A stretch of DNA of 64,000 nucleotides, taken from positions 277,974 through 341,973 of the forward strand of contig BCKZ01000018.1 of the NCBI GenBank assembly GCA_001600815.1, in the 5' to 3' direction. The position numbers and the translations under genes are program-made. Origin of the DNA: Alloascoidea hylecoeti (lineage: Eukaryota). Below the pieces are notes generated by a model that had not been told where the DNA came from, made no database searches, and worked only from the letters and a program-made list of their open reading frames with translations. Position 1 is the first letter of the stretch, and each line of letters starts with the position of its first letter. Positions 1 through 64,000 of this stretch are shown piece by piece.

Positions 1-1
1 T

Positions 2-2191
2 GATCTATCTAATGATTTATCATGGATATCAATTGATTCTAACAACACAATGTTAGTAAAAGGTCCTTCTTCGGAGCAATCAGTTTCATTTAATGTCACT
101 ATTACAGACCTTTATGATAATGTTGTATATTTACCTTTTCACATTTCTATTGTTGATCCGGATTCATTATTCACATCTTCTATAAACATACCTACATTAA
201 ATGTAACAGTTGGTGGTTGGTTGAATTACACACTTCCTTCAGACTTAATTACTGATATCGATTCAGCCAATATATCATATTCTACTAACCCTAGTAGTGA
301 ATGGGTATCATTTAACAAATCCAATTTTACATTTTATGGCACCGTTCCATCAGATTTTTCATCAACAACCGTTACTCTTACCGCTGAACTGGATGGTAAG
401 AAAAGTACGAAATCATTCGATATAGTAGGTAAAAGTACCAGTACTACTATCAATATTACAACATCTGAACCCACAACCTCTGTACATTCAGAAAAACGTG
501 ATCATTCCAATAGAAAAACATTGGTTATATGCCTTGGTGTGATCATTCCAGTTTTTGTTTTGATCCTTCTTGGTCTCATAATTTTCTTCTGTATTAGAAG
601 AAACAAAAAACATAATAACGACTCAGATATAGAAAAATCAACGGCTGGTTCGCCTACCGCTATACGCATCAAATCAGATACAACATCAAACAATTCAGTC
701 GAAAAATCAAATAGAAATATATCTTTACCAGCTTCATCGATTGCGAAAGATTCAAATGTAGTCAATAATGCCGGAAATATTTGTAATTCTGGTGGTTCAT
801 CATCAACATTAAATGTTGACAAATTATTTGGTACACTATCTTCAAATATGTACCCAAATAAATCTAGTAATTATCGTGATGTTTTTGAAGCTAGGAGTAC
901 TGATGCTTTGATTACATCAACTGGAATACCAAATATTAGTCCGTTACCTAGTCCTGCTGTTCATAATAGGACACCATCCTTAAATAACTCTGATCATGAA
1001 CAAAATGTCGATCAAAATGCTGATCAAAATAGGGATCAAAATGGTAATCAGAATTTAAATGATGTCCAAACTTCTTATTCAAATCAAAATAACACAGTTA
1101 TTCCGAAAACTTCTTGGAGAAGAGTTACACCAGAATCAAGAAGTATTATAAATGATCGGCTATGGTCAAACCAGATCCGTGGATCAAATGCATCATTAGC
1201 AACTGTTTCGACAGATGAGTTGTTTAGTGTGAGACTTGTCAGTTCGCATGATTATAATGACACTGGTGTTGGAGAAATAAAAATTTCAACAAGTTCAATA
1301 TCTATACATCGCGATGATTTAAGTGGATTATCAGGAAATGTAAAACAATTGGACAGCTTCGGGAATGTGGTGAGGAAAGATTTATACGTAGGAAAAGATG
1401 ATATTAAAGGGTTTGCCCTAGGCATTATACCGAGTGAAACTAAAGAAGATTTTAGTGTTATCACTACTGGGGAGTCTATATTGCCTTACAAATCAGTTAC
1501 ATCACAGAATTCCACAAATTCCGATCCCAATTATGACCCAAACCTCAATGAAAATTTTGTATGTCTGGGATCTGGAAGAACATCTGCCTCATCCACCAGC
1601 TCCTGGAAAACAGAATCAGTTCAATCATCTAAAGGCCATGCCCTCAGTTCAAGTGATGGAAGTATTGGTGAATATTCTGGTGATGAAATCGAACCAGATG
1701 AGATACATAAATTGGGAAGTTCATCGAATACTCCTAAAAAGAAATCATCAATAAAATTTACAAGGGCCTCTCTAAATTCAAATCTAGAATCCGTCGCTGA
1801 AGAAAACAATATTTCTCCAGAGCAACTTCCAAAGGTACGACTCACCAAGAAATCATCATTTGGTAGAAATATAATTAAAAATGATCATGAGGCCAACGAA
1901 CCAACTATTAGGGAAAGTCCGGAGAATCGGATTTTAAAAGAATCCCGCTCAGATTCAGATGATTTCAACCAATCTGGATCATCAAATAATGATATAGCAG
2001 GATCATATGAAAATGATGATTACAAGGGTGATGATGACAAGGATGTAGAGGTCAAAAAACTTGCTTTTCCTTATGAGAATTCAGATCCGTCACTCGACTC
2101 TAAAGAGAGTTATAGGTCATTTCAGTTCCCCAAGAGAGATAATTCAACTGGTGAAAAAATAGGATCCTCGAATGCCCCGCGATATAAATGA
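2..2191 (+). CDS. AXL2: Axial budding pattern protein Axl2 (5'-truncated by the window edge)
   Basis: Frame is open back to base 2. Cadherin/Ig-like luminal repeats (WVSFNKSNFTFYGTVP), one TM helix (LVICLGVIIPVFVLILLGLIIFFCI then RRNKK), long Ser-rich tail with SLATVSTDELFSVRL. Confidence 0.85.
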   Translation, partial: DLSNDLSWISIDSNNTMLVKGPSSEQSVSFNVTITDLYDNVVYLPFHISIVDPDSLFTSSINIPTLNVTVGGWLNYTLPSDLITDIDSANISYSTNPSSEWVSFNKSNFTFYGTVPSDFSSTTVTLTAELDGKKSTKSFDIVGKSTSTTINITTSEPTTSVHSEKRDHSNRKTLVICLGVIIPVFVLILLGLIIFFCIRRNKKHNNDSDIEKSTAGSPTAIRIKSDTTSNNSVEKSNRNISLPASSIAKDSNVVNNAGNICNSGGSSSTLNVDKLFGTLSSNMYPNKSSNYRDVFEARSTDALITSTGIPNISPLPSPAVHNRTPSLNNSDHEQNVDQNADQNRDQNGNQNLNDVQTSYSNQNNTVIPKTSWRRVTPESRSIINDRLWSNQIRGSNASLATVSTDELFSVRLVSSHDYNDTGVGEIKISTSSISIHRDDLSGLSGNVKQLDSFGNVVRKDLYVGKDDIKGFALGIIPSETKEDFSVITTGESILPYKSVTSQNSTNSDPNYDPNLNENFVCLGSGRTSASSTSSWKTESVQSSKGHALSSSDGSIGEYSGDEIEPDEIHKLGSSSNTPKKKSSIKFTRASLNSNLESVAEENNISPEQLPKVRLTKKSSFGRNIIKNDHEANEPTIRESPENRILKESRSDSDDFNQSGSSNNDIAGSYENDDYKGDDDKDVEVKKLAFPYENSDPSLDSKESYRSFQFPKRDNSTGEKIGSSNAPRYK

Positions 2192-2743
2192 CAAAGAAAA
2201 TCGGTGATCAATTAATTATTAGCATTACGAAGGCCATTATATTCTTTTGGGAGTTTACACTTCTTGTATACTGATATCATTATTAGATTCTCATCACTTA
2301 CGCTCTTTAAAAATCATTTAAGCATACTGCAATGTCATGGTTTACTATCTAGTCAGGTTTTCATTTCATTTGCAATTGGTGGGATATAGGGTATTTATTT
2401 ATGTTTATGTTTATATTTATGTTTATTTTATAACTTTTTTACACGCTGTTCTGTTCTTGCTTAATTTTGTGCTTAATTTTGTGCTTTTGCTTATTTTGAA
2501 TTAACTTAAGATTTAAATTAATTTCAGTTGATATGATAAGATTTTCTTTACCCATTTATTATTATTAAGCTATTGGGGATGATACAGTGACCATACACAC
2601 AATTCAATTGAGGTCAAACATAATCGAAATCAACTCTACGGCTGGCTTTGGGGGCTTTTGTGATACGGTTTCTCCATAGATTATTATTATATTCAAACGC
2701 GTATGCATATGCACAACTTTATTCAAGCTTTGAAGGAGGTTTG

Positions 2744-2767
2744 CACGTGAAATTAGATCAAACTGTG
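2744..2767. promoter_or_regulatory. Cbf1 site plus Met31/32-type site upstream of the sulfur bZIP gene
   Basis: CACGTGA at 2744-2750 and AAACTGTG at 2760-2767, about 140 bp upstream of ATG 2901. Confidence 0.6.
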
Positions 2768-2900
2768 ACTTTCTTAACAATATTAAACCCCCAAATAATA
2801 CGATAATAGAGCCCATCGAGACTTTTATATACATATCAAATCCGCTTCCTATCTTCTTACTTTTTGCAGATATCAGAATATATATTGACCTTTCCCAATT

Positions 2901-3812
2901 ATGTCCGATTTTTTGTCTCGTTTTGACGATTTTGAATCGCTGAATCATATTTACGACGACTCTGATTTCTTCAACTCTTCTAAAACAAAGGATTCAACCA
3001 TTGTAGATTCAAAAGTCAATAATAACAAAAGAACTCAAGACTTGTCATTGTTCGAAAATACTACGTTTTTGGATTTGGATGTTATGGACGCTTCTCAAAT
3101 TTCGGTTCACGGTCAAAATCAACTGAATATTAGTTCAGACAATACTTATGTAGACAAGTTTCAACCAAGAAAGAAATTTTCTCTAAATAACCCAAGGGAT
3201 AGAGAACTCTTTTCGGAGCAACAACTACATCATGATCAATTACAGCTTCCAGCGCCAAATAGATCAAGTAACTTGTATTCTTATGATAGTAAGACGACTC
3301 AGACTCAGATTGGAGTATCTGAAGCAAATGTGGGTTCCGTCCTTGACAATATTCTAAATGACGCTTCTCTACAAGGTGATTCTCAGCAGCCTTCTCCTTT
3401 ACACATTAACTCTTTATTAAATGATTCCAAAAGTGATATTAATACTCTTCGACCATCGGAATCACCTTTCCAACCTCAAAAAGATCGCGAATTCTCTCGT
3501 TCCCCATCAGTATCTTCGAAGAGAAGAAAGAGTGCTGGTCCAACATTGGATAAAGCTCGTTTGGCTGCTGAAGAAGATAAAAGGAGACGAAATACTGCTG
3601 CTTCAGCTAGATTTAGAATCAAGAAGAAATTAAAAGAGCAAGAAATTGAGCGTACAATTGTGGCATTAACTAAGAAGACAGAAGATTATCAACACAGATT
3701 AGCAGAATTAGAAATGGAAAATAAGCTTTTAAAAAGCCTAGTTGTTGAAAAGAATAATCAAAAGAATGATGATATCGTTAATATTCTAAAGGATAGGGCA
3801 AAATCGGAATAA
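2901..3812 (+). CDS. Sulfur-metabolism bZIP transcription factor (MetR/Cys-3/Met4/Met28 family)
   Basis: C-terminal bZIP EDKRRRNTAASARFRIKKK plus leucine zipper (LEMENKLLKSL); acidic/aromatic N-terminus. Confidence 0.85.
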   Translation: MSDFLSRFDDFESLNHIYDDSDFFNSSKTKDSTIVDSKVNNNKRTQDLSLFENTTFLDLDVMDASQISVHGQNQLNISSDNTYVDKFQPRKKFSLNNPRDRELFSEQQLHHDQLQLPAPNRSSNLYSYDSKTTQTQIGVSEANVGSVLDNILNDASLQGDSQQPSPLHINSLLNDSKSDINTLRPSESPFQPQKDREFSRSPSVSSKRRKSAGPTLDKARLAAEEDKRRRNTAASARFRIKKKLKEQEIERTIVALTKKTEDYQHRLAELEMENKLLKSLVVEKNNQKNDDIVNILKDRAKSE

Positions 3813-5424
3813 ACTTATTATAAGTAAAATTTACCAGTACTGTTTTAGATTTTGTTTTGGCTATTCTTATTCATGTTAACTGTTTTTATCCCATAACTTC
3901 TTCATATATACTATTTGTTTTTTGATTTTGCTTTGTGATTTTGAGTTTAGATCTAGATTAATTAGGTATATTAAGCTAGGGAGTAATTGCAATTATTTGT
4001 ATTGGATTTATATATTAGTTGAAGTTATTATATTTATTTATAATTACCTATTTAAAATTAGTGCATTTGCATATGTTTCAAATATGTGATTTCTTCATAT
4101 ATGGCATTATGTTGCCAAACTATTAAATTGATACATATAGTCTCAGAGTTTATATTAACAATTGTATTGTATTCATAAATCTGTTTATCACTTCATTATC
4201 AGATTAAACTTATATCAATAACGAATTTGAATTTAATCATAGTACTGATATATTTGCGTGTGTCGGACTTCGTTATAGCACTAGATGCAACAACGTCAAT
4301 CAGCTTAAACTTCCTTAAAATATACTTTCTCTTTTTCGATTATAAAGACGGCAATTGCAATTAGAATATGTGCACATACATGTACACATTAAAAGTAGTG
4401 ATTATGCATGTAGTTCGACGAAGGCAGATTAACAAGAATGACTCCAATTTTCTAAGTTTGGAAATTTAGTTTATACGGTGATTGAGAGAAACGTTCCCAT
4501 TTGGTAGAAACTACTTTAACTAATCTTTCTAAATGTGTATGTTTTTTGTAGAAACAGAACGATAATATTGAATGTCTTCAAAGGATTTGTTTATTAATTT
4601 GTGTTGATATATCAGTGGATTGAATTCAAATACTTCACCATAATTGGATAAAATTATATAGATACGAATCGGTGAATTTATAATAAACCGAACTGATAAA
4701 GGTTAATAGGTATTAGTATGGCAGTGAACCGCACAATAAGGAATGCATATGGTACTTGAATCTTAACATTTAACTTAGAATTTTAAGCTCTATAATATAA
4801 CAATTTAATTAGATATTCATTGCTATCGTATAATTTGTAACTAGAATTGATTGCGCTTCCGATCAGGAAACATTTTTATAACCAGGTTTTCTATATTCAA
4901 TTGCGACCTGTGACTATAATGTTTTGTAGTTAGTTTATCTTTTTCTTCTTAATAACAAATCTCTCATCTCCACATTATTTCTGGTACTCATTATTTGTTA
5001 TCTACAATCGCTAAGTACGCGTACGTTTATAGTTAATGAACAGTGAATTTTTCAGCGAATCACACTATAAAAGTGAGGGCGCAAAATGTTTTCGTCCCTC
5101 ATGGCTTACTTAATTTTATACGCCGATACTAGGTGGTTAATTATATTAGGATCCTATTTTCGTAAATAGAAATAACCAAAACTGGTATAGCATCCCTATA
5201 ATAAGGAAGGTGTCACTATATAAATAGAACTAAGCTGATAATTCGTGTTTAGATTCGAATTAACTGTTTCATGTAGCTATTTCTTCTTTATACCTTTCTA
5301 GTTATAGCCTTAGTAAGAAAACAAAACCTCTAAATCATATTACATGTTACCCGGATTGTCGATACCCAAATTTTATAATTTATTCTTTTCGTTCGTTTCT
5401 TCACCGTTTTTCAACCTATTTAAA

Positions 5425-5929
5425 ATGTCAGGAGTTCTCGATCAAATTCTTTTGGAAGATGTATGCTCTTAAATTATTCAATATTTTCAATTGAGGTTAA
5501 AATTTCAATCTTTGATTTGAAAGAAGTGTTCCTATTAACACTCTTCTGATAGGTTGCCAAATATTGTTCTGAACCATTTATAGCATATCATAATTGTATG
5601 TCAAAGGGAGACTATAAAAAATGCACAGAAATTCAAGGGAACCTTTCAAAATGCATACAAACAGAGTACGTTGTTATATACTCCGATATCAAATTGTTTC
5701 TTATATTTACTAATTTGGAATCTTCTATTATATAAATAGAGTACCATCTTTTGTAAATATTCTATCTACTTGTAAAAGTCAAATGTCAAAATATGAGGGG
5801 TGCATAAAGAAAAACGGAATTGAATATAAAGATAAATGTGCTTCAGAATTACAGAAATTAAGGGAATGCTCTAGTAAAGTAGTTAAGGAAACTAAGCGCC
5901 CATTGAATAATACCTCGAATCCACACTAA
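5425..5929 (+). CDS. MIX14: Mitochondrial intermembrane-space twin CX9C protein Mix14/Mic14, 3 exons (5425-5460, 5553-5665, 5740-5929), 112 aa; not in ORF track
   Basis: Spliced product MSGVLDQILLEDVAKYCSEPFIAYHNCMSKGDYKKCTEIQGNLSKCIQTEVPSF...C-x9-C..C-x9-C has four CX9C motifs; introns GTATGC..AG and GTACGT..TACTAAT..TAG. Confidence 0.85.
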
Positions 5930-6138
5930 AACATATAACACTGTTAATATAAGAAACAATTACATAATTTTAAAAATATTGATGCATAATTCAAACGGAA
6001 CAGAAATAACTGGACTTTACAATTAAATACCCTAAATCGCATAAATTATGATTGAGAAGTAATATTATATTATCAACCATTTATAATCATCTGAATAAAG
6101 ACATGAAGGCATAAAACATTAATTAGAAAGTATTTATA

Positions 6139-7593
6139 TTAATGCGAAGGAGAAGAAGTAGCCTTTTCAAGATCAGCATTTGACTCAACACTAGAACTGT
6201 CATGATAATTCTTCTTAGATTTGCTCCTATAAAGGATAAACAAAAGAGAAGCCAATAGACCAAAAACAAAAATGGTAACACCAGCTCCAATTCCACCAGC
6301 GCCAGCTAACGTGAGATTAGATTTGGAAATATGGTATTTACCGTCAGCCAATTGGGTAACATTATAACCTTTTTCTTCCAATTCTTTGGCATTTGTGTAT
6401 AAATCAGAGTAGGCAGCACAGAAAGATGCTTCTGAATTACAGTAATTACACCAGGTTGAGACCTTAGACATACCGATATCAGAAACGTGGCTTTGGAAAG
6501 TAGATAATGGAATGACAGTATCATTTTCACCAAATATTCGGTAGACATTGAGAGGACCTGTTCCATTTTTAAAAGAAAATTGAACGTAATATTCATCTGA
6601 ATCATCTTTAAGAAGATCAAAAACATAAGTAGAACTATAATCAGGCAATCCAGTAAAATTGACAGAATCTTTGTGTAAATCAGTAATACCATTAATTTGC
6701 ATCATAGTGTCATATGAACCTGTAAAAAGGGATAAATAGGGAGCTCCTGTGTATCTGGTTGTATTCAATTTCTGAGAAATTGCGGAAAGAAGTGTTCTGG
6801 CTCCAATTGTTAAGCCTTCATTCTTACCTTCTTCATCAAAAGCAACACCATAGCTATATTCATCTGCCAAGGTTCTAAGTTGGAACATTGTATCGTCACT
6901 AACTAGGTTTGAATATGTTTTATTATGAATATTTCTTGTGTTGATGTAATCATATATGTTGTAGGAGTTAGCGAAATTCATCTTCCAATCTGGATACACC
7001 GACTTTGGAACGATCTGTCTGGACAAACCTTGGTAAAAAGATAACGTAGATTCATTTCTACTAGTAAAACTGTCACTCTTAAGGTATGTATTAACGGCAG
7101 TATCATATGTTGGACAAGATTCATCACCAGTAAGTCTAATATTTTCTTCTGTTTCCGATTCTTTAACGTTAATCAGCACGTATTGGTAACCGTCAAGTTC
7201 ATTTTCAAGAACGGTACCATTACTAACAGTAGAAGCGGTGACCTCACTAGCCTCGGCATCAATGCTTCCAAGGGGTGGATATAAACCTTGAAGGAATGCT
7301 AATTGGGAAAAATATACTACAGTTCCCTCTTTACTCTCTCCATAGAATTGGGAACTATTATAAACAGGATCGAAATTTTCAATCTTATACTCTGATTCAT
7401 TTCCAAAGTACCTTTCTCTGTAGAACTGACCCACTTGATACTGAGTTCTAGCTCCCAGGGGTGTTAAAATACCATTGGGTTTAGAAGTTCTGTCTCCATG
7501 TCTTCCAAATATGACTGCTCCGACGGGAGTATAGTCAATAGCAACAACAAAATTTGCCAGCCCAATCACAGTCAATATAGAAGTTAGCTTCAT
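6139..7593 (-). CDS. Membrane-anchored histidine acid phosphatase family protein
   Basis: Signal peptide, RHGDR catalytic motif, C-terminal TM helix (AGGIGAGVTIFVFGLLASLLFILY). Confidence 0.85.
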   Translation of the reverse strand: MKLTSILTVIGLANFVVAIDYTPVGAVIFGRHGDRTSKPNGILTPLGARTQYQVGQFYRERYFGNESEYKIENFDPVYNSSQFYGESKEGTVVYFSQLAFLQGLYPPLGSIDAEASEVTASTVSNGTVLENELDGYQYVLINVKESETEENIRLTGDESCPTYDTAVNTYLKSDSFTSRNESTLSFYQGLSRQIVPKSVYPDWKMNFANSYNIYDYINTRNIHNKTYSNLVSDDTMFQLRTLADEYSYGVAFDEEGKNEGLTIGARTLLSAISQKLNTTRYTGAPYLSLFTGSYDTMMQINGITDLHKDSVNFTGLPDYSSTYVFDLLKDDSDEYYVQFSFKNGTGPLNVYRIFGENDTVIPLSTFQSHVSDIGMSKVSTWCNYCNSEASFCAAYSDLYTNAKELEEKGYNVTQLADGKYHISKSNLTLAGAGGIGAGVTIFVFGLLASLLFILYRSKSKKNYHDSSSVESNADLEKATSSPSH

Positions 7594-9289
7594 AATGGTT
7601 CAATTTATCCTTAAGAAATTAGTAGATCGACAACGGAAGAAAATAAATTGAAGAGTGAATATTTGATCCTTTTATAATAAAACTTTTCGGTAATTAAGCT
7701 TATAATTAAGTTTGCTCAAATCAGATGCACACCACAGTTCCATATATTCATTAATCAAGAAAGGAAAATTAAGGTTGCCGCACAAGATCCATAATTACAA
7801 CATCATATAATAAAGCTATACCCACAAATTTAGGTCAATAAGCTCAATTTCATGATTATTCTCTTCTCATTAGGTTTGAAAATAGACTAAGGGTACGATA
7901 TAGATAGGGATCTATTAATTTGGGGGATGAATTTTTGGAAGACGATTTCCTATGATTTTAAAACAATGATTTCGGACTTGACCGATATCTTATACACCTC
8001 CAAATTCAATCCTATTTATTTATCCTTGTTCCGGATCCGATCTGTATTTGATCCACCCAATGGCAACCAAATTGGCCAAAATATCCACAACAATACATAA
8101 GAAATCACCCCTACAAAATTACTACAGATTCTTTTTTCTCCACTTTTAACTCTCAACTCTTTAAAATTCTGCATATTCAATCCATATATCCAACTTTAAA
8201 ACTAAGATAAATGTACGGGTGTTTACATACTGTAGGTGCTATCTTCACCATTGCTTTAACTCAAAATATAGCTGTAGCATCAGTCCTATTTTAGATGAAA
8301 ATGATCCTTCCATCTCAATCTTCCTTATTTCCAACTTTAATAGACAGTTCACGAGGGAATTTTAGAGAAATTCAGATTTTAAATATATTTTATGAGTGTG
8401 GTTCTTTACATTTTCCCGGATGAAAGCATAGAAAACTTCCGGAGGATATCTGTCTTATCCGACTAAAGCTATCTTCACATTTAATCAAACTTGGTGTTGA
8501 GTTCAACCCCCAATTGATTTGCTCCCTCTAATTCTTTGATGTCATAATTACGTAGAGATCTTTTTATTACCATGCTTAGTATTAGCTATATTGCAGTAGA
8601 ATTAGATCTAGAAGTACCACACATACAAATATTAATACTTATAATTGTATAAAACTTATTAATTGGTATAATTATATATCATTATTTTGATTATATTAGT
8701 ATTATTCTTCAGCCCCAATCATTGCAAATTTTAGTTCTATTCGGATGTATTTTAACTTGATGTCTGCACACAAATTCAAAACCTCAATTGAGCCCAAATT
8801 TGAAGAGAGCTTATAACGAAAAAAGAATCGAGAATAGTAGTATACGTAATTGGCAAGTCTATAGTAAAGCCCTTTGGTAGAGATCTATCCGAACTTTCAT
8901 CAATAAACAATTATAAGCCGATCGGGGGACCTTACAATATACGTTATCACCTATACTATTTTTCATCCTTCCAATTGTCAAATTGTAAAACAAGGAAAAT
9001 GAACAATATATTTAGATACACAAAATAGGTAGTATTTCTTTTTATTATACAACACACATGAAGAATTATATCATCAAATAGGTATACGCATCTAAAAATT
9101 GGTAGTGCAATATTTGGTAACTCCTTCTTATATTTCTAGTGAATAATAATAGTTCGGAAAGACGTTTAAAAAATATATTAATAAGTTGTAGAACATATGC
9201 TATTGATAATAATTAACATGGTACAAAACAAATTTTGATACAATTGATATATTCTTAAACATATAAAACGTGAATTAGGGCAGTATAAT

Positions 9290-9833
9290 TTATCGGCTGT
9301 ATGACCAGACGTTCTTCAACAAACCATCTTGTTGAGCCAATCTGTTCAAAGAGTCATCAGCTTCACCACGGGATCTAATATATCCAGACAAAATGTATGT
9401 GGTGTTATCATTTGGAATAACGTGTCCTTCTTCGTCAACATTGGCAATGTTAATTTGAACAGAGGCATGGTCTTTTGCCTTAATGATACGGTTTGTAGCA
9501 GAACATTTGCGTGGAACGTAAAGTTCAACCTATAGAAGGATTTGTTAGAAGTTGAATAGAGCAAAAAAAAAAAAAACATTCAGTGAACAAGGAAGGGCAA
9601 CTGCTTAAAATTAACAGGTTGTTTAGTCTCAAATTAATGGAATCTAAGCATAAATCATTATTTCCAAATGCGAGTTGTAAGTTTTTTGCGATATAGACTA
9701 TAAATGTTTGATTCCTTTAGTAAATATTGATATCAGTGTTGCTGTTGCCCTTTCAAATTCAAGAATATATAAAATGCCGTATAGGATTATTGTTTTATTT
9801 GTAACATACGAGGGCACCCTTTTCGTTTTCCAT
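9290..9833 (-). CDS. RPS21: 40S ribosomal protein eS21, 2 exons (9833-9810, 9529-9290), 87 aa
   Basis: Spliced [35 protein letters not shown]...[25 protein letters not shown]; intron GTATGT..CTAAC..TAG. Confidence 0.97.
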
Positions 9834-10021
9834 TATTGATTATTGATTTGGTTAATTTGTGAAGTATGTTGATGACAATATTAAGTCAGAACTGCGATTA
9901 GCTGAGAGCTTTCCAGTCTGAAATTAACTCTAGAACCCTGTATACCTCAGAACTGCGATGGACTGCTATTCCCAATCGGGACGACACATTGTATTTCTGC
10001 CCTAATATTTACTGTACCACA

Positions 10022-10029
10022 TCACGTGA
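10022..10029. promoter_or_regulatory. Palindromic Cbf1 site in the RPS21/KCS1 divergent promoter
   Basis: TCACGTGA at 10022-10029. Confidence 0.55.
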
Positions 10030-10136
10030 TGCAACACATCAGCAGTTTGCGTTTGTTTGCATTTTTTATTTTGTTTGTTTTAACCTTCTAATCTACTGAG
10101 ATTTGTCATGATTTTGCACAACTAAGTACATTCACT

Positions 10137-13046
10137 ATGGTAGATTCGGAGGAAAAAAATGAAACACACATATCGCACCAAACAGTTACGGCTGCGCGGA
10201 AAGTCTCCCGCTCCATGAGACTATTTAGAGGAGATGATGAACCTTCTGTTAACAATGATGGTCAGCAGCTCCATCTCCATCGCAGCCACAAAAAGAAACA
10301 CTCACATTATGTCACTAAAGAAAACCAGACTTATAAAGATAGGGCTTTAGTATCTCACGAAACTACTGATGGTCAAGTTGGAAATCCTAATCAAAACAAA
10401 CCTTCTGTATTGTCAAAATATAGTGATTCTATCACAACTCCTATTTTCCCACACAATAGGTATCCTGTTACACAAACTGACCGTGGCCTGGAATTTATGG
10501 GTAATTCTCCCAGAAGATTATCACAAGATGCTACGGGCGATCCCACTTCTTCATATGGTCCCAGTCCAACTTATCCCAAATCTAAAATTTTCAAGTCGTT
10601 ATCTCTTTCTTCTTCAGCCACTAAATCCAGTGGTTCGGCTGCCAAGGAACGATTTGAACATCCTCAAAGATCTTCTACTTTTTCAGTTCAAAGATCCAAT
10701 AATAAGAAACGGTCTCATCGTGGACATGGAACGACTTCCGCCACTTATATTCCCCATACTCCGGGTGTTCATACCCCTCAAAGGGAGCATTTGACCACAG
10801 CAGCTGAGTATTCAGAAGATGATAGCGTGAGCCAAATATCTGATTCCTTTTCTAGTAGTTTAGCTATAGGATTAAATAATTCAAAAGATAATTTCACTGC
10901 CCCAGTAGCGCTTTCAAATCAGCCCGGTTTATATCGCGATATACCGGTTCAATCGGAGTCCTGTATTTCTAAAGAAAACATAGAGGGTCATGATAAATCG
11001 CCTGGAAGTGGCACCGGAAATGAGAAGGAGAAACAGAATCATGATAATAATTACAATCAAATAGAGGAAACAGAACAAATATACCCCTTGGCCGTTGAAT
11101 TGACTCCTTTCAAACACAAAGTAGGAGGTCATACTGCAATTTTCAGATTTTCCCATAAAGCTGTCTGCAAAGAATTAATCAACCGTGAAAATGCCTGGTA
11201 TGAAGCAATTGAACAATACCATCCTAGCCTATTGAAGTTTATGCCGAAATATATTGGGGTTCTCAACGTGCGCTACTCTAATATTACTGAAGAGCAATTA
11301 GAAAATGCTCGAGGCATTCCCCCATCCTCTTATCCCCAAGTATTGGACAAAAATATTGAAGAGGACACATTTCCAGAGGTCGTCCTTGATGACAACAGAC
11401 ATATCATCCCCGATTCTCTACTCGATATATATCCTAATAACAATCATAATGAATTCAACAGTGTTGGATTGGAGAAATCATATTCCTCTGGTATGGAATC
11501 TATTTCTGGGAATCTGATTATAGATACACTATCCAATTCATCTGGGCCTAAAAATGAGAGATCAAAGAAGCAAACTTGGGGTTTTACCAAAGTCAATCTC
11601 CAGTTACAGAAACAAGTTTTGCAAGAAGTGTTTGCACCTACTAAAATCAGTAGTCTTTTACACCATAAAAAGAATGCATACCACAGACATGGTCATTCAC
11701 ACTCTCTCGTACATAGAGTACCATCAGCAAGCTCTCTGCCATCAATTGATGACACTCCTAATAATTACAGCAGTTGCGATACGTGTTTGACGCCAAACGA
11801 TAATACATTTCAAAATAGATGCAACGGACATCTTTCCGAAAGACATCACCAAAGCATGACCGATCTAGTACGCTTCCGAACAGAACCTTCTGATACTGAT
11901 GGTGACATTGATACAAACTCATTTGTAGGAACACTAGATACTACAAACTCGCGTAGAAATATTGGTCCGATTTCAACTAATACAGGAAAAGATAGTTCTA
12001 ATGGTGTTCTTTTTGACTTGGAAATAAGTAAAAGCTCTCCAGATAGTAATCATAGTCTGGCTATTTCATCACCAAATTCATCGCCGGATCGAAATCCTAT
12101 CAACAACAATAATGATGATCAATCGTCATTAGAATTAAGTGGCAATATATCAACTGATTCTCCCATGTTTACACCTCAAAATCCAAGAATTGAAGAATTT
12201 ATTCTGTTAGAAGACCTTACAAGTGGTAAGAGAAAGCCATGCGTTTTGGATCTTAAGATGGGAACTAGACAGTATGGAATTGAAGCAATACCTCAAAAAA
12301 GAATATCACAAATGAAAAAATGCAAAAGTACCACTAGTTGGTCTCTTGGTGTAAGAATGTGTGGGATGCAAGTTTGGGATATCGAACAAAATAAATATAT
12401 TTCTAAAGACAAATATTTTGGTCGAAAGCTAAAGTCTGGCATCCAATTTGAGTATTGTCTTACAAGATTTTTGTACGATGGAAGAAGCGCATTTTCAGTT
12501 ATAAGATTTATCCCAAAGTTAATACGAAGACTATCAGAGTTAGAAAAAGTGTTTTCTGAGCTTAATGGATATAGAATGTATGGTTCTAGCCTTTTGCTGA
12601 TGTATGACGGCCATCCTGACGTTGAATCGAATTCCACACTTTCTCCAGAGAGAAGGGAGTTTCTTCAAACAGATGGTATCTCAGCTCGTATTCTCGATTT
12701 TGCACAATGTCTTATCAAGAATGATAAATCGATTAAAAACTCCAGATTTCCACCTCAACATTTTAATACCCCAGATATGGGATTTATCAGGGGAATTAAA
12801 TCCTTAAAGATTTATCTTTCTAGAATCTTCAAAAGAATCACGGGTGTTGATTATGATCCTGATATTGTATTTAAAATCATCTCTAATCCAAATGAGTTTC
12901 AACATCCCAACTTCAAACCTCTTAATAGACCTCTCGATTATCTTCCCGATTATGATACTGAATCAGATGATGATGTTTTGAATGCTATTTATCCTGAGGC
13001 TAGCAATGATATGGATGCTCCACATGATACCGATCTTTCTGACTAA
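10137..13046 (+). CDS. KCS1: Inositol hexakisphosphate kinase
   Basis: [40 protein letters not shown] and ILDFA motifs of the IPK family. Confidence 0.95.
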
Positions 13047-13398
13047 TCTATGATGTGCACATGTGTGTATTTGTACTCATGTAATGACGCGAAATTGTTA
13101 TATTGCAGGCTGTATGACTATTATATATTTTGCTATAGAATATTCTTTTTCTCATTTCCTTTTTGCATTAAGATTTTTATTCTTCTAATTTGCATGTATT
13201 TACATTATGATAGTAAAGTTATATAACATATTTTAACTATATATAGTGATGGCATTAAAAATATGATGTAGGTACATAATTATAATAAATTTATATAGTA
13301 ATAATAATAATTTGAAATTTAAACATTAATCTTGAAGTCACTATTTACAGAGGTGAACAAAAATGTAGTGGAGTAGTAGTGGTTGAAGTTTGTTTTCT

Positions 13399-15006
13399 TC
13401 AAACTTTCCTTTCTAAAATTGTAACTACTTCAATATGTTTTGTATGAGGAAAGAAGTCAAATCCTTGTATATTCTTTATTTCATAGAGATTTCCATTATT
13501 GGTATTTCCAAGAAAATAGTTAAGATCACGAGTTTGAGAAACGACATTACAAGAAACATATATTATCATAGCAGGTTTGAAATCAGATAATTGTTGTAAA
13601 AAGATTTCTGATGAACCTCTTCTTGGAGGATCTAAAATAACTATAGTTGAGTTTGGATTAACTTGATAATCATTTGTTCCTAAATTATCAATGGTAATAG
13701 ATTCATCATCTACTACTCTTAATGACTTGAATATTTCTTCTGATGAACCTGTGAAAAATCGAACGTTTTTTAAACGATTCATTCGTGCTGAGAATTCTGC
13801 TGCTTGGACAGATAATTCAGCTATTTCAATACCATATGATTTTTGAAACAAATGAGATAAACCTATGGCGAAAAGGCCTGGTCCACAATATGTATCAACC
13901 AAAAAATTTAACTTCACATTTGACTTTTCTATGCTTTCAGAGAGGAAATTAAGTAGAGGAGAGATAATTGAGTTATTTGTTTGAAAGAAATCACCAGCGG
14001 CATATGCATACTTAAGTTTTCCTACTTTTTCTAAAACAGGAGAAATTCCATCTGTTACAAAAGATTTCCCACCATTTCTTGTAAGTGTTTCCCTTATTAG
14101 AAATGTAGCGGCAGGTTTTTTTCTATGATCTTCATTATCGGTTCTCACCATCTCTCGAATTTTAGCATAACCTTTGTTAACTTCTTTAGTCGCAATTTCA
14201 CAAAAGTCCACATCAACCACCTCTTCTTCTCTCGAAAGCCTCTGTGAATTAACATTAAGAAATCCTACTGGTGCGTAGATATCTGGACGTCTTCCTCTTT
14301 GAATATTTCTATGGGGTGTTATTTTAGTTCTGTATTCGTATTGTAAAGGTGATGGGAATACATCAGATATTGGAAATTTTCTATCATCACCAGGAAATGC
14401 ATTTTGATATGCTCTATGGATAACTTCTTTCTTAAAAATCATTTGATCCTCATATCTCATCATTTGAAATTGACAGCCATTACAACTTCCAAAATGTTTA
14501 CATCTCACCAAACTATCATCACGCAATTTTGATGGCTCAAGAACCTCTAGAAGCTCTGCTTCAATATGAAATTGTTCAACCCAGTGTAGTCTGATTCGAA
14601 CTTTATCTCCCTTTAAAGCAAGTGGGACGCTTACAGCTAGTTGGAGACCCGAATAGTTGGCAATAGCCAAACCTTCACCTGTCGAAGCCTGTTCGGTAAT
14701 TTCTGCAATGACCTCTGGTCTAGTATTTGGTATATCTTTGATCTTAAAATCTACCTCTTCTGGTGTTGCGATGGAAAGGTTATTCTTCAAAAGGAATCGG
14801 CGTGCTTCATTTTTCAATACTATTGGAGGTGATGAGATGTCTTCTGTAGTAAATCTTTTCGATGGTCTAGGGGTTTTTGGAATTCTATACGGCCCTTCTG
14901 GCGCAGAAAAACCTGGATCCCTTCTTAGCAATGGCTGGATAGTATGAAAATGGCGTAGTGTTGTGCGTTGATTTAAGAGTAATGAATGTGCCCTAAAACG
15001 GTTCAT
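13399..15006 (-). CDS. TRM2: tRNA (uracil-5-)-methyltransferase
   Basis: CxHFGxCxGC, YRTKITPH, FFQTN, VDTYCGPGLF, ILDPPRRG, YVSCN, FDFFPHTKHIE; basic N-terminus resembling a mitochondrial presequence. Confidence 0.95.
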   Translation of the reverse strand: MNRFRAHSLLLNQRTTLRHFHTIQPLLRRDPGFSAPEGPYRIPKTPRPSKRFTTEDISSPPIVLKNEARRFLLKNNLSIATPEEVDFKIKDIPNTRPEVIAEITEQASTGEGLAIANYSGLQLAVSVPLALKGDKVRIRLHWVEQFHIEAELLEVLEPSKLRDDSLVRCKHFGSCNGCQFQMMRYEDQMIFKKEVIHRAYQNAFPGDDRKFPISDVFPSPLQYEYRTKITPHRNIQRGRRPDIYAPVGFLNVNSQRLSREEEVVDVDFCEIATKEVNKGYAKIREMVRTDNEDHRKKPAATFLIRETLTRNGGKSFVTDGISPVLEKVGKLKYAYAAGDFFQTNNSIISPLLNFLSESIEKSNVKLNFLVDTYCGPGLFAIGLSHLFQKSYGIEIAELSVQAAEFSARMNRLKNVRFFTGSSEEIFKSLRVVDDESITIDNLGTNDYQVNPNSTIVILDPPRRGSSEIFLQQLSDFKPAMIIYVSCNVVSQTRDLNYFLGNTNNGNLYEIKNIQGFDFFPHTKHIEVVTILERKV

Positions 15007-15595
15007 GATCGAGGCAGTAAAGTAGCTTTATGTAGTGGTTGATATGCTTAGAAATATATTAACAAGGGTGAAAAAATTATGGATGAAAATTAAAACAAGT
15101 CACAACTAATACTCAATATAAAATATGTACCCAGATTTCTTTTGGATTTTCCCAGGTTAATTTTTTTCCGATGTTCACTTTAGTTTGGTCCTTTTGTTTT
15201 CATTTTCATTTTCATTTTCAATTTTATTTGAAAGAGTAAAATTTTATTACCAATATATAATTCGTAAGATGCGATTGGATGAACTGGCAGCCTCAAGCTT
15301 AACCTTTTTGTCTCTAAAAATTATCCAAGTAAAAATAGTCAATTGGATAGCACCAACTTATATAACACATACTTATCTATGTTAAGGTCCAAAGTCTTGA
15401 GATCTCAACTGTAAGCTATAAAATACACAGTATAGCTAGCTCTAGATCTATGGTTATGGTATGCAGAAATCTGATGCGAAAGTAATAGAGGAGGCTATAC
15501 CCAATATTAATAAGTATACATAAACAGAAAAAGATACATTTTATCTCTTCCTGTTTCATAACACAGAAGCCGAATTGAAGAAAAATAGCATCTGT

Positions 15596-16849
15596 TCACA
15601 TTATAACACATTGAGGTTTATCACCTTCTTTGATATACGATGAGTAACGATACACTTTGATCTTGCTTCCCTTAGAAGAACCCCGTTGATGAAACCATTT
15701 CGAAGTTTTCCTGAACACTTTACCTTTTCGATGTCTTCTTTTCACATGTATAGAATCACGATCAGAGCTTTCATCGTCATTAGAATTTAGCTCATCATCC
15801 TTACTATATTCTCCTGACTCCTCCCTATAATTAATGTTCTCTTCATCTATTATTCCATCAGGTAAAGTAAGTGAACTGGCTGCTATATTTGGATTTATTA
15901 AATAATTTTCAGGATCAGATCCACTCTTATGAGCTAATCCTAGCATAATTGTTTTATGGAAGAGCCGTTGTATTCCTTTCATTTCTTTTGCAGAACAACC
16001 AATATAATATCTAGCTCCAACTTTTTGGTATAACTGTTTTATCTCCTTTTTCGTAATTATTGGGAATTCCTTATCAACTTTATCTCTCTTTAAGCCTACC
16101 AACACTAACGGGACTCGAGGACACCTTGCTGCCACTTCTGGTATCCATTTATCAAAAAGATTATAAAAAGATTGCCTATCATCTAGTGCAAAACACATCA
16201 GAACAGCACTAGCATTCACATACCCAAAGGGGCGAAGTCTGTCATATTCTTCTTTTCCCCCTATGTCCCATACATTTAGCTTAACCAATTCATTTTCGGA
16301 TGAGTGAACCTCCTTGCAATAAGAATCTATAATCGTTTCCTTGAATGGTAAAGAAAAGTCAAAGGTGTGTTGAATATATGAACTTATCAATGCTGTTTTT
16401 CCGCACTTACTATCTCCAACTGTCACAATATCCAAGTCCATTGGTTCTGTGTTTGAATCTATTGTTTGGAAACATGGTTCTGATTTTTTTGTTCGAATAT
16501 GACGAGTTCTGGGGAAGTTTGTTGATCTTGCTTTTCTCAATTTCCTGTTATTCAGCGGTATTAAATTGGGACGAGGGACTTGCTCGAGGAGCTTCTCTGG
16601 ACTCCTATTCGATTCTCTTGATGCGGCTCTCTTTCCAAAGCTTCTACTATTCCTCGAACTACTTTGTTTTAGAGATTTATGCTCCTCATTTTTTGTAGGG
16701 ACGTTGAGTTCAATATTTCGAAGTACCGTGGAATGTCTGAGATTAGCTTGTGAACGTATCGCACGAATCCCCAGACCACGTATCCGCTGGTCTCTAATAT
16801 TACTTGTGAAGTCTGAAAAGGACCGTCTATTTGATGGTTGCTGGTTCAT
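15596..16849 (-). CDS. RHO4: Rho4-type GTPase with long N- and C-terminal extensions and atypical catalytic residues
   Basis: GDSKCGKT P-loop, EEYDRLRP, VGLKRD, CSAK, CAAX CVIM; N-terminal extension and position next to TRM2. Confidence 0.8.
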   Translation of the reverse strand: MNQQPSNRRSFSDFTSNIRDQRIRGLGIRAIRSQANLRHSTVLRNIELNVPTKNEEHKSLKQSSSRNSRSFGKRAASRESNRSPEKLLEQVPRPNLIPLNNRKLRKARSTNFPRTRHIRTKKSEPCFQTIDSNTEPMDLDIVTVGDSKCGKTALISSYIQHTFDFSLPFKETIIDSYCKEVHSSENELVKLNVWDIGGKEEYDRLRPFGYVNASAVLMCFALDDRQSFYNLFDKWIPEVAARCPRVPLVLVGLKRDKVDKEFPIITKKEIKQLYQKVGARYYIGCSAKEMKGIQRLFHKTIMLGLAHKSGSDPENYLINPNIAASSLTLPDGIIDEENINYREESGEYSKDDELNSNDDESSDRDSIHVKRRHRKGKVFRKTSKWFHQRGSSKGSKIKVYRYSSYIKEGDKPQCVIM

Positions 16850-17354
16850 ATTATATATTTATCTAGTGCTGTTCTGTTCCAGATGGTAAAATCTGAGATG
16901 ATACGGCGGATATTCTACCAGTGAGTTAGATATGATAGTGAAGTAAGTTGATTGATTATAAGGTTTTTACAGTGACAAAGAAAAAGAAAACTTTATAATT
17001 GTTAATTAAGTTAAAGAACACATTGATATCATAAAAAAAGACCGCGACAAAACTACCAGGATAAGAAGGTAGAATGCCATGAAGCAGAGTTAGGCGAAAA
17101 ACACGGAAACCACGGCGACCCCGACTTTCCCCATCCGCAACACCAACACTTCCATACACAAATATATCACTTTTAGTCTTTTACTAATACTTACACATTT
17201 CATAATTATAATTGAGCGTGTCTATTTATTTCCCATATAATAACATAGCATCTATCCAGAGCACAAAAGTAAACAGTCTAAACGCCTTAAAGCAAACATT
17301 GTAGCCATAACAAATAAAAAAAAAAGCAATAGGATTAATAAATATGCATATAAA

Positions 17355-18587
17355 TTACCCCAGGTAAGAATGAAGATGTTCTACGGGTGCTTTTCGGGAC
17401 AGTCCAACACGGTATCTCCGCTTGGTTGCAATTGGTTTGGCCTTTGAAATTTTCGTTGATTCATTGCTAGATTTAATTATCTCTGGATCCATATCCAAAT
17501 CTTTAATTTCTTTCTCTTTAAAATCATTATCTGTATACAGAGTCTTCATAACACTTTTGATGCTGTCCGTTGTTACATCCGGTAACGGTGATCGAGGGTC
17601 GATGGATTTTTTAGGCTTTAACGGATCTACCGATTTTGAGTGAAGATCCTTCTGATAATCTGCTTCAGATTGGAGATCATTCGAGCGAAGATGAGTAGAC
17701 AGTAGATTTAATGTTGCCTCAAGAACTTGTAAATCGGAATTGGAAGAAGTTGTTTCTACACTTTGAGACCTTGTGCTTGAAATACTTCGTTCTAGATCTG
17801 ATGATTCTGAGCTTTTATTTGATGAATCTTGGTAGGATGAGACTTTGACACCCAGTAGTTGATTTTTTGTGGGGTATTGCAAGGGAACGTCTTCAGTGGT
17901 TGTTTTAGAAGATCTTTCAGCTTTACGTGTTTTACGTGTTGGTTCCATCGTAGTTTTCGGCCGTTTAATACTTCTTCGTAATTCCTTCACATTTTTCACC
18001 TTCCTCTTCGGTGATTCTCCCATCTTTTGATCCAATTTATGCACATTTAATTGGACTTGATGCACCACCATTTTCTCCTGTTCTTGATCCAACTCAGGAA
18101 GGTCCTCTAAAATATCCTTTGAAGTATTGTAAGTTTTATCTGGCGTTTGTGTTATCGTATCATTTTTATCTTCTTTTCTGGAGTTATTTTCATGCTCAAT
18201 TCTCGCCAAATCAACATAATCTTGACCTATTTCCTGATTAGAATCACTCATAGTTTCAACTTCTTCATCTGAGTCGCCGATAACTAACGGTATTTTGGTC
18301 GTTTGCAGTTGTGGTGTAGTATTGTGATGCTTCACGACATCAGGGGTGTTGCTCTTCGTAGGAATCACAACAATATCAATCTCATCGTTATCATCTCCTT
18401 CAATCTCTTCCTTCTCACACAGAAACACTGTTTTTGCTTTCCTTTTATCAGATCGAAACTGACTTTCATGTTTATGATTAGTTGAATTCGGAGCTGTCAC
18501 CCCACGCTGTATATTTCGGTTTCCTGTAAGAGTTTCCACGAGAGATAAATATAGATCACCATTTGTCACCCCATCGTTTATGCTCAT
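17355..18587 (-). CDS. Uncharacterised, largely disordered protein with C-terminal RVGLSRK..LH motif
   Basis: 410-aa ORF rich in S/T/K/E/D; ends KRRYRVGLSRKAPVEHLHSYLG. Confidence 0.75.
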   Translation of the reverse strand: MSINDGVTNGDLYLSLVETLTGNRNIQRGVTAPNSTNHKHESQFRSDKRKAKTVFLCEKEEIEGDDNDEIDIVVIPTKSNTPDVVKHHNTTPQLQTTKIPLVIGDSDEEVETMSDSNQEIGQDYVDLARIEHENNSRKEDKNDTITQTPDKTYNTSKDILEDLPELDQEQEKMVVHQVQLNVHKLDQKMGESPKRKVKNVKELRRSIKRPKTTMEPTRKTRKAERSSKTTTEDVPLQYPTKNQLLGVKVSSYQDSSNKSSESSDLERSISSTRSQSVETTSSNSDLQVLEATLNLLSTHLRSNDLQSEADYQKDLHSKSVDPLKPKKSIDPRSPLPDVTTDSIKSVMKTLYTDNDFKEKEIKDLDMDPEIIKSSNESTKISKAKPIATKRRYRVGLSRKAPVEHLHSYLG

Positions 18588-19013
18588 TTTACTTCTTTGG
18601 AATTTGGAGATTTAAATTATAAAACCACAGAATATTAAGATTAATTATAGAAATATCATATCTCAGTTACGTTAAAACATAACCTGGCAGGGTAATACAA
18701 AAATCAAAAAAAAAAAAAAAAACTGAATTATATTATATTGGATATTTGTTTTAATAACTACTTAAATATAGCTCCAATAAACAAGTCTTTATTCGCATTA
18801 TACATAGTACTATTAAATATGTTTACATATACCGCTAAGCTATACCATATTCTTGTTTAAATTTGGTTATATCATCTAAAATTTTAAGGTTATTTATTTA
18901 ATACATTCAATGAAATTCTAATATCATGCAAACCCACTAACCACTATAGCCACACATATTAAAGCTGAAATTGCATAATTCATTTTCAAGGTATAATATA
19001 CAACTGATATAAA

Positions 19014-21758
19014 TTATGAATGAGTTTGTTCAAGCTCAAGTTTTCTCAAAACATTATTAACTTGATCTTTAACTCCAATATCCCCTCCTTCAATAATTTC
19101 TCTAAAAGCTCTTAATCCCAAAAGAACTTTAGCATAATCAGATTCTTTAAAAATAACTTCATCTTTATAACCTATTGGATCAGAAATCAGTAACGTTCCT
19201 ACTAACAAGCACAAATACCCACTAGCATGAAGCCTTCCATCATCTATATTTTGACTGGGATCATTTGAACTTTGAGATAGCGAAGTTCTCTTTATTAGCA
19301 TTGCAGAGCTTACTGAACGTAAGAGTTTTTTTAATGATTTTTCATTTTCATCCTCTAAAAATTTCTCTTGACATGATTCATATTCCGCCAGATTAGTTAA
19401 ATATCCTAAAGTGAAAAGACTTAAGTTCCATAATCGTTTATTATGATAATTTGCTTTTTCTATCTTTTGTAAAATATTGGCCTTTTCAATAAGTTGTAGT
19501 AATAGTGGTATGAAGTCAAGGTCATATAGATTTTTATATATTTCGGTATTTTTTCCCTGTCGTAAAATAGATATATAAGTAGTCAATAAAATATTGATTT
19601 TAATAAATGTAGTAAAGCATCCAATTACAGAGGATATATATTTATCCTCAGTGTCTTCAATATTTGCCTTCAACAGGAAATGAATTAGAGAGAAAATTTT
19701 AAACAGAGATTTCATTATATTTTCTCTATTGAAGACGTTTAAAATTTTGGATGAACTAAATGAAATAGATTTTTCAATAAACACCAAAGCCATATGAAGT
19801 GATTGCCATAATGTATCATTGAAATTCTCTTTATTCGGTATTTCGGAGTCAAAATCAAAATCAAAATTGAGAACCATTGATTCAACAGACAGAATAATTG
19901 GATGAAGTACCTCTTGTGATTCAAAAGAAAAAGCATAGTTAGTAACAGATTTTGCCTCTTCCAAGTTCTGAAGAGATAAAAGCACGGTTAAAGCAAAGAA
20001 ACTTTTTGAAAACATAGACTTTGAATTTTCCTTTTTGCTAAATAAATTCTTCATTTTCTTTAAAAGCTCATCCAACATAGTTTGTGAGTTCTTAGAGGGT
20101 GATGGTTTAGAACTGAGAATCGAGATTTGAATGTCCTCGATATCAGTAACAGATGAAAGAACAATTTCCATTGCAGTTTTACTCTTCAGTATAGACTCCG
20201 CAAAGAAATTACAACTATCCTCTAAGATCCTAATTGATATGAACAGAAATAAAAATACACAAAGCGGATCCATCTCTTTGGCAATTTTGCCGAATAAACT
20301 TTCAGGAAGCCCTTGCACCCGAAGAAACTCTAGAAAATTGGGATCTAATACTTGTGTTGCTAATTCAATCATGCTTGATCTTTTTTGAGATAGTGTTTCA
20401 TTTATTCCATCCAAAATATATTGCAATTCATCTGAATACCGAGTGTTTTTTCCAGATTCTTTAAGAGAAAGAATACTTTGTAGTGTGAGAGGGTTCCTTT
20501 TGGGAAGTTCATCATGGTTAAAGGATATTTCTCCTTCATCTGAGTCATCAGTTTCTTCTTTATCTGTATTCAAATCCTTCTGGAGAGTTAGTTCATTTAT
20601 GAAACTTCTTTGGTAACCATATGTTTTCCGTTGAACAGATGTTCTTGTGTTAGATTGAACCTTAACAACTGACTCATCAGAGCTATCCAAATTATCTTTC
20701 TTATCTGAGATATGTGTGTCAAGCTCACTATTCGAATAAGAATTGGTTGCTCGTATTATTTCAGGAGTGGTAGGAATTATTGGTACATTCAAATCAACCT
20801 CATCGAAAGATAAATCCTCGCTCGTTGAGTTTGTTAAAGATTCAATTAGTTTTTTCTTTTTCAAAGGCTTTGTGCTTACATCTTCCATAGCCGAGTTAAG
20901 CAAATCCCATGCAGAGCTAGACTTTGGTGTTTTAGATGATGCAAATTTCGTTGATGAATTTCTCTTGATTGGTGTTTCTATTCCATCTGAGACCGTTAAA
21001 TCTAGACTTTCCAAGTGAGCTTTAAGTATGGTGTCGGTTCTAGGATGTGTCTTAGATTGAGAAAGAGATTTGGAAATGGGAGTTTTTAGGTGATTTTTAA
21101 TAGTTGAGTTTAATATTGAAGGTGAGGATCGAGGAGTAGGTCCTGACTTTGACCTTTGAGGTGTTTTATAATTATTCTTAATGCTTGTTTGTTTCTTTGG
21201 TGAAGATTTTGAAATCAAAATACGTTTCTGCTGCACTGCATCTTTCGGTGGAATAATGGGATTCGTCTTTTTGTTGGGGGTAATTGAAGCATTATTGACT
21301 TTTAACTTTGTTGATTTCTTTGGGGTGCTTCCTATTTCTATATCTGCGGTATCACGTAGCAGTTTCTTCCTTTTAGATTTTTCATGATCCGTTCTGGGTG
21401 AAGTTCTCTTATAATTTGATTTAAAACTATCAGGGCTTGTTGATATCCTCCTTGATTTGAAAGAAATACTTCTAATTGTTTTATTAAATTTTGGGGGGGT
21501 TTCTGCTGGATCATCTTCAAACTCGAAAATATCAACAAAGTCATCCTTTTGAGTATCCATTTCACTGTCTTCTTTATCAGATAAATTTTCCGTTAAGGCA
21601 GGTGTCGGTGGGTTGAGTAGATTTTCATCTGAATCAAATGGTTTTAGTGATGAAGCATCATTATTGAATCTTAGGGATTCGGGATGAGATCTTGGGCGCA
21701 TATGAGAGTTTTTGCGCCGTCCGTATTTAACTTTCGGACGCTCATGTGAATTAATCAT
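19014..21758 (-). CDS. RAD61: Cohesin release factor Wapl (Rad61/Wpl1)
   Basis: Disordered basic N-half, TYGYQRSF motif, LQSILSLKESGKNTRYSDELQYILDGI at the start of the helical WAPL domain. Confidence 0.88.
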   Translation of the reverse strand: MINSHERPKVKYGRRKNSHMRPRSHPESLRFNNDASSLKPFDSDENLLNPPTPALTENLSDKEDSEMDTQKDDFVDIFEFEDDPAETPPKFNKTIRSISFKSRRISTSPDSFKSNYKRTSPRTDHEKSKRKKLLRDTADIEIGSTPKKSTKLKVNNASITPNKKTNPIIPPKDAVQQKRILISKSSPKKQTSIKNNYKTPQRSKSGPTPRSSPSILNSTIKNHLKTPISKSLSQSKTHPRTDTILKAHLESLDLTVSDGIETPIKRNSSTKFASSKTPKSSSAWDLLNSAMEDVSTKPLKKKKLIESLTNSTSEDLSFDEVDLNVPIIPTTPEIIRATNSYSNSELDTHISDKKDNLDSSDESVVKVQSNTRTSVQRKTYGYQRSFINELTLQKDLNTDKEETDDSDEGEISFNHDELPKRNPLTLQSILSLKESGKNTRYSDELQYILDGINETLSQKRSSMIELATQVLDPNFLEFLRVQGLPESLFGKIAKEMDPLCVFLFLFISIRILEDSCNFFAESILKSKTAMEIVLSSVTDIEDIQISILSSKPSPSKNSQTMLDELLKKMKNLFSKKENSKSMFSKSFFALTVLLSLQNLEEAKSVTNYAFSFESQEVLHPIILSVESMVLNFDFDFDSEIPNKENFNDTLWQSLHMALVFIEKSISFSSSKILNVFNRENIMKSLFKIFSLIHFLLKANIEDTEDKYISSVIGCFTTFIKINILLTTYISILRQGKNTEIYKNLYDLDFIPLLLQLIEKANILQKIEKANYHNKRLWNLSLFTLGYLTNLAEYESCQEKFLEDENEKSLKKLLRSVSSAMLIKRTSLSQSSNDPSQNIDDGRLHASGYLCLLVGTLLISDPIGYKDEVIFKESDYAKVLLGLRAFREIIEGGDIGVKDQVNNVLRKLELEQTHS

Positions 21759-22142
21759 TTAGAGGACTATCACCAAGTACTATATCTGCACATAAAATGA
21801 TGGTTCGAAGAGAAAGTGAAGTTTTAAGATAAAAAATAGAATGTTATAATGCATTGTAGTATCAGGGTAACCTTAAGCTCCATCCATCAAAATTGATACC
21901 AAATTAAAAGCCTACAATATAACTACAAGAAGGAGTTATATGAACGAATAGTTACTGTAGATATGTATTTGAATACCGACTTTCTGTCATTTTCATGGAA
22001 GGTGGAATAAATATTGTAAAAAGAGATATTTGATGATTATAACACAAAATAAGAATAAGCGTATGGATGTTTTCAACACTTAATTATCAAGATACCTATT
22101 TGATCTGAAGTTGTTATCACTCAACTCCTTTTATAGCTCTAA

Positions 22143-22792
22143 ATGTATGGTGATACTGCCCAAAAGCTCATCCAAGATGCAAAAAGAACCCAAGTGATAG
22201 ATCATCTACCGCCTTATCAGGAAGAGCTAGTTCGTTCTGTAGTACGCGAAATACGCGATTTGGATAATGATATTCAACTAGTAACTACAGGAGAAGCAGA
22301 TAGATCACAACTCACCCAAAACCAAGAAAAATACGCCCAAGTATTTGTGAGAAAACTTTGTATATCAAGAAATAAACGATGTTTGCTCGCATATCAGAAA
22401 TTACGAGCAGAAAAATTAGATGAAATGTCTTGGGAAGGGTTCGAAGCTACAGAAGCCGAAAATGTCGAAAATCTAAATCATAACGAACAAGAATATTTAC
22501 GACGATATACAGAATTGGTGGTTGATTATAAAGGCCCATTTACTGATATTGATCTATCGGGTCCACTAGAACCTCCAAAGGATGTATTCATAGATGTTAG
22601 AGTGTTGAAAGATGCCGGTGAAATACAAACAGAATATGGGTATGCTTTTAAATACGATTTTATCATTATTACAGATTTAATAACTAACTAAAGTAAATTA
22701 GAGTATTCAATTTAACGAAACACAGCCAATTTTTTGTCCGACAGGCAGACGCTCAGCGATTGATCCAACAAGGATATTTACAAAAATTATAA
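22143..22792 (+). CDS. PSF1: GINS complex subunit Psf1, 2 exons (22143-22639, 22702-22792)
   Basis: MYGDTAQKL, RNKRCLLAY, PPKDVFIDVRVLKDAGEIQTEYG|VFNLTKHSQFFVRQAD..LIQQGYL after removing a GTATGC..ACTAAC..TAG intron. Confidence 0.97.
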
Positions 22793-22799
22793 AGAGTTG

Positions 22800-24466
22800 T
22801 CAAATATTTCCTTTTATGAAACCACAAAAACTATCAAAAACATTAGAAGCTTCTCCATACCTCCATAAAAGCTCAATAATATCTTCATTGTTTGTACGAA
22901 TTTCACATATAAATCTAATACGTGTATCATCATTTTGTTTTCTTTTGTAGTTATCCCTATTTTCTTTTATTCGTTCCTCTTCCTTAGCAATTTTCCGGCG
23001 ATGACTTCTAGACCAAACATTTCCCACGGATTTGACAATGATCACTGATGAATTTGAATGCTCTTTCTTAGCACAGCTCAGTCCAGATATAGATTTTATA
23101 AGTTTTAATACCTTATCAAAGAACTGAGAAATAGGTACACTGGGAATGTGTATTTTATAACTTGCCGAAGCAGGGCTAAATTTTCGTAATGCTGAGGATT
23201 TGGGATGTGAAAGTCTCTGATTATTGTTAATGGTGTTTTTAAAAGAAAGATCTACTATCAATTTTAAAATACTCACGTTAGGAACTCTCCACTGTTGAAA
23301 CGACCATCCTATAAACCATCGTCGCGTAGGGCTTTTACTAATTGTGAGTTCGTGTACGGCATAATTTTCGATCTGAATATTTGAATATTTGTTAGAAAAT
23401 CTATGATTATTCAAAATATATCGAACAAAAAAAATCCAAAATGGCTTACCTTAAGACTTCTAAATTCATCGACTATTCCTTTTACAGTTTGAAGTTTCCC
23501 TACCATTGTTGTAAACCATTTAACTCTATCCTTGTTCTCAATACTTTCTAGCAACATTCTCATAATAAATTTATATTCACCGCCATTTGTGATTAATTCT
23601 GTATTACTAGCAATTAATATACTACTAGGATTCAATTCTTTAAATTCTTTTGAAGATTTCATATCTTGTTCTGATTCATAAAAAGGAGGATTGCACATTG
23701 TAAAATCCCAAGTCTGATTGTTGGATATATCTGAATCTAGAAAGATGAACATTTTATCTTTATCTGTCTTTTGAATCAATGTTATACGATCAGAAAGGAG
23801 ATTATTTTTAACATTTTCACGAGCTTGGGATATAGCCAATGGGTCAATATCAGTGCCTATCATTTTCCAACCTTTATAAAGGGAACATCCAAGCAATGGA
23901 TAAATACAAGAGCAACCTACTCCTCTAAATTGGTCAGTATATGAAAGCGTTATAAGAAAGTGTTACAGTCATGGAGAGCACTCACATGTCAATTCCAATA
24001 ATTTTCTCATCTGATAAGTTAATAGATTCATGATAGTACGATTCTTTAAGAATCTCAAATATCCAGTGAATATATTTCAATCGATTTGGGACCTAATAAA
24101 TCACAAAAGTCAGGGTCAGTTCCTTAAGATTTGATAAGTAAATTGAATATGCATACTCTTGGGCATAATCTTTCTTTCGATAATTTCAGATTTAGATTAA
24201 ATTTCTCGTGTAATATAGCTTTGGTTAAAGCGCTTTATTTGCTTTATTTGTTAGATAGATGGGCAAGTAAGTCAATTGTAGTATAAAGAGCCTACCATAG
24301 AGCATCATGATCTTGAAAGTTATAACCAGATGGATTCAAGCTAATAATAAGTTTTAGTAAGAATCCGTAACGGAGGATATTGGAAAAAGACATACTATCT
24401 CTTGACTTCCGGATACTTTTCTCCTAATTTCACAAAATCGTGATCTTCTTGGTGATTTATATTCAT
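22800..24466 (-). CDS. METTL16: U6 snRNA m6A methyltransferase METTL16/Mtl16 (RlmF family), 7 exons
   Basis: Spliced: DFVKLGEKYP..ALTKAILHEKFNL..RLCPR|VPNRLKYIHWI..GIDIGVGCSCIYPLLG..IGTDID..DFTMCNPPFY..GGEYKFI..WFTTMVGK..TRRWFIGWSF; six GT..AG introns. Confidence 0.9.
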
Positions 24467-24591
24467 GTGTGGATAATTCTTTGTGGGTGTACGAATTTAA
24501 ATTTGAAAAATGTTGGGCTTGCATTTAAATAACCTTGGCCATCTGGTTCTTCTTCAATATATCGCGATCATTTCGAAATTCCGTTAACATT

Positions 24592-26087
24592 ATGGGGAGC
24601 ATTACATCTTCACAAACTAATGAGAGTGCCCTAGTATTGAAATCCAGCCCTCCGACTCCGGAGTCCAGGGCCAAATTGATTCAGTTTATCAAAGCAAATC
24701 TGTTGAATTATAACCTCCTGATAAACCCCGGAGGACCAAATTTGGTATATAACGAGACTTCTGAGGTAAATCTTTTTAGCTATACTCCACAATGCGTCAC
24801 TTATACTAATCATCGTATTCTATTCTAGCAATTATGTGCTGCCTATTCTGTTGGAGCAACAGCTCAAGAACTACAATCATTATATACCGCTCGATTCACA
24901 AAATTAACGGAAATTAGTGAATATGATCTATATGAAGCGACAGAAGATGATTGGAAGGAAACTTTTGGAGATCAATCAAAATCCAGGGCATATAGAGATT
25001 ATTTTGCTGATAAAGTTGCTGAGTATTTCTACAAATGGAGAGAAGTGACAAACAGATATTATATTACAGAAACGAAACAGAAACAACATGACTGGTTATT
25101 CAGAGGTTTACTATCAGGGAGTAAGTGAAATTGTTGTTTATTTTAGAAACTTCTTATTCTAATATAACACGCTTATAGATGGTGATTCTATTGTTTCTTT
25201 AGTGGTATGTCCTCTTGTTTAGAGACCAATTTAAAATAATAATAACCTAATTTCTAGAATGCCTATGAAATCGACAACTTTGAATTGGCTGTTCAGTGTA
25301 AGTGACGTTCACAATTGGTCTTTTTATTACAAACCTTCTGATACTAATATCTAATAGCATTGAGTTTAAGTGCAATTGTGACACCTGAATTCCCATCGTA
25401 CGCCACGTTTGACGAAAGATCGAAAACAGTGACAGAAAAACTCCTAGATCCTAGCCAAATATTACAAAATGTTGTAAATGATGAGGCTATAAAGTCTCTG
25501 AATGAGGATGATTCATCTTTAGAAGATTTACTGTTAGGATATTCTCTTCAATTGGAGTTTAAAGGTATGTTTATTTATTTATTTCAAATGTATAACTTTC
25601 TAATTAACATTGATTTGGTAAAGATGAACTTAAAATCTTGAAGTCATTGATAGAATTGACTTTCATTATTTATGTAGAAACCTACTCAACGAAGTCTTCA
25701 GATGTTTCTTTATATGTCGATGATTTCGCTAATCTATTCGTTATGTCAGGGGCTGTTTATCGCCTTCTTAATCTTCATAAATTTGGAGCAACAAGAGATC
25801 TCAAAAGACGTTTAATACAAACACTTTGGTTCTTAATTGTAAAAAGAGTTTCACAACACTCTAGAAAATTATTTATCGACATATTACAAGAAAAAATTAA
25901 GCTAGTAACTCATGATCAAAATAAGGTTGACCAGTTATTACATTTTCCAGATACTCCAGTTAATCCGATATACTGGAAAGTTTTGCAATATATAAAATAT
26001 TCACAAGATATAATTGAGAGCCCTGATCAAAGAGAAAGATTGCTTTCAGCAGCAGTGGGTGTAAAAGAGCATTATTTAGAGCATTAG
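24592..26087 (+). CDS. Divergent questin-oxidase-like (DUF4243 / AflY-HypA family) protein, 6 exons
   Basis: Exons 24592-24765, 24829-25120, 25179-25204, 25258-25297, 25358-25564, 25624-26087 splice in frame; AYSVGATAQELQSLY, WKETFGD..AYRDYF, LFRGLLSG..NAYE resemble the family. Confidence 0.6.
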
Positions 26088-26109
26088 AAATTATATATAA
26101 TGAACATAT

Positions 26110-28293
26110 TTATGTATACATATGACCTAAATTGAATTCACTACTTCGAGAGTCTAACTCCTTCTTTGCCTTCCGTAATAGCAAACGTTGATTGTCCTCC
26201 TTTACTCGTTTCTGCGGCTTACCATCAGCGTCTGCGGCATATCCTCTACCTAGACTCTTTGGTGTTTCTCTTAGAGCGAAACTCTTAGCTATGTGACCAA
26301 GGTGTAAAGTCTTAACATTGAAATATATCCTTTCAGAAGATAAATGTGTTGCGTAAGCTCTAATATGACTAGTGAATGCTCTGAATGCCATATCTTTTAT
26401 ATGTGGATCTTCTAAAATCCATCGTTCTATGTTCAAATGCCATGTTGTAGCATCAACATCCCACTTTTTGCCGAACGCTCCGATTAAAATGTCTTCATAA
26501 TTGGTATTATAGAATCCTTTAGTATGGTATGGTTTAATGTAATCTAGGTAGCCTTCTTCTTTTCCTGGGAGTAAGAAAAGAAGAGAGGATCCAGACTGAC
26601 CAGCACGAGCTGTTCGTCCAACTCTATGTAAATGATCATCAACAGCAAAAGGAGGGTCATATTCAATAACAGTAGAAATATGAGGCAGATCAAGACCTCT
26701 AGCTGCTACATCAGTACAAAACATTATAGAATGTCTGGGTTGTTCATACTTTTTGCTACCAACAAAAGATGCCAATGTATTAGTTCGATCTTGTTGACTC
26801 AGAGATCCATGCAATTTGTGAATCACAACACCTGGACCAAAAGTAGGAGCAGTTAAAACCGTAAGGCTTCCATTATTTCCAATATCTTTATTTTCATTTG
26901 AGATTAATTTGGGCTTCTTTCCACTCTTCGTAAAAACGCTAAAATGAAAATCAATTGAATCTGAACAGGAACAAAAGACCATTGTCCGTATTGTTCCTTC
27001 ACTCTTAATTGAGACTATATTTTTTAAAACGGCAGAAAGAGTCACAAATCTCAATTTGGGAGGAACAATTACAACTTTTTGTATCAATTGATCAGGAACT
27101 GAAATATTGGTTTCATCATCAAAAGATATAGTTCCACCTGACATAGAATCTGCACTAACCAACTCTGGATTTTCTAAAGAAGTTTCACCCAATTGTTTTA
27201 CGTTACTCTTCATTGTTGCAGAGCAAAGAACTTTCACTTGTCTTTTTGGTAACTTATTGAATTTCGAGGTTGTAGAATGAATTTTGCTTCTATCTTTTAG
27301 CGCTTGTAAAATTTTAGTAATTGTCTCTTCAAATCCCAATTCCATTAATTTATCACCTTCATCTAAAACTACCCATCTGACTTGCGATAAATCTAGCACC
27401 TCAGTATGTTCAATGTGATCACCTAATCTGCCTGGTGTAGCCACTAGAATATTGACACCTTTCCTAAGTCTTGCCTTTTCTGATTTCTTTTTCTCTCCGC
27501 CGATAACTATCCCAGGCACGATATTATTACAACATCTAGTTAATGATTCTAAAACAGAATAAATTTGTGTTGCAAGTTCTCTAGTAGGAGTTAATATAAT
27601 TGCAAAGAGACCAGAAGTTCTGTCTATGTTATCAGCTTCCAACAGTCTATTTACAATGGGTAGAACAAATGTTAAAGTTTTACCAGAACCAGTTTGTGCC
27701 TGTACAAATAAATCCTGATCCCTAACTAATAGACGGGGAATCACGGCTCTTTGAATCTTTGTAGGGGTATTAATTCTTAGTTTACTAGATAAATATTCAC
27801 ATATTTTAGGGTTTAAATCCATTCCAGTAAATGTTGTGGAATCTTTCAATGGGGCATTTGAGGCATCATATTGAATGGTTTCTTTTTCTTCTTCTTTTGT
27901 AATAATAGAAGTATCAGGATTCGAAGAAAAAAGAGATGAAACAAAGGTATCTTTATCTTTCTGTTGGTTTTTGGCAAAATCAGGATTTCTATTAAAAGGT
28001 CTTGTACCATCATTAATCCTCTTTACTCTTCGTTTAGCATAATCTGTATCTGGGTGAGAGGCAGGTCTTTTCCTATCCTGACCTGATTCATTGCTATTTG
28101 ATGCAGAATCTTTATTTATTGAACTTTTATGTCCTCTATCTTCTGTATTTTTTTTCTTTCTCTGGATTCCCAAATTTTTCCTTGAAGATATTTCTACATT
28201 TCTTCTATCCTTCCATCTTCCTCCAGTTACTCTTTTTACCTTTGTAGGAACACTGGAGAAGTCCAAATTTAATGAAAGACCACTGTCACTCAT
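26110..28293 (-). CDS. DBP7: DEAD-box RNA helicase Dbp7 (60S biogenesis)
   Basis: AQTGSGKT, PTRELA, GGEKKKSEKARLRKG, DEGD, SAT, HRVGRTARAG, AFTSHIRAYATH, LHLGHIAKSFALRE. Confidence 0.97.
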   Translation of the reverse strand: MSDSGLSLNLDFSSVPTKVKRVTGGRWKDRRNVEISSRKNLGIQRKKKNTEDRGHKSSINKDSASNSNESGQDRKRPASHPDTDYAKRRVKRINDGTRPFNRNPDFAKNQQKDKDTFVSSLFSSNPDTSIITKEEEKETIQYDASNAPLKDSTTFTGMDLNPKICEYLSSKLRINTPTKIQRAVIPRLLVRDQDLFVQAQTGSGKTLTFVLPIVNRLLEADNIDRTSGLFAIILTPTRELATQIYSVLESLTRCCNNIVPGIVIGGEKKKSEKARLRKGVNILVATPGRLGDHIEHTEVLDLSQVRWVVLDEGDKLMELGFEETITKILQALKDRSKIHSTTSKFNKLPKRQVKVLCSATMKSNVKQLGETSLENPELVSADSMSGGTISFDDETNISVPDQLIQKVVIVPPKLRFVTLSAVLKNIVSIKSEGTIRTMVFCSCSDSIDFHFSVFTKSGKKPKLISNENKDIGNNGSLTVLTAPTFGPGVVIHKLHGSLSQQDRTNTLASFVGSKKYEQPRHSIMFCTDVAARGLDLPHISTVIEYDPPFAVDDHLHRVGRTARAGQSGSSLLFLLPGKEEGYLDYIKPYHTKGFYNTNYEDILIGAFGKKWDVDATTWHLNIERWILEDPHIKDMAFRAFTSHIRAYATHLSSERIYFNVKTLHLGHIAKSFALRETPKSLGRGYAADADGKPQKRVKEDNQRLLLRKAKKELDSRSSEFNLGHMYT

Positions 28294-28383
28294 TGTTTTC
28301 TAAGAAGTTTATAGATTATTGAAGGAAGTGAATGAAGTTAAAGCTCATTAATTATATTTTTTTTTTCAACCTGCATATAAGGT

Positions 28384-28391
28384 GTCACGTG
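28384..28391. promoter_or_regulatory. Cbf1 site in the DBP7/RPC37 divergent promoter
   Basis: GTCACGTG near the middle of a 171-bp intergenic region. Confidence 0.5.
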
Positions 28392-28464
28392 TTATTCTGG
28401 GTGTTGGGTGTAATATGTTTCTTTTTAATTTTTTGAATTATGAATATTGAAACTTACAAAAAAT

Positions 28465-29283
28465 ATGCCTCCAAGAATATCATCACTATTTGTCTCTGAG
28501 GTCTCTGATAATGAAGAAAGAGATGACAATGTCTCAAATGAAAGAATAGAAGACTCAACAGTAGTAAATGAAGAGGTAGAAGAACCACTTGCGAACTTTG
28601 ATGATGATGATGATCCAGTGGTTGATGAGATACCAATATTTCTCAATACAACTTTAAGTGAAGATATTTATATTTTAGAATATCCTGGAAGGTCCTCAAA
28701 AAGACCATATGTGGATATAAACAATTGTGGTATTTTGGATTCTCGTATAAAACCAAAAAGTGGTGTGGTGCAGGTAGATATTCCGATTGATATAGAAAGG
28801 TTTTATGATAAAAAGGAAGGTGAGGCATGGGGAAATTTAGATGTTCAAACTCAAACAGGTGTGATAAACCATTATGATGGAACTCATTACGTTGGTGTTA
28901 TGAATAAAGATGGATTACATATGGCACCAGTGAATGGTGCTGCTTTATTACGGCCGTCGTTTGGGTATATTGACAAAGAATTACATGAAACAAGGGAAAT
29001 CAATCGGACCGTTAATGCTGCTACAGCTGTTAAGAAAGATGTACAGGCTATTCATATGACTGCAAAGTCAAGTAATGATACTGCTCCACGATTAGGAGGT
29101 GCACTGCGGTCGCAAAGGAGGCAGGATGAAGAGGAATTTGTTGGGATGGATTGGTATGATAGAGATGCTACTGAATCATTTGAGAAAGCAAAAAGCCTAT
29201 TAGCAGACAATAATGAGTATGCCGATTTGGGAGTTACCAAGGAAAGTGTTTTACTTAAAATTATGGAAGATAAATGGCTATAA
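28465..29283 (+). CDS. RPC37: RNA polymerase III subunit C37
   Basis: DDDDPVVDEIPIFL, ILEYPGR, RIKPKSGVVQVDIP, LRPSFGYID (Sin_N/RPC5 domain); first ATG 28465. Confidence 0.92.
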   Translation: MPPRISSLFVSEVSDNEERDDNVSNERIEDSTVVNEEVEEPLANFDDDDDPVVDEIPIFLNTTLSEDIYILEYPGRSSKRPYVDINNCGILDSRIKPKSGVVQVDIPIDIERFYDKKEGEAWGNLDVQTQTGVINHYDGTHYVGVMNKDGLHMAPVNGAALLRPSFGYIDKELHETREINRTVNAATAVKKDVQAIHMTAKSSNDTAPRLGGALRSQRRQDEEEFVGMDWYDRDATESFEKAKSLLADNNEYADLGVTKESVLLKIMEDKWL

Positions 29284-29355
29284 TCATTCATATAGATGTA
29301 TACCAGGACTATAGTATATAAGTAGCATTTATCTTTATTCATGTAATTGTATATA

Positions 29356-30374
29356 TTAATCATACCACATTTTAATCAATTCTTCACTGACACCACTTGG
29401 GGTTAAAACCCCAAGATCTGTTATCAAAGCTGTAATATATTCATGTGGTGTAAAATCAAGAATTGGATTATTCTTTAATTCATCTTCAATTATAAGAGAT
29501 TTTGTGCTGAAGTTGTTCAAAAGATTGTTTTTGTTTTCCCCTAAATCATCTGGAGCCAAAGGAAATAATCTTACAAATTTATGAGATTCAGAAACCACAT
29601 AGAAAGGTTTATGAGCATTAGAAGAAAGAACGCCAATTGAATAGGTACCAATGTAATTTATTATACCACCAGTTTCGGCAACACCTTCAGCTCCCATAAA
29701 TACTTTATCGACTTTGTGAATCACACTTCCCACTGCCGAATCGACAATAATAGAGACGGGTATACCATTTTCACGAAGAAGTTTCGTCATTTTGATACCA
29801 TCATTAGACGGTCGAGCCTCTGTACAAATGACCTTAAATCTGATAAACTTTGAAGCAGCATGCAAAAGTAACTTCAGAACAGCTCTAGAATGTGAATGAA
29901 CAAGAATTAGATCATCATCCTTGATAAATGGTAATCCATACTCAGCAATCATATCTCTTGATGCCTTTGATCTTTCCACGAATAGTTTACCATTTTCTAC
30001 TAGATGATTTTTGCATTCCTCCCAGTTACCAGATAAATTATTACGTAGGACGAATCGCATGAATAAATCACATCCTGCTGATAAACTGATTGAGTTTGGA
30101 ACTGATTTCTTCAGTGTATCAGTTGCTTCAGCCAGCAGTTTGATCAATTCGGAAGATGTAGATGCTATACAACTAAATGTCAGGATTTTTCAAATCTTTA
30201 GCTTCTAACTTGTAGTTTCTTACTCTGTTTTACGCTGAGAAGAGTAACGAGTGACTCAATGGCAGCGACAGGCATAGTCATTTCGGGATCTTCTGTTAAG
30301 AACCTCGAATAGGTTGCCGTCACATCAAAGTCTTCTTGCTGTGGCAGTTTCTGGGAGTCTGTCATGTTAGTCAT
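29356..30374 (-). CDS. GCN3: eIF2B alpha subunit, 2 exons (intron 30223-30165); start at 30374 or 30365
   Basis: [66 protein letters not shown]. Confidence 0.97.
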
Positions 30375-30686
30375 TCCGCGAAAAATGGTGAATTTGATGT
30401 GTTAAAAAAGTCTTCCTATGTTAAATTACGTAATCAATGCCCTTTTCTATTGTGTACAGGGCTTTTCTTTTGACATTGACATTGGCTTTGATGCCATAAT
30501 TATCATAATATAATACGTATTATATAGCTTATAATAAGTGGCAGTTTCAGTTCTAGAACCCATCGAAAATGTTATGCTTGATCAGGCCATGCTGTTATGT
30601 ATAAATATTCTGATTACCCCAACCATTAATAAGACATATCCTCTTATTTTTTTCAGCCTTATTAATATTAATAGAGCAAGGAAAAA

Positions 30687-33600
30687 ATGAGTATTAGGAG
30701 TCCCAATAAAGATGCTGACAAACTCCTAAAATTGGTGGTATCTGGTTTTAAACATTTAGATAAAAGTCTTGAAGGGGTCAAAAATAAAAATATTGATTTG
30801 GTAGCATTAGATATAAGAATTGATAATGCAACAATTTATACTTCATACACACTTGTTAAATATGATTCTCAAATCAAACAACTTAGTACTTCTGATGCAA
30901 AGATCGCAATTAAGCTGTTAAAACCAATACAAGGAAAGTTAAGAAAAGCTAGTGAAATTTTAATTGATTTCGATGAGGAGAGTTCACAAATATTAATACC
31001 AAATTTCAAAAGGAATAGCAAAGGGTTTGGTTCCGATATTAATTATAAAGTATCACAGTCAAAATGGTCAATTGCATTCAAGTATCTTTATAACCTAGTA
31101 GATGAAGCAAAAGATAAAAGTGACCGATTCATTGAGTTTATGGAAAAGAAAAATAGCATCGCTGCACCGATTTCGCAACCTGAAACTAAACCACGGAAAA
31201 ATATTATTCCATGGGATGATGATTTTCAAGCAGGATTAATTTTACCATCTAAAAGAAACACCAATTTCTGCGGCAGAACAGCCGTTTTAGAAAAATTAGA
31301 AGAACTATTTGAAATCAAAAGTTCAAAATCTTATAAAAGAAAATCAATTTTATTACAAGGAATATTTGGAATTGGGAAATCTCAAATTTGTATTCAATAT
31401 TCTTATTTAAATCAAACATTCTACGATAGCATTTTATGGATTGATGCTACTGATTTAGAATCCATCAATAAAACCGCAAAACAAACAATAAATGGCATCA
31501 TAAATTATTACTTGTCAAATTCCATTCCCCCAAGAAGTTATAGCGATATTGGGAAAAAGTTTGGAATGCCCAAATTACTGGATAGTCTAGGACGCATAAC
31601 GATTGATAATAAAATAAAAGAAGCTATTAGCCATCATGATAATGCTACCGATATTCCAGAAATGTATATAAAAATTCAACAAAATAATAATTTAATGAAA
31701 GCTATAAGTTATTGGTTATCCCATAGAAAGAATAAAAAATGGCTATTAATCATTAATAATATGGATAAATCAAAGTATCCTAATAAAAACTTAAATCCAA
31801 ACTTAAATCCAAATTTATATGATTTAATTCCTCAATGTGGATGGGGTCATATACTTAGAACAACAACAACAGATGTAAAATCAATTAAAACTGATGATGA
31901 AAAATTTATTTTAAGAATTGCTAGTCCTGAAGATAAAGATAGTCTTGATATATTATTAAAAGCATCAAAAAAATCTATTAATGAATTATCTAACAATGAA
32001 ATTATAAGTGCAAAAAGGATTGTTTCAAAATTAAGAAATCATCCATTATCATTGCAGGTTGCTGGTATTTATATATCGGAAAGTTATTGTTCTTTTACAG
32101 ATTACCGAAGAAAAATATCCAAGACGTCACAGGTTTTATTTAACTATACAATTACATCAGGAAGAGTAGAAACAATTAATAATATGTTTTCAGTTTCTTA
32201 TAATTCATTGAATGATAATGAAAAGACTTTTCTTGATATTTGTGGATTACTTGCAAACCAAACAATACCGAAATTATTAATACAAGAAATTGCAATACAA
32301 TATGATTCTCCTTTACAAAATGATTTAATATATGATAAAACTGTTCAAATACTTGTAAAATATTCATTGATTTTATATTTCCCAGTATCAAAAGTTATAA
32401 GAATTCATCCAATTTTTCATAATTGGCTTTATAATAGGAAGAAAAATTTAATCGATACTACTAAAGACGCAAGTATTATAAAATCAACTATTTGTGCATT
32501 TGTTAAAATTACTTCTGAAAATAATGCTGAGACAATATCATTATTTTATAAAAATAATAATCATATTTCAAAATCAATTGAACATTTTTATTCATTTTTT
32601 GAAAATATTAATCAATCAAATGATAAAGATGATATATTATATCTTGCAAAAAGTTTATACAATAATCTAAATAATCTTTGCAAGTATTATGAAGCCGATA
32701 AACTTTCTGGTTATTTAATTGAAAGATGTGGAGGACCACAGAGCCTTAAAGAAACTAATAATATCAATATCAGAAATAGCATTTACGGTAATGAGCAAAT
32801 CCAATCATTCTATAGTCATGCTATTTTAAAATTATCAATCTATGAGCCACAAAGAGCAATTCAACTATTAGAAAATTGTTTACAATCTCAATCTCATATA
32901 CAAAATGTGATTCCAATTACAAAATCGATATATAATGATAATGATAATCATTCAAAGGATTTTCCAACAAAAATGCATATTCAATTAGCGCTCACAATTG
33001 CATATGGTGAATCAATAAATTTACAAAAATCAATTGAATTATTTAAAGAATCTTTTTTAAATATACAATCTTTAGATACAAATAAAAATTATAGATCAAA
33101 CAATAATTCATCAATTGGTATAATTATTATTGGACTTCAATATTTAGAAGAATTATATTCGAATGATGGCAACCATATCATTATACTTGAAACTCTTTAT
33201 AGTGTTGTTAATAATTATATTGAAATTGCAGGTTATTCAGATTGGTACGCAAGAGTATGCTTAGAGAGATGTTTAAATGAATGCCAAGCAAATTTGACAG
33301 GAGACCATCCTATTTTATTAAAAGTTATGCCAAAATTAGGGACTCTTTATTTTAAAATAGGAGAATATGAAAAAGCTTTACAAGTTTATAATCTCTCATT
33401 AAAAGCAATTGATAACGTTTTTGGTAGATATTGTTTTGAAGCTTTAGATATCGTCGCTTGTATTGTGGAATGTTATGTTAAACTTGGTAATCAAGAGAAA
33501 GCCGATGGCATGTTTGATGATGTTTATGATCGATTTGAACTTACAAGATTACCTGACGATAGAGTTGAATTCTATCTTAGATTAGGCGATCAATACTTTA

Positions 33601-34913
33601 GTAGGGGCAAGTATGATAAAGCAATGGTAATGTATAAATTATATGGAGCGAAAAAAGATACAACTAACCGTCCTGTTATATCCCCAAAAGAACTGGATCG
33701 TGCAAACGATTATCAAAAGATTGGTGAATGGTTAAGACAATCTGGTTCATTTAAAGAATCTCAATCATATTTTAATCAGGCTTCTACTACATTTAGAAAA
33801 AATATGGCAGTCGATCATAAAAGATTCCTTCAATGTAAATATGGTTATGCATGGTGTTCCACAAAAGTTGGCGGAAATCAAGAAGCACATAAGGCATTTG
33901 AACAATGTTATGGTGTATCGAAAATTGTTGAGCCTGAGACTAGCCCCTTTTTAATAGGAAGTATTCATAACCTTGCTCATATTGATTATGTTGAAAAAAA
34001 TTATGATGCGTCTCTTTCAAGATATCAAGAAGGTTATAAATTAGTAAAAAAATTAAACAATGAAAAATATCCACCAAGTGTGTTTCAAATGGGCGTTGCA
34101 AAATCTTTCTTTCATAAAGGAAATTTTAAAGAAGCCCTACATGAATTTAAAGATCTATTATCTTCTTCAAAGAAAAAAAATGGTGAAAACCATAAGTCAA
34201 CACTAAATATTAAACAATTTGTTGGAAAAACATATTATAAAATGAAAGATTATCGTCAATCTATAAAATATTTAAAGGAAGCTGAAGATGGATACGCAAT
34301 GAATAATAAGAATTCTAAATTAAAGAGAAGTGCTGATGAGCTTTGGTGTTTAGCAAATTTAGGTGCTGCTTCGGTTTTCATCAATCCTAATGAAGCAATT
34401 GAAACTCTTAGAAATCTTTTATCTCAAGTAGTGGATAATATGGACGAGATAAAAGATGAAAAACTATTGTGTTATTCATGGCTTGAATTAGGTAGAGCCC
34501 ATTATTTAAAGACGGAATACTATGAAGCTATGAAGTGTCTCAATAATTCATTTGCAGCGGTAGATAATATGGACCCAGATCTTCATATTGAGGTGTTATA
34601 TTTATTTGGCAAGATTTATAGAATATATTTCTTAAAAGACATTGCTTTCAATTGTCTTACTGAAGCTTATACCTTAAGTTTACAAACCAATGGTCCAGAT
34701 CATTTAACAACTAAAGATATTCAACAATACCTTAAACGGACCAATTCTGGTAGAAATAATATAAGCTTGCCCATTCTAAACATATTAGAAGAGAAAGGAG
34801 GTAAAGTGACCATTTTGGAAGCAGATGTCTATGACTTATTAGAAACTGCAACTCTCGTTGATATTCCAGAAGTTACTCCGATTTCCCAAACACCTATGCA
34901 GGTAGCCATATAG
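30687..34913 (+). CDS. NLR-like STAND protein: HeLo-like N-terminal domain, NB-ARC-type NTPase, TPR repeats
   Basis: PSKRNTNFCGR, Walker A GIFGIGKS, SILWIDA, Walker B-like WLLIINNMD, GHILRTTT, HPLSLQVAGIYI, IRIHP; C-terminal TPRs with GDHP/GENH/GPDH spacers. Confidence 0.9.
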   Translation: MSIRSPNKDADKLLKLVVSGFKHLDKSLEGVKNKNIDLVALDIRIDNATIYTSYTLVKYDSQIKQLSTSDAKIAIKLLKPIQGKLRKASEILIDFDEESSQILIPNFKRNSKGFGSDINYKVSQSKWSIAFKYLYNLVDEAKDKSDRFIEFMEKKNSIAAPISQPETKPRKNIIPWDDDFQAGLILPSKRNTNFCGRTAVLEKLEELFEIKSSKSYKRKSILLQGIFGIGKSQICIQYSYLNQTFYDSILWIDATDLESINKTAKQTINGIINYYLSNSIPPRSYSDIGKKFGMPKLLDSLGRITIDNKIKEAISHHDNATDIPEMYIKIQQNNNLMKAISYWLSHRKNKKWLLIINNMDKSKYPNKNLNPNLNPNLYDLIPQCGWGHILRTTTTDVKSIKTDDEKFILRIASPEDKDSLDILLKASKKSINELSNNEIISAKRIVSKLRNHPLSLQVAGIYISESYCSFTDYRRKISKTSQVLFNYTITSGRVETINNMFSVSYNSLNDNEKTFLDICGLLANQTIPKLLIQEIAIQYDSPLQNDLIYDKTVQILVKYSLILYFPVSKVIRIHPIFHNWLYNRKKNLIDTTKDASIIKSTICAFVKITSENNAETISLFYKNNNHISKSIEHFYSFFENINQSNDKDDILYLAKSLYNNLNNLCKYYEADKLSGYLIERCGGPQSLKETNNINIRNSIYGNEQIQSFYSHAILKLSIYEPQRAIQLLENCLQSQSHIQNVIPITKSIYNDNDNHSKDFPTKMHIQLALTIAYGESINLQKSIELFKESFLNIQSLDTNKNYRSNNNSSIGIIIIGLQYLEELYSNDGNHIIILETLYSVVNNYIEIAGYSDWYARVCLERCLNECQANLTGDHPILLKVMPKLGTLYFKIGEYEKALQVYNLSLKAIDNVFGRYCFEALDIVACIVECYVKLGNQEKADGMFDDVYDRFELTRLPDDRVEFYLRLGDQYFSRGKYDKAMVMYKLYGAKKDTTNRPVISPKELDRANDYQKIGEWLRQSGSFKESQSYFNQASTTFRKNMAVDHKRFLQCKYGYAWCSTKVGGNQEAHKAFEQCYGVSKIVEPETSPFLIGSIHNLAHIDYVEKNYDASLSRYQEGYKLVKKLNNEKYPPSVFQMGVAKSFFHKGNFKEALHEFKDLLSSSKKKNGENHKSTLNIKQFVGKTYYKMKDYRQSIKYLKEAEDGYAMNNKNSKLKRSADELWCLANLGAASVFINPNEAIETLRNLLSQVVDNMDEIKDEKLLCYSWLELGRAHYLKTEYYEAMKCLNNSFAAVDNMDPDLHIEVLYLFGKIYRIYFLKDIAFNCLTEAYTLSLQTNGPDHLTTKDIQQYLKRTNSGRNNISLPILNILEEKGGKVTILEADVYDLLETATLVDIPEVTPISQTPMQVAI

Positions 34914-35929
34914 GGACTTGACTTCTTGTCTTCTTATACTTAAATCTGTTTATAATCTATAAAACCTTTACCCTCAACATTTACACTAACTGAGAAAGCA
35001 ATAAGAGGGATGATGAAAGGATATATTTATTCATTTATTTGTATATTAAAAACAATTACATAGCTGAAACATTAATTCGATCTTTTCATAATTCACATTG
35101 ATATGTTTAATACCAAATTATTAGTTATAACTTATAATTCCTTATAATATGGGCCTTCTAAATAAACAATAATTTCACTCATTAATATAATTAAATTAGG
35201 CACAGTTTTTTTTCAATTAACTGTAGTCATATTGATATTCATCTCATACTTGAATTATATTTTATATATCTAAACTATACGGCAAGCTGACCATACAGTC
35301 AGGAAGAGATCAAGTATACAGGGAAACTTTAAATATCGATTCAGCAGTCAATTTTGAAGAGTTAATTGCAATTCTTTAAGTTGTTTGAAATGATAAAGAT
35401 GTAAATCATATGATTGCAAAAATCTGTTTTTCGATGTGCTACATGATATATTTTTATGGGGCCTATTTTTATTTGTATTCAATTCTTTATAATGTACCAA
35501 TTTTAACAATAACCGAAATTTCTGCAGCTTAATTGATGATGATAAACCAAGTAAAATTGTTGATGATACTTTTGGTATTTTGAAACCTATTCATAAACAA
35601 CGTCCAAATGCTGAACACTTTGTGAAATTCTTTGTTGTTTTACTCCTAATCGATCCCCTCATAAATTAATAACGGCCACTAGTACTTTCAAAAATTTATG
35701 TCAGAACACTCAACCCTCAACTGTGAACGAGAAATTTATTCGCATCATGATAATCCTTATGAGTGAGTACCTAATTCACCTTAATCTTATAAAGATGAAG
35801 TTCACAGGTTTTCAAATCAGCTTCCAAATTTGAGTTTCAAATTTTAGCATCAACCTCCTGGGGTGATCGGAGGTTCGCGTCAAGACTGAAAAATGTTTTT
35901 CGATATGCATATTATACTCATTGGTTCCC

Positions 35930-38062
35930 ATGCTAAGATCTTTCTATAGAGCAATCGCTTTAAATCCAATCGCGTCCCACCAAATAAAACCTCCAATTTT
36001 CAAATCGTTTTCGTCTTCGAGGCATGTGAATGAAGATAGACAATTAGATGAATTAGCTTCAATTTTACTTGATATAAAAGCACCCAGAAAAACTGTTGAT
36101 TCCATTATTCCTCCATATTCTAATGCTAGTTCAACAGTTGAACTAGCTTTCATACATCCAGATTCTCCGAATAAACCCGGTGATGGGGAGACTTCAAAAC
36201 GATACTGGTCAAATATAACACGCAAATTGAAAAGTTTAAACACCTCAGGTAGATATATCGATGTTCTGTCAGCAGCAAATAAACTAAAAGCATTAAATCA
36301 AATTCCACATCCTGAAGTATACTCTGAAATATTTAGTGCAATGCTGAAAATAGGGAGTAATAAATTACATTTGGTAGCACCTACAGCCCTGAAAATAGCG
36401 TATGAAATCAAAGATTTGAAACTACCTATTACGTTTGATAGTTACAACCTTTTATTGCAAATATGTAGTCAAAGTACTGACCCAACACATCTATGGCTTT
36501 TTTTAAAGTATTCTGAGGATCTTCACCTATCTAAACGTTTATATGATTTTCAAATAAAGGCCCAAATGAATCAATATGTTCATGTACCTTATGGACATGG
36601 ACTAGTTTCTGCAGTGGAGTTATATGATGAATATTCAAGAATAGAACAACGAAGGAAAATTAAAAAAAATAATGAGAATGAGGATATAGAACTGACTCGA
36701 AATCTAAGACATGGAAACTTCCTTCAAGCATTTTTACCAAAATTAATTTCTCAAGTTATCAATTATTATAACGATAGTAAGACACCTCTAAGATTATTAA
36801 AAGAAATTCATGACTATGATGTTGATATTCCTGTACATATGTATTCAGAGCTGTTATCAACTGGTCTAGCTAATGGAGATGTTGATCTGATTGGGTATAT
36901 TTATAAAGATGTTGTTAAAGATAAAGGCATGATACAATTGACAGATAGTTTATTGAAGCAAATACTGATATATGCTGGACGTGCTGGTGATAGTGAATGG
37001 GCACTTGAATTATTGAAAAGGTTATCTGACCTTAATCCTAATAATGCTAGAAATCATCACCTTGTTGCAAGCGTAATTGAAGCGTATTGCAATGGTACTA
37101 TAATGACATCAAATCCTGAGGAGGTAGAGACAACAATTCTAGAAATTTGGGGGATCATAAACACTTTCATAACGGAAGGGTCAAATTTATCAATTACAGA
37201 CTTGAATTCTACTGTTGATTTAATGAATAGGATCCATTTACCTATAAATACAGCTAAAAAGATGATAAAACATGCACAAGAACATTTTAATATTAAAACA
37301 ACAGTTTTATTGAAACGAGCTATTGTTCAACACCAAATAACTGCATCATCGTTAAGTTTTGTAATAGAAAAAACTTCACTCATGGTTAGAGAAGGTTATT
37401 TCTCGGGGTTTGGTGACATATTTGATGAAGATTTATGTCATTTACTTTTACAAAGAAGTATAAAGTTTTCAGGAACAAAACTTGTAACATTTAATTTATA
37501 CCTTGAAATGATTCTCAGAGACTTTAAGCTGTCCGAATCAGATTATACTTCACTAATTTGGGTAAATTTAAGGGGTTCTGATATATCTGGGGCATATTTT
37601 TTCTGGTCTGAAATGCTTAAACGCAACATTAAGCTAAGCGGGGAAACACAAAGGGCTTTTCATAGACTATCAACCAAAATAAATGATCCAAGGTTTGCTA
37701 AGATCAACAATTCTGTAAATAAATTCACAAGGAACTTAACCGAACTTGAGGTTGAAAGAATATTTGGACCTTTGGCCAAATATCCATCTAATACTTCAAT
37801 TTCGAACTCTTCATCTAGATATGAGGTCCTTAGATACTCAGCCATTGAAGATTCTAGAACCAGTACAAAATTAATGGGTATCATTACAAGGGACTATACT
37901 GGCGAGGAGAAGGCGATAGCAAGTAAGAACCGAGAAGAATTAAGAATTAAGTTACAACATATTACTGGGGATAGACATCTAAATTCCAGATCACGTCTCT
38001 CGTCGCATATAACTAAGGGTAATCAAAACATTTCATATAGAACCACGAACAGTTATAGTTAA
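35930..38062 (+). CDS. Probable mitochondrial pentatricopeptide-repeat (PPR-like) protein
   Basis: Presequence-like N-terminus; helical repeats such as PHPEVYSEIFSAM, ITFDSYNLLLQIC, SESDYTSLIW..AYFFWSEMLKRNIK. Confidence 0.6.
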   Translation: MLRSFYRAIALNPIASHQIKPPIFKSFSSSRHVNEDRQLDELASILLDIKAPRKTVDSIIPPYSNASSTVELAFIHPDSPNKPGDGETSKRYWSNITRKLKSLNTSGRYIDVLSAANKLKALNQIPHPEVYSEIFSAMLKIGSNKLHLVAPTALKIAYEIKDLKLPITFDSYNLLLQICSQSTDPTHLWLFLKYSEDLHLSKRLYDFQIKAQMNQYVHVPYGHGLVSAVELYDEYSRIEQRRKIKKNNENEDIELTRNLRHGNFLQAFLPKLISQVINYYNDSKTPLRLLKEIHDYDVDIPVHMYSELLSTGLANGDVDLIGYIYKDVVKDKGMIQLTDSLLKQILIYAGRAGDSEWALELLKRLSDLNPNNARNHHLVASVIEAYCNGTIMTSNPEEVETTILEIWGIINTFITEGSNLSITDLNSTVDLMNRIHLPINTAKKMIKHAQEHFNIKTTVLLKRAIVQHQITASSLSFVIEKTSLMVREGYFSGFGDIFDEDLCHLLLQRSIKFSGTKLVTFNLYLEMILRDFKLSESDYTSLIWVNLRGSDISGAYFFWSEMLKRNIKLSGETQRAFHRLSTKINDPRFAKINNSVNKFTRNLTELEVERIFGPLAKYPSNTSISNSSSRYEVLRYSAIEDSRTSTKLMGIITRDYTGEEKAIASKNREELRIKLQHITGDRHLNSRSRLSSHITKGNQNISYRTTNSYS

Positions 38063-38554
38063 TCCTTCAGGAAGGATAGATTCCAATTACAATAAGAAAA
38101 AGAAGTTTAGAAATTCTATAATTCTATAATATTTATATAAAAAGTTGTAAAATGGATGATCAAATAACGATATCAAAAAAGGTGATACATAGAGTGTTGT
38201 AAATTTAATTGCCAAAATTGTGTTTTCATATCCTAATTTATTGAATATATACAAAGGAAAGGATGCTATTTAAGTAGCTATAGCTAGTAAATTATCGGTG
38301 ATTGAGGCTAATAAATCTGGATCTATGAGGTATACAAAAAAGATGACATAAAGTTCATATCCAGATTCTTATGGAATTGGACCAATTGAACACTAGAAAA
38401 AGTTATAGTTAACGTCAAGAGGTATAAATATTTATGGTTTAAAATTTAATACACAAAATACATACCTATAATCGTTTGATTACAACACTATAGACACATG
38501 TTAAATACGTATAATTATATATTAGGTAGTAGTTATTAATTATATTAATACTAA

Positions 38555-41500
38555 TTAACTATAATCCTCATCTGATTCTGAACCAAGATATTGAGCATAA
38601 TCATCAGCAGATGCAAAGACAGGTAATTCTTTAAGTTTCTGTTTCTTTGATTTAGATTTCTTTTTAGCTTCACCTTCATTTGTATCGAAAAAGTCAAGTG
38701 CACGTTTTCTTTTTCCAGTTTTGTTTCCAGTCTCTGTTTCAGATTCAGATTCAGAATCAGATCCATCCGAAAGTACATCCAATTCAATATCTGAGTCATC
38801 ACTAATTTCATCTTCTGGATCTCCAAGAAGTTCATTAATACCTTCTTCATCTTCATCTTCATCATCATCATCATCCACTTCAATTTTAGTTTCAGCAGAC
38901 TCTTCAACGGTATCATCCTCAGGACTACTATCATTCAATTCTACCAGATCATCGGAATCAAACCCTTCATCAATATCAGAATCAAGGTCATTTAAATCCA
39001 CATCACCTTCAATGGTAGGTGCACTCTTTACCAAAGCATCCCAAACTTCTTCTTCATCCAAATCACTTCCTTCTCCTTCATCTTTTATTTTTGGACGAGA
39101 CTCACCAGATTGTTTTGAAGCAAAATATTTATAAAAAAATTGTTCATCAACTTTTACATCTTTTAATTTTTTCGAAGACCAATCTTCAGCATTTATTGGT
39201 TTAATATTTAATTTATCAGATTTAATACCCTTAGATATAAGACCAAGTCCACCATTAGTAACAGGAGCACCAGATAAAGGTTGCATAATAGATATACCTC
39301 TTGAAGCTTGTTTTTTCTTTGGATTTTTATAAACAAAACGATCAAGGAAATGTTGTAAAGAAAGTAAACTCATATCTGGTTGTGTTATTTGAGATTTATT
39401 TTTATTTTCATTGTCATTATCATCATTGTTGTTATTGTGTTTTTTACTATTATTATCTTGTTCTGTATTTTCTTCAATACCTCTAGCATAAAGCTCAATT
39501 GATGGATGAAAATGATTTTGTAACAAAGTCATTTCCCATAATGATGTTAATTCAGCATGTGCATATTTTGGATCTCTTTTACGACCATCATATGAAATAA
39601 TTTTTGATTCTTCTTTTTCATTATTATTACGAATAATTTTATTCCCATCATCATCGACATCATTAAATACTTCATCATCTGAATCATTATTATTATCATC
39701 ATCGCCAGGTATTAATTCAACACCAAACATTGATTTAATTTGAGGGAAAAATGAACTTAATCTATAAATTAAAAATAACATTCCAGTAACTGGACCAATA
39801 TTAATCCATGATGCTGAAATTTGAGAAATTCTTTTAATAAATGCAAGTACTCTATTAATATTTGAATCTGATTTTAAAGATTTAAATAAAATATTTAAAT
39901 AAATTGAAAGTTTTGAACTTGATTCTAATCTTGGATCTAATAAACTTTCATATAAAGTTTTATAAAATCTATCAGATTGAATTGAATCATTTGAATCAGT
40001 TATTAATAAACTTAAGAATTTTAATGCTTGTATACTTGTATTTAAATTACTTGAATGAGTAATTCTATATAAAGTATTAACTTTATCATTAAATTTATCT
40101 TTTGGTAAATCAGAAAATGGAAATGAACGATTAAGACCAGTTAAAATTGCAGAAATTAATTTATTATCCATTTCTTCTTGAACTGTTTCTGCATCTTTTG
40201 GTAATAATTTTTGTTTTTGTTTATTTTTTTGTGACCATCTATTTTTTTTACCATTTATTTTATTTTTATTATTTTTCTTTTCTATTGATTCATTTGATAA
40301 ATTTCTTTTTGAATCTAATTCAATTAAAATTTTTTCAAATAATGAAAAATAAACTTTAACAAGTTCATTTGCTAATTCTTGTTCTTTAACTGTTAAAATT
40401 GTTTGATTTAAAGTAACAATTGAAAAATAACGACTATGATAATCAATACCACTTCTAAATAAAAAATCTGCAATATTTTTAATTATAATTGATTTCATTA
40501 ATGGATGTTTTTGTTCTAATTTTAATAAATAAAATGATGTTCTTGATCCAACTTTTGTATCAATATCACCAAGTTTATTAATTCCAAGTCGTAATAAATT
40601 TAATTCTTCTTCAGGATTTGCTGATAATAAATCAAAAATATGTTTAACGGCACTTAATCTAATATGTTCAATTGCATCATGAGACATTACTTCTAAATTT
40701 TGTAAAAATTCAAAATAAAATTTTTTTAAATAATCTTCAAAAGCCCATAAAATTAATTCATCATCTTTTGCATTAATATGTAAATAAGGTTGATCTTTAA
40801 ACCATCTTAATTTTCGATTTGGTAATATACCACCAGTTCCATTCCCATCACCAACTAATAAATCTTTTAAAATATTTGAACCTTGTAAAGCACTTGTTTT
40901 TGATTTTTTTTTTGTAATTGAAAATAATGAATCAATTGATTTCATATTATGTAATGGAGATTCTTGAATTAATAAAGCTAATGCAGCAACTTTATCACTT
41001 AATGTACCACTTGTAATAATTTCTGAAAAAAATTTCTTTTGTGATGTTGATTTACCAAATTCATTATAATAAGATTGATTTTCTTGTTCTAATAATTCAT
41101 TTGCTTTTGTTTGAAGTCTCTTTATTTGAAAATCTACAATTGATATTGAATCTTTTGTAATTGGTGGAATTGATGGATTCATTAAAGCATCACTATCATA
41201 CCAATCACTTCTTGGTGGAACATAAAATTGATCATAAGAGAATTTTCCGGAACGAGTAATTGTTAAATCATCTTTGGTAACTTTAAAATTTGGTTTTTTA
41301 ATTTCAATTTTATTTTCAATTTTATTTTCAATTTTATTTTCATCTATTTTTTTTTTATTTTCAAATTCTTTTTTCTTTTCAGATTTCTCTTCTTTTATAG
41401 ATTCTTTTTTCTTTTCCTTTTTCTCTTCGAATTCCTTTTTCTTTTCAGATTTCTTTTCTTTTTTGGATTCTTTTTTCTGCTTAGAAACTTCCTTCTTTTG

Positions 41501-42103
41501 TGATTTTCTAGAGATCAACTTTTCAATCTCAGCTTCTTCATCAGAATCATCATCTCCATCATTCCCACTAATTCCAGATTTATCACCACGTAAACCAATT
41601 TTATTCATATATTTCGAAATATCATTTAATAAAGATTTATCAGAAGTTTTATCATCATTACCAAAGTCTTGAACAGAACCTTCATTATCAGAATTTAAAT
41701 CATCCAACATATCAACATCATCTTTAGAAGCGCCCAAATTTTCAGCTTCTTTTAATAATTTTGATTTGGAACTATCAGAATCAACGGATTTAGAAGAATT
41801 TTTTTTTTTAGATTTTGAATGAGATTCATCTTCTTTAGAAGTTTCAATATTTTTACTTTTTTTACTTTCTTTTTTCTTTTCATTCTTTGATTTCTTATCT
41901 TTTTTGTCTTTTTTGTCCTTTTTGTCTTTTTTAGTCTTCGTTTCTTTCTTCTCCTTTGGATTCTCCTTTGGATTCTCATCCTTCTTGGATTTAGTTTTCT
42001 TCACCTTCCCATTAGAATCATCGAGCAACCTTTGATTTACCTTTTCGGACAGAGAAGATAAATCCAGACCTTTGATTCCAGAAGGAATGCCAATATCGGT
42101 CAT
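38555..42103 (-). CDS. MAK21: Ribosome biogenesis protein Mak21/Noc1 (CBF/Mak21 family)
   Basis: SGTLSDKVAALALLIQESP, YDGRKRDPKY, HFHPS, FLDRFVYKNPK, LPVFASADDYAQYL; first ATG 42103. Confidence 0.96.
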   Translation of the reverse strand: MTDIGIPSGIKGLDLSSLSEKVNQRLLDDSNGKVKKTKSKKDENPKENPKEKKETKTKKDKKDKKDKKDKKSKNEKKKESKKSKNIETSKEDESHSKSKKKNSSKSVDSDSSKSKLLKEAENLGASKDDVDMLDDLNSDNEGSVQDFGNDDKTSDKSLLNDISKYMNKIGLRGDKSGISGNDGDDDSDEEAEIEKLISRKSQKKEVSKQKKESKKEKKSEKKKEFEEKKEKKKESIKEEKSEKKKEFENKKKIDENKIENKIENKIEIKKPNFKVTKDDLTITRSGKFSYDQFYVPPRSDWYDSDALMNPSIPPITKDSISIVDFQIKRLQTKANELLEQENQSYYNEFGKSTSQKKFFSEIITSGTLSDKVAALALLIQESPLHNMKSIDSLFSITKKKSKTSALQGSNILKDLLVGDGNGTGGILPNRKLRWFKDQPYLHINAKDDELILWAFEDYLKKFYFEFLQNLEVMSHDAIEHIRLSAVKHIFDLLSANPEEELNLLRLGINKLGDIDTKVGSRTSFYLLKLEQKHPLMKSIIIKNIADFLFRSGIDYHSRYFSIVTLNQTILTVKEQELANELVKVYFSLFEKILIELDSKRNLSNESIEKKNNKNKINGKKNRWSQKNKQKQKLLPKDAETVQEEMDNKLISAILTGLNRSFPFSDLPKDKFNDKVNTLYRITHSSNLNTSIQALKFLSLLITDSNDSIQSDRFYKTLYESLLDPRLESSSKLSIYLNILFKSLKSDSNINRVLAFIKRISQISASWINIGPVTGMLFLIYRLSSFFPQIKSMFGVELIPGDDDNNNDSDDEVFNDVDDDGNKIIRNNNEKEESKIISYDGRKRDPKYAHAELTSLWEMTLLQNHFHPSIELYARGIEENTEQDNNSKKHNNNNDDNDNENKNKSQITQPDMSLLSLQHFLDRFVYKNPKKKQASRGISIMQPLSGAPVTNGGLGLISKGIKSDKLNIKPINAEDWSSKKLKDVKVDEQFFYKYFASKQSGESRPKIKDEGEGSDLDEEEVWDALVKSAPTIEGDVDLNDLDSDIDEGFDSDDLVELNDSSPEDDTVEESAETKIEVDDDDDEDEDEEGINELLGDPEDEISDDSDIELDVLSDGSDSESESETETGNKTGKRKRALDFFDTNEGEAKKKSKSKKQKLKELPVFASADDYAQYLGSESDEDYS

Positions 42104-42133
42104 TATTCTGTACAATAGTTGAAATCTAAAGAT

Positions 42134-42162
42134 AATTTTTCAAGTAACATAAATTTTTTTCA
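42134..42162 (-). promoter_or_regulatory. Two RRPE-like elements upstream of MAK21
   Basis: TGAAAAATT (42142-42134) and TGAAAAAAATTT (42162-42151) on the minus strand, ahead of a ribosome-biogenesis gene. Confidence 0.55.
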
Positions 42163-42744
42163 CTTTTGGGATGGGGAGGCCGGGTAATGGCAGCATCGGG
42201 AGGGAGGGGTGTGTGGATGTTGAGTGGCACTAATCAGCTGGAAAGTGGAATAAACGAAGCAATCAATCCGTTGGTCTGAGTTGATATAATGATATCTAAT
42301 TGGATTTTTGTAGGTATTTGTGCTTTGCTGTATTTGGAGTTTTGAGAGGTTATTAACAGGGAGACAGACGTGCCTGCTGGCGTTGGTGTGTGGGACCATT
42401 CTCTACAAAATGTACCTGTGGGCCATAGCTCCGTTTCTATCCCTCCAGGTCCCCCTCCGGACCCTCCGAGTCTTCCAACGCGACGGAATACGGCTGCCAG
42501 AAGACGGCCAAGACGACCCGAGCGATCACGACATCGAGACTGGTGTTTGAACAAATGAAACTACGCGGAAACAGCAGTAATTAGTCTTAGTTAGTAAATT
42601 ATAATAACGTGTATGTTATAATATTTTTGTGTTCTCCTCTGCCACCCTCGAAATATTTAGTCCTCCAAACGTCATTCACCACCATCCTTCATTCTCCACC
42701 CAAAACCTCCAACTTCTACTTTTATCCATTCTGCTTGCCTAAAC

Positions 42745-45700
42745 ATGGCCCTCAAACGGTGGATAAGCCTGAGCTCCGTACGTACAATCCCCCCTGCCTG
42801 TCGATATTATTCACTAACCTCCGAATTAACAGCATCCGAACCCAAACTCTACTCACCCTCACAACAACCCTCACACTGCATCCCATAATTCAAACCTGAC
42901 GAGATCGAAAACTGTCACCAACAGTACTGATTCTCCCACCCAACAGCTTCAATCGGCCACCCCTCCTCCCAATGGAACGTTGCATTCGACCTCATCTCCT
43001 TCTCACTCGGCCCTTGTTCCCGACCCTGGTCCCGTCCATACCGCCCCCGGTCCCGTCCTTGACAATGAGGCTTTAGCCAAACAGATCATATCTCAGGCCG
43101 GTGATAAAATATTTGGCATGGAGAACTTCGCCGCAACATGTTACTGTAATTCAATCCTTCAATGTTTATACTACACAAAGCCTTTACGTGATAAAATCCT
43201 ATCTTACCCAAATGAAAGAGATTTTAGTAAAAGACCCCGAAAATTAAAAGTCCCGGGAACAAAAGTTCATCCATTTACTGCTGCTGCCTTGGCAAATGCT
43301 GCCCAACAAGCAGATGGGAAAAAGAAAAATGAAGCAACCATTGAAAAAAAAGAATCCATCCGAAGAAGTAGTTTCTTTGGTTTAGGCAAAGATAAAAAAG
43401 ATCGAAATGAAAAGAAAGAAGATTTTTCAATAACAAATAATAATAACGATAATACTAATAATAATCATGATACCAATAATGAAAACAATCATAATGAAAA
43501 TACTCTTCCACAATTATCTGCTTTACCTGTTGCTACTCCTCTTACTTCTGCTAATGGTAATGGTAATGGAAATGGAAATGTTAATCCTGCTTCTGTATTT
43601 TCAATATTCCCCAAAAATAAATCCGAATATTCGGGTTTACAATCACTTAATCTTGGTGTTAAAGTCCCTAATCATAATGCCGTTGTTGTTGGTGTAACTG
43701 AAGATCCATTTGCAACCATTGAAAATAAAAAAAGAGCTGCACTTTTAACAGGTCCAATTATAAATTTAGATTATAGTATGTCGTCTGATTATAATATGAA
43801 AGAATCCTTATTTACTGCTTTAAAAGATATTTTTGAAAGTATGGCTGAATCTGAATCAAGAATTGGTGTTGTTAGTCCATCAAAATTAATTGATATTTTA
43901 AAAAGAGAAAATGAATTATTTAGAAGTACAATGCATCAAGATGCTCATGAATTTTTAAATTTTTTACTTAATGATATAATTGAAAGCATTGATAATCATA
44001 ATAGTCAAATCATTACAAATGATTCAAATATTCAATCAACTACTTTAGATTCAAGTTTAGTTGATAAATATGGTAATTCAAGATGGTTACATGAATTATT
44101 TGAAGGTTTATTAACAAGTGAAACAAAATGTTTAACTTGTGAGACAATATCAAGAAGAGATGAAATGTTTTTAGATTTATCAATTGATTTAGAACAAAAT
44201 ACTTCTGTTACTTCATGTTTAAGACAATTTTCTGCTTCTGAAATGTTATGTGAACGTAATAAATTTTATTGTGATAATTGTGGTGGTTTACAAGAAGCTG
44301 AAAAAAGAATGAAAATTAAAAATTTACCAAAAATTTTATCATTACATTTAAAAAGATTTAAATATATTGATAATTTACAGAAAAATGTTAAATTATTTCA
44401 TAGAGTTGTTTATCCAATGCATTTAAGATTATTTAATACAACATATGATGCAAAAAATCCTGATAAATTATATGAATTATATGCTGTTGTTATTCATATT
44501 GGTGGTGGTCCATATCATGGTCATTATGTTTCATTAATTAAAACTGAAAATTGTGGTTGGTTATTATTTGATGATGAAATTGTTGAAAGTGTTTCTCCTG
44601 AATTTGTAATGAAATTTTTTGGTGATGAAACTGGTTTATCAAGTGCTTATGTATTATTTTATCAAGAAATTTCAGATGATCAATTTAATAATGAATCTTT
44701 ATTTTTAAATTATAATGATATACCAACTTTAAATGAAACTATTGAAATGGTTAATAATTCTGGTTTTGAAGCAACTATAAATTCTGAAAAATTAACTCCA
44801 ATTAATCATCCAGTTTTACAATCTGATGATCGAAAAAAATCAACTTCAACAAATTCAAATAGTTTTGATATAATTGAAGAAGATGAAATTGAATCAACAA
44901 CTGAATATAGTGCAACAACTACTGATCCAACTATACCATCTGATCATTATCATTCTAATTCTAATTCTCATTCAAATATAAACTCAAATTTATCAAATTC
45001 TTCAAATATTGCAATTGAAAATATTAATTTAGAAACTTTTGATTCTTTTATTACTGAAGATAAAGAACCATTAATTCCTAAATCTAATTATAAATCAAGT
45101 GATTTAAAAGATAATATTAACAATACTACTAATAACATTATTAATGAAAATCATACACCAATACATGTTAGTAAAAGAGAAAAAAGTTCATCTGAATTAA
45201 AAGAATCATTATCTAATGATAATGAAAATGATAATTCTTCAACTCCAATAACACCATTTTTAACTGTACCAGTACCAACTCCAATTAATAAACAAACAAT
45301 TAATAATGATTTATCAATTTCATCATCTCCTTCATCATCATCAACACATATTAAAAAATCATCATCAGGTTCATTTTTAAAATTTAGATCAAATAGTATT
45401 TCGAAAAAAATATCAAATTTAAATAATTCAACACAATTGCCATTACAAATTCCAAAATCACAATCACAATCACAATTGAAAAATTTAAATTTAAATTTAA
45501 ATTTAAATTTAAATAATAATTTATCATCATCTTCTTCAAAAAATGGATCATTTTCTTCATCAACAACTTCAACTTCAAAATCAAGTAAGTTTTGGAAAAG
45601 ACATTCATCAGCTATTACACATTCAAATACAACAATGGTTAATGTAAATAATTTAAATGGAATTAATTCAAATATAAATACAACTACAAATTCAAATTCA

Positions 45701-46135
45701 ATTTTAAATAAGAATACTGGTAGTTTGACAAATTCAGAATTATCAACCCCATCACCATTTCAATCTCAAGATTCAAATCTTCATAGAACATTATCAGCAT
45801 CAAGTAGTAGTTTCACTAAAAATCATAATATGAAGAATCATAGTCCTGGTAATGGTAATGGTAATAGTGATAATAATGGTAATGGAGTTGGTACTCATAA
45901 AAAACGACATTTTGTATCACGATCAATTTCACTTTCACAACCTTCTAATCATGATCATTTATATGGATTTGGTGGTCATAATAAAGATAATAAAGATAAA
46001 AAAGAAAAGGAAAAAGAAAATATTAAACATGATTCAGAATTATTATCAAAAAATTCAAAAAATTTAAAAAAAGATAGTAGAGAAAAAACTCATAAAAAAA
46101 GTTTATTAAGTTTTGGATTTTCAAAGAAATCATAA
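42745..46135 (+). CDS. UBP9: Ubiquitin-specific protease Ubp9/Ubp13 (CreB/USP12 family), 2 exons (42745-42777, 42833-46135)
   Basis: Exon 1 MALKRWISLSS, intron GTACGT..CACTAAC..CAG, in frame with the TTG-started ORF; Cys box FGMENFAATCYCNSILQ, HQDAHEF, His box HIGGGPYHGHYVS. Confidence 0.9.
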
Positions 46136-46944
46136 AAAGAGAATGAATGAATTTGAATGTGGACAGAAAAGAAAAAAGAATTATTTCATTTAATTGTGAC
46201 TCTTAGATTTAAATTTACTTTATTTATAACAAATAACTCAAAGGAAATATAAGAAGAAAATTTCCTATTTTTATATATATATATATATATTGTAAGGATA
46301 TAGCGATAATTTAGCTGAAGTGAAAATAACTTATCTTATAAAAAGAGGAAACTACTTACTATTTATATAGGCTTTCATAGCCGGGTAGCTATACTTTAAG
46401 TTACAATTGATACCTGAGAACCTGACATATATATATGTTTTTGATATTGGACTTTATTAATATTAATATTGATGTTGAACATTAAATTGATTACTACTAA
46501 TTAAAATATAATTTATTTTCTTTCTTTTAAGTTTTTTGATTGATTATTTTTGATATATTTATTCTCCTTCATTTTATAATATAAATTTATATTCTTATAA
46601 TATATATGCTTTCTTTAAATATAATTTCAATAGCTATTATTTATACCTATTATAAGTTGTCATCGATTATTAAATATTCTCGATCGGGTCAAGATTAAAC
46701 TGGCGCTTTTTTTTCGGGTCGCCGCTTCACACAAAACTGGTAAGATTATTATCAGTTACCGAGTACTCTACAAGACCTTATAATTAAGAGGTTCTTAAAA
46801 TAGTTCATAATGTTCTATAAATTCTAGACATTCTACTAGTCTATGTGAAATGACTTCCTATGTTTAATATTTAGTATTGGCGCCCTTATAATGGCTTAAA
46901 CGGCTGCCACGAGACACGGAGTATTAATATCCAACCACTATTCT

Positions 46945-47260
46945 ACGATGGAATATGTCCACTTTTCTAAATTTCAGTCCATATTGTAAGACCTACAAAC
47001 CCACACTTCCCTATGTTATAAATAGTCTTGATTCAAAGGCCTGGTATGACTTTCGTAGTACATACTTTCCCGGTTCCGGCTTCTGTAGCGACCGGGCATT
47101 CGTTATAATCATTGAACATAACTTCATTCCAAACGTCATGCGACCATTCCACTCTATCTTTAGATCATATCATTCTGTTCCTTTGGTGCTTCGCATTCAG
47201 AAATGGCCTTTTACCACCCGAGAGAAAAGTGACAGTTTAATCTTGACACGGCTGTACTTC
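46945..47260 (-). mobile_element. Tc1/mariner transposase relic, family A, central portion
   Basis: Minus strand reads KRPFLNAKHQRNRMI*SKDRVEWSHDVWNEVMFND and GLTIWTEI*KSG; nucleotide similarity to the copies at 50.4 kb and 56.3 kb. Ends approximate. Confidence 0.75.
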
Positions 47261-47723
47261 ATAATACGTCAATTACCCTCATCAAGGCTGAAACTCTGTC
47301 TGCTGCTGAGGGTAATTGCTGTATTTGGCTTTCTAAGCCCATACTTTTTTTTAGATTATTAGACTTACATAATTGGACTTGAGGCCCTCAGAGTTAAGAA
47401 ACTCACTCACTTACTTTATAATAGGATCATTTTTTCACCATTGAGAGAAAAAAAGAATATATTCAGTTTGAAGTTTATGAGATTATAATTGTGTGCTCCG
47501 TATATAATTATAAATATTGATCATGATATCATTCTGATCTGAATCTTTTTGCTGTCTTGGTACTGCATATATTCAGACACATTAATATGGATATAAAATA
47601 AACTCCCATCCACCTTATTTAAACCTTGGATTTCGGCTCACTTGTGTTCAACGAGCAATCACATATAAATAAATTCCTTAATCTGTTCCTAATTAACTGG
47701 GTTCTCTACATATACGATCAACA

Positions 47724-48296
47724 ATGGGTAAAGCTGCTTCAAAATTATCAAAAGATGAAATCAAAGCATTAAGAGATGCAACACATTTTGATAAAAAGGA
47801 ACTTCAACAATGGTACAAAGGCTTTTTAAAAGATTGTCCAACTGGCAAATTATCTATCGATGAGTTTCAAAAAATCTACAAACAATTCTTTCCCTTTGGT
47901 GATCCGAAAGAATTCAGTAGCTACGTCTTTAAAGTGTTTGATAATGATGGTTCTGGTACAATTGAATTTAAAGAATTTATCGTTGCCTTGAGTATAACAA
48001 GTAGAGGTTCTGTCGAAGAAAAATTAGGTTGGGCTTTTCAACTATATGATTTAGATCATGATGGTAAGATAACATATAATGAAATGTTAGCTATTGTTGA
48101 TGCAATTTATAAAATGATCGGCTCAATGGTTAAATTACCTGAAGATGAATCAACTCCTGAAAAACGAGTCGATAAAATTTTTGGTTCAATGGATAAAGAT
48201 CGTAATGGTGAATTAACTTTTGAAGAGTTTAAAGAGGGCTCAAAGGTTGATCCAACAATTGTATCAGCTTTAAATTTATATGATGGTTTAGTTTAA
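47724..48296 (+). CDS. FRQ1: Frequenin / neuronal calcium sensor-1
   Basis: MG myristoylation start, [25 protein letters not shown]-hands, ALNLYDGLV end. Confidence 0.98.
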
Positions 48297-48540
48297 ATTT
48301 TATAACTACAGTATTTATTTAAAGATTTTTTGTTGTTATTTGTTTGATTGTCAACTTGTGAATTGCCATAAGCTTATCATTTAAGAAGAAACGTATAAAA
48401 ATTATATAATATAGGACATTTCAATTAGATTTTATTAAAGTTTTTTATATTTATTATAACTAAAGCCTGATATGTTATATAGCACCATCCACCAAAGTTT
48501 TTATCGAAGCATATAATTTATCATGTAATCATATATATAT

Positions 48541-49266
48541 TTAAATCGTTTCAGCAGTAATGATGGCACCTTTAACTATTCCTTTAATCCCAAGCGATAA
48601 CAACCAATAAGGAACAGCTTTTTCGGCATCATTATCTAATGCTGTATCCAGATGTTCTAATTCCTGATCTCTAAATTCACCGACAATTTCTTTTAAATAT
48701 TTAAACTCTTCACTGTTTGGATCGAATTCTTGCATTAAAGTCCTCAATTGATCATTATAATGGCCACCGATAACTGTTTCAACGGCTACAGTACAGGCCA
48801 TTGCAGCCTCTTTTGAAATTAACGCTGTTCCAACACCTAAACCAAAAGCACCCACTTTCCAGAATGGAGTCAAAAGTGATGGTCTTACCCTATAACGAGT
48901 TTGTAAATCATTAAATGTTGCTCTATGATGAATTTCTTGATCCCACATATGCCTTAATAAATCCTTAAGATGTTTTGATTGATGGGATAATATTGTGTAT
49001 TGTCCATTATAAATTAAATCTGCTCCTAATTCTCCAGCTTGATCAACTCTGATCAATTTTTCCAAGAATTCCTTTTGTTTTGGTGTTAATGGTTTTTTAA
49101 ACAATGCTTTATTGTTATGATCATCCGATTGTTGCACCTGGGGTTTAAGATTTTCATTCTTCTCGTTTGCTATTGGTGAAGAAGTTGAGAAAAATCTTAA
49201 GCTTACGATTGAATGTTGGAATGAAGAATTGGTAATCCACGACTTAATAATTGAATTTCTGATCAT
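48541..49266 (-). CDS. COQ7: 5-demethoxyubiquinone hydroxylase Coq7/Cat5
   Basis: IRVDQAGELGA, QEIHH, AAMACTVAVETVIGGHYNDQLR, FRDQELEHLD di-iron motifs. Confidence 0.97.
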   Translation of the reverse strand: MIRNSIIKSWITNSSFQHSIVSLRFFSTSSPIANEKNENLKPQVQQSDDHNNKALFKKPLTPKQKEFLEKLIRVDQAGELGADLIYNGQYTILSHQSKHLKDLLRHMWDQEIHHRATFNDLQTRYRVRPSLLTPFWKVGAFGLGVGTALISKEAAMACTVAVETVIGGHYNDQLRTLMQEFDPNSEEFKYLKEIVGEFRDQELEHLDTALDNDAEKAVPYWLLSLGIKGIVKGAIITAETI

Positions 49267-49985
49267 ATTGGGAAAAATTGACAGTTAAAAAGAATAAGAA
49301 AAAGTGGTGATACAGTATATTATATTCCGGAGCTATAATATAATATTATAATTAATATTTCAACTAGTCAAGTGAATTGAATTTGATTGGAGGTTCGATC
49401 CTACTTCAACCCAAGAATTAGATTTGAACATCGAAATCTATATAAAGCTTTATAGTTATTATCAAGCCAGATTGTCAGGATAATAATCTATTTATATATA
49501 AGATTAGGGAAGAAATTAAAATGATTCCGCTATACTAATTATAAGTGAGATTATAAACGCTCATGCCGGTTAGATTATGCAATTCTATAGACATATGGAG
49601 CTCAGAAACCAACTTTCGTCGATGCTCCGTCAGAGGTCAGCCTTTCATTATACTAATCTATAAAAAATATACACTGGTAAAGGATATTGGTGCCTTTAAG
49701 AAGACGAGAAGTTTTTCGAACCCTGATGATGGACACACAAACACGAGTAATAAAAATTTCAAAAGCCGGGTGACACATGGCCGAATTTAAGTGTAAGTTC
49801 ATACTTGCGTCCCTGCTTTTTCAAAAAAAACTGATTTTCCGCTTCTTTTTCCGTCACCAAAATGTGGGAATCTTATAACCAGCTACAGAAAATCCCACAA
49901 ACCATTAAACTGTTCATAAAGTAGTGCGGAATGTTCCGTAAATTCTAAAGATTATATATTAGTGTATATAAATTAGAATTGTAAG

Positions 49986-50711
49986 TTTAATGCTTAGTGT
50001 TGGCCCTTAACGATGTAGTCACCCTACGAGGCACAGACAATCAGATCAATTATGATATATCCTAATCCACAAGAACCCAGTATTTTGAAAGAGACATAAG
50101 CATTACGCATTTCTTCACCTTTACGGCATTGAAGGCTCTTAATCTCAATTCCAGCCATGTGATGAACTTTTATGAGGGATTCCACAATTGGATTCAGATC
50201 CGGTGAAAAAGGCGGTCATTCCAAGAGCTCTTTCTCCTTTCCACGAATCCAATTCATCATGATATTAACTCCATATTTAGTTCTGTTGTCCAGCTTAAAG
50301 ATTAGACCCTCATCAGCCTCACCAAATCCCTCTTACAAAAGTTCTATATAGGAACGTGCGGTGGCTCCTTTTTTATGCTATTAGGAACCCCAAGAACTCT
50401 ATAGTCTTATAGTAAAACACGGTTTCCTTTCCAAATTTCCGCTCGTGCCCTATAAGACTCACATGCTATAAATAATTTTTGATTCAAAGGCTTGGTGCGA
50501 GTGCTGTGGAGTTGTTGCTACAGGCATATAGGCCATATTTATTCACGGTGAATCGCACAGTTGAATGTGTGATATTAAGTCTTCTACTTATTTCAGCAAT
50601 TGATGACCCATTTTTAGTCACATTGCAAATTTTAATTCGCTTAGCTAGTTGCAAATGCTTTTTAGAATCGGAATTGCCTGAGATCTCGCTTGATTGAATT
50701 CTAGAAGTCAT
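49986..50711 (-). mobile_element. Tc1/mariner transposase relic, family A, internally deleted
   Basis: HTH (SIAEISRRLNITHSTVRFTVNKY), then broken frames with FKLDN and LE*PPFSPDLNPIVE, and a C-terminal SVPRR..TKH*. Confidence 0.85.
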
Positions 50712-52494
50712 TATACGTTAATTTGTTTTTAAAAAGACAAAAATTAAAAACAATGAAGAGTATTATTCTTCCACAAAACATCATATACTAGTCATTTCAA
50801 GACACTCTACACTTCTGTATAACACCCAGAAAATTTGACCCGTAAAGAATTTCAAGCGAGGATCCAATATATCTTTGCCGATGCTTATGGTATTACTTCA
50901 AGGTACTCTCAATAAAACATCGCGAATTTCTCATATTTAAAACTTTCATGAAACAAATACACAGCAGTGCTAGAATCTTCATTTCCTCTGCGCATACTGG
51001 TAGCGAAATGAAAGTGTCAGATGTTTACTGCTCCACTAAAGGTACGGTTGAAAAGGATCTATAACAAAAAGCTTGTAACAAATCCCATCAACCACCGTCC
51101 TTAAAAAAAAAGGATTTATTACATTGTATCTGGAGGACAAAACCGATAGCTATAACCCCTAAAGTTATCATTTCTGTTTTTTTTATTGACTAGAATATGG
51201 CCTTTTGATCCTCAGCATATTGGGCATAAGGTTAAGGTTTGGATGGGTGAAAACGAACAAGATGTAAAGAAAAAATCATTTTATATAAGGGTATTGTCAA
51301 AGAATCGAAATACCATAGTTTGTAAAGGTTTGTAAAGGAAATTTTTAAAATGTGGTTGTAGAAGCTGAAAACTCATGGTATTTGATGATGAATTACGTGC
51401 CCAGACAAATTACAAGGGGACATAGCAAGCTTTATTATCCCATATTTCTACCACAGTTTTCGAATATCTCTTAAAAACTACTTGGTGTGGAATTCAACAT
51501 CCAAAGGAGGGAAAGCCCTGAGTTATATATGATCTTCCGGAGTTAACAAAGCAAATTGTGTACCGATATGGGGAGATCGGATCAAGTAAAGCTTAAACCC
51601 AATTCGCTAGTTCGTAGAATAAGTCTTACACTACAACAAAAAATACGAAGAGAAAATATTAAACAAATATTATCAGAATTATGAGTTTAAATAAAATTTA
51701 CTGATAATATTTATGATAATTTATCTTTGTTGCTGGTTTTATTCGAGGTTGCAACCGAACAATGTTGTGCATCCGGGTTTCCATTCAATTGATACATATG
51801 GTGGTTTTTAGGCTACTGAACGTTAACAACTTTTAGGAAAACCAAAAATATTACTTCAACATCTCTTGCGGATAATGTGACCACAACACAAAAATCAAAT
51901 CATTTATATATTAAAGATGACAGAAGGTGGATACATAGAAAATATAAATCTTGTCATTTCAAATAAAGTTATGTACTTCCCCGTCAAATGGTTTGTCCTT
52001 TCATTCTTAATATGTAGGCCTCCCGCAGGTTTTACGGCAAATACACATACTGTACCATCACGTCAAAAACAGCAATAAAACCTACTTAAAGATGAATGCA
52101 TGCATATTTATTATACAATATTTCCTCATGGGGTATCATGCACAGTTGCATTTTGGAGACCAAGATTTCGTTCGAGAAAAGTGTTGTTCATTTTCAGTGG
52201 TGCGCTTACACGGATTACCAATTTCAATTGCAATAAACTCTAAAAAAGTATTAACGTAATTACCTACGCTGGGTGAATCTATAGGTAGCTAAATGCTATG
52301 CACATATTTATTTCATTCTAAAAAACTTACAATTTATCAGCATAAGATTATAAGTATAAAATCTATTTTCAAGGAAATATTACAAAACACAATAGAAATC
52401 ACGTCTCTTAATCTGTCTTAAATATCACTGGAGACAATGTTAGTAGTTAATATAACCTCTTTTTACCGTGATAACAAACGGAGGTTTTATATAT

Positions 52495-53312
52495 GCTGGA
52501 AAGTTCGAAGGCCAACATGGTTGCTCCACTGGATTTTCCTTCAAAAATAGTCTTTTTTTTCTAAAGTGTGGATTTAATTATTGTCTTGTCAAGTAATACC
52601 ACGTTGGAAAGCTTAAATAAAAGGTATTACTACCGGTTGTAGTTAATTACTTCTTTTATATAGGCCTATACCAGCATATAAGGCTTATACCTCTCCGAAT
52701 TAATCTTTACCTCTTCAAAACAAACGAATTGTAAACTTCCGTCACCTCCAAGTGCTCCCGATACCATCATAATAATATTCCTTTAAATTTCTAGTTATAG
52801 TCACCGTGAAGTTGGAAACAGGGGTTTCAGCTGACGAACCGGTTTTTGAAATAGAGGATCCATCCAAGAATAGCATATAGACATTCACAATCATCTACTG
52901 TCTAACTAATATGATACTTGGAAAATTCAAGCCTTGGTTTTCTAGGGTCTACGGTTAGCATTGGCTATTTTTCCATTTTTCTCAAATAAAGTTCATTTTA
53001 CATAAAGTTCTCTGAATTGTCTTGGAAGATACCTGAAATGTCTCTGCAACAGCCGAATATAGCGCGTTTTCTCTTTGTCACATGTTTTTGTGAGCCTTTA
53101 TTAGACTCCTGCGATCTTTGGATTTTCACCAGTTGGTATAGTCTACTCTACCATACCATCGGTTTTCTGAGGTAGTCACACGTCTCACAATAGTATGGTG
53201 AACACTAGTGATAACTATTATTGTGTTGTCAGTTTCAGCTAGTATATTTGGTATGTCCTGTTGCGGCCAAATGGACGATATATTGCTTTTGTTCTGTAAT
53301 CAACTGAGTCAT
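52495..53312 (-). mobile_element. Tc1/mariner transposase relic, family B
   Basis: Broken frames read MTQLITEQKQYIVHLAATG, VSSKTIQRTL, PMLTVDPRKPRLEFSKYHIS*TVDD, MMVSGALG, QDNN*IH and WPSNFP in canonical Tc1 order. Confidence 0.8.
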
Positions 53313-53666
53313 GTATTTCGAATGGTCAAAAATAATTGAGATTTCTGTTACAACAGTAAGACTTGAGAAAGATTTCTCAACAGAATAACTCCGGATCCCT
53401 TCACTGTGGCTATTTAGTATTTACATGATCCGGATACTCGGGGATATTCATTAATGGAGTACTACACCATGTACCCAATACTATGCATAGGCCTATATGA
53501 GATATTCTCGAATAAAGGTTTCCAAGACTTTTACGTGTTTCCGAGTGAAGCAAAAGTGCATCACAACTAATCAGTAATAAATTTGAATATTATAAATATA
53601 CCAGCGCAAATTACATCATATGTGACATGTCATATTATAACTATAATATTATAGTTAACGGAAGAC

Positions 53667-54737
53667 CTATAAAACATTAACACTTAAACTTTTGATTTCT
53701 CTGAAAACATCAAGAATTGTGGTCGAAATTGGAATGAATTCAATACCTGATTCTCTTTTTGTTTTTTCATTGTTGTACTTGGCAAATCCTGATTCAATCT
53801 CTGGTCCACTTCCGGGTTTACCGATTCCAATTGTTTCTGAAAGTTGTGGTTCCCCTTCATGAATAATATCTAAAGCTGTTTGAGAGGATATAACTCCTGA
53901 ACATGCCAACCACCTACTTCCTGCTGCTGATTCATGTTTTTTTATAGCAAGAATATGGCTTTTAGCAACGTCTCTAACATCAACTATAAAGAAAAGAACA
54001 CCACTTTGGGGTTCTGTAGCAGTGAGTGGTGTTGTGAAAATGGATCTTAATAGTTCATTAGATGTATTCCATTCAGGTTTTTCCCAAGCTGATTTGAAAA
54101 CTTGTTGACCAAATACGTAGGGTGGATTAACAGTTGATAAGGTAAAGCTAGGCTTTTCTGTTTTAATAAAATCCCATGCCGCTCTTTCAGCAGCTGTTTT
54201 AGAATAAATATATGGAAGTTGTCCATCATCATTTTTAGCTTGTTCCCAAGTTAGAGGGTTCCAGCATGATTCATCAAAAGTAGCAGTATTATCCCCCAAT
54301 TTTGATCCCTCAAGTATTGCGGCAAAGGAAGAAGTAATAACGACATGTTTAACGCTTTTTCCATATTTTTTAATTGATTTCAAAATACTAACTGTGCCAT
54401 TAACGGCAGGTAATACCAATTCTTTATAACCATCTTTAAAATGAAAATGAAAAGGAGAAGCTGTATGAAGGACAAATTCAAGATCAGGATGATTTTTCAC
54501 TGTTTCATCAAAAGCATCTGCGACTGCAATATCTGGGACAATTTCAAAAGACAATTTCTTTTCGGAAACATCCAAAGAAGGATACTCCTTTTTAAAATTA
54601 GAAATTAGCTCATCAGCTTTTCCCTGTGATCTTGCAGTTCCAACAATGACATATTCTGGATCTTCTAATAATTGCTTCAAAATATGGAGGGCAATAAAAC
54701 CAGTTGCACCTGTAAGTAATACTTTAGATATAGCCAT
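53667..54737 (-). CDS. GRE2-like NADPH-dependent aldehyde/methylglyoxal reductase (extended SDR)
   Basis: TGATGFIA, HTASPF, PAVNGT, VVITSSFAA, YIYSKTAAERAAW, VDVRDVA. Confidence 0.93.
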   Translation of the reverse strand: MAISKVLLTGATGFIALHILKQLLEDPEYVIVGTARSQGKADELISNFKKEYPSLDVSEKKLSFEIVPDIAVADAFDETVKNHPDLEFVLHTASPFHFHFKDGYKELVLPAVNGTVSILKSIKKYGKSVKHVVITSSFAAILEGSKLGDNTATFDESCWNPLTWEQAKNDDGQLPYIYSKTAAERAAWDFIKTEKPSFTLSTVNPPYVFGQQVFKSAWEKPEWNTSNELLRSIFTTPLTATEPQSGVLFFIVDVRDVAKSHILAIKKHESAAGSRWLACSGVISSQTALDIIHEGEPQLSETIGIGKPGSGPEIESGFAKYNNEKTKRESGIEFIPISTTILDVFREIKSLSVNVL

Positions 54738-56104
54738 TTTGTTTTAGATTCAATATTGTAATTGATGATGATAAGATTGTATAATTTGATAACAGAGATT
54801 ATACTGGAAATTTGTGTTCTTAAGGTTCAAATTTATATCAGTAAAAGTGATTATATTACTAATTAACCATGTGCCATGGTCTCACCTTATTGTAACAAAT
54901 GTTTTTTTTCTTTTTCTCTTTATACCTGATCGGGTTATTGCAATTGGTTATGAACAATTATATATATGCGCATTAACTCTATAATTAAGCTTGTATAACT
55001 CAATACCTTTGAATTTACAGTTGTTATATTAAATATATTTAATTATAATCAAGTATTTATATGTTTCTAGGGCGGTGTCTACTTAAAATTAAGTCTAATT
55101 TATGTCTAGATCTGTACATAAAAGGAATACTAATCATTGGTAATACATAGAAACTCATTAATTTAAAGCTCTAATTATACTCCTTCATTCTATTCCATAA
55201 TTGAGAGATCTGGCCAATTATATTTCGTTCTTCAGGTGTGATAAGCGATAGGCCGTAGATCATATCGTATATAACCGCTTATATAAGGATATTGCACAAC
55301 TTGCACCGATGGCAAAATTGTAAGGATAGTGCAACTAAACAATTGTAACTGCATATTAATGTTGATCTTGTAGTATCACCTCAACAAGTAAACGAAATTT
55401 TCAGATGCAGAAGTTTATGTATAAGGGCAATCCGGCATTGCAGATTCGAAAAAAGGTCGCAGGTTGGAAAAGGCTACAACGTTGAAATAAAAAAGAAAGT
55501 CACAGGTTCTATCCCAGCAGTGGTCTGAATAATTAACAGGTCACCAAAAGAAAAATAGAGCTAGGATCCTTAGAGAAGTCTGTTTTCCCTGAGATCTAGT
55601 TATTACTAGGTTCGTTCAGTATAGCTTTAAAATCTAGAAAAAAAGGTAAACGTATAAATCATAATAGAAAGTCGTAAGAGATATGTATGCCTATATGTAG
55701 TAATAAAATAATAAAGTTTTAGAAAATAATAATGACATAATGAGGTCGAGCACAGCAGGATAGATCGATTTGGGGACACAATAAATGTAGGGTGGGAAAA
55801 AGATTTCTTCAGGTTACTGGAAAGGATCGTTACCAGATTGGAACGAAAAGATTGCAATTGAGAAGTAAAAATTTGAGAACACTCCAAAAGAGATTTTGGG
55901 ATTAATATTTTGAATGGTTGAATACAATGAGTACATTGAGTAGTCTTCAAAATCCTAGAGAAGCCGTTTTTTCTTTTAGATGTTATTCCTAGGTTATTGA
56001 TGTATAGTTATCTATTGTTACTTTACAGTAATCAAATAATTCGTATTTTTTTAAAAAAATATTTTCCTCCAGAAAAGTACCTCTTCTTTTTAAAGATTCA
56101 TAGA

Positions 56105-56570
56105 ATGACTTCTAGAATTCCATTACATGAGATCTAAAGTATTCTTGATTATAAAAAGCATTTTCTATCAAGCTAAGCGAATTAAAATTTCCAATATGAG
56201 TGAAAATGACTTCTCAATTGCTGAAATAAGAACTGCAGCTTCAACTATCCGATGCCCCGTAAATAGACATAGGCACAGCTCTAGTGTAACACCAAGCCTT
56301 TAACCTTTAAATCAAAGATTATTTATAGTATATGGAAGTCTGAGTATGTGAATCTTATGGTATGGGCTGAAATTTGGAAAGGATATGCCGTGGTTTATAA
56401 AACTTATACGTAGAGTTGTTACAATTGGGATTCCTAATAGCAGGAAAAAGGAGCCACCGAACGTTCATACATATAACTTTTCTAATAGGCTTCTGGTGAG
56501 GCTTATGAGGATGGCATACTCAAGCTGAACAACATAACTATTCATAAAGCTAAAATCACCTGTGGAACCT
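56105..56570 (+). mobile_element. Tc1/mariner transposase relic, family A, inverted relative to the 50 kb copy
   Basis: Shares ATGACTTCTAGAATTC, GCTAAGCGAATTAAAATTT, TCAATTGCTGAAATAAG and TTCCTAATAGCA..AAAAAGGAGCCACCG with the reverse complement of 50260-50711; encodes LMVWAEIWKG. Confidence 0.85.
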
Positions 56571-58264
56571 CCTTAAAAAATTCATCACAAGGCTGGAATG
56601 GTGATTATGAGTCTTCCAAACGGTGTAGATAGACAATAAGATCTTTTTTTTTTTCAAAAAGTATTTTTAAGAACAGTTTAAGGCTTTTTGAAATATTGAA
56701 TGGCTGGCAATAATATATATTGCCATTTTTTGGAGTAGTGTTATAAGAACTGAAAGTAAGAAATATAATTATGCATCTATGCATATTGTTATTGCATGAA
56801 TATCGTAAATTTGTAGCAGAGTGGTAAATTAGGAATGTCGATCCTTTTAGTTGATAGCCGAACATCTGAGATATGTTAATATATCAGTGGAAGTTTAATA
56901 ATTTATGAGATATGAAGAGAGTAGAGCCTATAGCAGTGGAAGAAAATATGAGCTAAGGATGTGGGACTAGTTATGATGACACTCGATAGGTTACTTCTTG
57001 TAAAATACCAAACTGTGTTATATGTCTGGAAATAAACCTCCTTTGGTGTTGGTGACTACTCGTTCTTGTGGAATCCTATCAATTTAATATTAATTTAAGT
57101 TTGAACAGTAGCTATTAAAAGGTTTCCTAACCGGAGGATATTTAGAACCTATATGTGTGAATTGAATTACAAGAATAACCTCTAAAGGAAGAAAAACACT
57201 AGGATATTGAAAGCTATTCGACCATTCAGAGAGATAGAACTATGAATGTATGTATCATAGCAAATCAATGCTGTTGATGGGGAGTGGGTGAGCATATGTT
57301 ACATTTTCTTGCCATACATTTTCATTAGCAATAACCTGACATTAAAAATCTTCAGCAAAACGTCCTCATTCTGATATATAGAAGGAGAAAATATCGTTAA
57401 CCAGATTCATTTCCCAATACTATGATTTATTCTGAGATGTGACGAAAGATCCATTTTCTGGTATATAAGAGAACAATTGGAAAATTGGAAATTATTAATT
57501 ACAGATACCTATAGTAAGTTGAGGTTTAAATCCAGCTACAACAACTACAATTTCAAATTCATTTTAAATACAATCACAAATTAAAATTCAAAATATATGA
57601 ATATGAATATTAAACAAAATGGAAGTATATATATATAATACAGCATTTAATGAAGGTTAAATAAGAACTGCTTGAAGCTGTAATTGAATAATTAGAAGAG
57701 ATGCTTTTGATACATGTTGTTGTATAAAATACACAACAGTGGAAAACGATTTATCAAATATACACTAGTACTGTTAATTTATTTCTATTTGTCTTATATT
57801 TATATTTATATTTGTCTTTTTAGTTGTTTATTAGGAATAATTGCTTTTTTTCATTTATATTTTAAAGCTTTCGAGTAACTACCCTAGCTAAGCCTTATTA
57901 CTATGCATATGCATATGTATTTATGTATTTCATGATTATCCTATTGTTTCATGAATATACCATGTCATCAGATTAACAGTGCCGGCTATCTGATTTTAAT
58001 TTCCTATAACTGCATAGCTTTTAAAAACTTGTTTAATGCTTTAAGTCGCAAGTTCTATTTATAATGTTCCATCGATCGTAGGCTTGAACCTGTCAAGCAT
58101 ATGTATATGTATTACAACTCTGACATAAACCTTGCCATTGTGTGATATATCAATTTATGTAATGAAAAATCAATCACCAGCTAAAAATTTATTAGAATTA
58201 GGGATCTTAGTGAATAGTAACCCATAACCATTCATAACCGTCCATAACCGCCGGAGCGTAGATG

Positions 58265-58417
58265 CACCATTAAAAACACAAAAACTAGAACAATTTTTAA
58301 AATTTATAAAAACCAACAGATCCTCATGTATCTCATTAAAGATATATGCATTTTATATAGACAATAAATAATTTTGTTAAATTTTAAAAATGTTCCAGTT
58401 TTGTGTTTTTCATGGTG
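58265..58417. mobile_element. MITE-like element with about 40-bp imperfect terminal inverted repeats
   Basis: CACCATTAAAAACACAAAAACTAGAACAATTTTTAAAATTT at left pairs with AAATTTTAAAAATGTTCCAGTTTTGTGTTTTTCATGGTG at right; flanked by TG (left) and TA (right). Confidence 0.65.
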
Positions 58418-58954
58418 TATACAGTTGGTAACTAAACTGTAGCTACAAAAAAAAAACTTATAAACTTATCATAAAATTTTTAGAAGCGCTTGTATAAATA
58501 CTGGTATATGTTTTGATCACGATTTTCAGGTATTAGAATCATCTCAATTGCAATGTGGTAATGTACTAAGTGCATTATATATATAGTAACTTAGTATATT
58601 TTCTCTGGTAGAGGTGTGAAGAGTTATCCATAAACGGATGGTGCATATGGTTGGTTGCAATGGTTAGCATTAATACTGCAATTGGTTAAGACATGGTTAC
58701 ACGACAGATGTTAGCCATCAACCGCTACAATTTAACGAAAATTAGCGGGAAAGATTTATAATAATTTTATTCAAGTACTACAGCTGTGTATAAGTTTATA
58801 GGGCAATTGTATCAGAAGAAAACTTAAGGTTGTTACAAAAAATTCACAAGTAAAAAATTCACAAGTAAAAAATGATACAAATTATTAATGATAATATTAA
58901 TTATAATTCTGAAATCAGAAAAAGATACTAATACAACATTTAACATATGCATCA

Positions 58955-61900
58955 TTACCTTCTAAACCTGAATTTGACTTCTTCTTCGTCATCATCATCA
59001 TCATCATCATCATCGTTATCTTCATCATCTTCATCATCTTCATCATCTTCATTAGCACTAAACGTAGCTTTCTTTCGAGATGAATTTCTATTAAAACTGT
59101 TAGTATTAGAAGAAACGATTGAATCTGCCTTTCCAAAACTTTTGGTGAGCTCCCCTTCATCGATTTCTAATATATCATCTATATCATCACTAGCATAAAT
59201 TTGTTTATCATGATAATCAAATTCATTCATTGTATTGGGAACATCAAACTCATCATCGTTATTATCCATACCCTCTTCATCTTTATCCGGATCACTAATA
59301 AATAAAGCTGAATTAGTATTTACATTTTTATTTGTTTGGATATTTTGTTTTAGTGTTTCTTTCCTTTTAACTTTAGATCTTTTTAGGTTTTGTTGTTCTG
59401 TTGTCATATTATTTGAAATCTGCGGTCTAGTTTGATTTTTACTCCTTAGACTTCGTGTCTTAGCATTATTTCTCGGTTGGGTTGTAAATTGAAAGGAGTC
59501 TGCTTCATTTGCTAATGCAGCTGGTTCATCAATATCGACATATGTTTCTGAAATTGGTTCTAAATATTTAATGTTAGTATCGTACAACCCTATATTTCTT
59601 TCGTAAAATTGACTTACCTGGGACAACTTTGGATAGCACTTGTGTATTCTCAGAGACAAGCTCAACATAAATCTTACTTGCTGTATAAGTATCTCTTCTA
59701 GACACCTTTGCGCCCCCAGTTCCTCTTTCAATCTATGTGACAGATATATTTTAGTTAGTTCATTAATTTCGTTGTATCTCAATAGACTCCATACCCTTCT
59801 AAACCCTTTAAAATTCTTCCTTCCACGCCATTCAGGATTTAAGCTAACTGATACTGTAACTTCAACAGGTCTTTTTGTCCTCATTATCGAGGTAGAATCT
59901 TCAGTTACGACCAAGTCACGTAATTTTGATACCCAATCCTCCTCTTTTTCATTATCCTCATCATCCGAACCTCTACCTAAATCAACATCAACTTGGTGTT
60001 TTTGTTTATCTTTTGTTTGCTTAATAATATCTATCGCTAAGATTTTTTCTTTCTTTTTATCTTTTGATTTAGTATTTGGTTTTATTGTCGGAGTTGCTGT
60101 AACTTCTACTTCCACTGGGTCATTATTTATTTTTGGTTTCTTGGCTCTTATAGATATTTCTTCCGATGCTAATCGTTTCTTTCGTAGTCTTTCTGCTGTA
60201 GGAGCATAGCTTTCTTCTTCATTCACATCATCATCAAATACAACTATACTTGCATCATTTCCTTGAATTTCATTTACTTCATTAGAAGTTTTGGGTATTG
60301 GTGATGAGTTTTCAGGAGCTTCTAATACAGCTTCAAATTTAACAATATTTCTTCTTTTTCTTGAAGATCTTGCCAATGAAGGTGGTTGTGTATTATTTAA
60401 TGAATCCTGTTGTTGGTCAATACATGGTTCTAATTCACTTTGTTTCGTGAATGATGAAACGTTTTGATTTGGTAATAAGGAAGCTTCATTAGAATCAGGA
60501 ACTATTGACATTGATCCATTATAAGAAGCTTCATTCTGATTGCTATTCTCAATGGATATTTGAGATTGAACAGAAAATATGTCATCAATTGTAACTTTTC
60601 TAATATTACCTCTTCTTTTCCTTCTTTTCGTAGTATCATTATTAATATCATTGTTATTTTCAAGTGAATGAGATTTTGATGTACTAGGTATTTCCTTTCT
60701 TTTCTTTGGTAATATTTCAGATCTATGAGACACCGATGGTGGTCTTATTCTTTGTATGTGTGAATTATCACACATTGTTATAGCAGTTGCAAAATCACTT
60801 TGACTTGTTAATTCAATACCAAGAACTTTAGAAGCTTCTTCCATTATAATTAATATTTGCATATGATCAGTTTTTGTCTCTCCACGGAGATTATTTATTG
60901 TGTTATTTTTTAGAACAGGTTCGACTAAAATAACATTACCGATATCATCATGATTTGAATTATTTTTAATGAATTCAATTAATGATTCCATAGGGTGAAC
61001 AATTTTTTTAGAATTACCGTTTCTTTCAATTATATTAAAATTAAGAATTTTCCCTTCAGCTTCTTTAATGACGTTAATTAATTCAACTTGATTTAATCCA
61101 TCACAAAATATAAATATGAACCCATTAAAAAGAGACTTTCTTTCATCCATTAATTTTAATGATTGATGAGGTACAAATTTATTTGAAATTGGGAAATTAC
61201 TTTCAAAATCACTCTTTTCAATTAAAAATGAAACCCGTTCTAATTCCTTTATAAAATCAATTGAAATAATCGGGACGCGATGTATTAAAGCAGTAAGTAG
61301 TTTAGTTGACGACTTTTCACCTTCAGTTAGAAAATGTGTTGTTTGAGGATATAAAGATTGAATTAATTTAACATCAAAAATTTTTAATCTTTGTGAAATT
61401 TCTTGAATATTTGGGAAATCAGTTGAATGTGTTATTGCAATAAGATGCCATTCGAGAATAAATACAGAATCATCATTATTTAAACTACCTAGAACCAACT
61501 TGACAATATTCTTTGTTGATGATACAGTCTCTTTAGTGATTGGAGTCTCATCGCAAAGAGTTCCAAATTTTGAAGAGTCGGCGATCGTAATGGGAGATAC
61601 GCTATTTATATTTGACTTTTCTATTTGTTAGAAGAAGGAATAAGCTCAAAAAAGAAGCGGAGAAAAAGGAAAACATACGGTTTCAACTGAATCCTTATCG
61701 ATATATAAAGAAACATGTTGCCGTGATATCGACTTTGAATCTGGAATGACAATATCACCTGTATAAAAATTAGATATTTAAACCTTCGTGTATTAGGTAT
61801 AAATACTATGCTTACAAGGAACTTTTCTCCCAATTTTATATGTTTTTCCAGGTTTTAACCACAATTTTTTACCTATCAATTAGAATTAGATATAGAACTA

Positions 61901-61972
61901 TCAAACCGAAGGTATATCATTAAAAGATTTCGTACCTTTCAGAACCCGACCTGGTGAAGATATTAACCACAT
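58955..61972 (-). CDS. NBS1: Nbs1/Xrs2 (MRN complex), 6 exons
   Basis: Spliced N-terminus MWLI..LKPGKTYKIGR..SISRQH..DSSKFGT (FHA), BRCT (THFLT..KLLTALIHRVPIISIDFI), Mre11-binding KNFKGFRR, acidic tail ending KFRFRR (Tel1/ATM-binding). Intron 3 needs the AAG acceptor 5 nt past the first TAG. Confidence 0.92.
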
Positions 61973-62043
61973 ACTGGGGAAGGTTAGCGTTGAACACAAA
62001 CAAATACGAGTTGAACATCCATTCAACTTAACATCAATTCAAA

Positions 62044-63438
62044 ATGTCTTTACCAAAATTATTGACTCAAATTTTGAAGAAACATCTCCATGAAATGTAT
62101 ACAAATTTGAATAGAAAATTGCTTCTAGTCTGATAATCCCTAACTTTTTTTTTCTTTTTTTTCTTTTTTTTTTTGAACCTTCCAGTGATTCCTTTGAAAT
62201 AATCAAATCTAGTCCTAGCTTTGAAGATTTAAAATTACCACAAGAACTAAATTATTCACCATTTATATTCATACCGGATGAACATTTACTAGCTATAAAC
62301 AAAAGAAATCTTATAGAATTGTTTGTTGAATCAAGATCACAGTTTTGGGAATGTGCTGATAAACCAATTGATACATGTAAGAACATCTTAAATAGTGCTA
62401 CTATAGGGTTATTGGTATCTTCTACCGAATTCACAACAATAATTAATGCTAGGTATGTTATTACTTTTCTACATTGATCATTCTTGAAACAATTATTAAT
62501 CTTTGTCAAATAGGGCCTCTTTTATACTGCAAAATGAACTTGAGGAATTGTTATGGGATCTTCAATTCATTAATATTGTTGTGCATTCAAGAAATAATAA
62601 GTTTAACAAATCACCATTATTATTTGAATATAAGAAAAGAATTACAAGTAAAATCCTTGAGATTTATATGGAGTCTTCGTATTCTTCTTCTATAAATTTT
62701 AATACGTCAAAATTTGATATATTTAACTTTTTCATCATAGAAGTAGAAAATACACTTAAATCTGCTTCTAAGCATATTCATAATTATTATTGTTGGACGT
62801 ATTTAAGATATTTAGTTTCAACTATATTATCTTTTTATAGCTGGCTTGATTATGATAAGGAGAAATTTCCATTAAAAGAAATAAAATTACACTGGAATAA
62901 AATTAAAAAACCTATTGAAAACTGGTGTTTTCCAATAAATGAGAAAATAAAAAGAGATATTTCTGCGCAATCATTCTTTCTTGATTTTATATTATTTAAA
63001 CCATCTAAGAATATAATTAATTCTTTTTCAAAGTTATCATTTACTGATAAAAATAATAATAAAAAAAATATTATTATATCAGATCTTTTAAATGAGTTAT
63101 ACTATTCACAACAAGAAGTTTATGATTATTTATTAAATCTATGGGAAAAATATAATCAATTAATTGATATTGGTGTTGATATTAATAAATCAGAATCTGC
63201 TTTATTTCTTTTCAAAATTGCAATTGTTAAGCTTTATGTCAATGATTATAAAAAGGTTCTAGAGTTATTAAACCTAATTGCTTCCTCGTTTAATATTTCA
63301 GTTAATTGGTATAATAATAATATTGTTATAAATACCGAAAATAATTGTTCTATTGATAAACAGGATATTGGATATAAATCTGTTCTTTGGATTATTAAAA
63401 GAATTAACCACGCAAATTCCGGTCTAGGCTTGAAATGA
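62044..63438 (+). CDS. ECM9: Prenyltransferase alpha-subunit repeat protein (Ecm9/PTAR1), 3 exons (62044-62096, 62186-62452, 62514-63438)
   Basis: In-frame splicing gives ATIGLLVSSTEFTTIINAR, KFNKSPLLFEYKK, SASKHIHNYYCWTYLR, RDISAQSF. Confidence 0.75.
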
Positions 63439-64000
63439 TATAAAGATATAGAATTTCTTCGCTAACCTCGAACTCCTCATATGGAGTTTATAATTTTAAT
63501 AAATTTTTAGCTGTTGTTTGATTTTTTTTATCATACAGTAGTAATTTTACTTAAATTCGGTCATAGTATGTAATAGTAGTCGGTCAATTTGATAAACAAT
63601 GATCGGACATATTTTGCACTTAATATCACCCAATTTTTATTTACGTAGTTTGACACGTAATGCTCCGATGTTTACAGTTGCAATTGGGCTATTTACTATT
63701 ATATATGAATTTAGTTAACCAAATGGCCGAAATTAAGTTAACATCATAAATTTTAAAGTTTATGTTATCTACTTGAGCTTGAACTATTAATCGAGTTTCT
63801 TTAAAAAAATAACTATGTATCCACAGTTATAGATACCTAATAACATGATAATAAAGGTTATTGTAAGTTTTGAACAGTAATAAAACAATGGGATAATCAT
63901 GAAATATATACTAATAAAAAGCTTATGATAGTTTAGTTTTATAATATAAATGAAAAAAAAAAATTATTTTTGCAAATAAAAACGAAGATAAATATAAATA

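Follow-up and report, generated by a model that had tools for sequence, protein, structure and literature searches.

An intact gene of NB-ARC-TPR (NLR) architecture on a budding-yeast chromosome

How does a budding yeast come to carry, as an intact gene, a member of a receptor-like switch class that in moulds, plants, and animals controls immunity and cell death, and that is reported missing from yeasts? The gene lies in a 64,000-nucleotide stretch of the Alloascoidea hylecoeti genome (the window), where a sequence-only reading had described an effector-NB-ARC-TPR receptor. Dyrka et al. 2014 (PMC4986451) surveyed the fungal NB-ARC-TPR NLRs, and surveys and reviews do state, as that reading said, that NLRs are absent from yeasts. 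On balance, we favor a native Saccharomycotina gene for a tripartite STAND protein that belongs to the NB-ARC-TPR (NLR-architecture) family of fungi.

The gene occupies 30687..34913 on the plus strand. As first proposed, it is an intact, intronless frame of 1408 codons from ATG to TAG, with no internal stops under table 11 or table 1 and no intron needed. In DNA of 28% GC, about 8% of random codons (an estimate) are stops, and a 1408-codon open frame cannot be due to chance. Its host-like base composition was confirmed: GC is 0.283; GC3 is 0.175, within the neighbors' range of 0.07-0.29; the codon-usage distance is the smallest among 12 genes compared; and the protein's composition carries an AT bias equal to that of the host. 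The neighbors agree by Pfam family with the ordinary yeast genes named beforehand (DBP7, RPC37, GCN3, and MAK21): DEAD plus CTE_SPB4, for which the best named matches are DBP7; RPC5, the family of Rpc37; IF-2B, matching GCN3; and CBF/Mak21. The DBP7-RPC37-GCN3 block is presumably adjacent in Saccharomyces cerevisiae too.

Contigs from runs of three studies (X1, X3, and X4) extend over 26000-39000 and run across both junctions. A single 6615-nt contig of X1 spans 28353-34967, from RPC37 to beyond the stop, with no differences; X4 contigs span 26860-33428 and 33455-39000; and those of X3, a wood-decay metagenome in which the locus was also found, span 26000-32358 and 32376-38836. Depth (~23x, 10-12x, and 8-10x in X1, X3, and X4, respectively) is even between gene and flanks. 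Given these contigs, the neighbors DBP7, RPC37, and GCN3, and the codon usage, the gene is native to a Saccharomycotina yeast chromosome.

The central region (residues 186 to ~620; 31242..32546, plus strand) is a true NB-ARC (STAND) module, the NOD, made up of a nucleotide-binding domain, a helical domain, and a winged helix. A phmmer search with residues 1-760 against 1.84 billion representatives returned 3442 matches at E<=1e-3, 408 of them at E<=1e-10. The best named relatives are NB-ARC-TPR proteins of Pezizomycetes and Orbiliomycetes, headed by proteins of Rhizina undulata (28-30% identity; E from 1e-37 to 1e-30); nine of 20 top matches scanned pass Pfam NB-ARC's own cutoff and three more are listed below it. 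Unlike Pezizomycotina NLRs, the window protein itself falls below the Pfam thresholds for DUF7779 and NB-ARC: the scan of the whole protein gave no NB-ARC match, and direct comparison, which aligned only the second half of the domain, reached 17.7 bits where 23.5 are required. A profile built from 14 members of the family, the window protein included, matched AfsR (7.8e-18), ZAR1 (4.3e-9), and Apaf-1 (1.9e-8) in the PDB, as well as MLA13, NRC1/2, ADR1, and Roq1. With an AF2 model of residues 172-608 (pLDDT 75.1), Foldseek placed Apaf-1 (1z6t) first (E 6.1e-11, TMq 0.54), followed by NRC2, ZAR1, and CED-4, with 229 matches at E<=0.001. The STAND assignment thus holds by relatives, profile, and predicted fold. 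The NOD shares family descent with Pezizomycete and Orbiliomycete NLRs of NB-ARC-TPR type, and its model folds like Apaf-1, NRC2, and CED-4.

Those Pezizomycotina NLRs, exemplified by R. undulata KAL7271330.1 (HeLo-NB-ARC-DUF7779-TPR_10/12), Ascobolus immersus RPA74722.1, and Pyronema and Orbilia proteins, have in common with the window protein the NOD family (identity 28-31%, E as low as 1e-37), the order of motifs from the pre-NOD P-x-x-RN-x-x-F-x-GR through WIDA and the GLPL-like to the MHD-like motif, and a carboxyl-terminal array of TPR_12/TPR_10 type; the host here, in contrast, is a budding yeast. The predicted NBD-HD1-WHD fold also resembles Apaf-1, CED-4, and CNL/NRC/ZAR1 proteins (1z6t, 3sfz, 8xuo, 6j5t, and 2a5y; Foldseek E 6e-11 to 1e-8), and the best TM-scores are to closed ADP-bound or resting forms of Apaf-1, CED-4, and plant NB-ARC structures. 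Sequence matches to Apaf-1/ZAR1-type modules occur at the profile level; identity to Apaf-1, CED-4, and plant NB-ARC proteins is only 12-16%, and the repeats are WD40 or LRR in Apaf-1 and the plant proteins, whereas they are TPR here. The NB-ARC plus TPR layout recurs in AfsR-type SARP/NB-ARC/TPR regulators (8k60, 8jke), the top solved structure for the family profile, and in bacterial NB-ARC-TPR proteins (NF040586 FxSxx_TPR; Ktedonobacteraceae MBA2679667.1). However, the window protein is without the DNA-binding head of AfsR and scores 144.9 bits for NCBIfam NF040586, below the cutoff of 300; in a maximum-likelihood (ML) tree, a 100/100 branch splits the bacterial-type clade from all fungal rows.

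All motifs listed in the sequence-only reading are present in STAND order, and each aligns column for column with the same motif of 112 homologues. They comprise the pre-NOD motif LPSKRNTNFCGR (residues 186-197), which matches P-x-x-RN-x-x-F-x-GR; the Walker A P-loop GIFGIGKSQ (residues 225-233; 31359..31385, plus strand), with K231 and S232 intact and the Lys found in 112/112 homologues; the WIDA strand ILWIDAT (residues 249-255); a Walker B-like strand, WLLIINNMD (residues 352-360; 31740..31766, plus strand), which is the beta strand at residues 181-186 of the AF2 NOD model (model numbering); the GLPL equivalent NHPLSLQVAGIY (32037..32072, plus strand), within which NHPLSL spans residues 451-456 (Pro in 107/112 homologues, Leu in 106/112); and the MHD equivalent RIHPIFHNW (32400..32426, plus strand), with RIHPIF at residues 572-577 and H574 retained (His in 93/112 homologues, with 14 gaps). 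Two residues for NTP hydrolysis, near-invariant in the family, depart from Pezizomycotina NLRs: N357 occupies the position of the Walker B Asp (Asp in 107/112), and T394, in the sensor-1 region GHILRTTTT (31845..31871, plus strand), that of the sensor-1 Arg (Arg in 93/112). Apaf-1, CED-4, and plant NB-ARC proteins retain the Walker B acidic residues.

A helical insertion with the motif IGKKFGMP...GR separates the WIDA strand from Walker B (31548..31739, plus strand; helices at residues 86-173 of the NOD model, in model numbering). In the alignment it is also present in P0010, P0022, P0020, P0034, P0037, and P0057, and so is common to part of the family; the Rhizina subgroup carries it with a G(I/M)P...GR motif. 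The loop after Walker B encodes NLNPNLNPNL from a 12-nt tandem repeat of 2.6 copies (31787..31817, plus strand).

The amino-terminal domain (residues 1 to ~160; 30687..31166, plus strand) is predicted to form a bundle of four long helices (6-31, 36-57, 68-102, and 119-159; pLDDT 67.8, pTM 0.62), as do Rx and NRG1 CC-R, MLKL, and HeLo/HELL domains. Its only sequence relatives are two database proteins, P0019 and P0020, which have the same Met-Ser start. It is unrelated in sequence to the HeLo, patatin, PNP_UDP, and alpha/beta-hydrolase heads of its Pezizomycotina relatives, and a search for relation to cell-death or signaling domain families detected none. HeLo identity, tested as a candidate, was unsupported. 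Foldseek with this model gave no matches at E<=0.001. A fold comparison with 48,161 chains ranked Rx-CC (Z 12.3), MLKL (Z 9.5 and 9.2), NRG1.1 CC-R (Z 9.0), and MLA13 (Z 7.9) in its top 50, beside IncA (Z 12.5) and designed proteins (Z 7-10); on the predicted model, the resemblances to Rx, MLKL, NRG1, and MLA13 lie within the tool's stated background for unrelated helical bundles. Of the proposed tripartite layout, NB-ARC and TPR are borne out, whereas the bundle could be assigned neither to HeLo nor to another effector family.

Between NOD and repeats, residues 621-833 (32547..33185, plus strand) make up a linker or degenerate helical region, in which the Pfam scan gave no matches and periodicity analysis found no clear period; a linker of 210 residues with no assigned family sets the protein apart from Pezizomycotina NLRs. 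The carboxyl terminus is a diverged TPR_12/TPR_10 array of ~12 units of 42 residues (residues ~834-1365; 33186..34781, plus strand), as indicated by Pfam scores (107.6 bits for TPR_12, where the cutoff is 30.1, and 29.4 for TPR_10, where it is 27.5), a lag-42 periodicity peak (z 2.6), and PDB matches to kinesin-light-chain-type TPR chains. The units have diverged much further than those of nine scanned relatives, in which TPR_12 scores 176-375 bits. The TPR units first described are thus real, but their GxxH spacers are exact only twice (GENH 1166 and GPDH 1336) and otherwise degenerate.

Natural variation bears on function. Codon 171 (AAA, Lys; 31197..31199, plus strand) becomes TAA through A>T at 31197 in X3. 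This natural nonsense allele, K171*, is based on one contig at depth 9.7 together with P0003, a 170-aa database protein identical to residues 1-170 that agrees with it but possibly derives from the same data. The allele indicates that the gene can be dispensed with in nature. Over the parts of the gene that they cover, X1 and X4 are identical to the window assembly. The NLR architecture suggested in the earlier account as a link to allorecognition stands; the signature of allorecognition NLRs does not, as neither allelic hypervariability in the X1, X3, and X4 contigs nor conserved repeats in the DNA of the gene, its TPR array included, were found.

These features suggest a model in which the TPR array would keep the NOD closed, and binding of a ligand or of a modified partner would release it. 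With its P-loop Lys and MHD His retained, the NOD would then become ATP-bound and oligomerize, gathering the amino-terminal four-helix bundles as an output that might be membrane attack or partner recruitment. Because the Walker B Asp and sensor-1 Arg are replaced, nucleotide would be expected to bind but to be hydrolyzed inefficiently, giving a switch that is slow or one-way, not an ATPase that cycles. Dispensability would fit an accessory role in defense or conflict better than housekeeping. The protein may have a part in immunity, allorecognition, or non-self recognition.

Where did the gene come from? Word-index searches matched only the window's own fragment. Among the best 150 of the 3442 phmmer matches, only P0019 and P0020 have yeast-like composition, besides that fragment, P0003. 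The three yeast-type sequences (P0001, P0019, and P0020) form an old clade (98/96) with end branches of 0.88-1.38. This clade, with its two other AT-rich-type fragments, and the host-like codon usage mark the gene as a long resident of the yeast lineage. A careful ML tree (68 rows), with its root on the clade holding the Ktedonobacteraceae protein, nests the yeast clade in a 38-row clade (97/91) with Rhizina, Pyronema, Sphaerosporella, Ascobolus, Orbilia, Arthrobotrys, Dactylellina, and one Lasiosphaeria protein; a further 20 fungal rows lie outside. However, an AU test (47 rows, LG+F+G4, fast search) did not reject the yeast clade as sister to all 37 Pezizomycotina rows (delta lnL 3.1, p-AU 0.43).

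Two tentative origins, to which we give equal credence, divide this evidence. One is ancient horizontal transfer from a filamentous ascomycete of the Pezizomycete/Orbiliomycete grade sharing the wood-decay habitat, followed by divergence and acquisition of a new amino-terminal domain; the nested placement, the scarcity of yeast-type matches, and the locus's presence in a wood-decay metagenome speak for it. Yet codon usage is fully host-like, and a search around the gene for flanking repeats and mobile-element traces found none. Moreover, the very long branches in the yeast clade imply that any transfer is old, and together with the deviant composition of these rows make the nesting unreliable. 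The other is vertical retention, in which NB-ARC-TPR NLRs would go back to the ancestor that Saccharomycotina and Pezizomycotina share and would have been lost from nearly all budding yeasts, one small family being kept here. The closest relatives come from the earliest-branching Pezizomycotina classes, the sister position is statistically permitted, divergence inside the yeast clade is deep, and the gene adjoins the DBP7-RPC37-GCN3 block; but nesting among Pezizomycotina paralogues in the best tree would require several ancestral paralogues and many losses. The sequence-only reading had offered both origins, and from the tree and AU test the two cannot be told apart.

A rival reading, unlikely in our estimation, is that the protein is a relic or re-purposed NLR, no longer a nucleotide switch and either becoming a pseudogene or kept as an ATPase-dead TPR scaffold with another role. 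The replacements at N357 and T394, the highly diverged TPR units, and K171* all point this way. So does P0020, which has GNNNISQRQ where GxGGxGKS/T is expected and likewise has Asn at the Walker B position; with its P-loop lost too, the ATPase may be decaying in the yeast lineage. In addition, the only database products for P0019 and P0020 are short (274 and 423 aa), although this shortness may reflect contig ends or gene calling. Against decay, 1408 open codons in 28% GC DNA imply selection until very recently; the P-loop still has its Lys and Ser, the GLPL motif its Pro-Leu, and the MHD motif its His; and the window assembly, X1, and X4 agree. Contamination or chimeric assembly, a filamentous-fungus gene fused to yeast DNA by the assembler, was considered solely because the family is reported absent from yeasts, has no supporting evidence, and is effectively refuted, as the earlier reading expected, by bridging contigs with flank-matching depth in all three runs and by host-like GC3, codon usage, and protein composition.

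The native gene shares a short divergent intergenic region (30148..30686) with GCN3. The Pfam IF-2B match on the GCN3 main exon begins at profile position 65. Read from the sequence, a GCN3 5' exon and short intron lie within 30148..30686 on the minus strand, with an ATG near 30373.

The NLR-type gene is a single uninterrupted frame of 1408 codons, running from ATG to TAG (window 30687..34913, + strand). Its product holds three parts in one polypeptide: a helical bundle, predicted by modelling (residues 1-~160); a central NB-ARC-type nucleotide-binding module, here termed the NOD (186-~620); and a TPR array (~834-1365). The sequence-only reading had proposed both the intact frame and this tripartite NLR layout, and both were borne out. 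Every motif that it named lies in the frame: the pre-NOD motif LPSKRNTNFCGR (residues 186-197); Walker A, GIFGIGKSQ (225-233); ILWIDAT (249-255); a Walker B-like WLLIINNMD (352-360); NHPLSL, the GLPL equivalent (451-456); and RIHPIF, the MHD equivalent (572-577). In alignments with relatives these motifs share columns with the corresponding family motifs. Searches of the window by tblastn with the protein (P0001) and with two yeast-like related fragments, P0019 and P0020, found no second copy. What the budding-yeast chromosome carries here is a genuine gene of its own with NLR architecture (NB-ARC-TPR), whose N-terminal helical domain is new and whose NOD is catalytically altered.

Passages in Dyrka et al. 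2014 (PMC4986451) report 0 NLR matches in 38 Saccharomycotina genomes, from which the authors argue for a link between NLRs and multicellular life. The absence, stated of yeasts or of Saccharomycotina as an exceptional group, is repeated in passages of Uehling 2017 (PMC5658179), PMC9119436 (2022), PMC9815663 (2022), PMC12881547 (2025), and PMC10197012 (2023), the last citing an 882-strain update. Thus, the six sources do in these passages describe the field as the earlier reading had said. Among the papers listed by full-text literature searches, none reports a budding-yeast NLR. A native NB-ARC-TPR gene with an intact frame is a counter-example to the reported absence: the family either reached Saccharomycotina or survived there.

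Pfam does not list NB-ARC in a scan of the whole protein. When residues 172-760 are scanned alone, NB-ARC (PF00931) scores 17.7 bits (E 0.0022; profile positions 132-247), below the cutoff of 23.5. The STAND domain thus fell short of the threshold as a direct match, but stood as homology to NB-ARC proteins and as predicted fold. In an exhaustive phmmer search of 1.84 billion representative proteins, residues 1-760 had 3442 matches at E<=1e-3, of which 408 reach E<=1e-10 and 8 reach E<=1e-30. The best named matches are Rhizina undulata proteins (28-30% identity, E down to 1e-37), and those at E 1e-37 pass PF00931. Among 20 top matches that were scanned, nine pass the NB-ARC cutoff and three more are listed below it; HeLo is present in seven, and DUF7779 and TPR_10/TPR_12 in most. 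A family profile built from 14 sequences, the yeast protein included, matches solved structures of AfsR (7.8e-18), ZAR1 (4.3e-9), and Apaf-1 (1.9e-8), along with MLA13, NRC1/2, ADR1, and Roq1. Finally, residues 172-608 as modelled by AlphaFold2 (pLDDT 75.1, pTM 0.59) have 229 Foldseek matches at E<=0.001. The best is Apaf-1 1z6t (E 6.1e-11, TMq 0.54), with NRC2, NRC1, ZAR1, CED-4, Sr35, and Roq1 also near the top; closed, resting forms give the highest TM-scores. Because phmmer relatives, profile matches, and predicted fold agree, the centre of the protein is assigned as an NB-ARC-type NOD with a predicted NBD-HD1-WHD fold. (Identity as an FxSxx-COOH system TPR protein was not supported: NF040586 scores 144.9 bits, against an equivalog cutoff of 300.)

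The NOD retains some of the family's conserved residues and has lost others. Its Walker A, GIFGIGKS (225-232), matches GxxxxGK[ST], and K231 is kept at a position that is Lys in 112/112 homologues. At Walker B, where the Asp of hhhhD is the Mg-coordinating residue, the protein reads LLIIN, with N357 in place of an Asp present in 107/112 homologues. The sensor-1 Arg (TTR, or RNBS-B) is likewise replaced: the sequence is TTT, with T394 where 93/112 homologues have Arg. The family LPLAL motif (Leu 90/112, Pro 107/112, Leu 106/112, Ala 107/112) becomes HPLSL at residues 452-456, Pro453 and Leu454 being kept; in the MHD-equivalent IHP, H574 is kept (His in 93/112 homologues, with 14 gaps). General P-loop NTPase behaviour predicts that such a module would bind nucleotide and hydrolyse it poorly. 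With the Walker B Asp replaced by N357, the protein is classed as a divergent NB-ARC descendant rather than a typical active member of the family. A helical insertion with the motif IGKKFGMP...GR separates the WIDA strand from Walker B; part of the family shares it, namely P0020 and five other members of the alignment (P0010, P0022, P0034, P0037, and P0057). The Walker B Asn recurs in P0020, which has extra NBD insertions and no P-loop (no GK[ST]) and could be a pseudogene or else a paralogue or orthologue with a dead ATPase. Directly after the Walker B strand, a 12-nt tandem repeat of 2.6 copies (window 31787-31817) encodes the loop NLNPNLNPNL, and could be a length-variable site.

The TPR array is well supported by profiles: TPR_12 (PF13424) reaches 107.6 bits in three stretches (cutoff 30.1), TPR_10 (PF13374) reaches 29.4 bits (cutoff 27.5), and matches to TPR_12, TPR_2, TPR_1, and TPR_10 span ~residues 834-1203. 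In a self-comparison of residues 830-1380, a lag of 42 residues is the top autocorrelation peak (z 2.6). The TPR units described earlier are therefore present. Their supposed GxxH spacers mostly are not: exact GxxH occurs only twice in the array, and the remaining spacers are degenerate.

The N-terminal domain is a different matter. Besides the protein itself and P0003 (a 170-aa database fragment of it), residues 1-180 have significant similarity only to P0019 and P0020. AlphaFold2, given an input alignment of four sequences only, predicts four long helices (residues 6-31, 36-57, 68-102, and 119-159; pLDDT 67.8, pTM 0.62). Four comparisons led to HeLo being dropped as its identity: no Pfam match to HeLo (PF14479) at E<=10; a best E of 0.45 when an HMM of the yeast N-domain was compared with the N-termini of 55 relatives; an hhalign E of 0.26 against 14 HeLo regions, within the range of 20 column shuffles (0.04-0.87); and an hhalign probability of 23% against seven HeLo regions. 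Foldseek gave nothing at E<=0.001, only generic helical proteins, and a search of the ESM Atlas gave no usable match. A wide structural search did score Rx-CC (Z 12.3), Sw-5b (12.1), MLKL (9.5 and 9.2), NRG1.1 CC-R (9.0), and MLA13 (7.9), and with them IncA (12.5) and designed bundles; by the method's own guidance, values of this size lie in the background for helical bundles. The N-terminal effector of the sequence-only reading thus did not hold up as an assigned family. The model points to a four-helix bundle with no family assignment, at most compatible with a CC/MLKL/HeLo-like head.

How might these parts work together? The most likely mechanism is that the TPR array would gate the NOD switch; the NOD would bind ATP, hydrolyse it poorly, and oligomerise as a switch; and the N-terminal bundle would be the output of that oligomerisation. 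A putative role in immunity or allorecognition is plausible. The most far-reaching version holds that a working NLR has been kept since the Saccharomycotina-Pezizomycotina ancestor, its TPR array sensing non-self or danger and its N-terminal bundle, of a kind not described before, executing or signalling regulated cell death through a hydrolysis-impaired, one-shot NB-ARC. That we consider improbable; if true, a yeast would possess immunity or incompatibility founded on an NLR. The main rival is that the protein is a relic, or has been re-purposed. The changed catalytic residues and a nonsense allele (below) speak for this rival; the uninterrupted frame and the kept K231 speak against it.

In the covered parts of two sequencing runs, X1 and X4, the gene shows no differences. 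A third run, the wood-decay metagenome X3, has a single difference in the gene: A>T at window 31197, which turns codon 171 from AAA (Lys171) to TAA. P0003 is identical to residues 1-170, ends exactly at this K171* site, and shares its 9203-nt NCBI contig with an identical DBP7. Judged by one contig of depth 9.7 and a database record possibly from the same data, a natural sample thus carries a truncated allele. The TPR part of X3 has no differences, and the allelic diversity looked for in that region did not appear: three data sets, a weak sample, revealed no hypervariability. Nor were long conserved DNA repeats found in the array. On this weak sample, then, neither signature of allorecognition (het-type) NLRs was seen, be it high allelic polymorphism of the repeat domain or highly conserved internal repeats. 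No RNA run is listed among those that contain the locus, and matches to X7, a metatranscriptome run, are only 17-22 letters long there; this is no evidence either way on expression. If the gene is a decaying relic, it still documents NLR loss in yeasts. With Walker B and sensor-1 altered, the protein offers a natural test of switching without hydrolysis. It is also compact and single-copy-like for an NLR, has an N-terminal domain that is new, and belongs to a group, the yeasts, usually easy to manipulate.

The gene's origin can be read in two ways. P0019 (274 aa) and P0020 (423 aa), from NCBI or Logan contigs, have the N-domain in common with the NLR-type protein; among the 150 best of the 3442 matches they alone, besides P0003, have its extreme AT-driven amino-acid composition. 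A maximum-likelihood tree (68 rows, 423 columns, LG+C20+F+G4) was rooted on the clade holding a Ktedonobacteraceae protein, the only named row of that clade. In it the NLR-type protein, P0019, and P0020 group together (support 98/96; end branches of 0.88-1.38), and this yeast clade is nested in a larger one of 38 rows (97/91) that holds Pezizomycete and Orbiliomycete proteins and a single one from a Sordariomycete. The nesting would suit an ancient horizontal transfer into the yeast lineage; ancient vertical retention would then call for several paralogues in the ancestor and many losses. However, composition is deviant and branches are long in the yeast rows, and the arrangement expected under retention, with the yeast clade sister to a monophyletic group of the 37 Pezizomycotina rows, is only 3.1 lnL worse (p-AU 0.43). 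That comparison used 47/68 rows, LG+F+G4, and fast searches, and is weaker than a mixture-model test. Since the sister placement is not rejected, retention and ancient transfer are both possible: the tree proposed as a check yields the nesting among Pezizomycotina, and allows the alternative too.

Other searches add little on distribution. A word-index search with residues 1-760 found a single Botrytis protein among candidates of 774-2464 residues, and only P0003 among shorter ones; these searches missed P0019 and P0020 and are thus uninformative on distribution. Neither the yeast N-domain alignment nor the NOD picked up a relative when metagenome contigs were scanned.

That the gene arrived by a recent transfer is improbable. 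It has host-like GC (0.283), GC3 (0.175), and synonymous codon usage; of 12 genes it lies closest to the pooled neighbours in codon usage. No mobile-element traces or flanking repeats surround it beyond chance-level short matches. The neighbours belong to ordinary families (DEAD/CTE_SPB4, RPC5, IF-2B, CBF/Mak21, UCH, COQ7, IPK, tRNA U5-methyltransferase, Ras, WAPL, and the Nibrin BRCT domain), so that the earlier picture of a host-like gene among yeast genes is upheld. Among the 120 best listed relatives of the DEAD-box protein, which include the window's own copy, all organism-named ones are Saccharomycotina (genera include Wickerhamomyces, Cyberlindnera, Babjeviella, Pachysolen, Komagataella, and Trichomonascus). 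Many are named DBP7 and none exceeds 56% identity, which makes the host a budding yeast that has no close relative among the named ones. DBP7 (-), RPC37 (+), and GCN3 (-) lie side by side (window 26110-30373), and presumably are also neighbours in S. cerevisiae (YKR024C-YKR026C). Taken by itself, the long GCN3 ORF misses the IF-2B profile's first 64 positions; at window 30148-30400 there is an apparent 5' exon, with an ATG near 30373, ~50 codons, and then a short intron (GTAAGA...TAG). With that ATG, only ~310 bp of divergent promoter precede the NLR-type gene.

Misassembly and contamination, the latter already doubted in the sequence-only reading, are effectively excluded by contigs from X1, X3, and X4 that cross the locus at a depth even with the flanks. 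In X1 a single 6615-nt contig spans 28353-34967 with no difference; X4 contigs span 26860-33428 and 33455-39000, and X3 contigs 26000-32358 and 32376-38836. The locus is present in four runs from three studies (two of organism A in one study, one of organism A in a second, and the wood-decay metagenome), and the window's DNA may derive from some of these runs.

Several smaller features of the window deserve mention. The 64 kb contain no tRNA. Four ORFs of 256-713 aa match no Pfam family at E<=1e-5: 50-2191 (+), 17355-18587 (-), 62668-63438 (+), and 35930-38062 (+), the last of 710 aa and directly downstream of the NLR-type gene. Two T>C differences, at window 37238 and 37577, are common to X3 and X4 and absent from X1, which gives X3 and X4 a genotype slightly different from the window. 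The MAK21-like and UBP-like genes (window 38555-46135) have GC3 of 0.109 and 0.071, against 0.175-0.288 in the other measured genes, and GC alternates between 23.5% and 39% in the region of 40-46 kb.

Follow-up and report, generated by a model that had tools for sequence, protein, structure and literature searches.

A candidate NLR gene in the budding yeast Alloascoidea hylecoeti with a putatively HeLo-derived head that lacks a hydrophobic first helix

The absence of NLRs from yeasts has been used to tie NLRs to multicellularity. Fungal NLR surveys have found no examples in yeasts, one of them with 0 matches in 38 Saccharomycotina genomes (PMC4986451). The stretch of Alloascoidea hylecoeti DNA analysed here (64,000 nucleotides; the window) nevertheless holds a gene of NLR appearance, and an initial annotation likened its N-terminal head to the HeLo domain while noting a polar start where a hydrophobic first helix would be expected. 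This raises the question of whether a budding yeast carries an NLR and what has become of its head.

Gene architecture, relatives and genomic setting

The gene consists of an intact, intronless ORF of 1408 aa (first residues MSIRSPNKDADKLLKLVV) whose ATG lies in a good A-rich context, AGCAAGGAAAAAATGAGT. At 28% G+C, the stop-free run of 1408 codons corresponds to ln P(no stop) = -130 under its own base composition, and the other five frames carry 86-206 stops across the ORF span. The predicted protein is laid out as a helical head of ~160 aa followed by a P-loop NOD and TPR_12 repeats. Pfam assigns TPR_12 to six stretches of the C-terminus (E = 3.6e-31), with TPR_2, TPR_1 and TPR_10 also passing the cut-off, and gives no match to NB-ARC or HeLo in the query protein. 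Phmmer aligns the NOD with proteins bearing Pfam NB-ARC and DUF7779 (E 1e-37 to 1e-27), and these alignments extend to query residue ~660. The order of head, NOD and TPR parts, the NOD homology and the TPR_12 match bear out an NLR architecture for this ORF. The features of the locus are collected in Table 1.

Table 1. Features of the A. hylecoeti NLR locus, numbered from the first letter of the window.
Feature	Position	Strand	Basis or remark
Candidate TATA box TATAAATA	30600..30607	+	~85 bp 5' of the ATG; consensus match
Whole gene: head, NOD and TPR	30687..34913	+	ORF list, translation
Polar first 12 residues, MSIRSPNKDADK	30687..30722	+	Aligned in A2 to the relatives' Gly/Ala-rich hydrophobic HeLo segment
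Predicted four-helix bundle head: helices 6-31, 37-58, 68-102, 121-159	30702..31163	+	AF2 on alignment A2
Detectable HeLo homology, residues 92-152, includes KWSIAFKYLYNLVDEAKDKSDRF	30960..31142	+	Match to Pfam HeLo of related NLRs at its C-terminal helices
Linker IPWDDDF, counterpart of relatives' PFqEF before the NOD	31206..31226	+	Column of F180 nearly invariant in A2
Intact Walker A / P-loop, GIFGIGKS (225-232)	31359..31382	+	Aligned to relatives' GMGGIGKSQ
Walker B region WLLIINNMD, residues 352-360	31740..31766	+	Asn357; Asp in most relatives (WLLLVDNHD)
RNBS-B / sensor-I region ILRTTTTD, residues 389-396	31851..31874	+	Thr394 in place of the conserved Arg (TTR/TSR)
NOD helical and winged-helix parts, GLPL-like HPLSLQVAG (452-460) to MHD-like IRIHPIFHNW (571-580)	32040..32426	+	Aligned to relatives' LPLALDQAGAY and FWIHPLVHAW
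C-terminal TPR repeats, residues ~830-1300, limits approximate	33174..34586	+	Pfam TPR_12

An exhaustive phmmer search with residues 1-700 returned 3568 matches at E<=1e-3, the best full-length ones at 1e-37 to 1e-27. The best-scoring relatives are HeLo/NB-ARC/TPR proteins of Rhizina, Ascobolus and Orbilia; Pfam HeLo is found in seven of the 15 matches scanned, and NB-ARC exceeds the Pfam cut-off in 7/15, together with DUF7779 and TPR. Such NLRs of early-diverging Pezizomycotina (Rhizina undulata KAL7271330.1, Ascobolus immersus RPA74722.1, Orbilia javanica KAK6337134.1) have a domain order identical to that of the query, a NOD about 26-30% identical (phmmer E down to 1e-37), and in common with it the linker before the NOD, the HeLo C-terminal helix motif and TPR_12-type repeats. 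In contrast to them, the query belongs to a budding yeast, has a head of ~160 instead of ~300 aa, the relatives' 189-column insert following query residue 98, and shows neither a Gly/Ala-rich hydrophobic start nor a Pfam HeLo or NB-ARC match.

Close relatives comprise only two fragments, P0019 and P0020, among 1.84 billion representative proteins; in P0019 homology is lost after ~240 residues and the protein ends at 274. A head profile searched against a 5.8-billion collection (84-315 aa proteins) returned P0019 and P0003 alone, the latter being the same gene as the query, cut at a contig end. A word-indexed protein search with residues 1-500 yielded nothing at E<=1e-3, with low-complexity words probably crowding the candidate list. 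The ESM Atlas gave no usable match to residues 1-175, the yeast-head profile no match under E 0.1 in the PDB, and phmmer of head and NOD against PDB sequences chance-level rows alone, while a scan of metagenome contigs produced 595 pattern matches, 0 of them confirmed.

In an alignment of 36 NOD sequences, the query has replacements at two catalytic positions, Walker B, where most relatives have Asp, and the conserved sensor-I Arg; neither these changes nor the budding-yeast host had been pointed out in the initial annotation. Asn also occupies the Walker B position of P0020 and of P0009, one of the Rhizina relatives. P0020 has Ser in the sensor-I column and misses the P-loop altogether. The two replacements in the query suggest a NOD that probably binds nucleotide but hydrolyses it poorly.

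The neighbouring genes (RPC5, IF-2B family, Dbp7 helicase, MNE1-like and CBF/Mak21) are all housekeeping genes, and the Dbp7 gene assigns the host to Saccharomycotina. No HeLo-type effector gene of the kind found beside the NLR in NWD2/HET-S two-component systems is present among these neighbours, in agreement with the initial annotation, which had seen no adjacent effector gene. The N-terminus of the NLR, the place of a short amyloid motif in NWD2/HET-S-type systems, is occupied by a predicted bundle.

Relationship of the head to HeLo domains

The resemblance to HeLo had been drawn from two patterns, 'D..l.l+l' near the start of the head and 'kWai...' at its end. All strings quoted in support are present where they had been placed, namely LVVSGFKHLDKSL at residues 16-28 (30732-30770), DLVALDIRID at 37-46 (30795-30824) and KWSIAFKYLYNLVDEAKDKSDRF at 126-148 (31062-31130), and the end motif is the part of the resemblance that scores. 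An HMM of the yeast heads searched against 81 N-terminal regions gave as its six best matches HeLo-bearing regions without exception, with E 1.6e-6 to 0.095 and the alignment each time at one site, the HeLo C-terminal helices; E<0.1 was reached by just 6 of about 15 HeLo-bearing regions. The motif region aligned there reads K.RW...dk..L..l..dL.ky, with modest support, and the Pfam HeLo envelopes of P0006, P0015 and P0014 span the aligned part. Two MAFFT alignments render the whole head colinear with HeLo, with L13 and L78 invariant and W127 and F180 nearly invariant. Within the linker, W176, D178, D179 and F180 are invariant in the three yeast-type sequences (query, P0019 and P0020).

The pattern near the start did not fare as well. 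Compared with HeLo in hhalign, the N-terminal half reaches a local E of 0.29, and its global score of 4.87 was equalled by 73/435 column shuffles. For the C-terminal stretch, hhalign against HeLo gave E 0.0036 at a probability of 9%. The Pfam models HeLo, Helo-like, SesA, MLKL and RPW8 have no match at E<=10 in the query, P0019 or P0020. A search of 84 N-terminal regions with an HMM made from the HeLo domains of seven relatives did not recover the query at E<=1. Overall, the ~160-aa head most likely descends from a HET-S-type HeLo domain by compaction and strong divergence and no longer has the relatives' long internal insert.

Structure prediction with AF2 was carried out on alignment A2, which has 17 rows. 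The resulting head model is a four-helix bundle (pLDDT 75.1, pTM 0.65); since A2 held 14 HeLo sequences, this model is not independent of the HeLo hypothesis. A single-sequence model was poor (pLDDT 46.7), with helices at 8-32, 68-89 and 124-157. The helical pattern of about 155 aa described initially is thus recovered as four helices, its helicity being a prediction made with HeLo rows in the alignment. Bundle-core positions are conserved across the three yeast-type sequences. The corresponding Foldseek comparison with the PDB was unproductive, giving no match at E<=1e-3. The best structure matches repeatedly include bundles of NLRs and necroptosis executioners (Rx-CC, MLKL, NRC2), none of which exceeds the helical-bundle background, and HET-S is absent from the best 50 matches listed in each of two VIA structure searches.

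A four-helix bundle at the N-terminus whose helix 1 is free, as predicted in the AF2 model (built with HeLo sequences in the alignment), is the arrangement of the 4HB executioner superfamily (MLKL 4HB, plant CC/CC-R, HeLo-like). The head has no detectable sequence similarity to the MLKL four-helix bundle or to plant CC/CC-R domains (Rx, NRC2, NRG1.1, MLA13, ZAR1-type). It is located at the N-terminus of an NB-ARC NLR, like those of plant CC-NLRs, and its modelled helix 1 appears amphipathic and not membrane-spanning, as in MLKL and plant CC domains. Searched against solved structures, the A2 profile, which includes the relatives' heads, matches the HeLo domain of Podospora anserina HET-S (PDB 2WVN/2WVO; PF14479) with 3.5e-12 for 2wvn, the STAND protein AfsR with 5.4e-10 and the TPRs of kinesin light chain with 5e-55. 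The query shares the C-terminal helix motif of these relatives, and overall it is predicted to form a helical bundle. HET-S is described as a separate effector that is switched on via an amyloid prion-forming domain and whose targeting to the membrane depends on the helix at its very N-terminus (PMC12881547). Whereas HET-S stands apart from its NLR and has a membrane-spanning Gly/Ala-rich hydrophobic segment, the query head is fused to the NLR, has no amyloid partner gene beside it and carries a polar N-terminal segment.

The N-terminus and a possible mode of action

With the invariant Leu (query L13) as alignment anchor, the 12 residues ahead of it have a mean Kyte-Doolittle (KD) value of -1.48 and include 5 charged residues and 1 Gly/Ala. 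The same segment in the 14 HeLo-bearing relatives has mean KD values of +0.41 to +1.77, 1-4 charged residues and 3-8 Gly/Ala. The best 19-residue KD window reaches 0.53 in the query and 1.12-2.34 in the 14 relatives, confirming the polar start and the lack of a hydrophobic first helix. Helix 1 has a hydrophobic moment of 0.62 (0.30-0.51 in relatives), and the net charge of the first 32 residues is +3 (-2 to +1 in relatives). The head therefore contains no segment capable of spanning a membrane, and helix 1 is cationic and amphipathic. From the sequence, the high amphipathic moment and positive charge of helix 1 look selected rather than random. The first 10-14 residues differ between the query, P0019 and P0020 with no sign of conservation, for which relaxed constraint appears to fit better than an active warhead.

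Our preferred reading, to which we give about an even chance, is that the ORF encodes a fungal HeLo/NB-ARC/TPR NLR, all-in-one in build, which has survived in a budding-yeast lineage, with a compacted, very divergent HET-S-type HeLo descendant as its head acting via the cationic amphipathic helix 1. In the descent of this head, a short polar start and the cationic amphipathic helix 1 would have replaced the hydrophobic Gly/Ala-rich N-terminal segment, and loss of the long internal insert would have left a plain four-helix bundle. The TPR part would keep the protein off until a cue leads the P-loop NOD to oligomerise, and the clustered bundles would then release helix 1. By analogy with the MLKL 4HB and plant CC domains, the Lys-rich amphipathic face of helix 1 may bind membranes peripherally, as opposed to the insertion used by HET-S.

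Alternative explanations and significance

The protein could also be a disarmed relic, its HeLo-derived head no longer membrane-active and serving as scaffold, adaptor or regulator, or heading for loss, and its NOD no longer cycling. We consider this a serious possibility, if a somewhat unlikely one. Loss of the hydrophobic segment, the unconserved extreme N-terminus and the changes of Walker B Asp to Asn and sensor-I Arg to Thr would all be expected of a relic, and the yeast-type fragments point the same way, P0020 combining the Walker B change with a missing P-loop and a sensor-I Ser and P0019 running out of homology early. The gene is moreover single-copy amid housekeeping genes, unlike typical variable NLR clusters, and death-inducing NLRs are argued to be of little use to unicellular fungi (PMC4986451). 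A working protein is favored by the intact 1408-codon ORF and P-loop, the conserved GLPL-like and MHD-like motifs, the conserved bundle core, and a helix 1 whose amphipathic moment and charge are unusually high. The Walker B Asn need not mean decay because one Rhizina relative has Asn too. A chance ORF or non-functional pseudogene would accommodate the degenerate catalytic residues of the NOD and the fact that the relatives are known solely as truncated gene calls, but is scarcely credible given the value of ln P(no stop) set against the stops in the other frames and a homology that spans >1200 residues.

Other explanations place the peculiarity at the front of the head. Its first ~90 residues might be an unrelated helical segment, leaving only the last helices and the linker in common with HeLo-NLRs. 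The N-terminal half is without significant similarity, N-terminal domain swaps are known among fungal NLRs (PMC4986451), and P0007 and P0013, members of the same Rhizina clade in a quick tree, carry alpha/beta-hydrolase heads. Such a replacement is nonetheless improbable in view of the colinear MAFFT alignment, in which helices 1 and 3 each hold an invariant Leu, and of a helix order and helix lengths that fit one bundle including the homologous last helix; a swap within a four-helix bundle must also preserve packing. The gene model might instead be incomplete, a spliced upstream exon adding a canonical hydrophobic first helix, as the initial annotation had considered. A mini-ORF of 20 codons at 30437-30499 starts with MPFSI followed by a hydrophobic run. 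PFSI also opens the HeLo domains of several relatives and is found just once in the window's six frames. At about 30640-30656, CAG follows a pyrimidine tract. However, in-frame TAA/TAG stops 4-5 codons 5' of the ATG confine a splice acceptor to the last 12 bases or the ORF interior, and a divergent neighbor gene starts only about 320 bp away. A stop closes the mini-ORF, whose score with an HMM of HeLo N-termini is 0.5 bits (E 70), the A-rich context favors the ATG, and P0019 and P0020 likewise begin with MS and align from residue 1. Judged from the DNA, an upstream coding exon is unlikely, and we hold an incomplete gene model of this kind to be very improbable. The mini-ORF was also considered as a fossil first helix and rejected as unsupported at 0.5 bits.

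Returning to our preferred reading of an all-in-one NLR, an intact gene of NLR architecture in a core region of a Saccharomycotina genome, with only two related fragments elsewhere, would be either a counter-example to the absence of NLRs from yeasts or a snapshot of their loss. It is a tentative and rather unlikely proposition that the budding-yeast lineage kept a working all-in-one NLR from its common ancestor with filamentous ascomycetes, its HeLo-derived head now working through a cationic amphipathic helix in place of a hydrophobic one that inserts. If this holds, Saccharomycotina would possess regulated cell death or membrane attack under NLR control, and the hydrophobic warhead would be dispensable to the HeLo/4HB family. 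The gene represents a natural experiment on the HeLo/4HB head in which the bundle is kept and the segment thought essential for membrane attack is replaced. The activity of this head would tell if the hydrophobic segment can be dispensed with and if an NLR-type switch can operate in yeasts.

The NLR gene and its relatives

Chance does not account for the intronless NLR ORF. At its base composition (28% G+C) a stop is expected every ~11 codons, giving ln P = -130 for no stop in 1408 codons, and the other five frames carry 86 to 206 stops across its span. Its ATG has an A-rich context, with TATAAATA ~85 bp upstream. All strings quoted in the initial annotation were recovered, at residues 1-18, 16-28, 37-46 and 126-148. 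CTG is rare in the ORF (three codons); one, codon 77, sits at an alignment position occupied by Leu in each of the three yeast-type heads (this protein, P0019 and P0020). This single informative codon agrees with the standard reading of CUG as Leu.

Features of the NLR gene and its surroundings (window positions)
Feature	Position	Strand	Source
NLR ORF, intronless, 1408 aa	30687-34913	+	ORF list and translation
Codon 77 (CTG)	30915-30917
Walker B WLLIINNMD, Asn357 where relatives mostly have Asp	31740-31766		NOD alignment
Asn/Pro-rich insertion	31776-31820
Sensor-I TTR reading TTT, Thr394 at the Arg column	31851-31874		NOD alignment
Mini-ORF, 20 codons	30437-30499	+
Pyrimidine-tract CAG	~30656
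IF-2B-family ORF	29356-30366	-
ATG-started piece of IF-2B-family gene	~30240-30366	-	by eye
ORF, 713 aa	50-2191	+
ORF, 410 aa	17355-18587	-
ORF, 256 aa	62668-63438	+

Pfam matches to the protein are confined to TPR families in its C-terminal third (TPR_12, 3.6e-31), with no NB-ARC, NACHT or HeLo; we therefore identify it as an NLR by transitive homology, not by a direct family match. An exhaustive phmmer search with residues 1-700 against 1.84 billion representative proteins yielded 3568 matches at E ≤ 1e-3, of which 426 reach 1e-10 or better and nine reach 1e-30 or better. Among 15 of the 150 matches listed, which were scanned with Pfam, HeLo (PF14479) is present in seven, NB-ARC in seven above the Pfam cut-off and in 11 at E ≤ 0.01, and DUF7779 and TPR_10/TPR_12 in most. 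The profile of A2, a 17-row alignment dominated by relatives, matches the solved structures of HET-S (2wvn, 3.5e-12), the STAND regulator AfsR (5.4e-10) and kinesin light chain TPRs (5e-55). Of 42 candidate sequences, six had no recognisable P-loop and were left out; the NOD alignment of the other 36 shows that the protein has a complete Walker A (GIFGIGKS, residues 225-232) as well as GLPL-like and MHD-like motifs. The NLR assignment is thus correct.

The nearest named relatives among the matches listed are 11 proteins of Rhizina undulata and one each of Ascobolus immersus and Orbilia javanica, which we take to represent early-diverging Pezizomycotina classes. Beyond P0003, the window's own NLR gene truncated at a contig end, only two yeast-type relatives appear among the matches listed, both NCBI assembly proteins: P0019 (274 aa), whose homology stops after ~240 residues, and P0020 (423 aa), in which GNNNISQRQ replaces the P-loop. 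Their damaged or cut appearance could reflect gene decay, assembly error or a contig end. In a quick maximum-likelihood NOD tree (32 rows, four fragments <300 aa dropped, root unknown), from whose model the composition of our protein deviates, the three yeast-type NODs are long-branched and group together (SH-aLRT 94), apart from the Rhizina paralogue clade (99). This topology agrees with ancient vertical inheritance and losses in other lineages; the NLR may alternatively have been gained by an old transfer. For the adjacent Dbp7-type helicase, the best matches with a species name (50-56% identity) come exclusively from Saccharomycotina (Wickerhamomyces, Cyberlindnera, Babjeviella, Pachysolen, Trichomonascus, Komagataella and Nadsonia). 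This places the host among the budding yeasts, with no close named relative in the collection searched. The other genes of the window are ordinary housekeeping genes (bZIP, IPK, tRNA U5-methyltransferase, Ras, WAPL, UCH, COQ7, NIBRIN-BRCT and others), and the 713-, 410- and 256-aa ORFs match no Pfam family at E ≤ 1e-5.

The head domain and its N-terminus

A coding exon upstream of the ATG appears unlikely, because TAA and TAG lie in frame 4-5 codons before it, the divergently transcribed IF-2B-family gene has its apparent start ~320 bp away, and downstream of the pyrimidine-tract CAG each of the three frames meets a stop no later than the ATG. The IF-2B-family ORF matches its profile only at positions 65-280 of 280, and its ATG-started piece follows a short GTAAGA...TAG stretch; this start probably precedes a 5' intron. 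The mini-ORF, ~190 bp upstream of the NLR ATG, encodes MPFSI followed by a hydrophobic run. PFSI, with which the HeLo domains of several relatives begin, occurs only once in the six-frame translation of the window. With a score of just 0.5 bits to a HeLo N-terminal HMM, the mini-ORF is probably a chance occurrence.

The initial annotation had called the head HeLo-like, an interpretation that is supported in part, modestly so for the C-terminal part of the head. The N-terminal regions of 81 phmmer matches, cut 45 residues ahead of the P-loop, were searched with an HMM built from the three yeast-type heads, every filter being disabled. The best six of the 81 are all HeLo-bearing (P0006, E = 1.6e-6; P0015, 0.0035; P0004, 0.0069; P0097, 0.021; P0017, 0.068; P0014, 0.095), and in all six residues ~92-152 of our protein align to the stretch corresponding to Pfam HeLo positions ~108-184; the remaining ~9 HeLo-bearing regions score E = 0.9-12. 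Two MAFFT runs on different inputs align the whole head colinearly with HeLo, with L13 (helix 1) and L78 (helix 3) invariant, W127 and F180 nearly so, and a 189-column insert in relatives after residue 98. Pfam HeLo-type families match none of the three yeast-type heads at E ≤ 10, and a HeLo HMM from seven relatives does not find our protein at E ≤ 1. Comparison of the three yeast heads with 15 HeLo heads by hhalign gives a probability of 9% and E = 0.0036 over 56 columns of the C-terminal part only; restricted to the N-terminal halves, it returns E = 0.29 across nine columns, and their global score (4.87) is equalled or exceeded by 73 of 435 column shuffles.

AF2 prediction on A2 yields four long helices (6-31, 37-58, 68-102 and 121-159; mean pLDDT 75.1, pTM 0.65), but is not independent evidence because 14 HeLo sequences were in the alignment. 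The single-sequence AF2 model is poor (pLDDT 46.7; helices at 8-32, 68-89 and 124-157). Foldseek returned no match to the head model at E ≤ 1e-3; NLR and necroptosis bundles recur among the VIA-align matches listed, and HET-S is absent from them. The evidence offers consistent, if modest, support for a HeLo-derived last third, and on the simplest reading the rest would belong to that bundle too, having diverged further. Overall, the protein probably carries a HeLo-derived NLR head.

The absence of a hydrophobic first helix, noted in the initial annotation, was borne out when the N-terminus was measured relative to the invariant Leu anchor.

N-terminal properties of the protein and 14 HeLo relatives (KD, Kyte-Doolittle hydropathy)
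Measure	Protein	Relatives
Residues before anchor	12	13-20 (48 in P0028)
Mean KD before anchor	-1.48	+0.41 to +1.77
Charged residues before anchor	5	1-4
Gly/Ala before anchor	1	3-8
Best 19-residue KD window, first 45 residues	0.53	1.12-2.34
Best 18-residue hydrophobic moment	0.62	0.30-0.51
Net charge, first 32 residues	+3	-2 to +1

The loss of a membrane-spanning-capable segment from this head is solid. The heads of P0019 and P0020 are intermediate (best windows 1.21 and 1.45), and their first 10-14 residues differ from those of our protein.

Possible mode of action

The protein has NLR architecture and an intact P-loop and lacks a membrane-spanning-capable segment. In the proposed mechanism it would be autoinhibited by its TPR part, then oligomerise in a nucleotide-dependent manner, and the heads would then cluster. 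The Asn357 and Thr394 replacements suggest that the NOD binds nucleotide but hydrolyses it inefficiently. Rather than being hydrophobic, helix 1 is positively charged and strongly amphipathic. If still membrane-active, the head would act peripherally or as an amphipathic funnel, in the style of MLKL or CC domains, and not by insertion as in HET-S. A published AF2 comparison of HeLo, HeLo-like and Goodbye-like heads describes a common MLKL four-helix core, with the differences mainly in the N-terminal helix. That the predicted head retains membrane activity is somewhat doubtful.

The main alternative is a disarmed head in a protein that has been repurposed or is decaying, which we consider less likely; the unconserved N-terminus, the state of P0019 and P0020, the housekeeping neighbourhood and the degenerate catalytic residues of the NOD speak for it. 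Among the latter, the Walker B Asn is shared with P0020 and one Rhizina relative (P0009), and P0020 has Ser at the sensor-I Arg column. Between Walker B and RNBS-B lies the Asn/Pro-rich insertion (NKNLNPNLNPNL), which relatives lack and whose DNA contains a short direct repeat (aacttaaatcca twice). A HeLo-derived head with a cationic amphipathic helix 1 in place of the hydrophobic segment, acting peripherally on membranes, stands as a whole at about even odds of being right.

One genome survey reports NLR matches in none of 38 Saccharomycotina genomes and ties NLRs to multicellularity (PMC4986451); other papers list Saccharomycotina as an exception to NLR presence (PMC9119436) or repeat the absence from yeasts while emphasising the extreme N-terminal helix in membrane targeting (PMC12881547, 2025). 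Within the library covered by our full-text literature search, no report of an NLR in Saccharomycotina was found. The gene described here is real and unusual, and its wider interest is that a gene of NLR architecture is located in a budding yeast.
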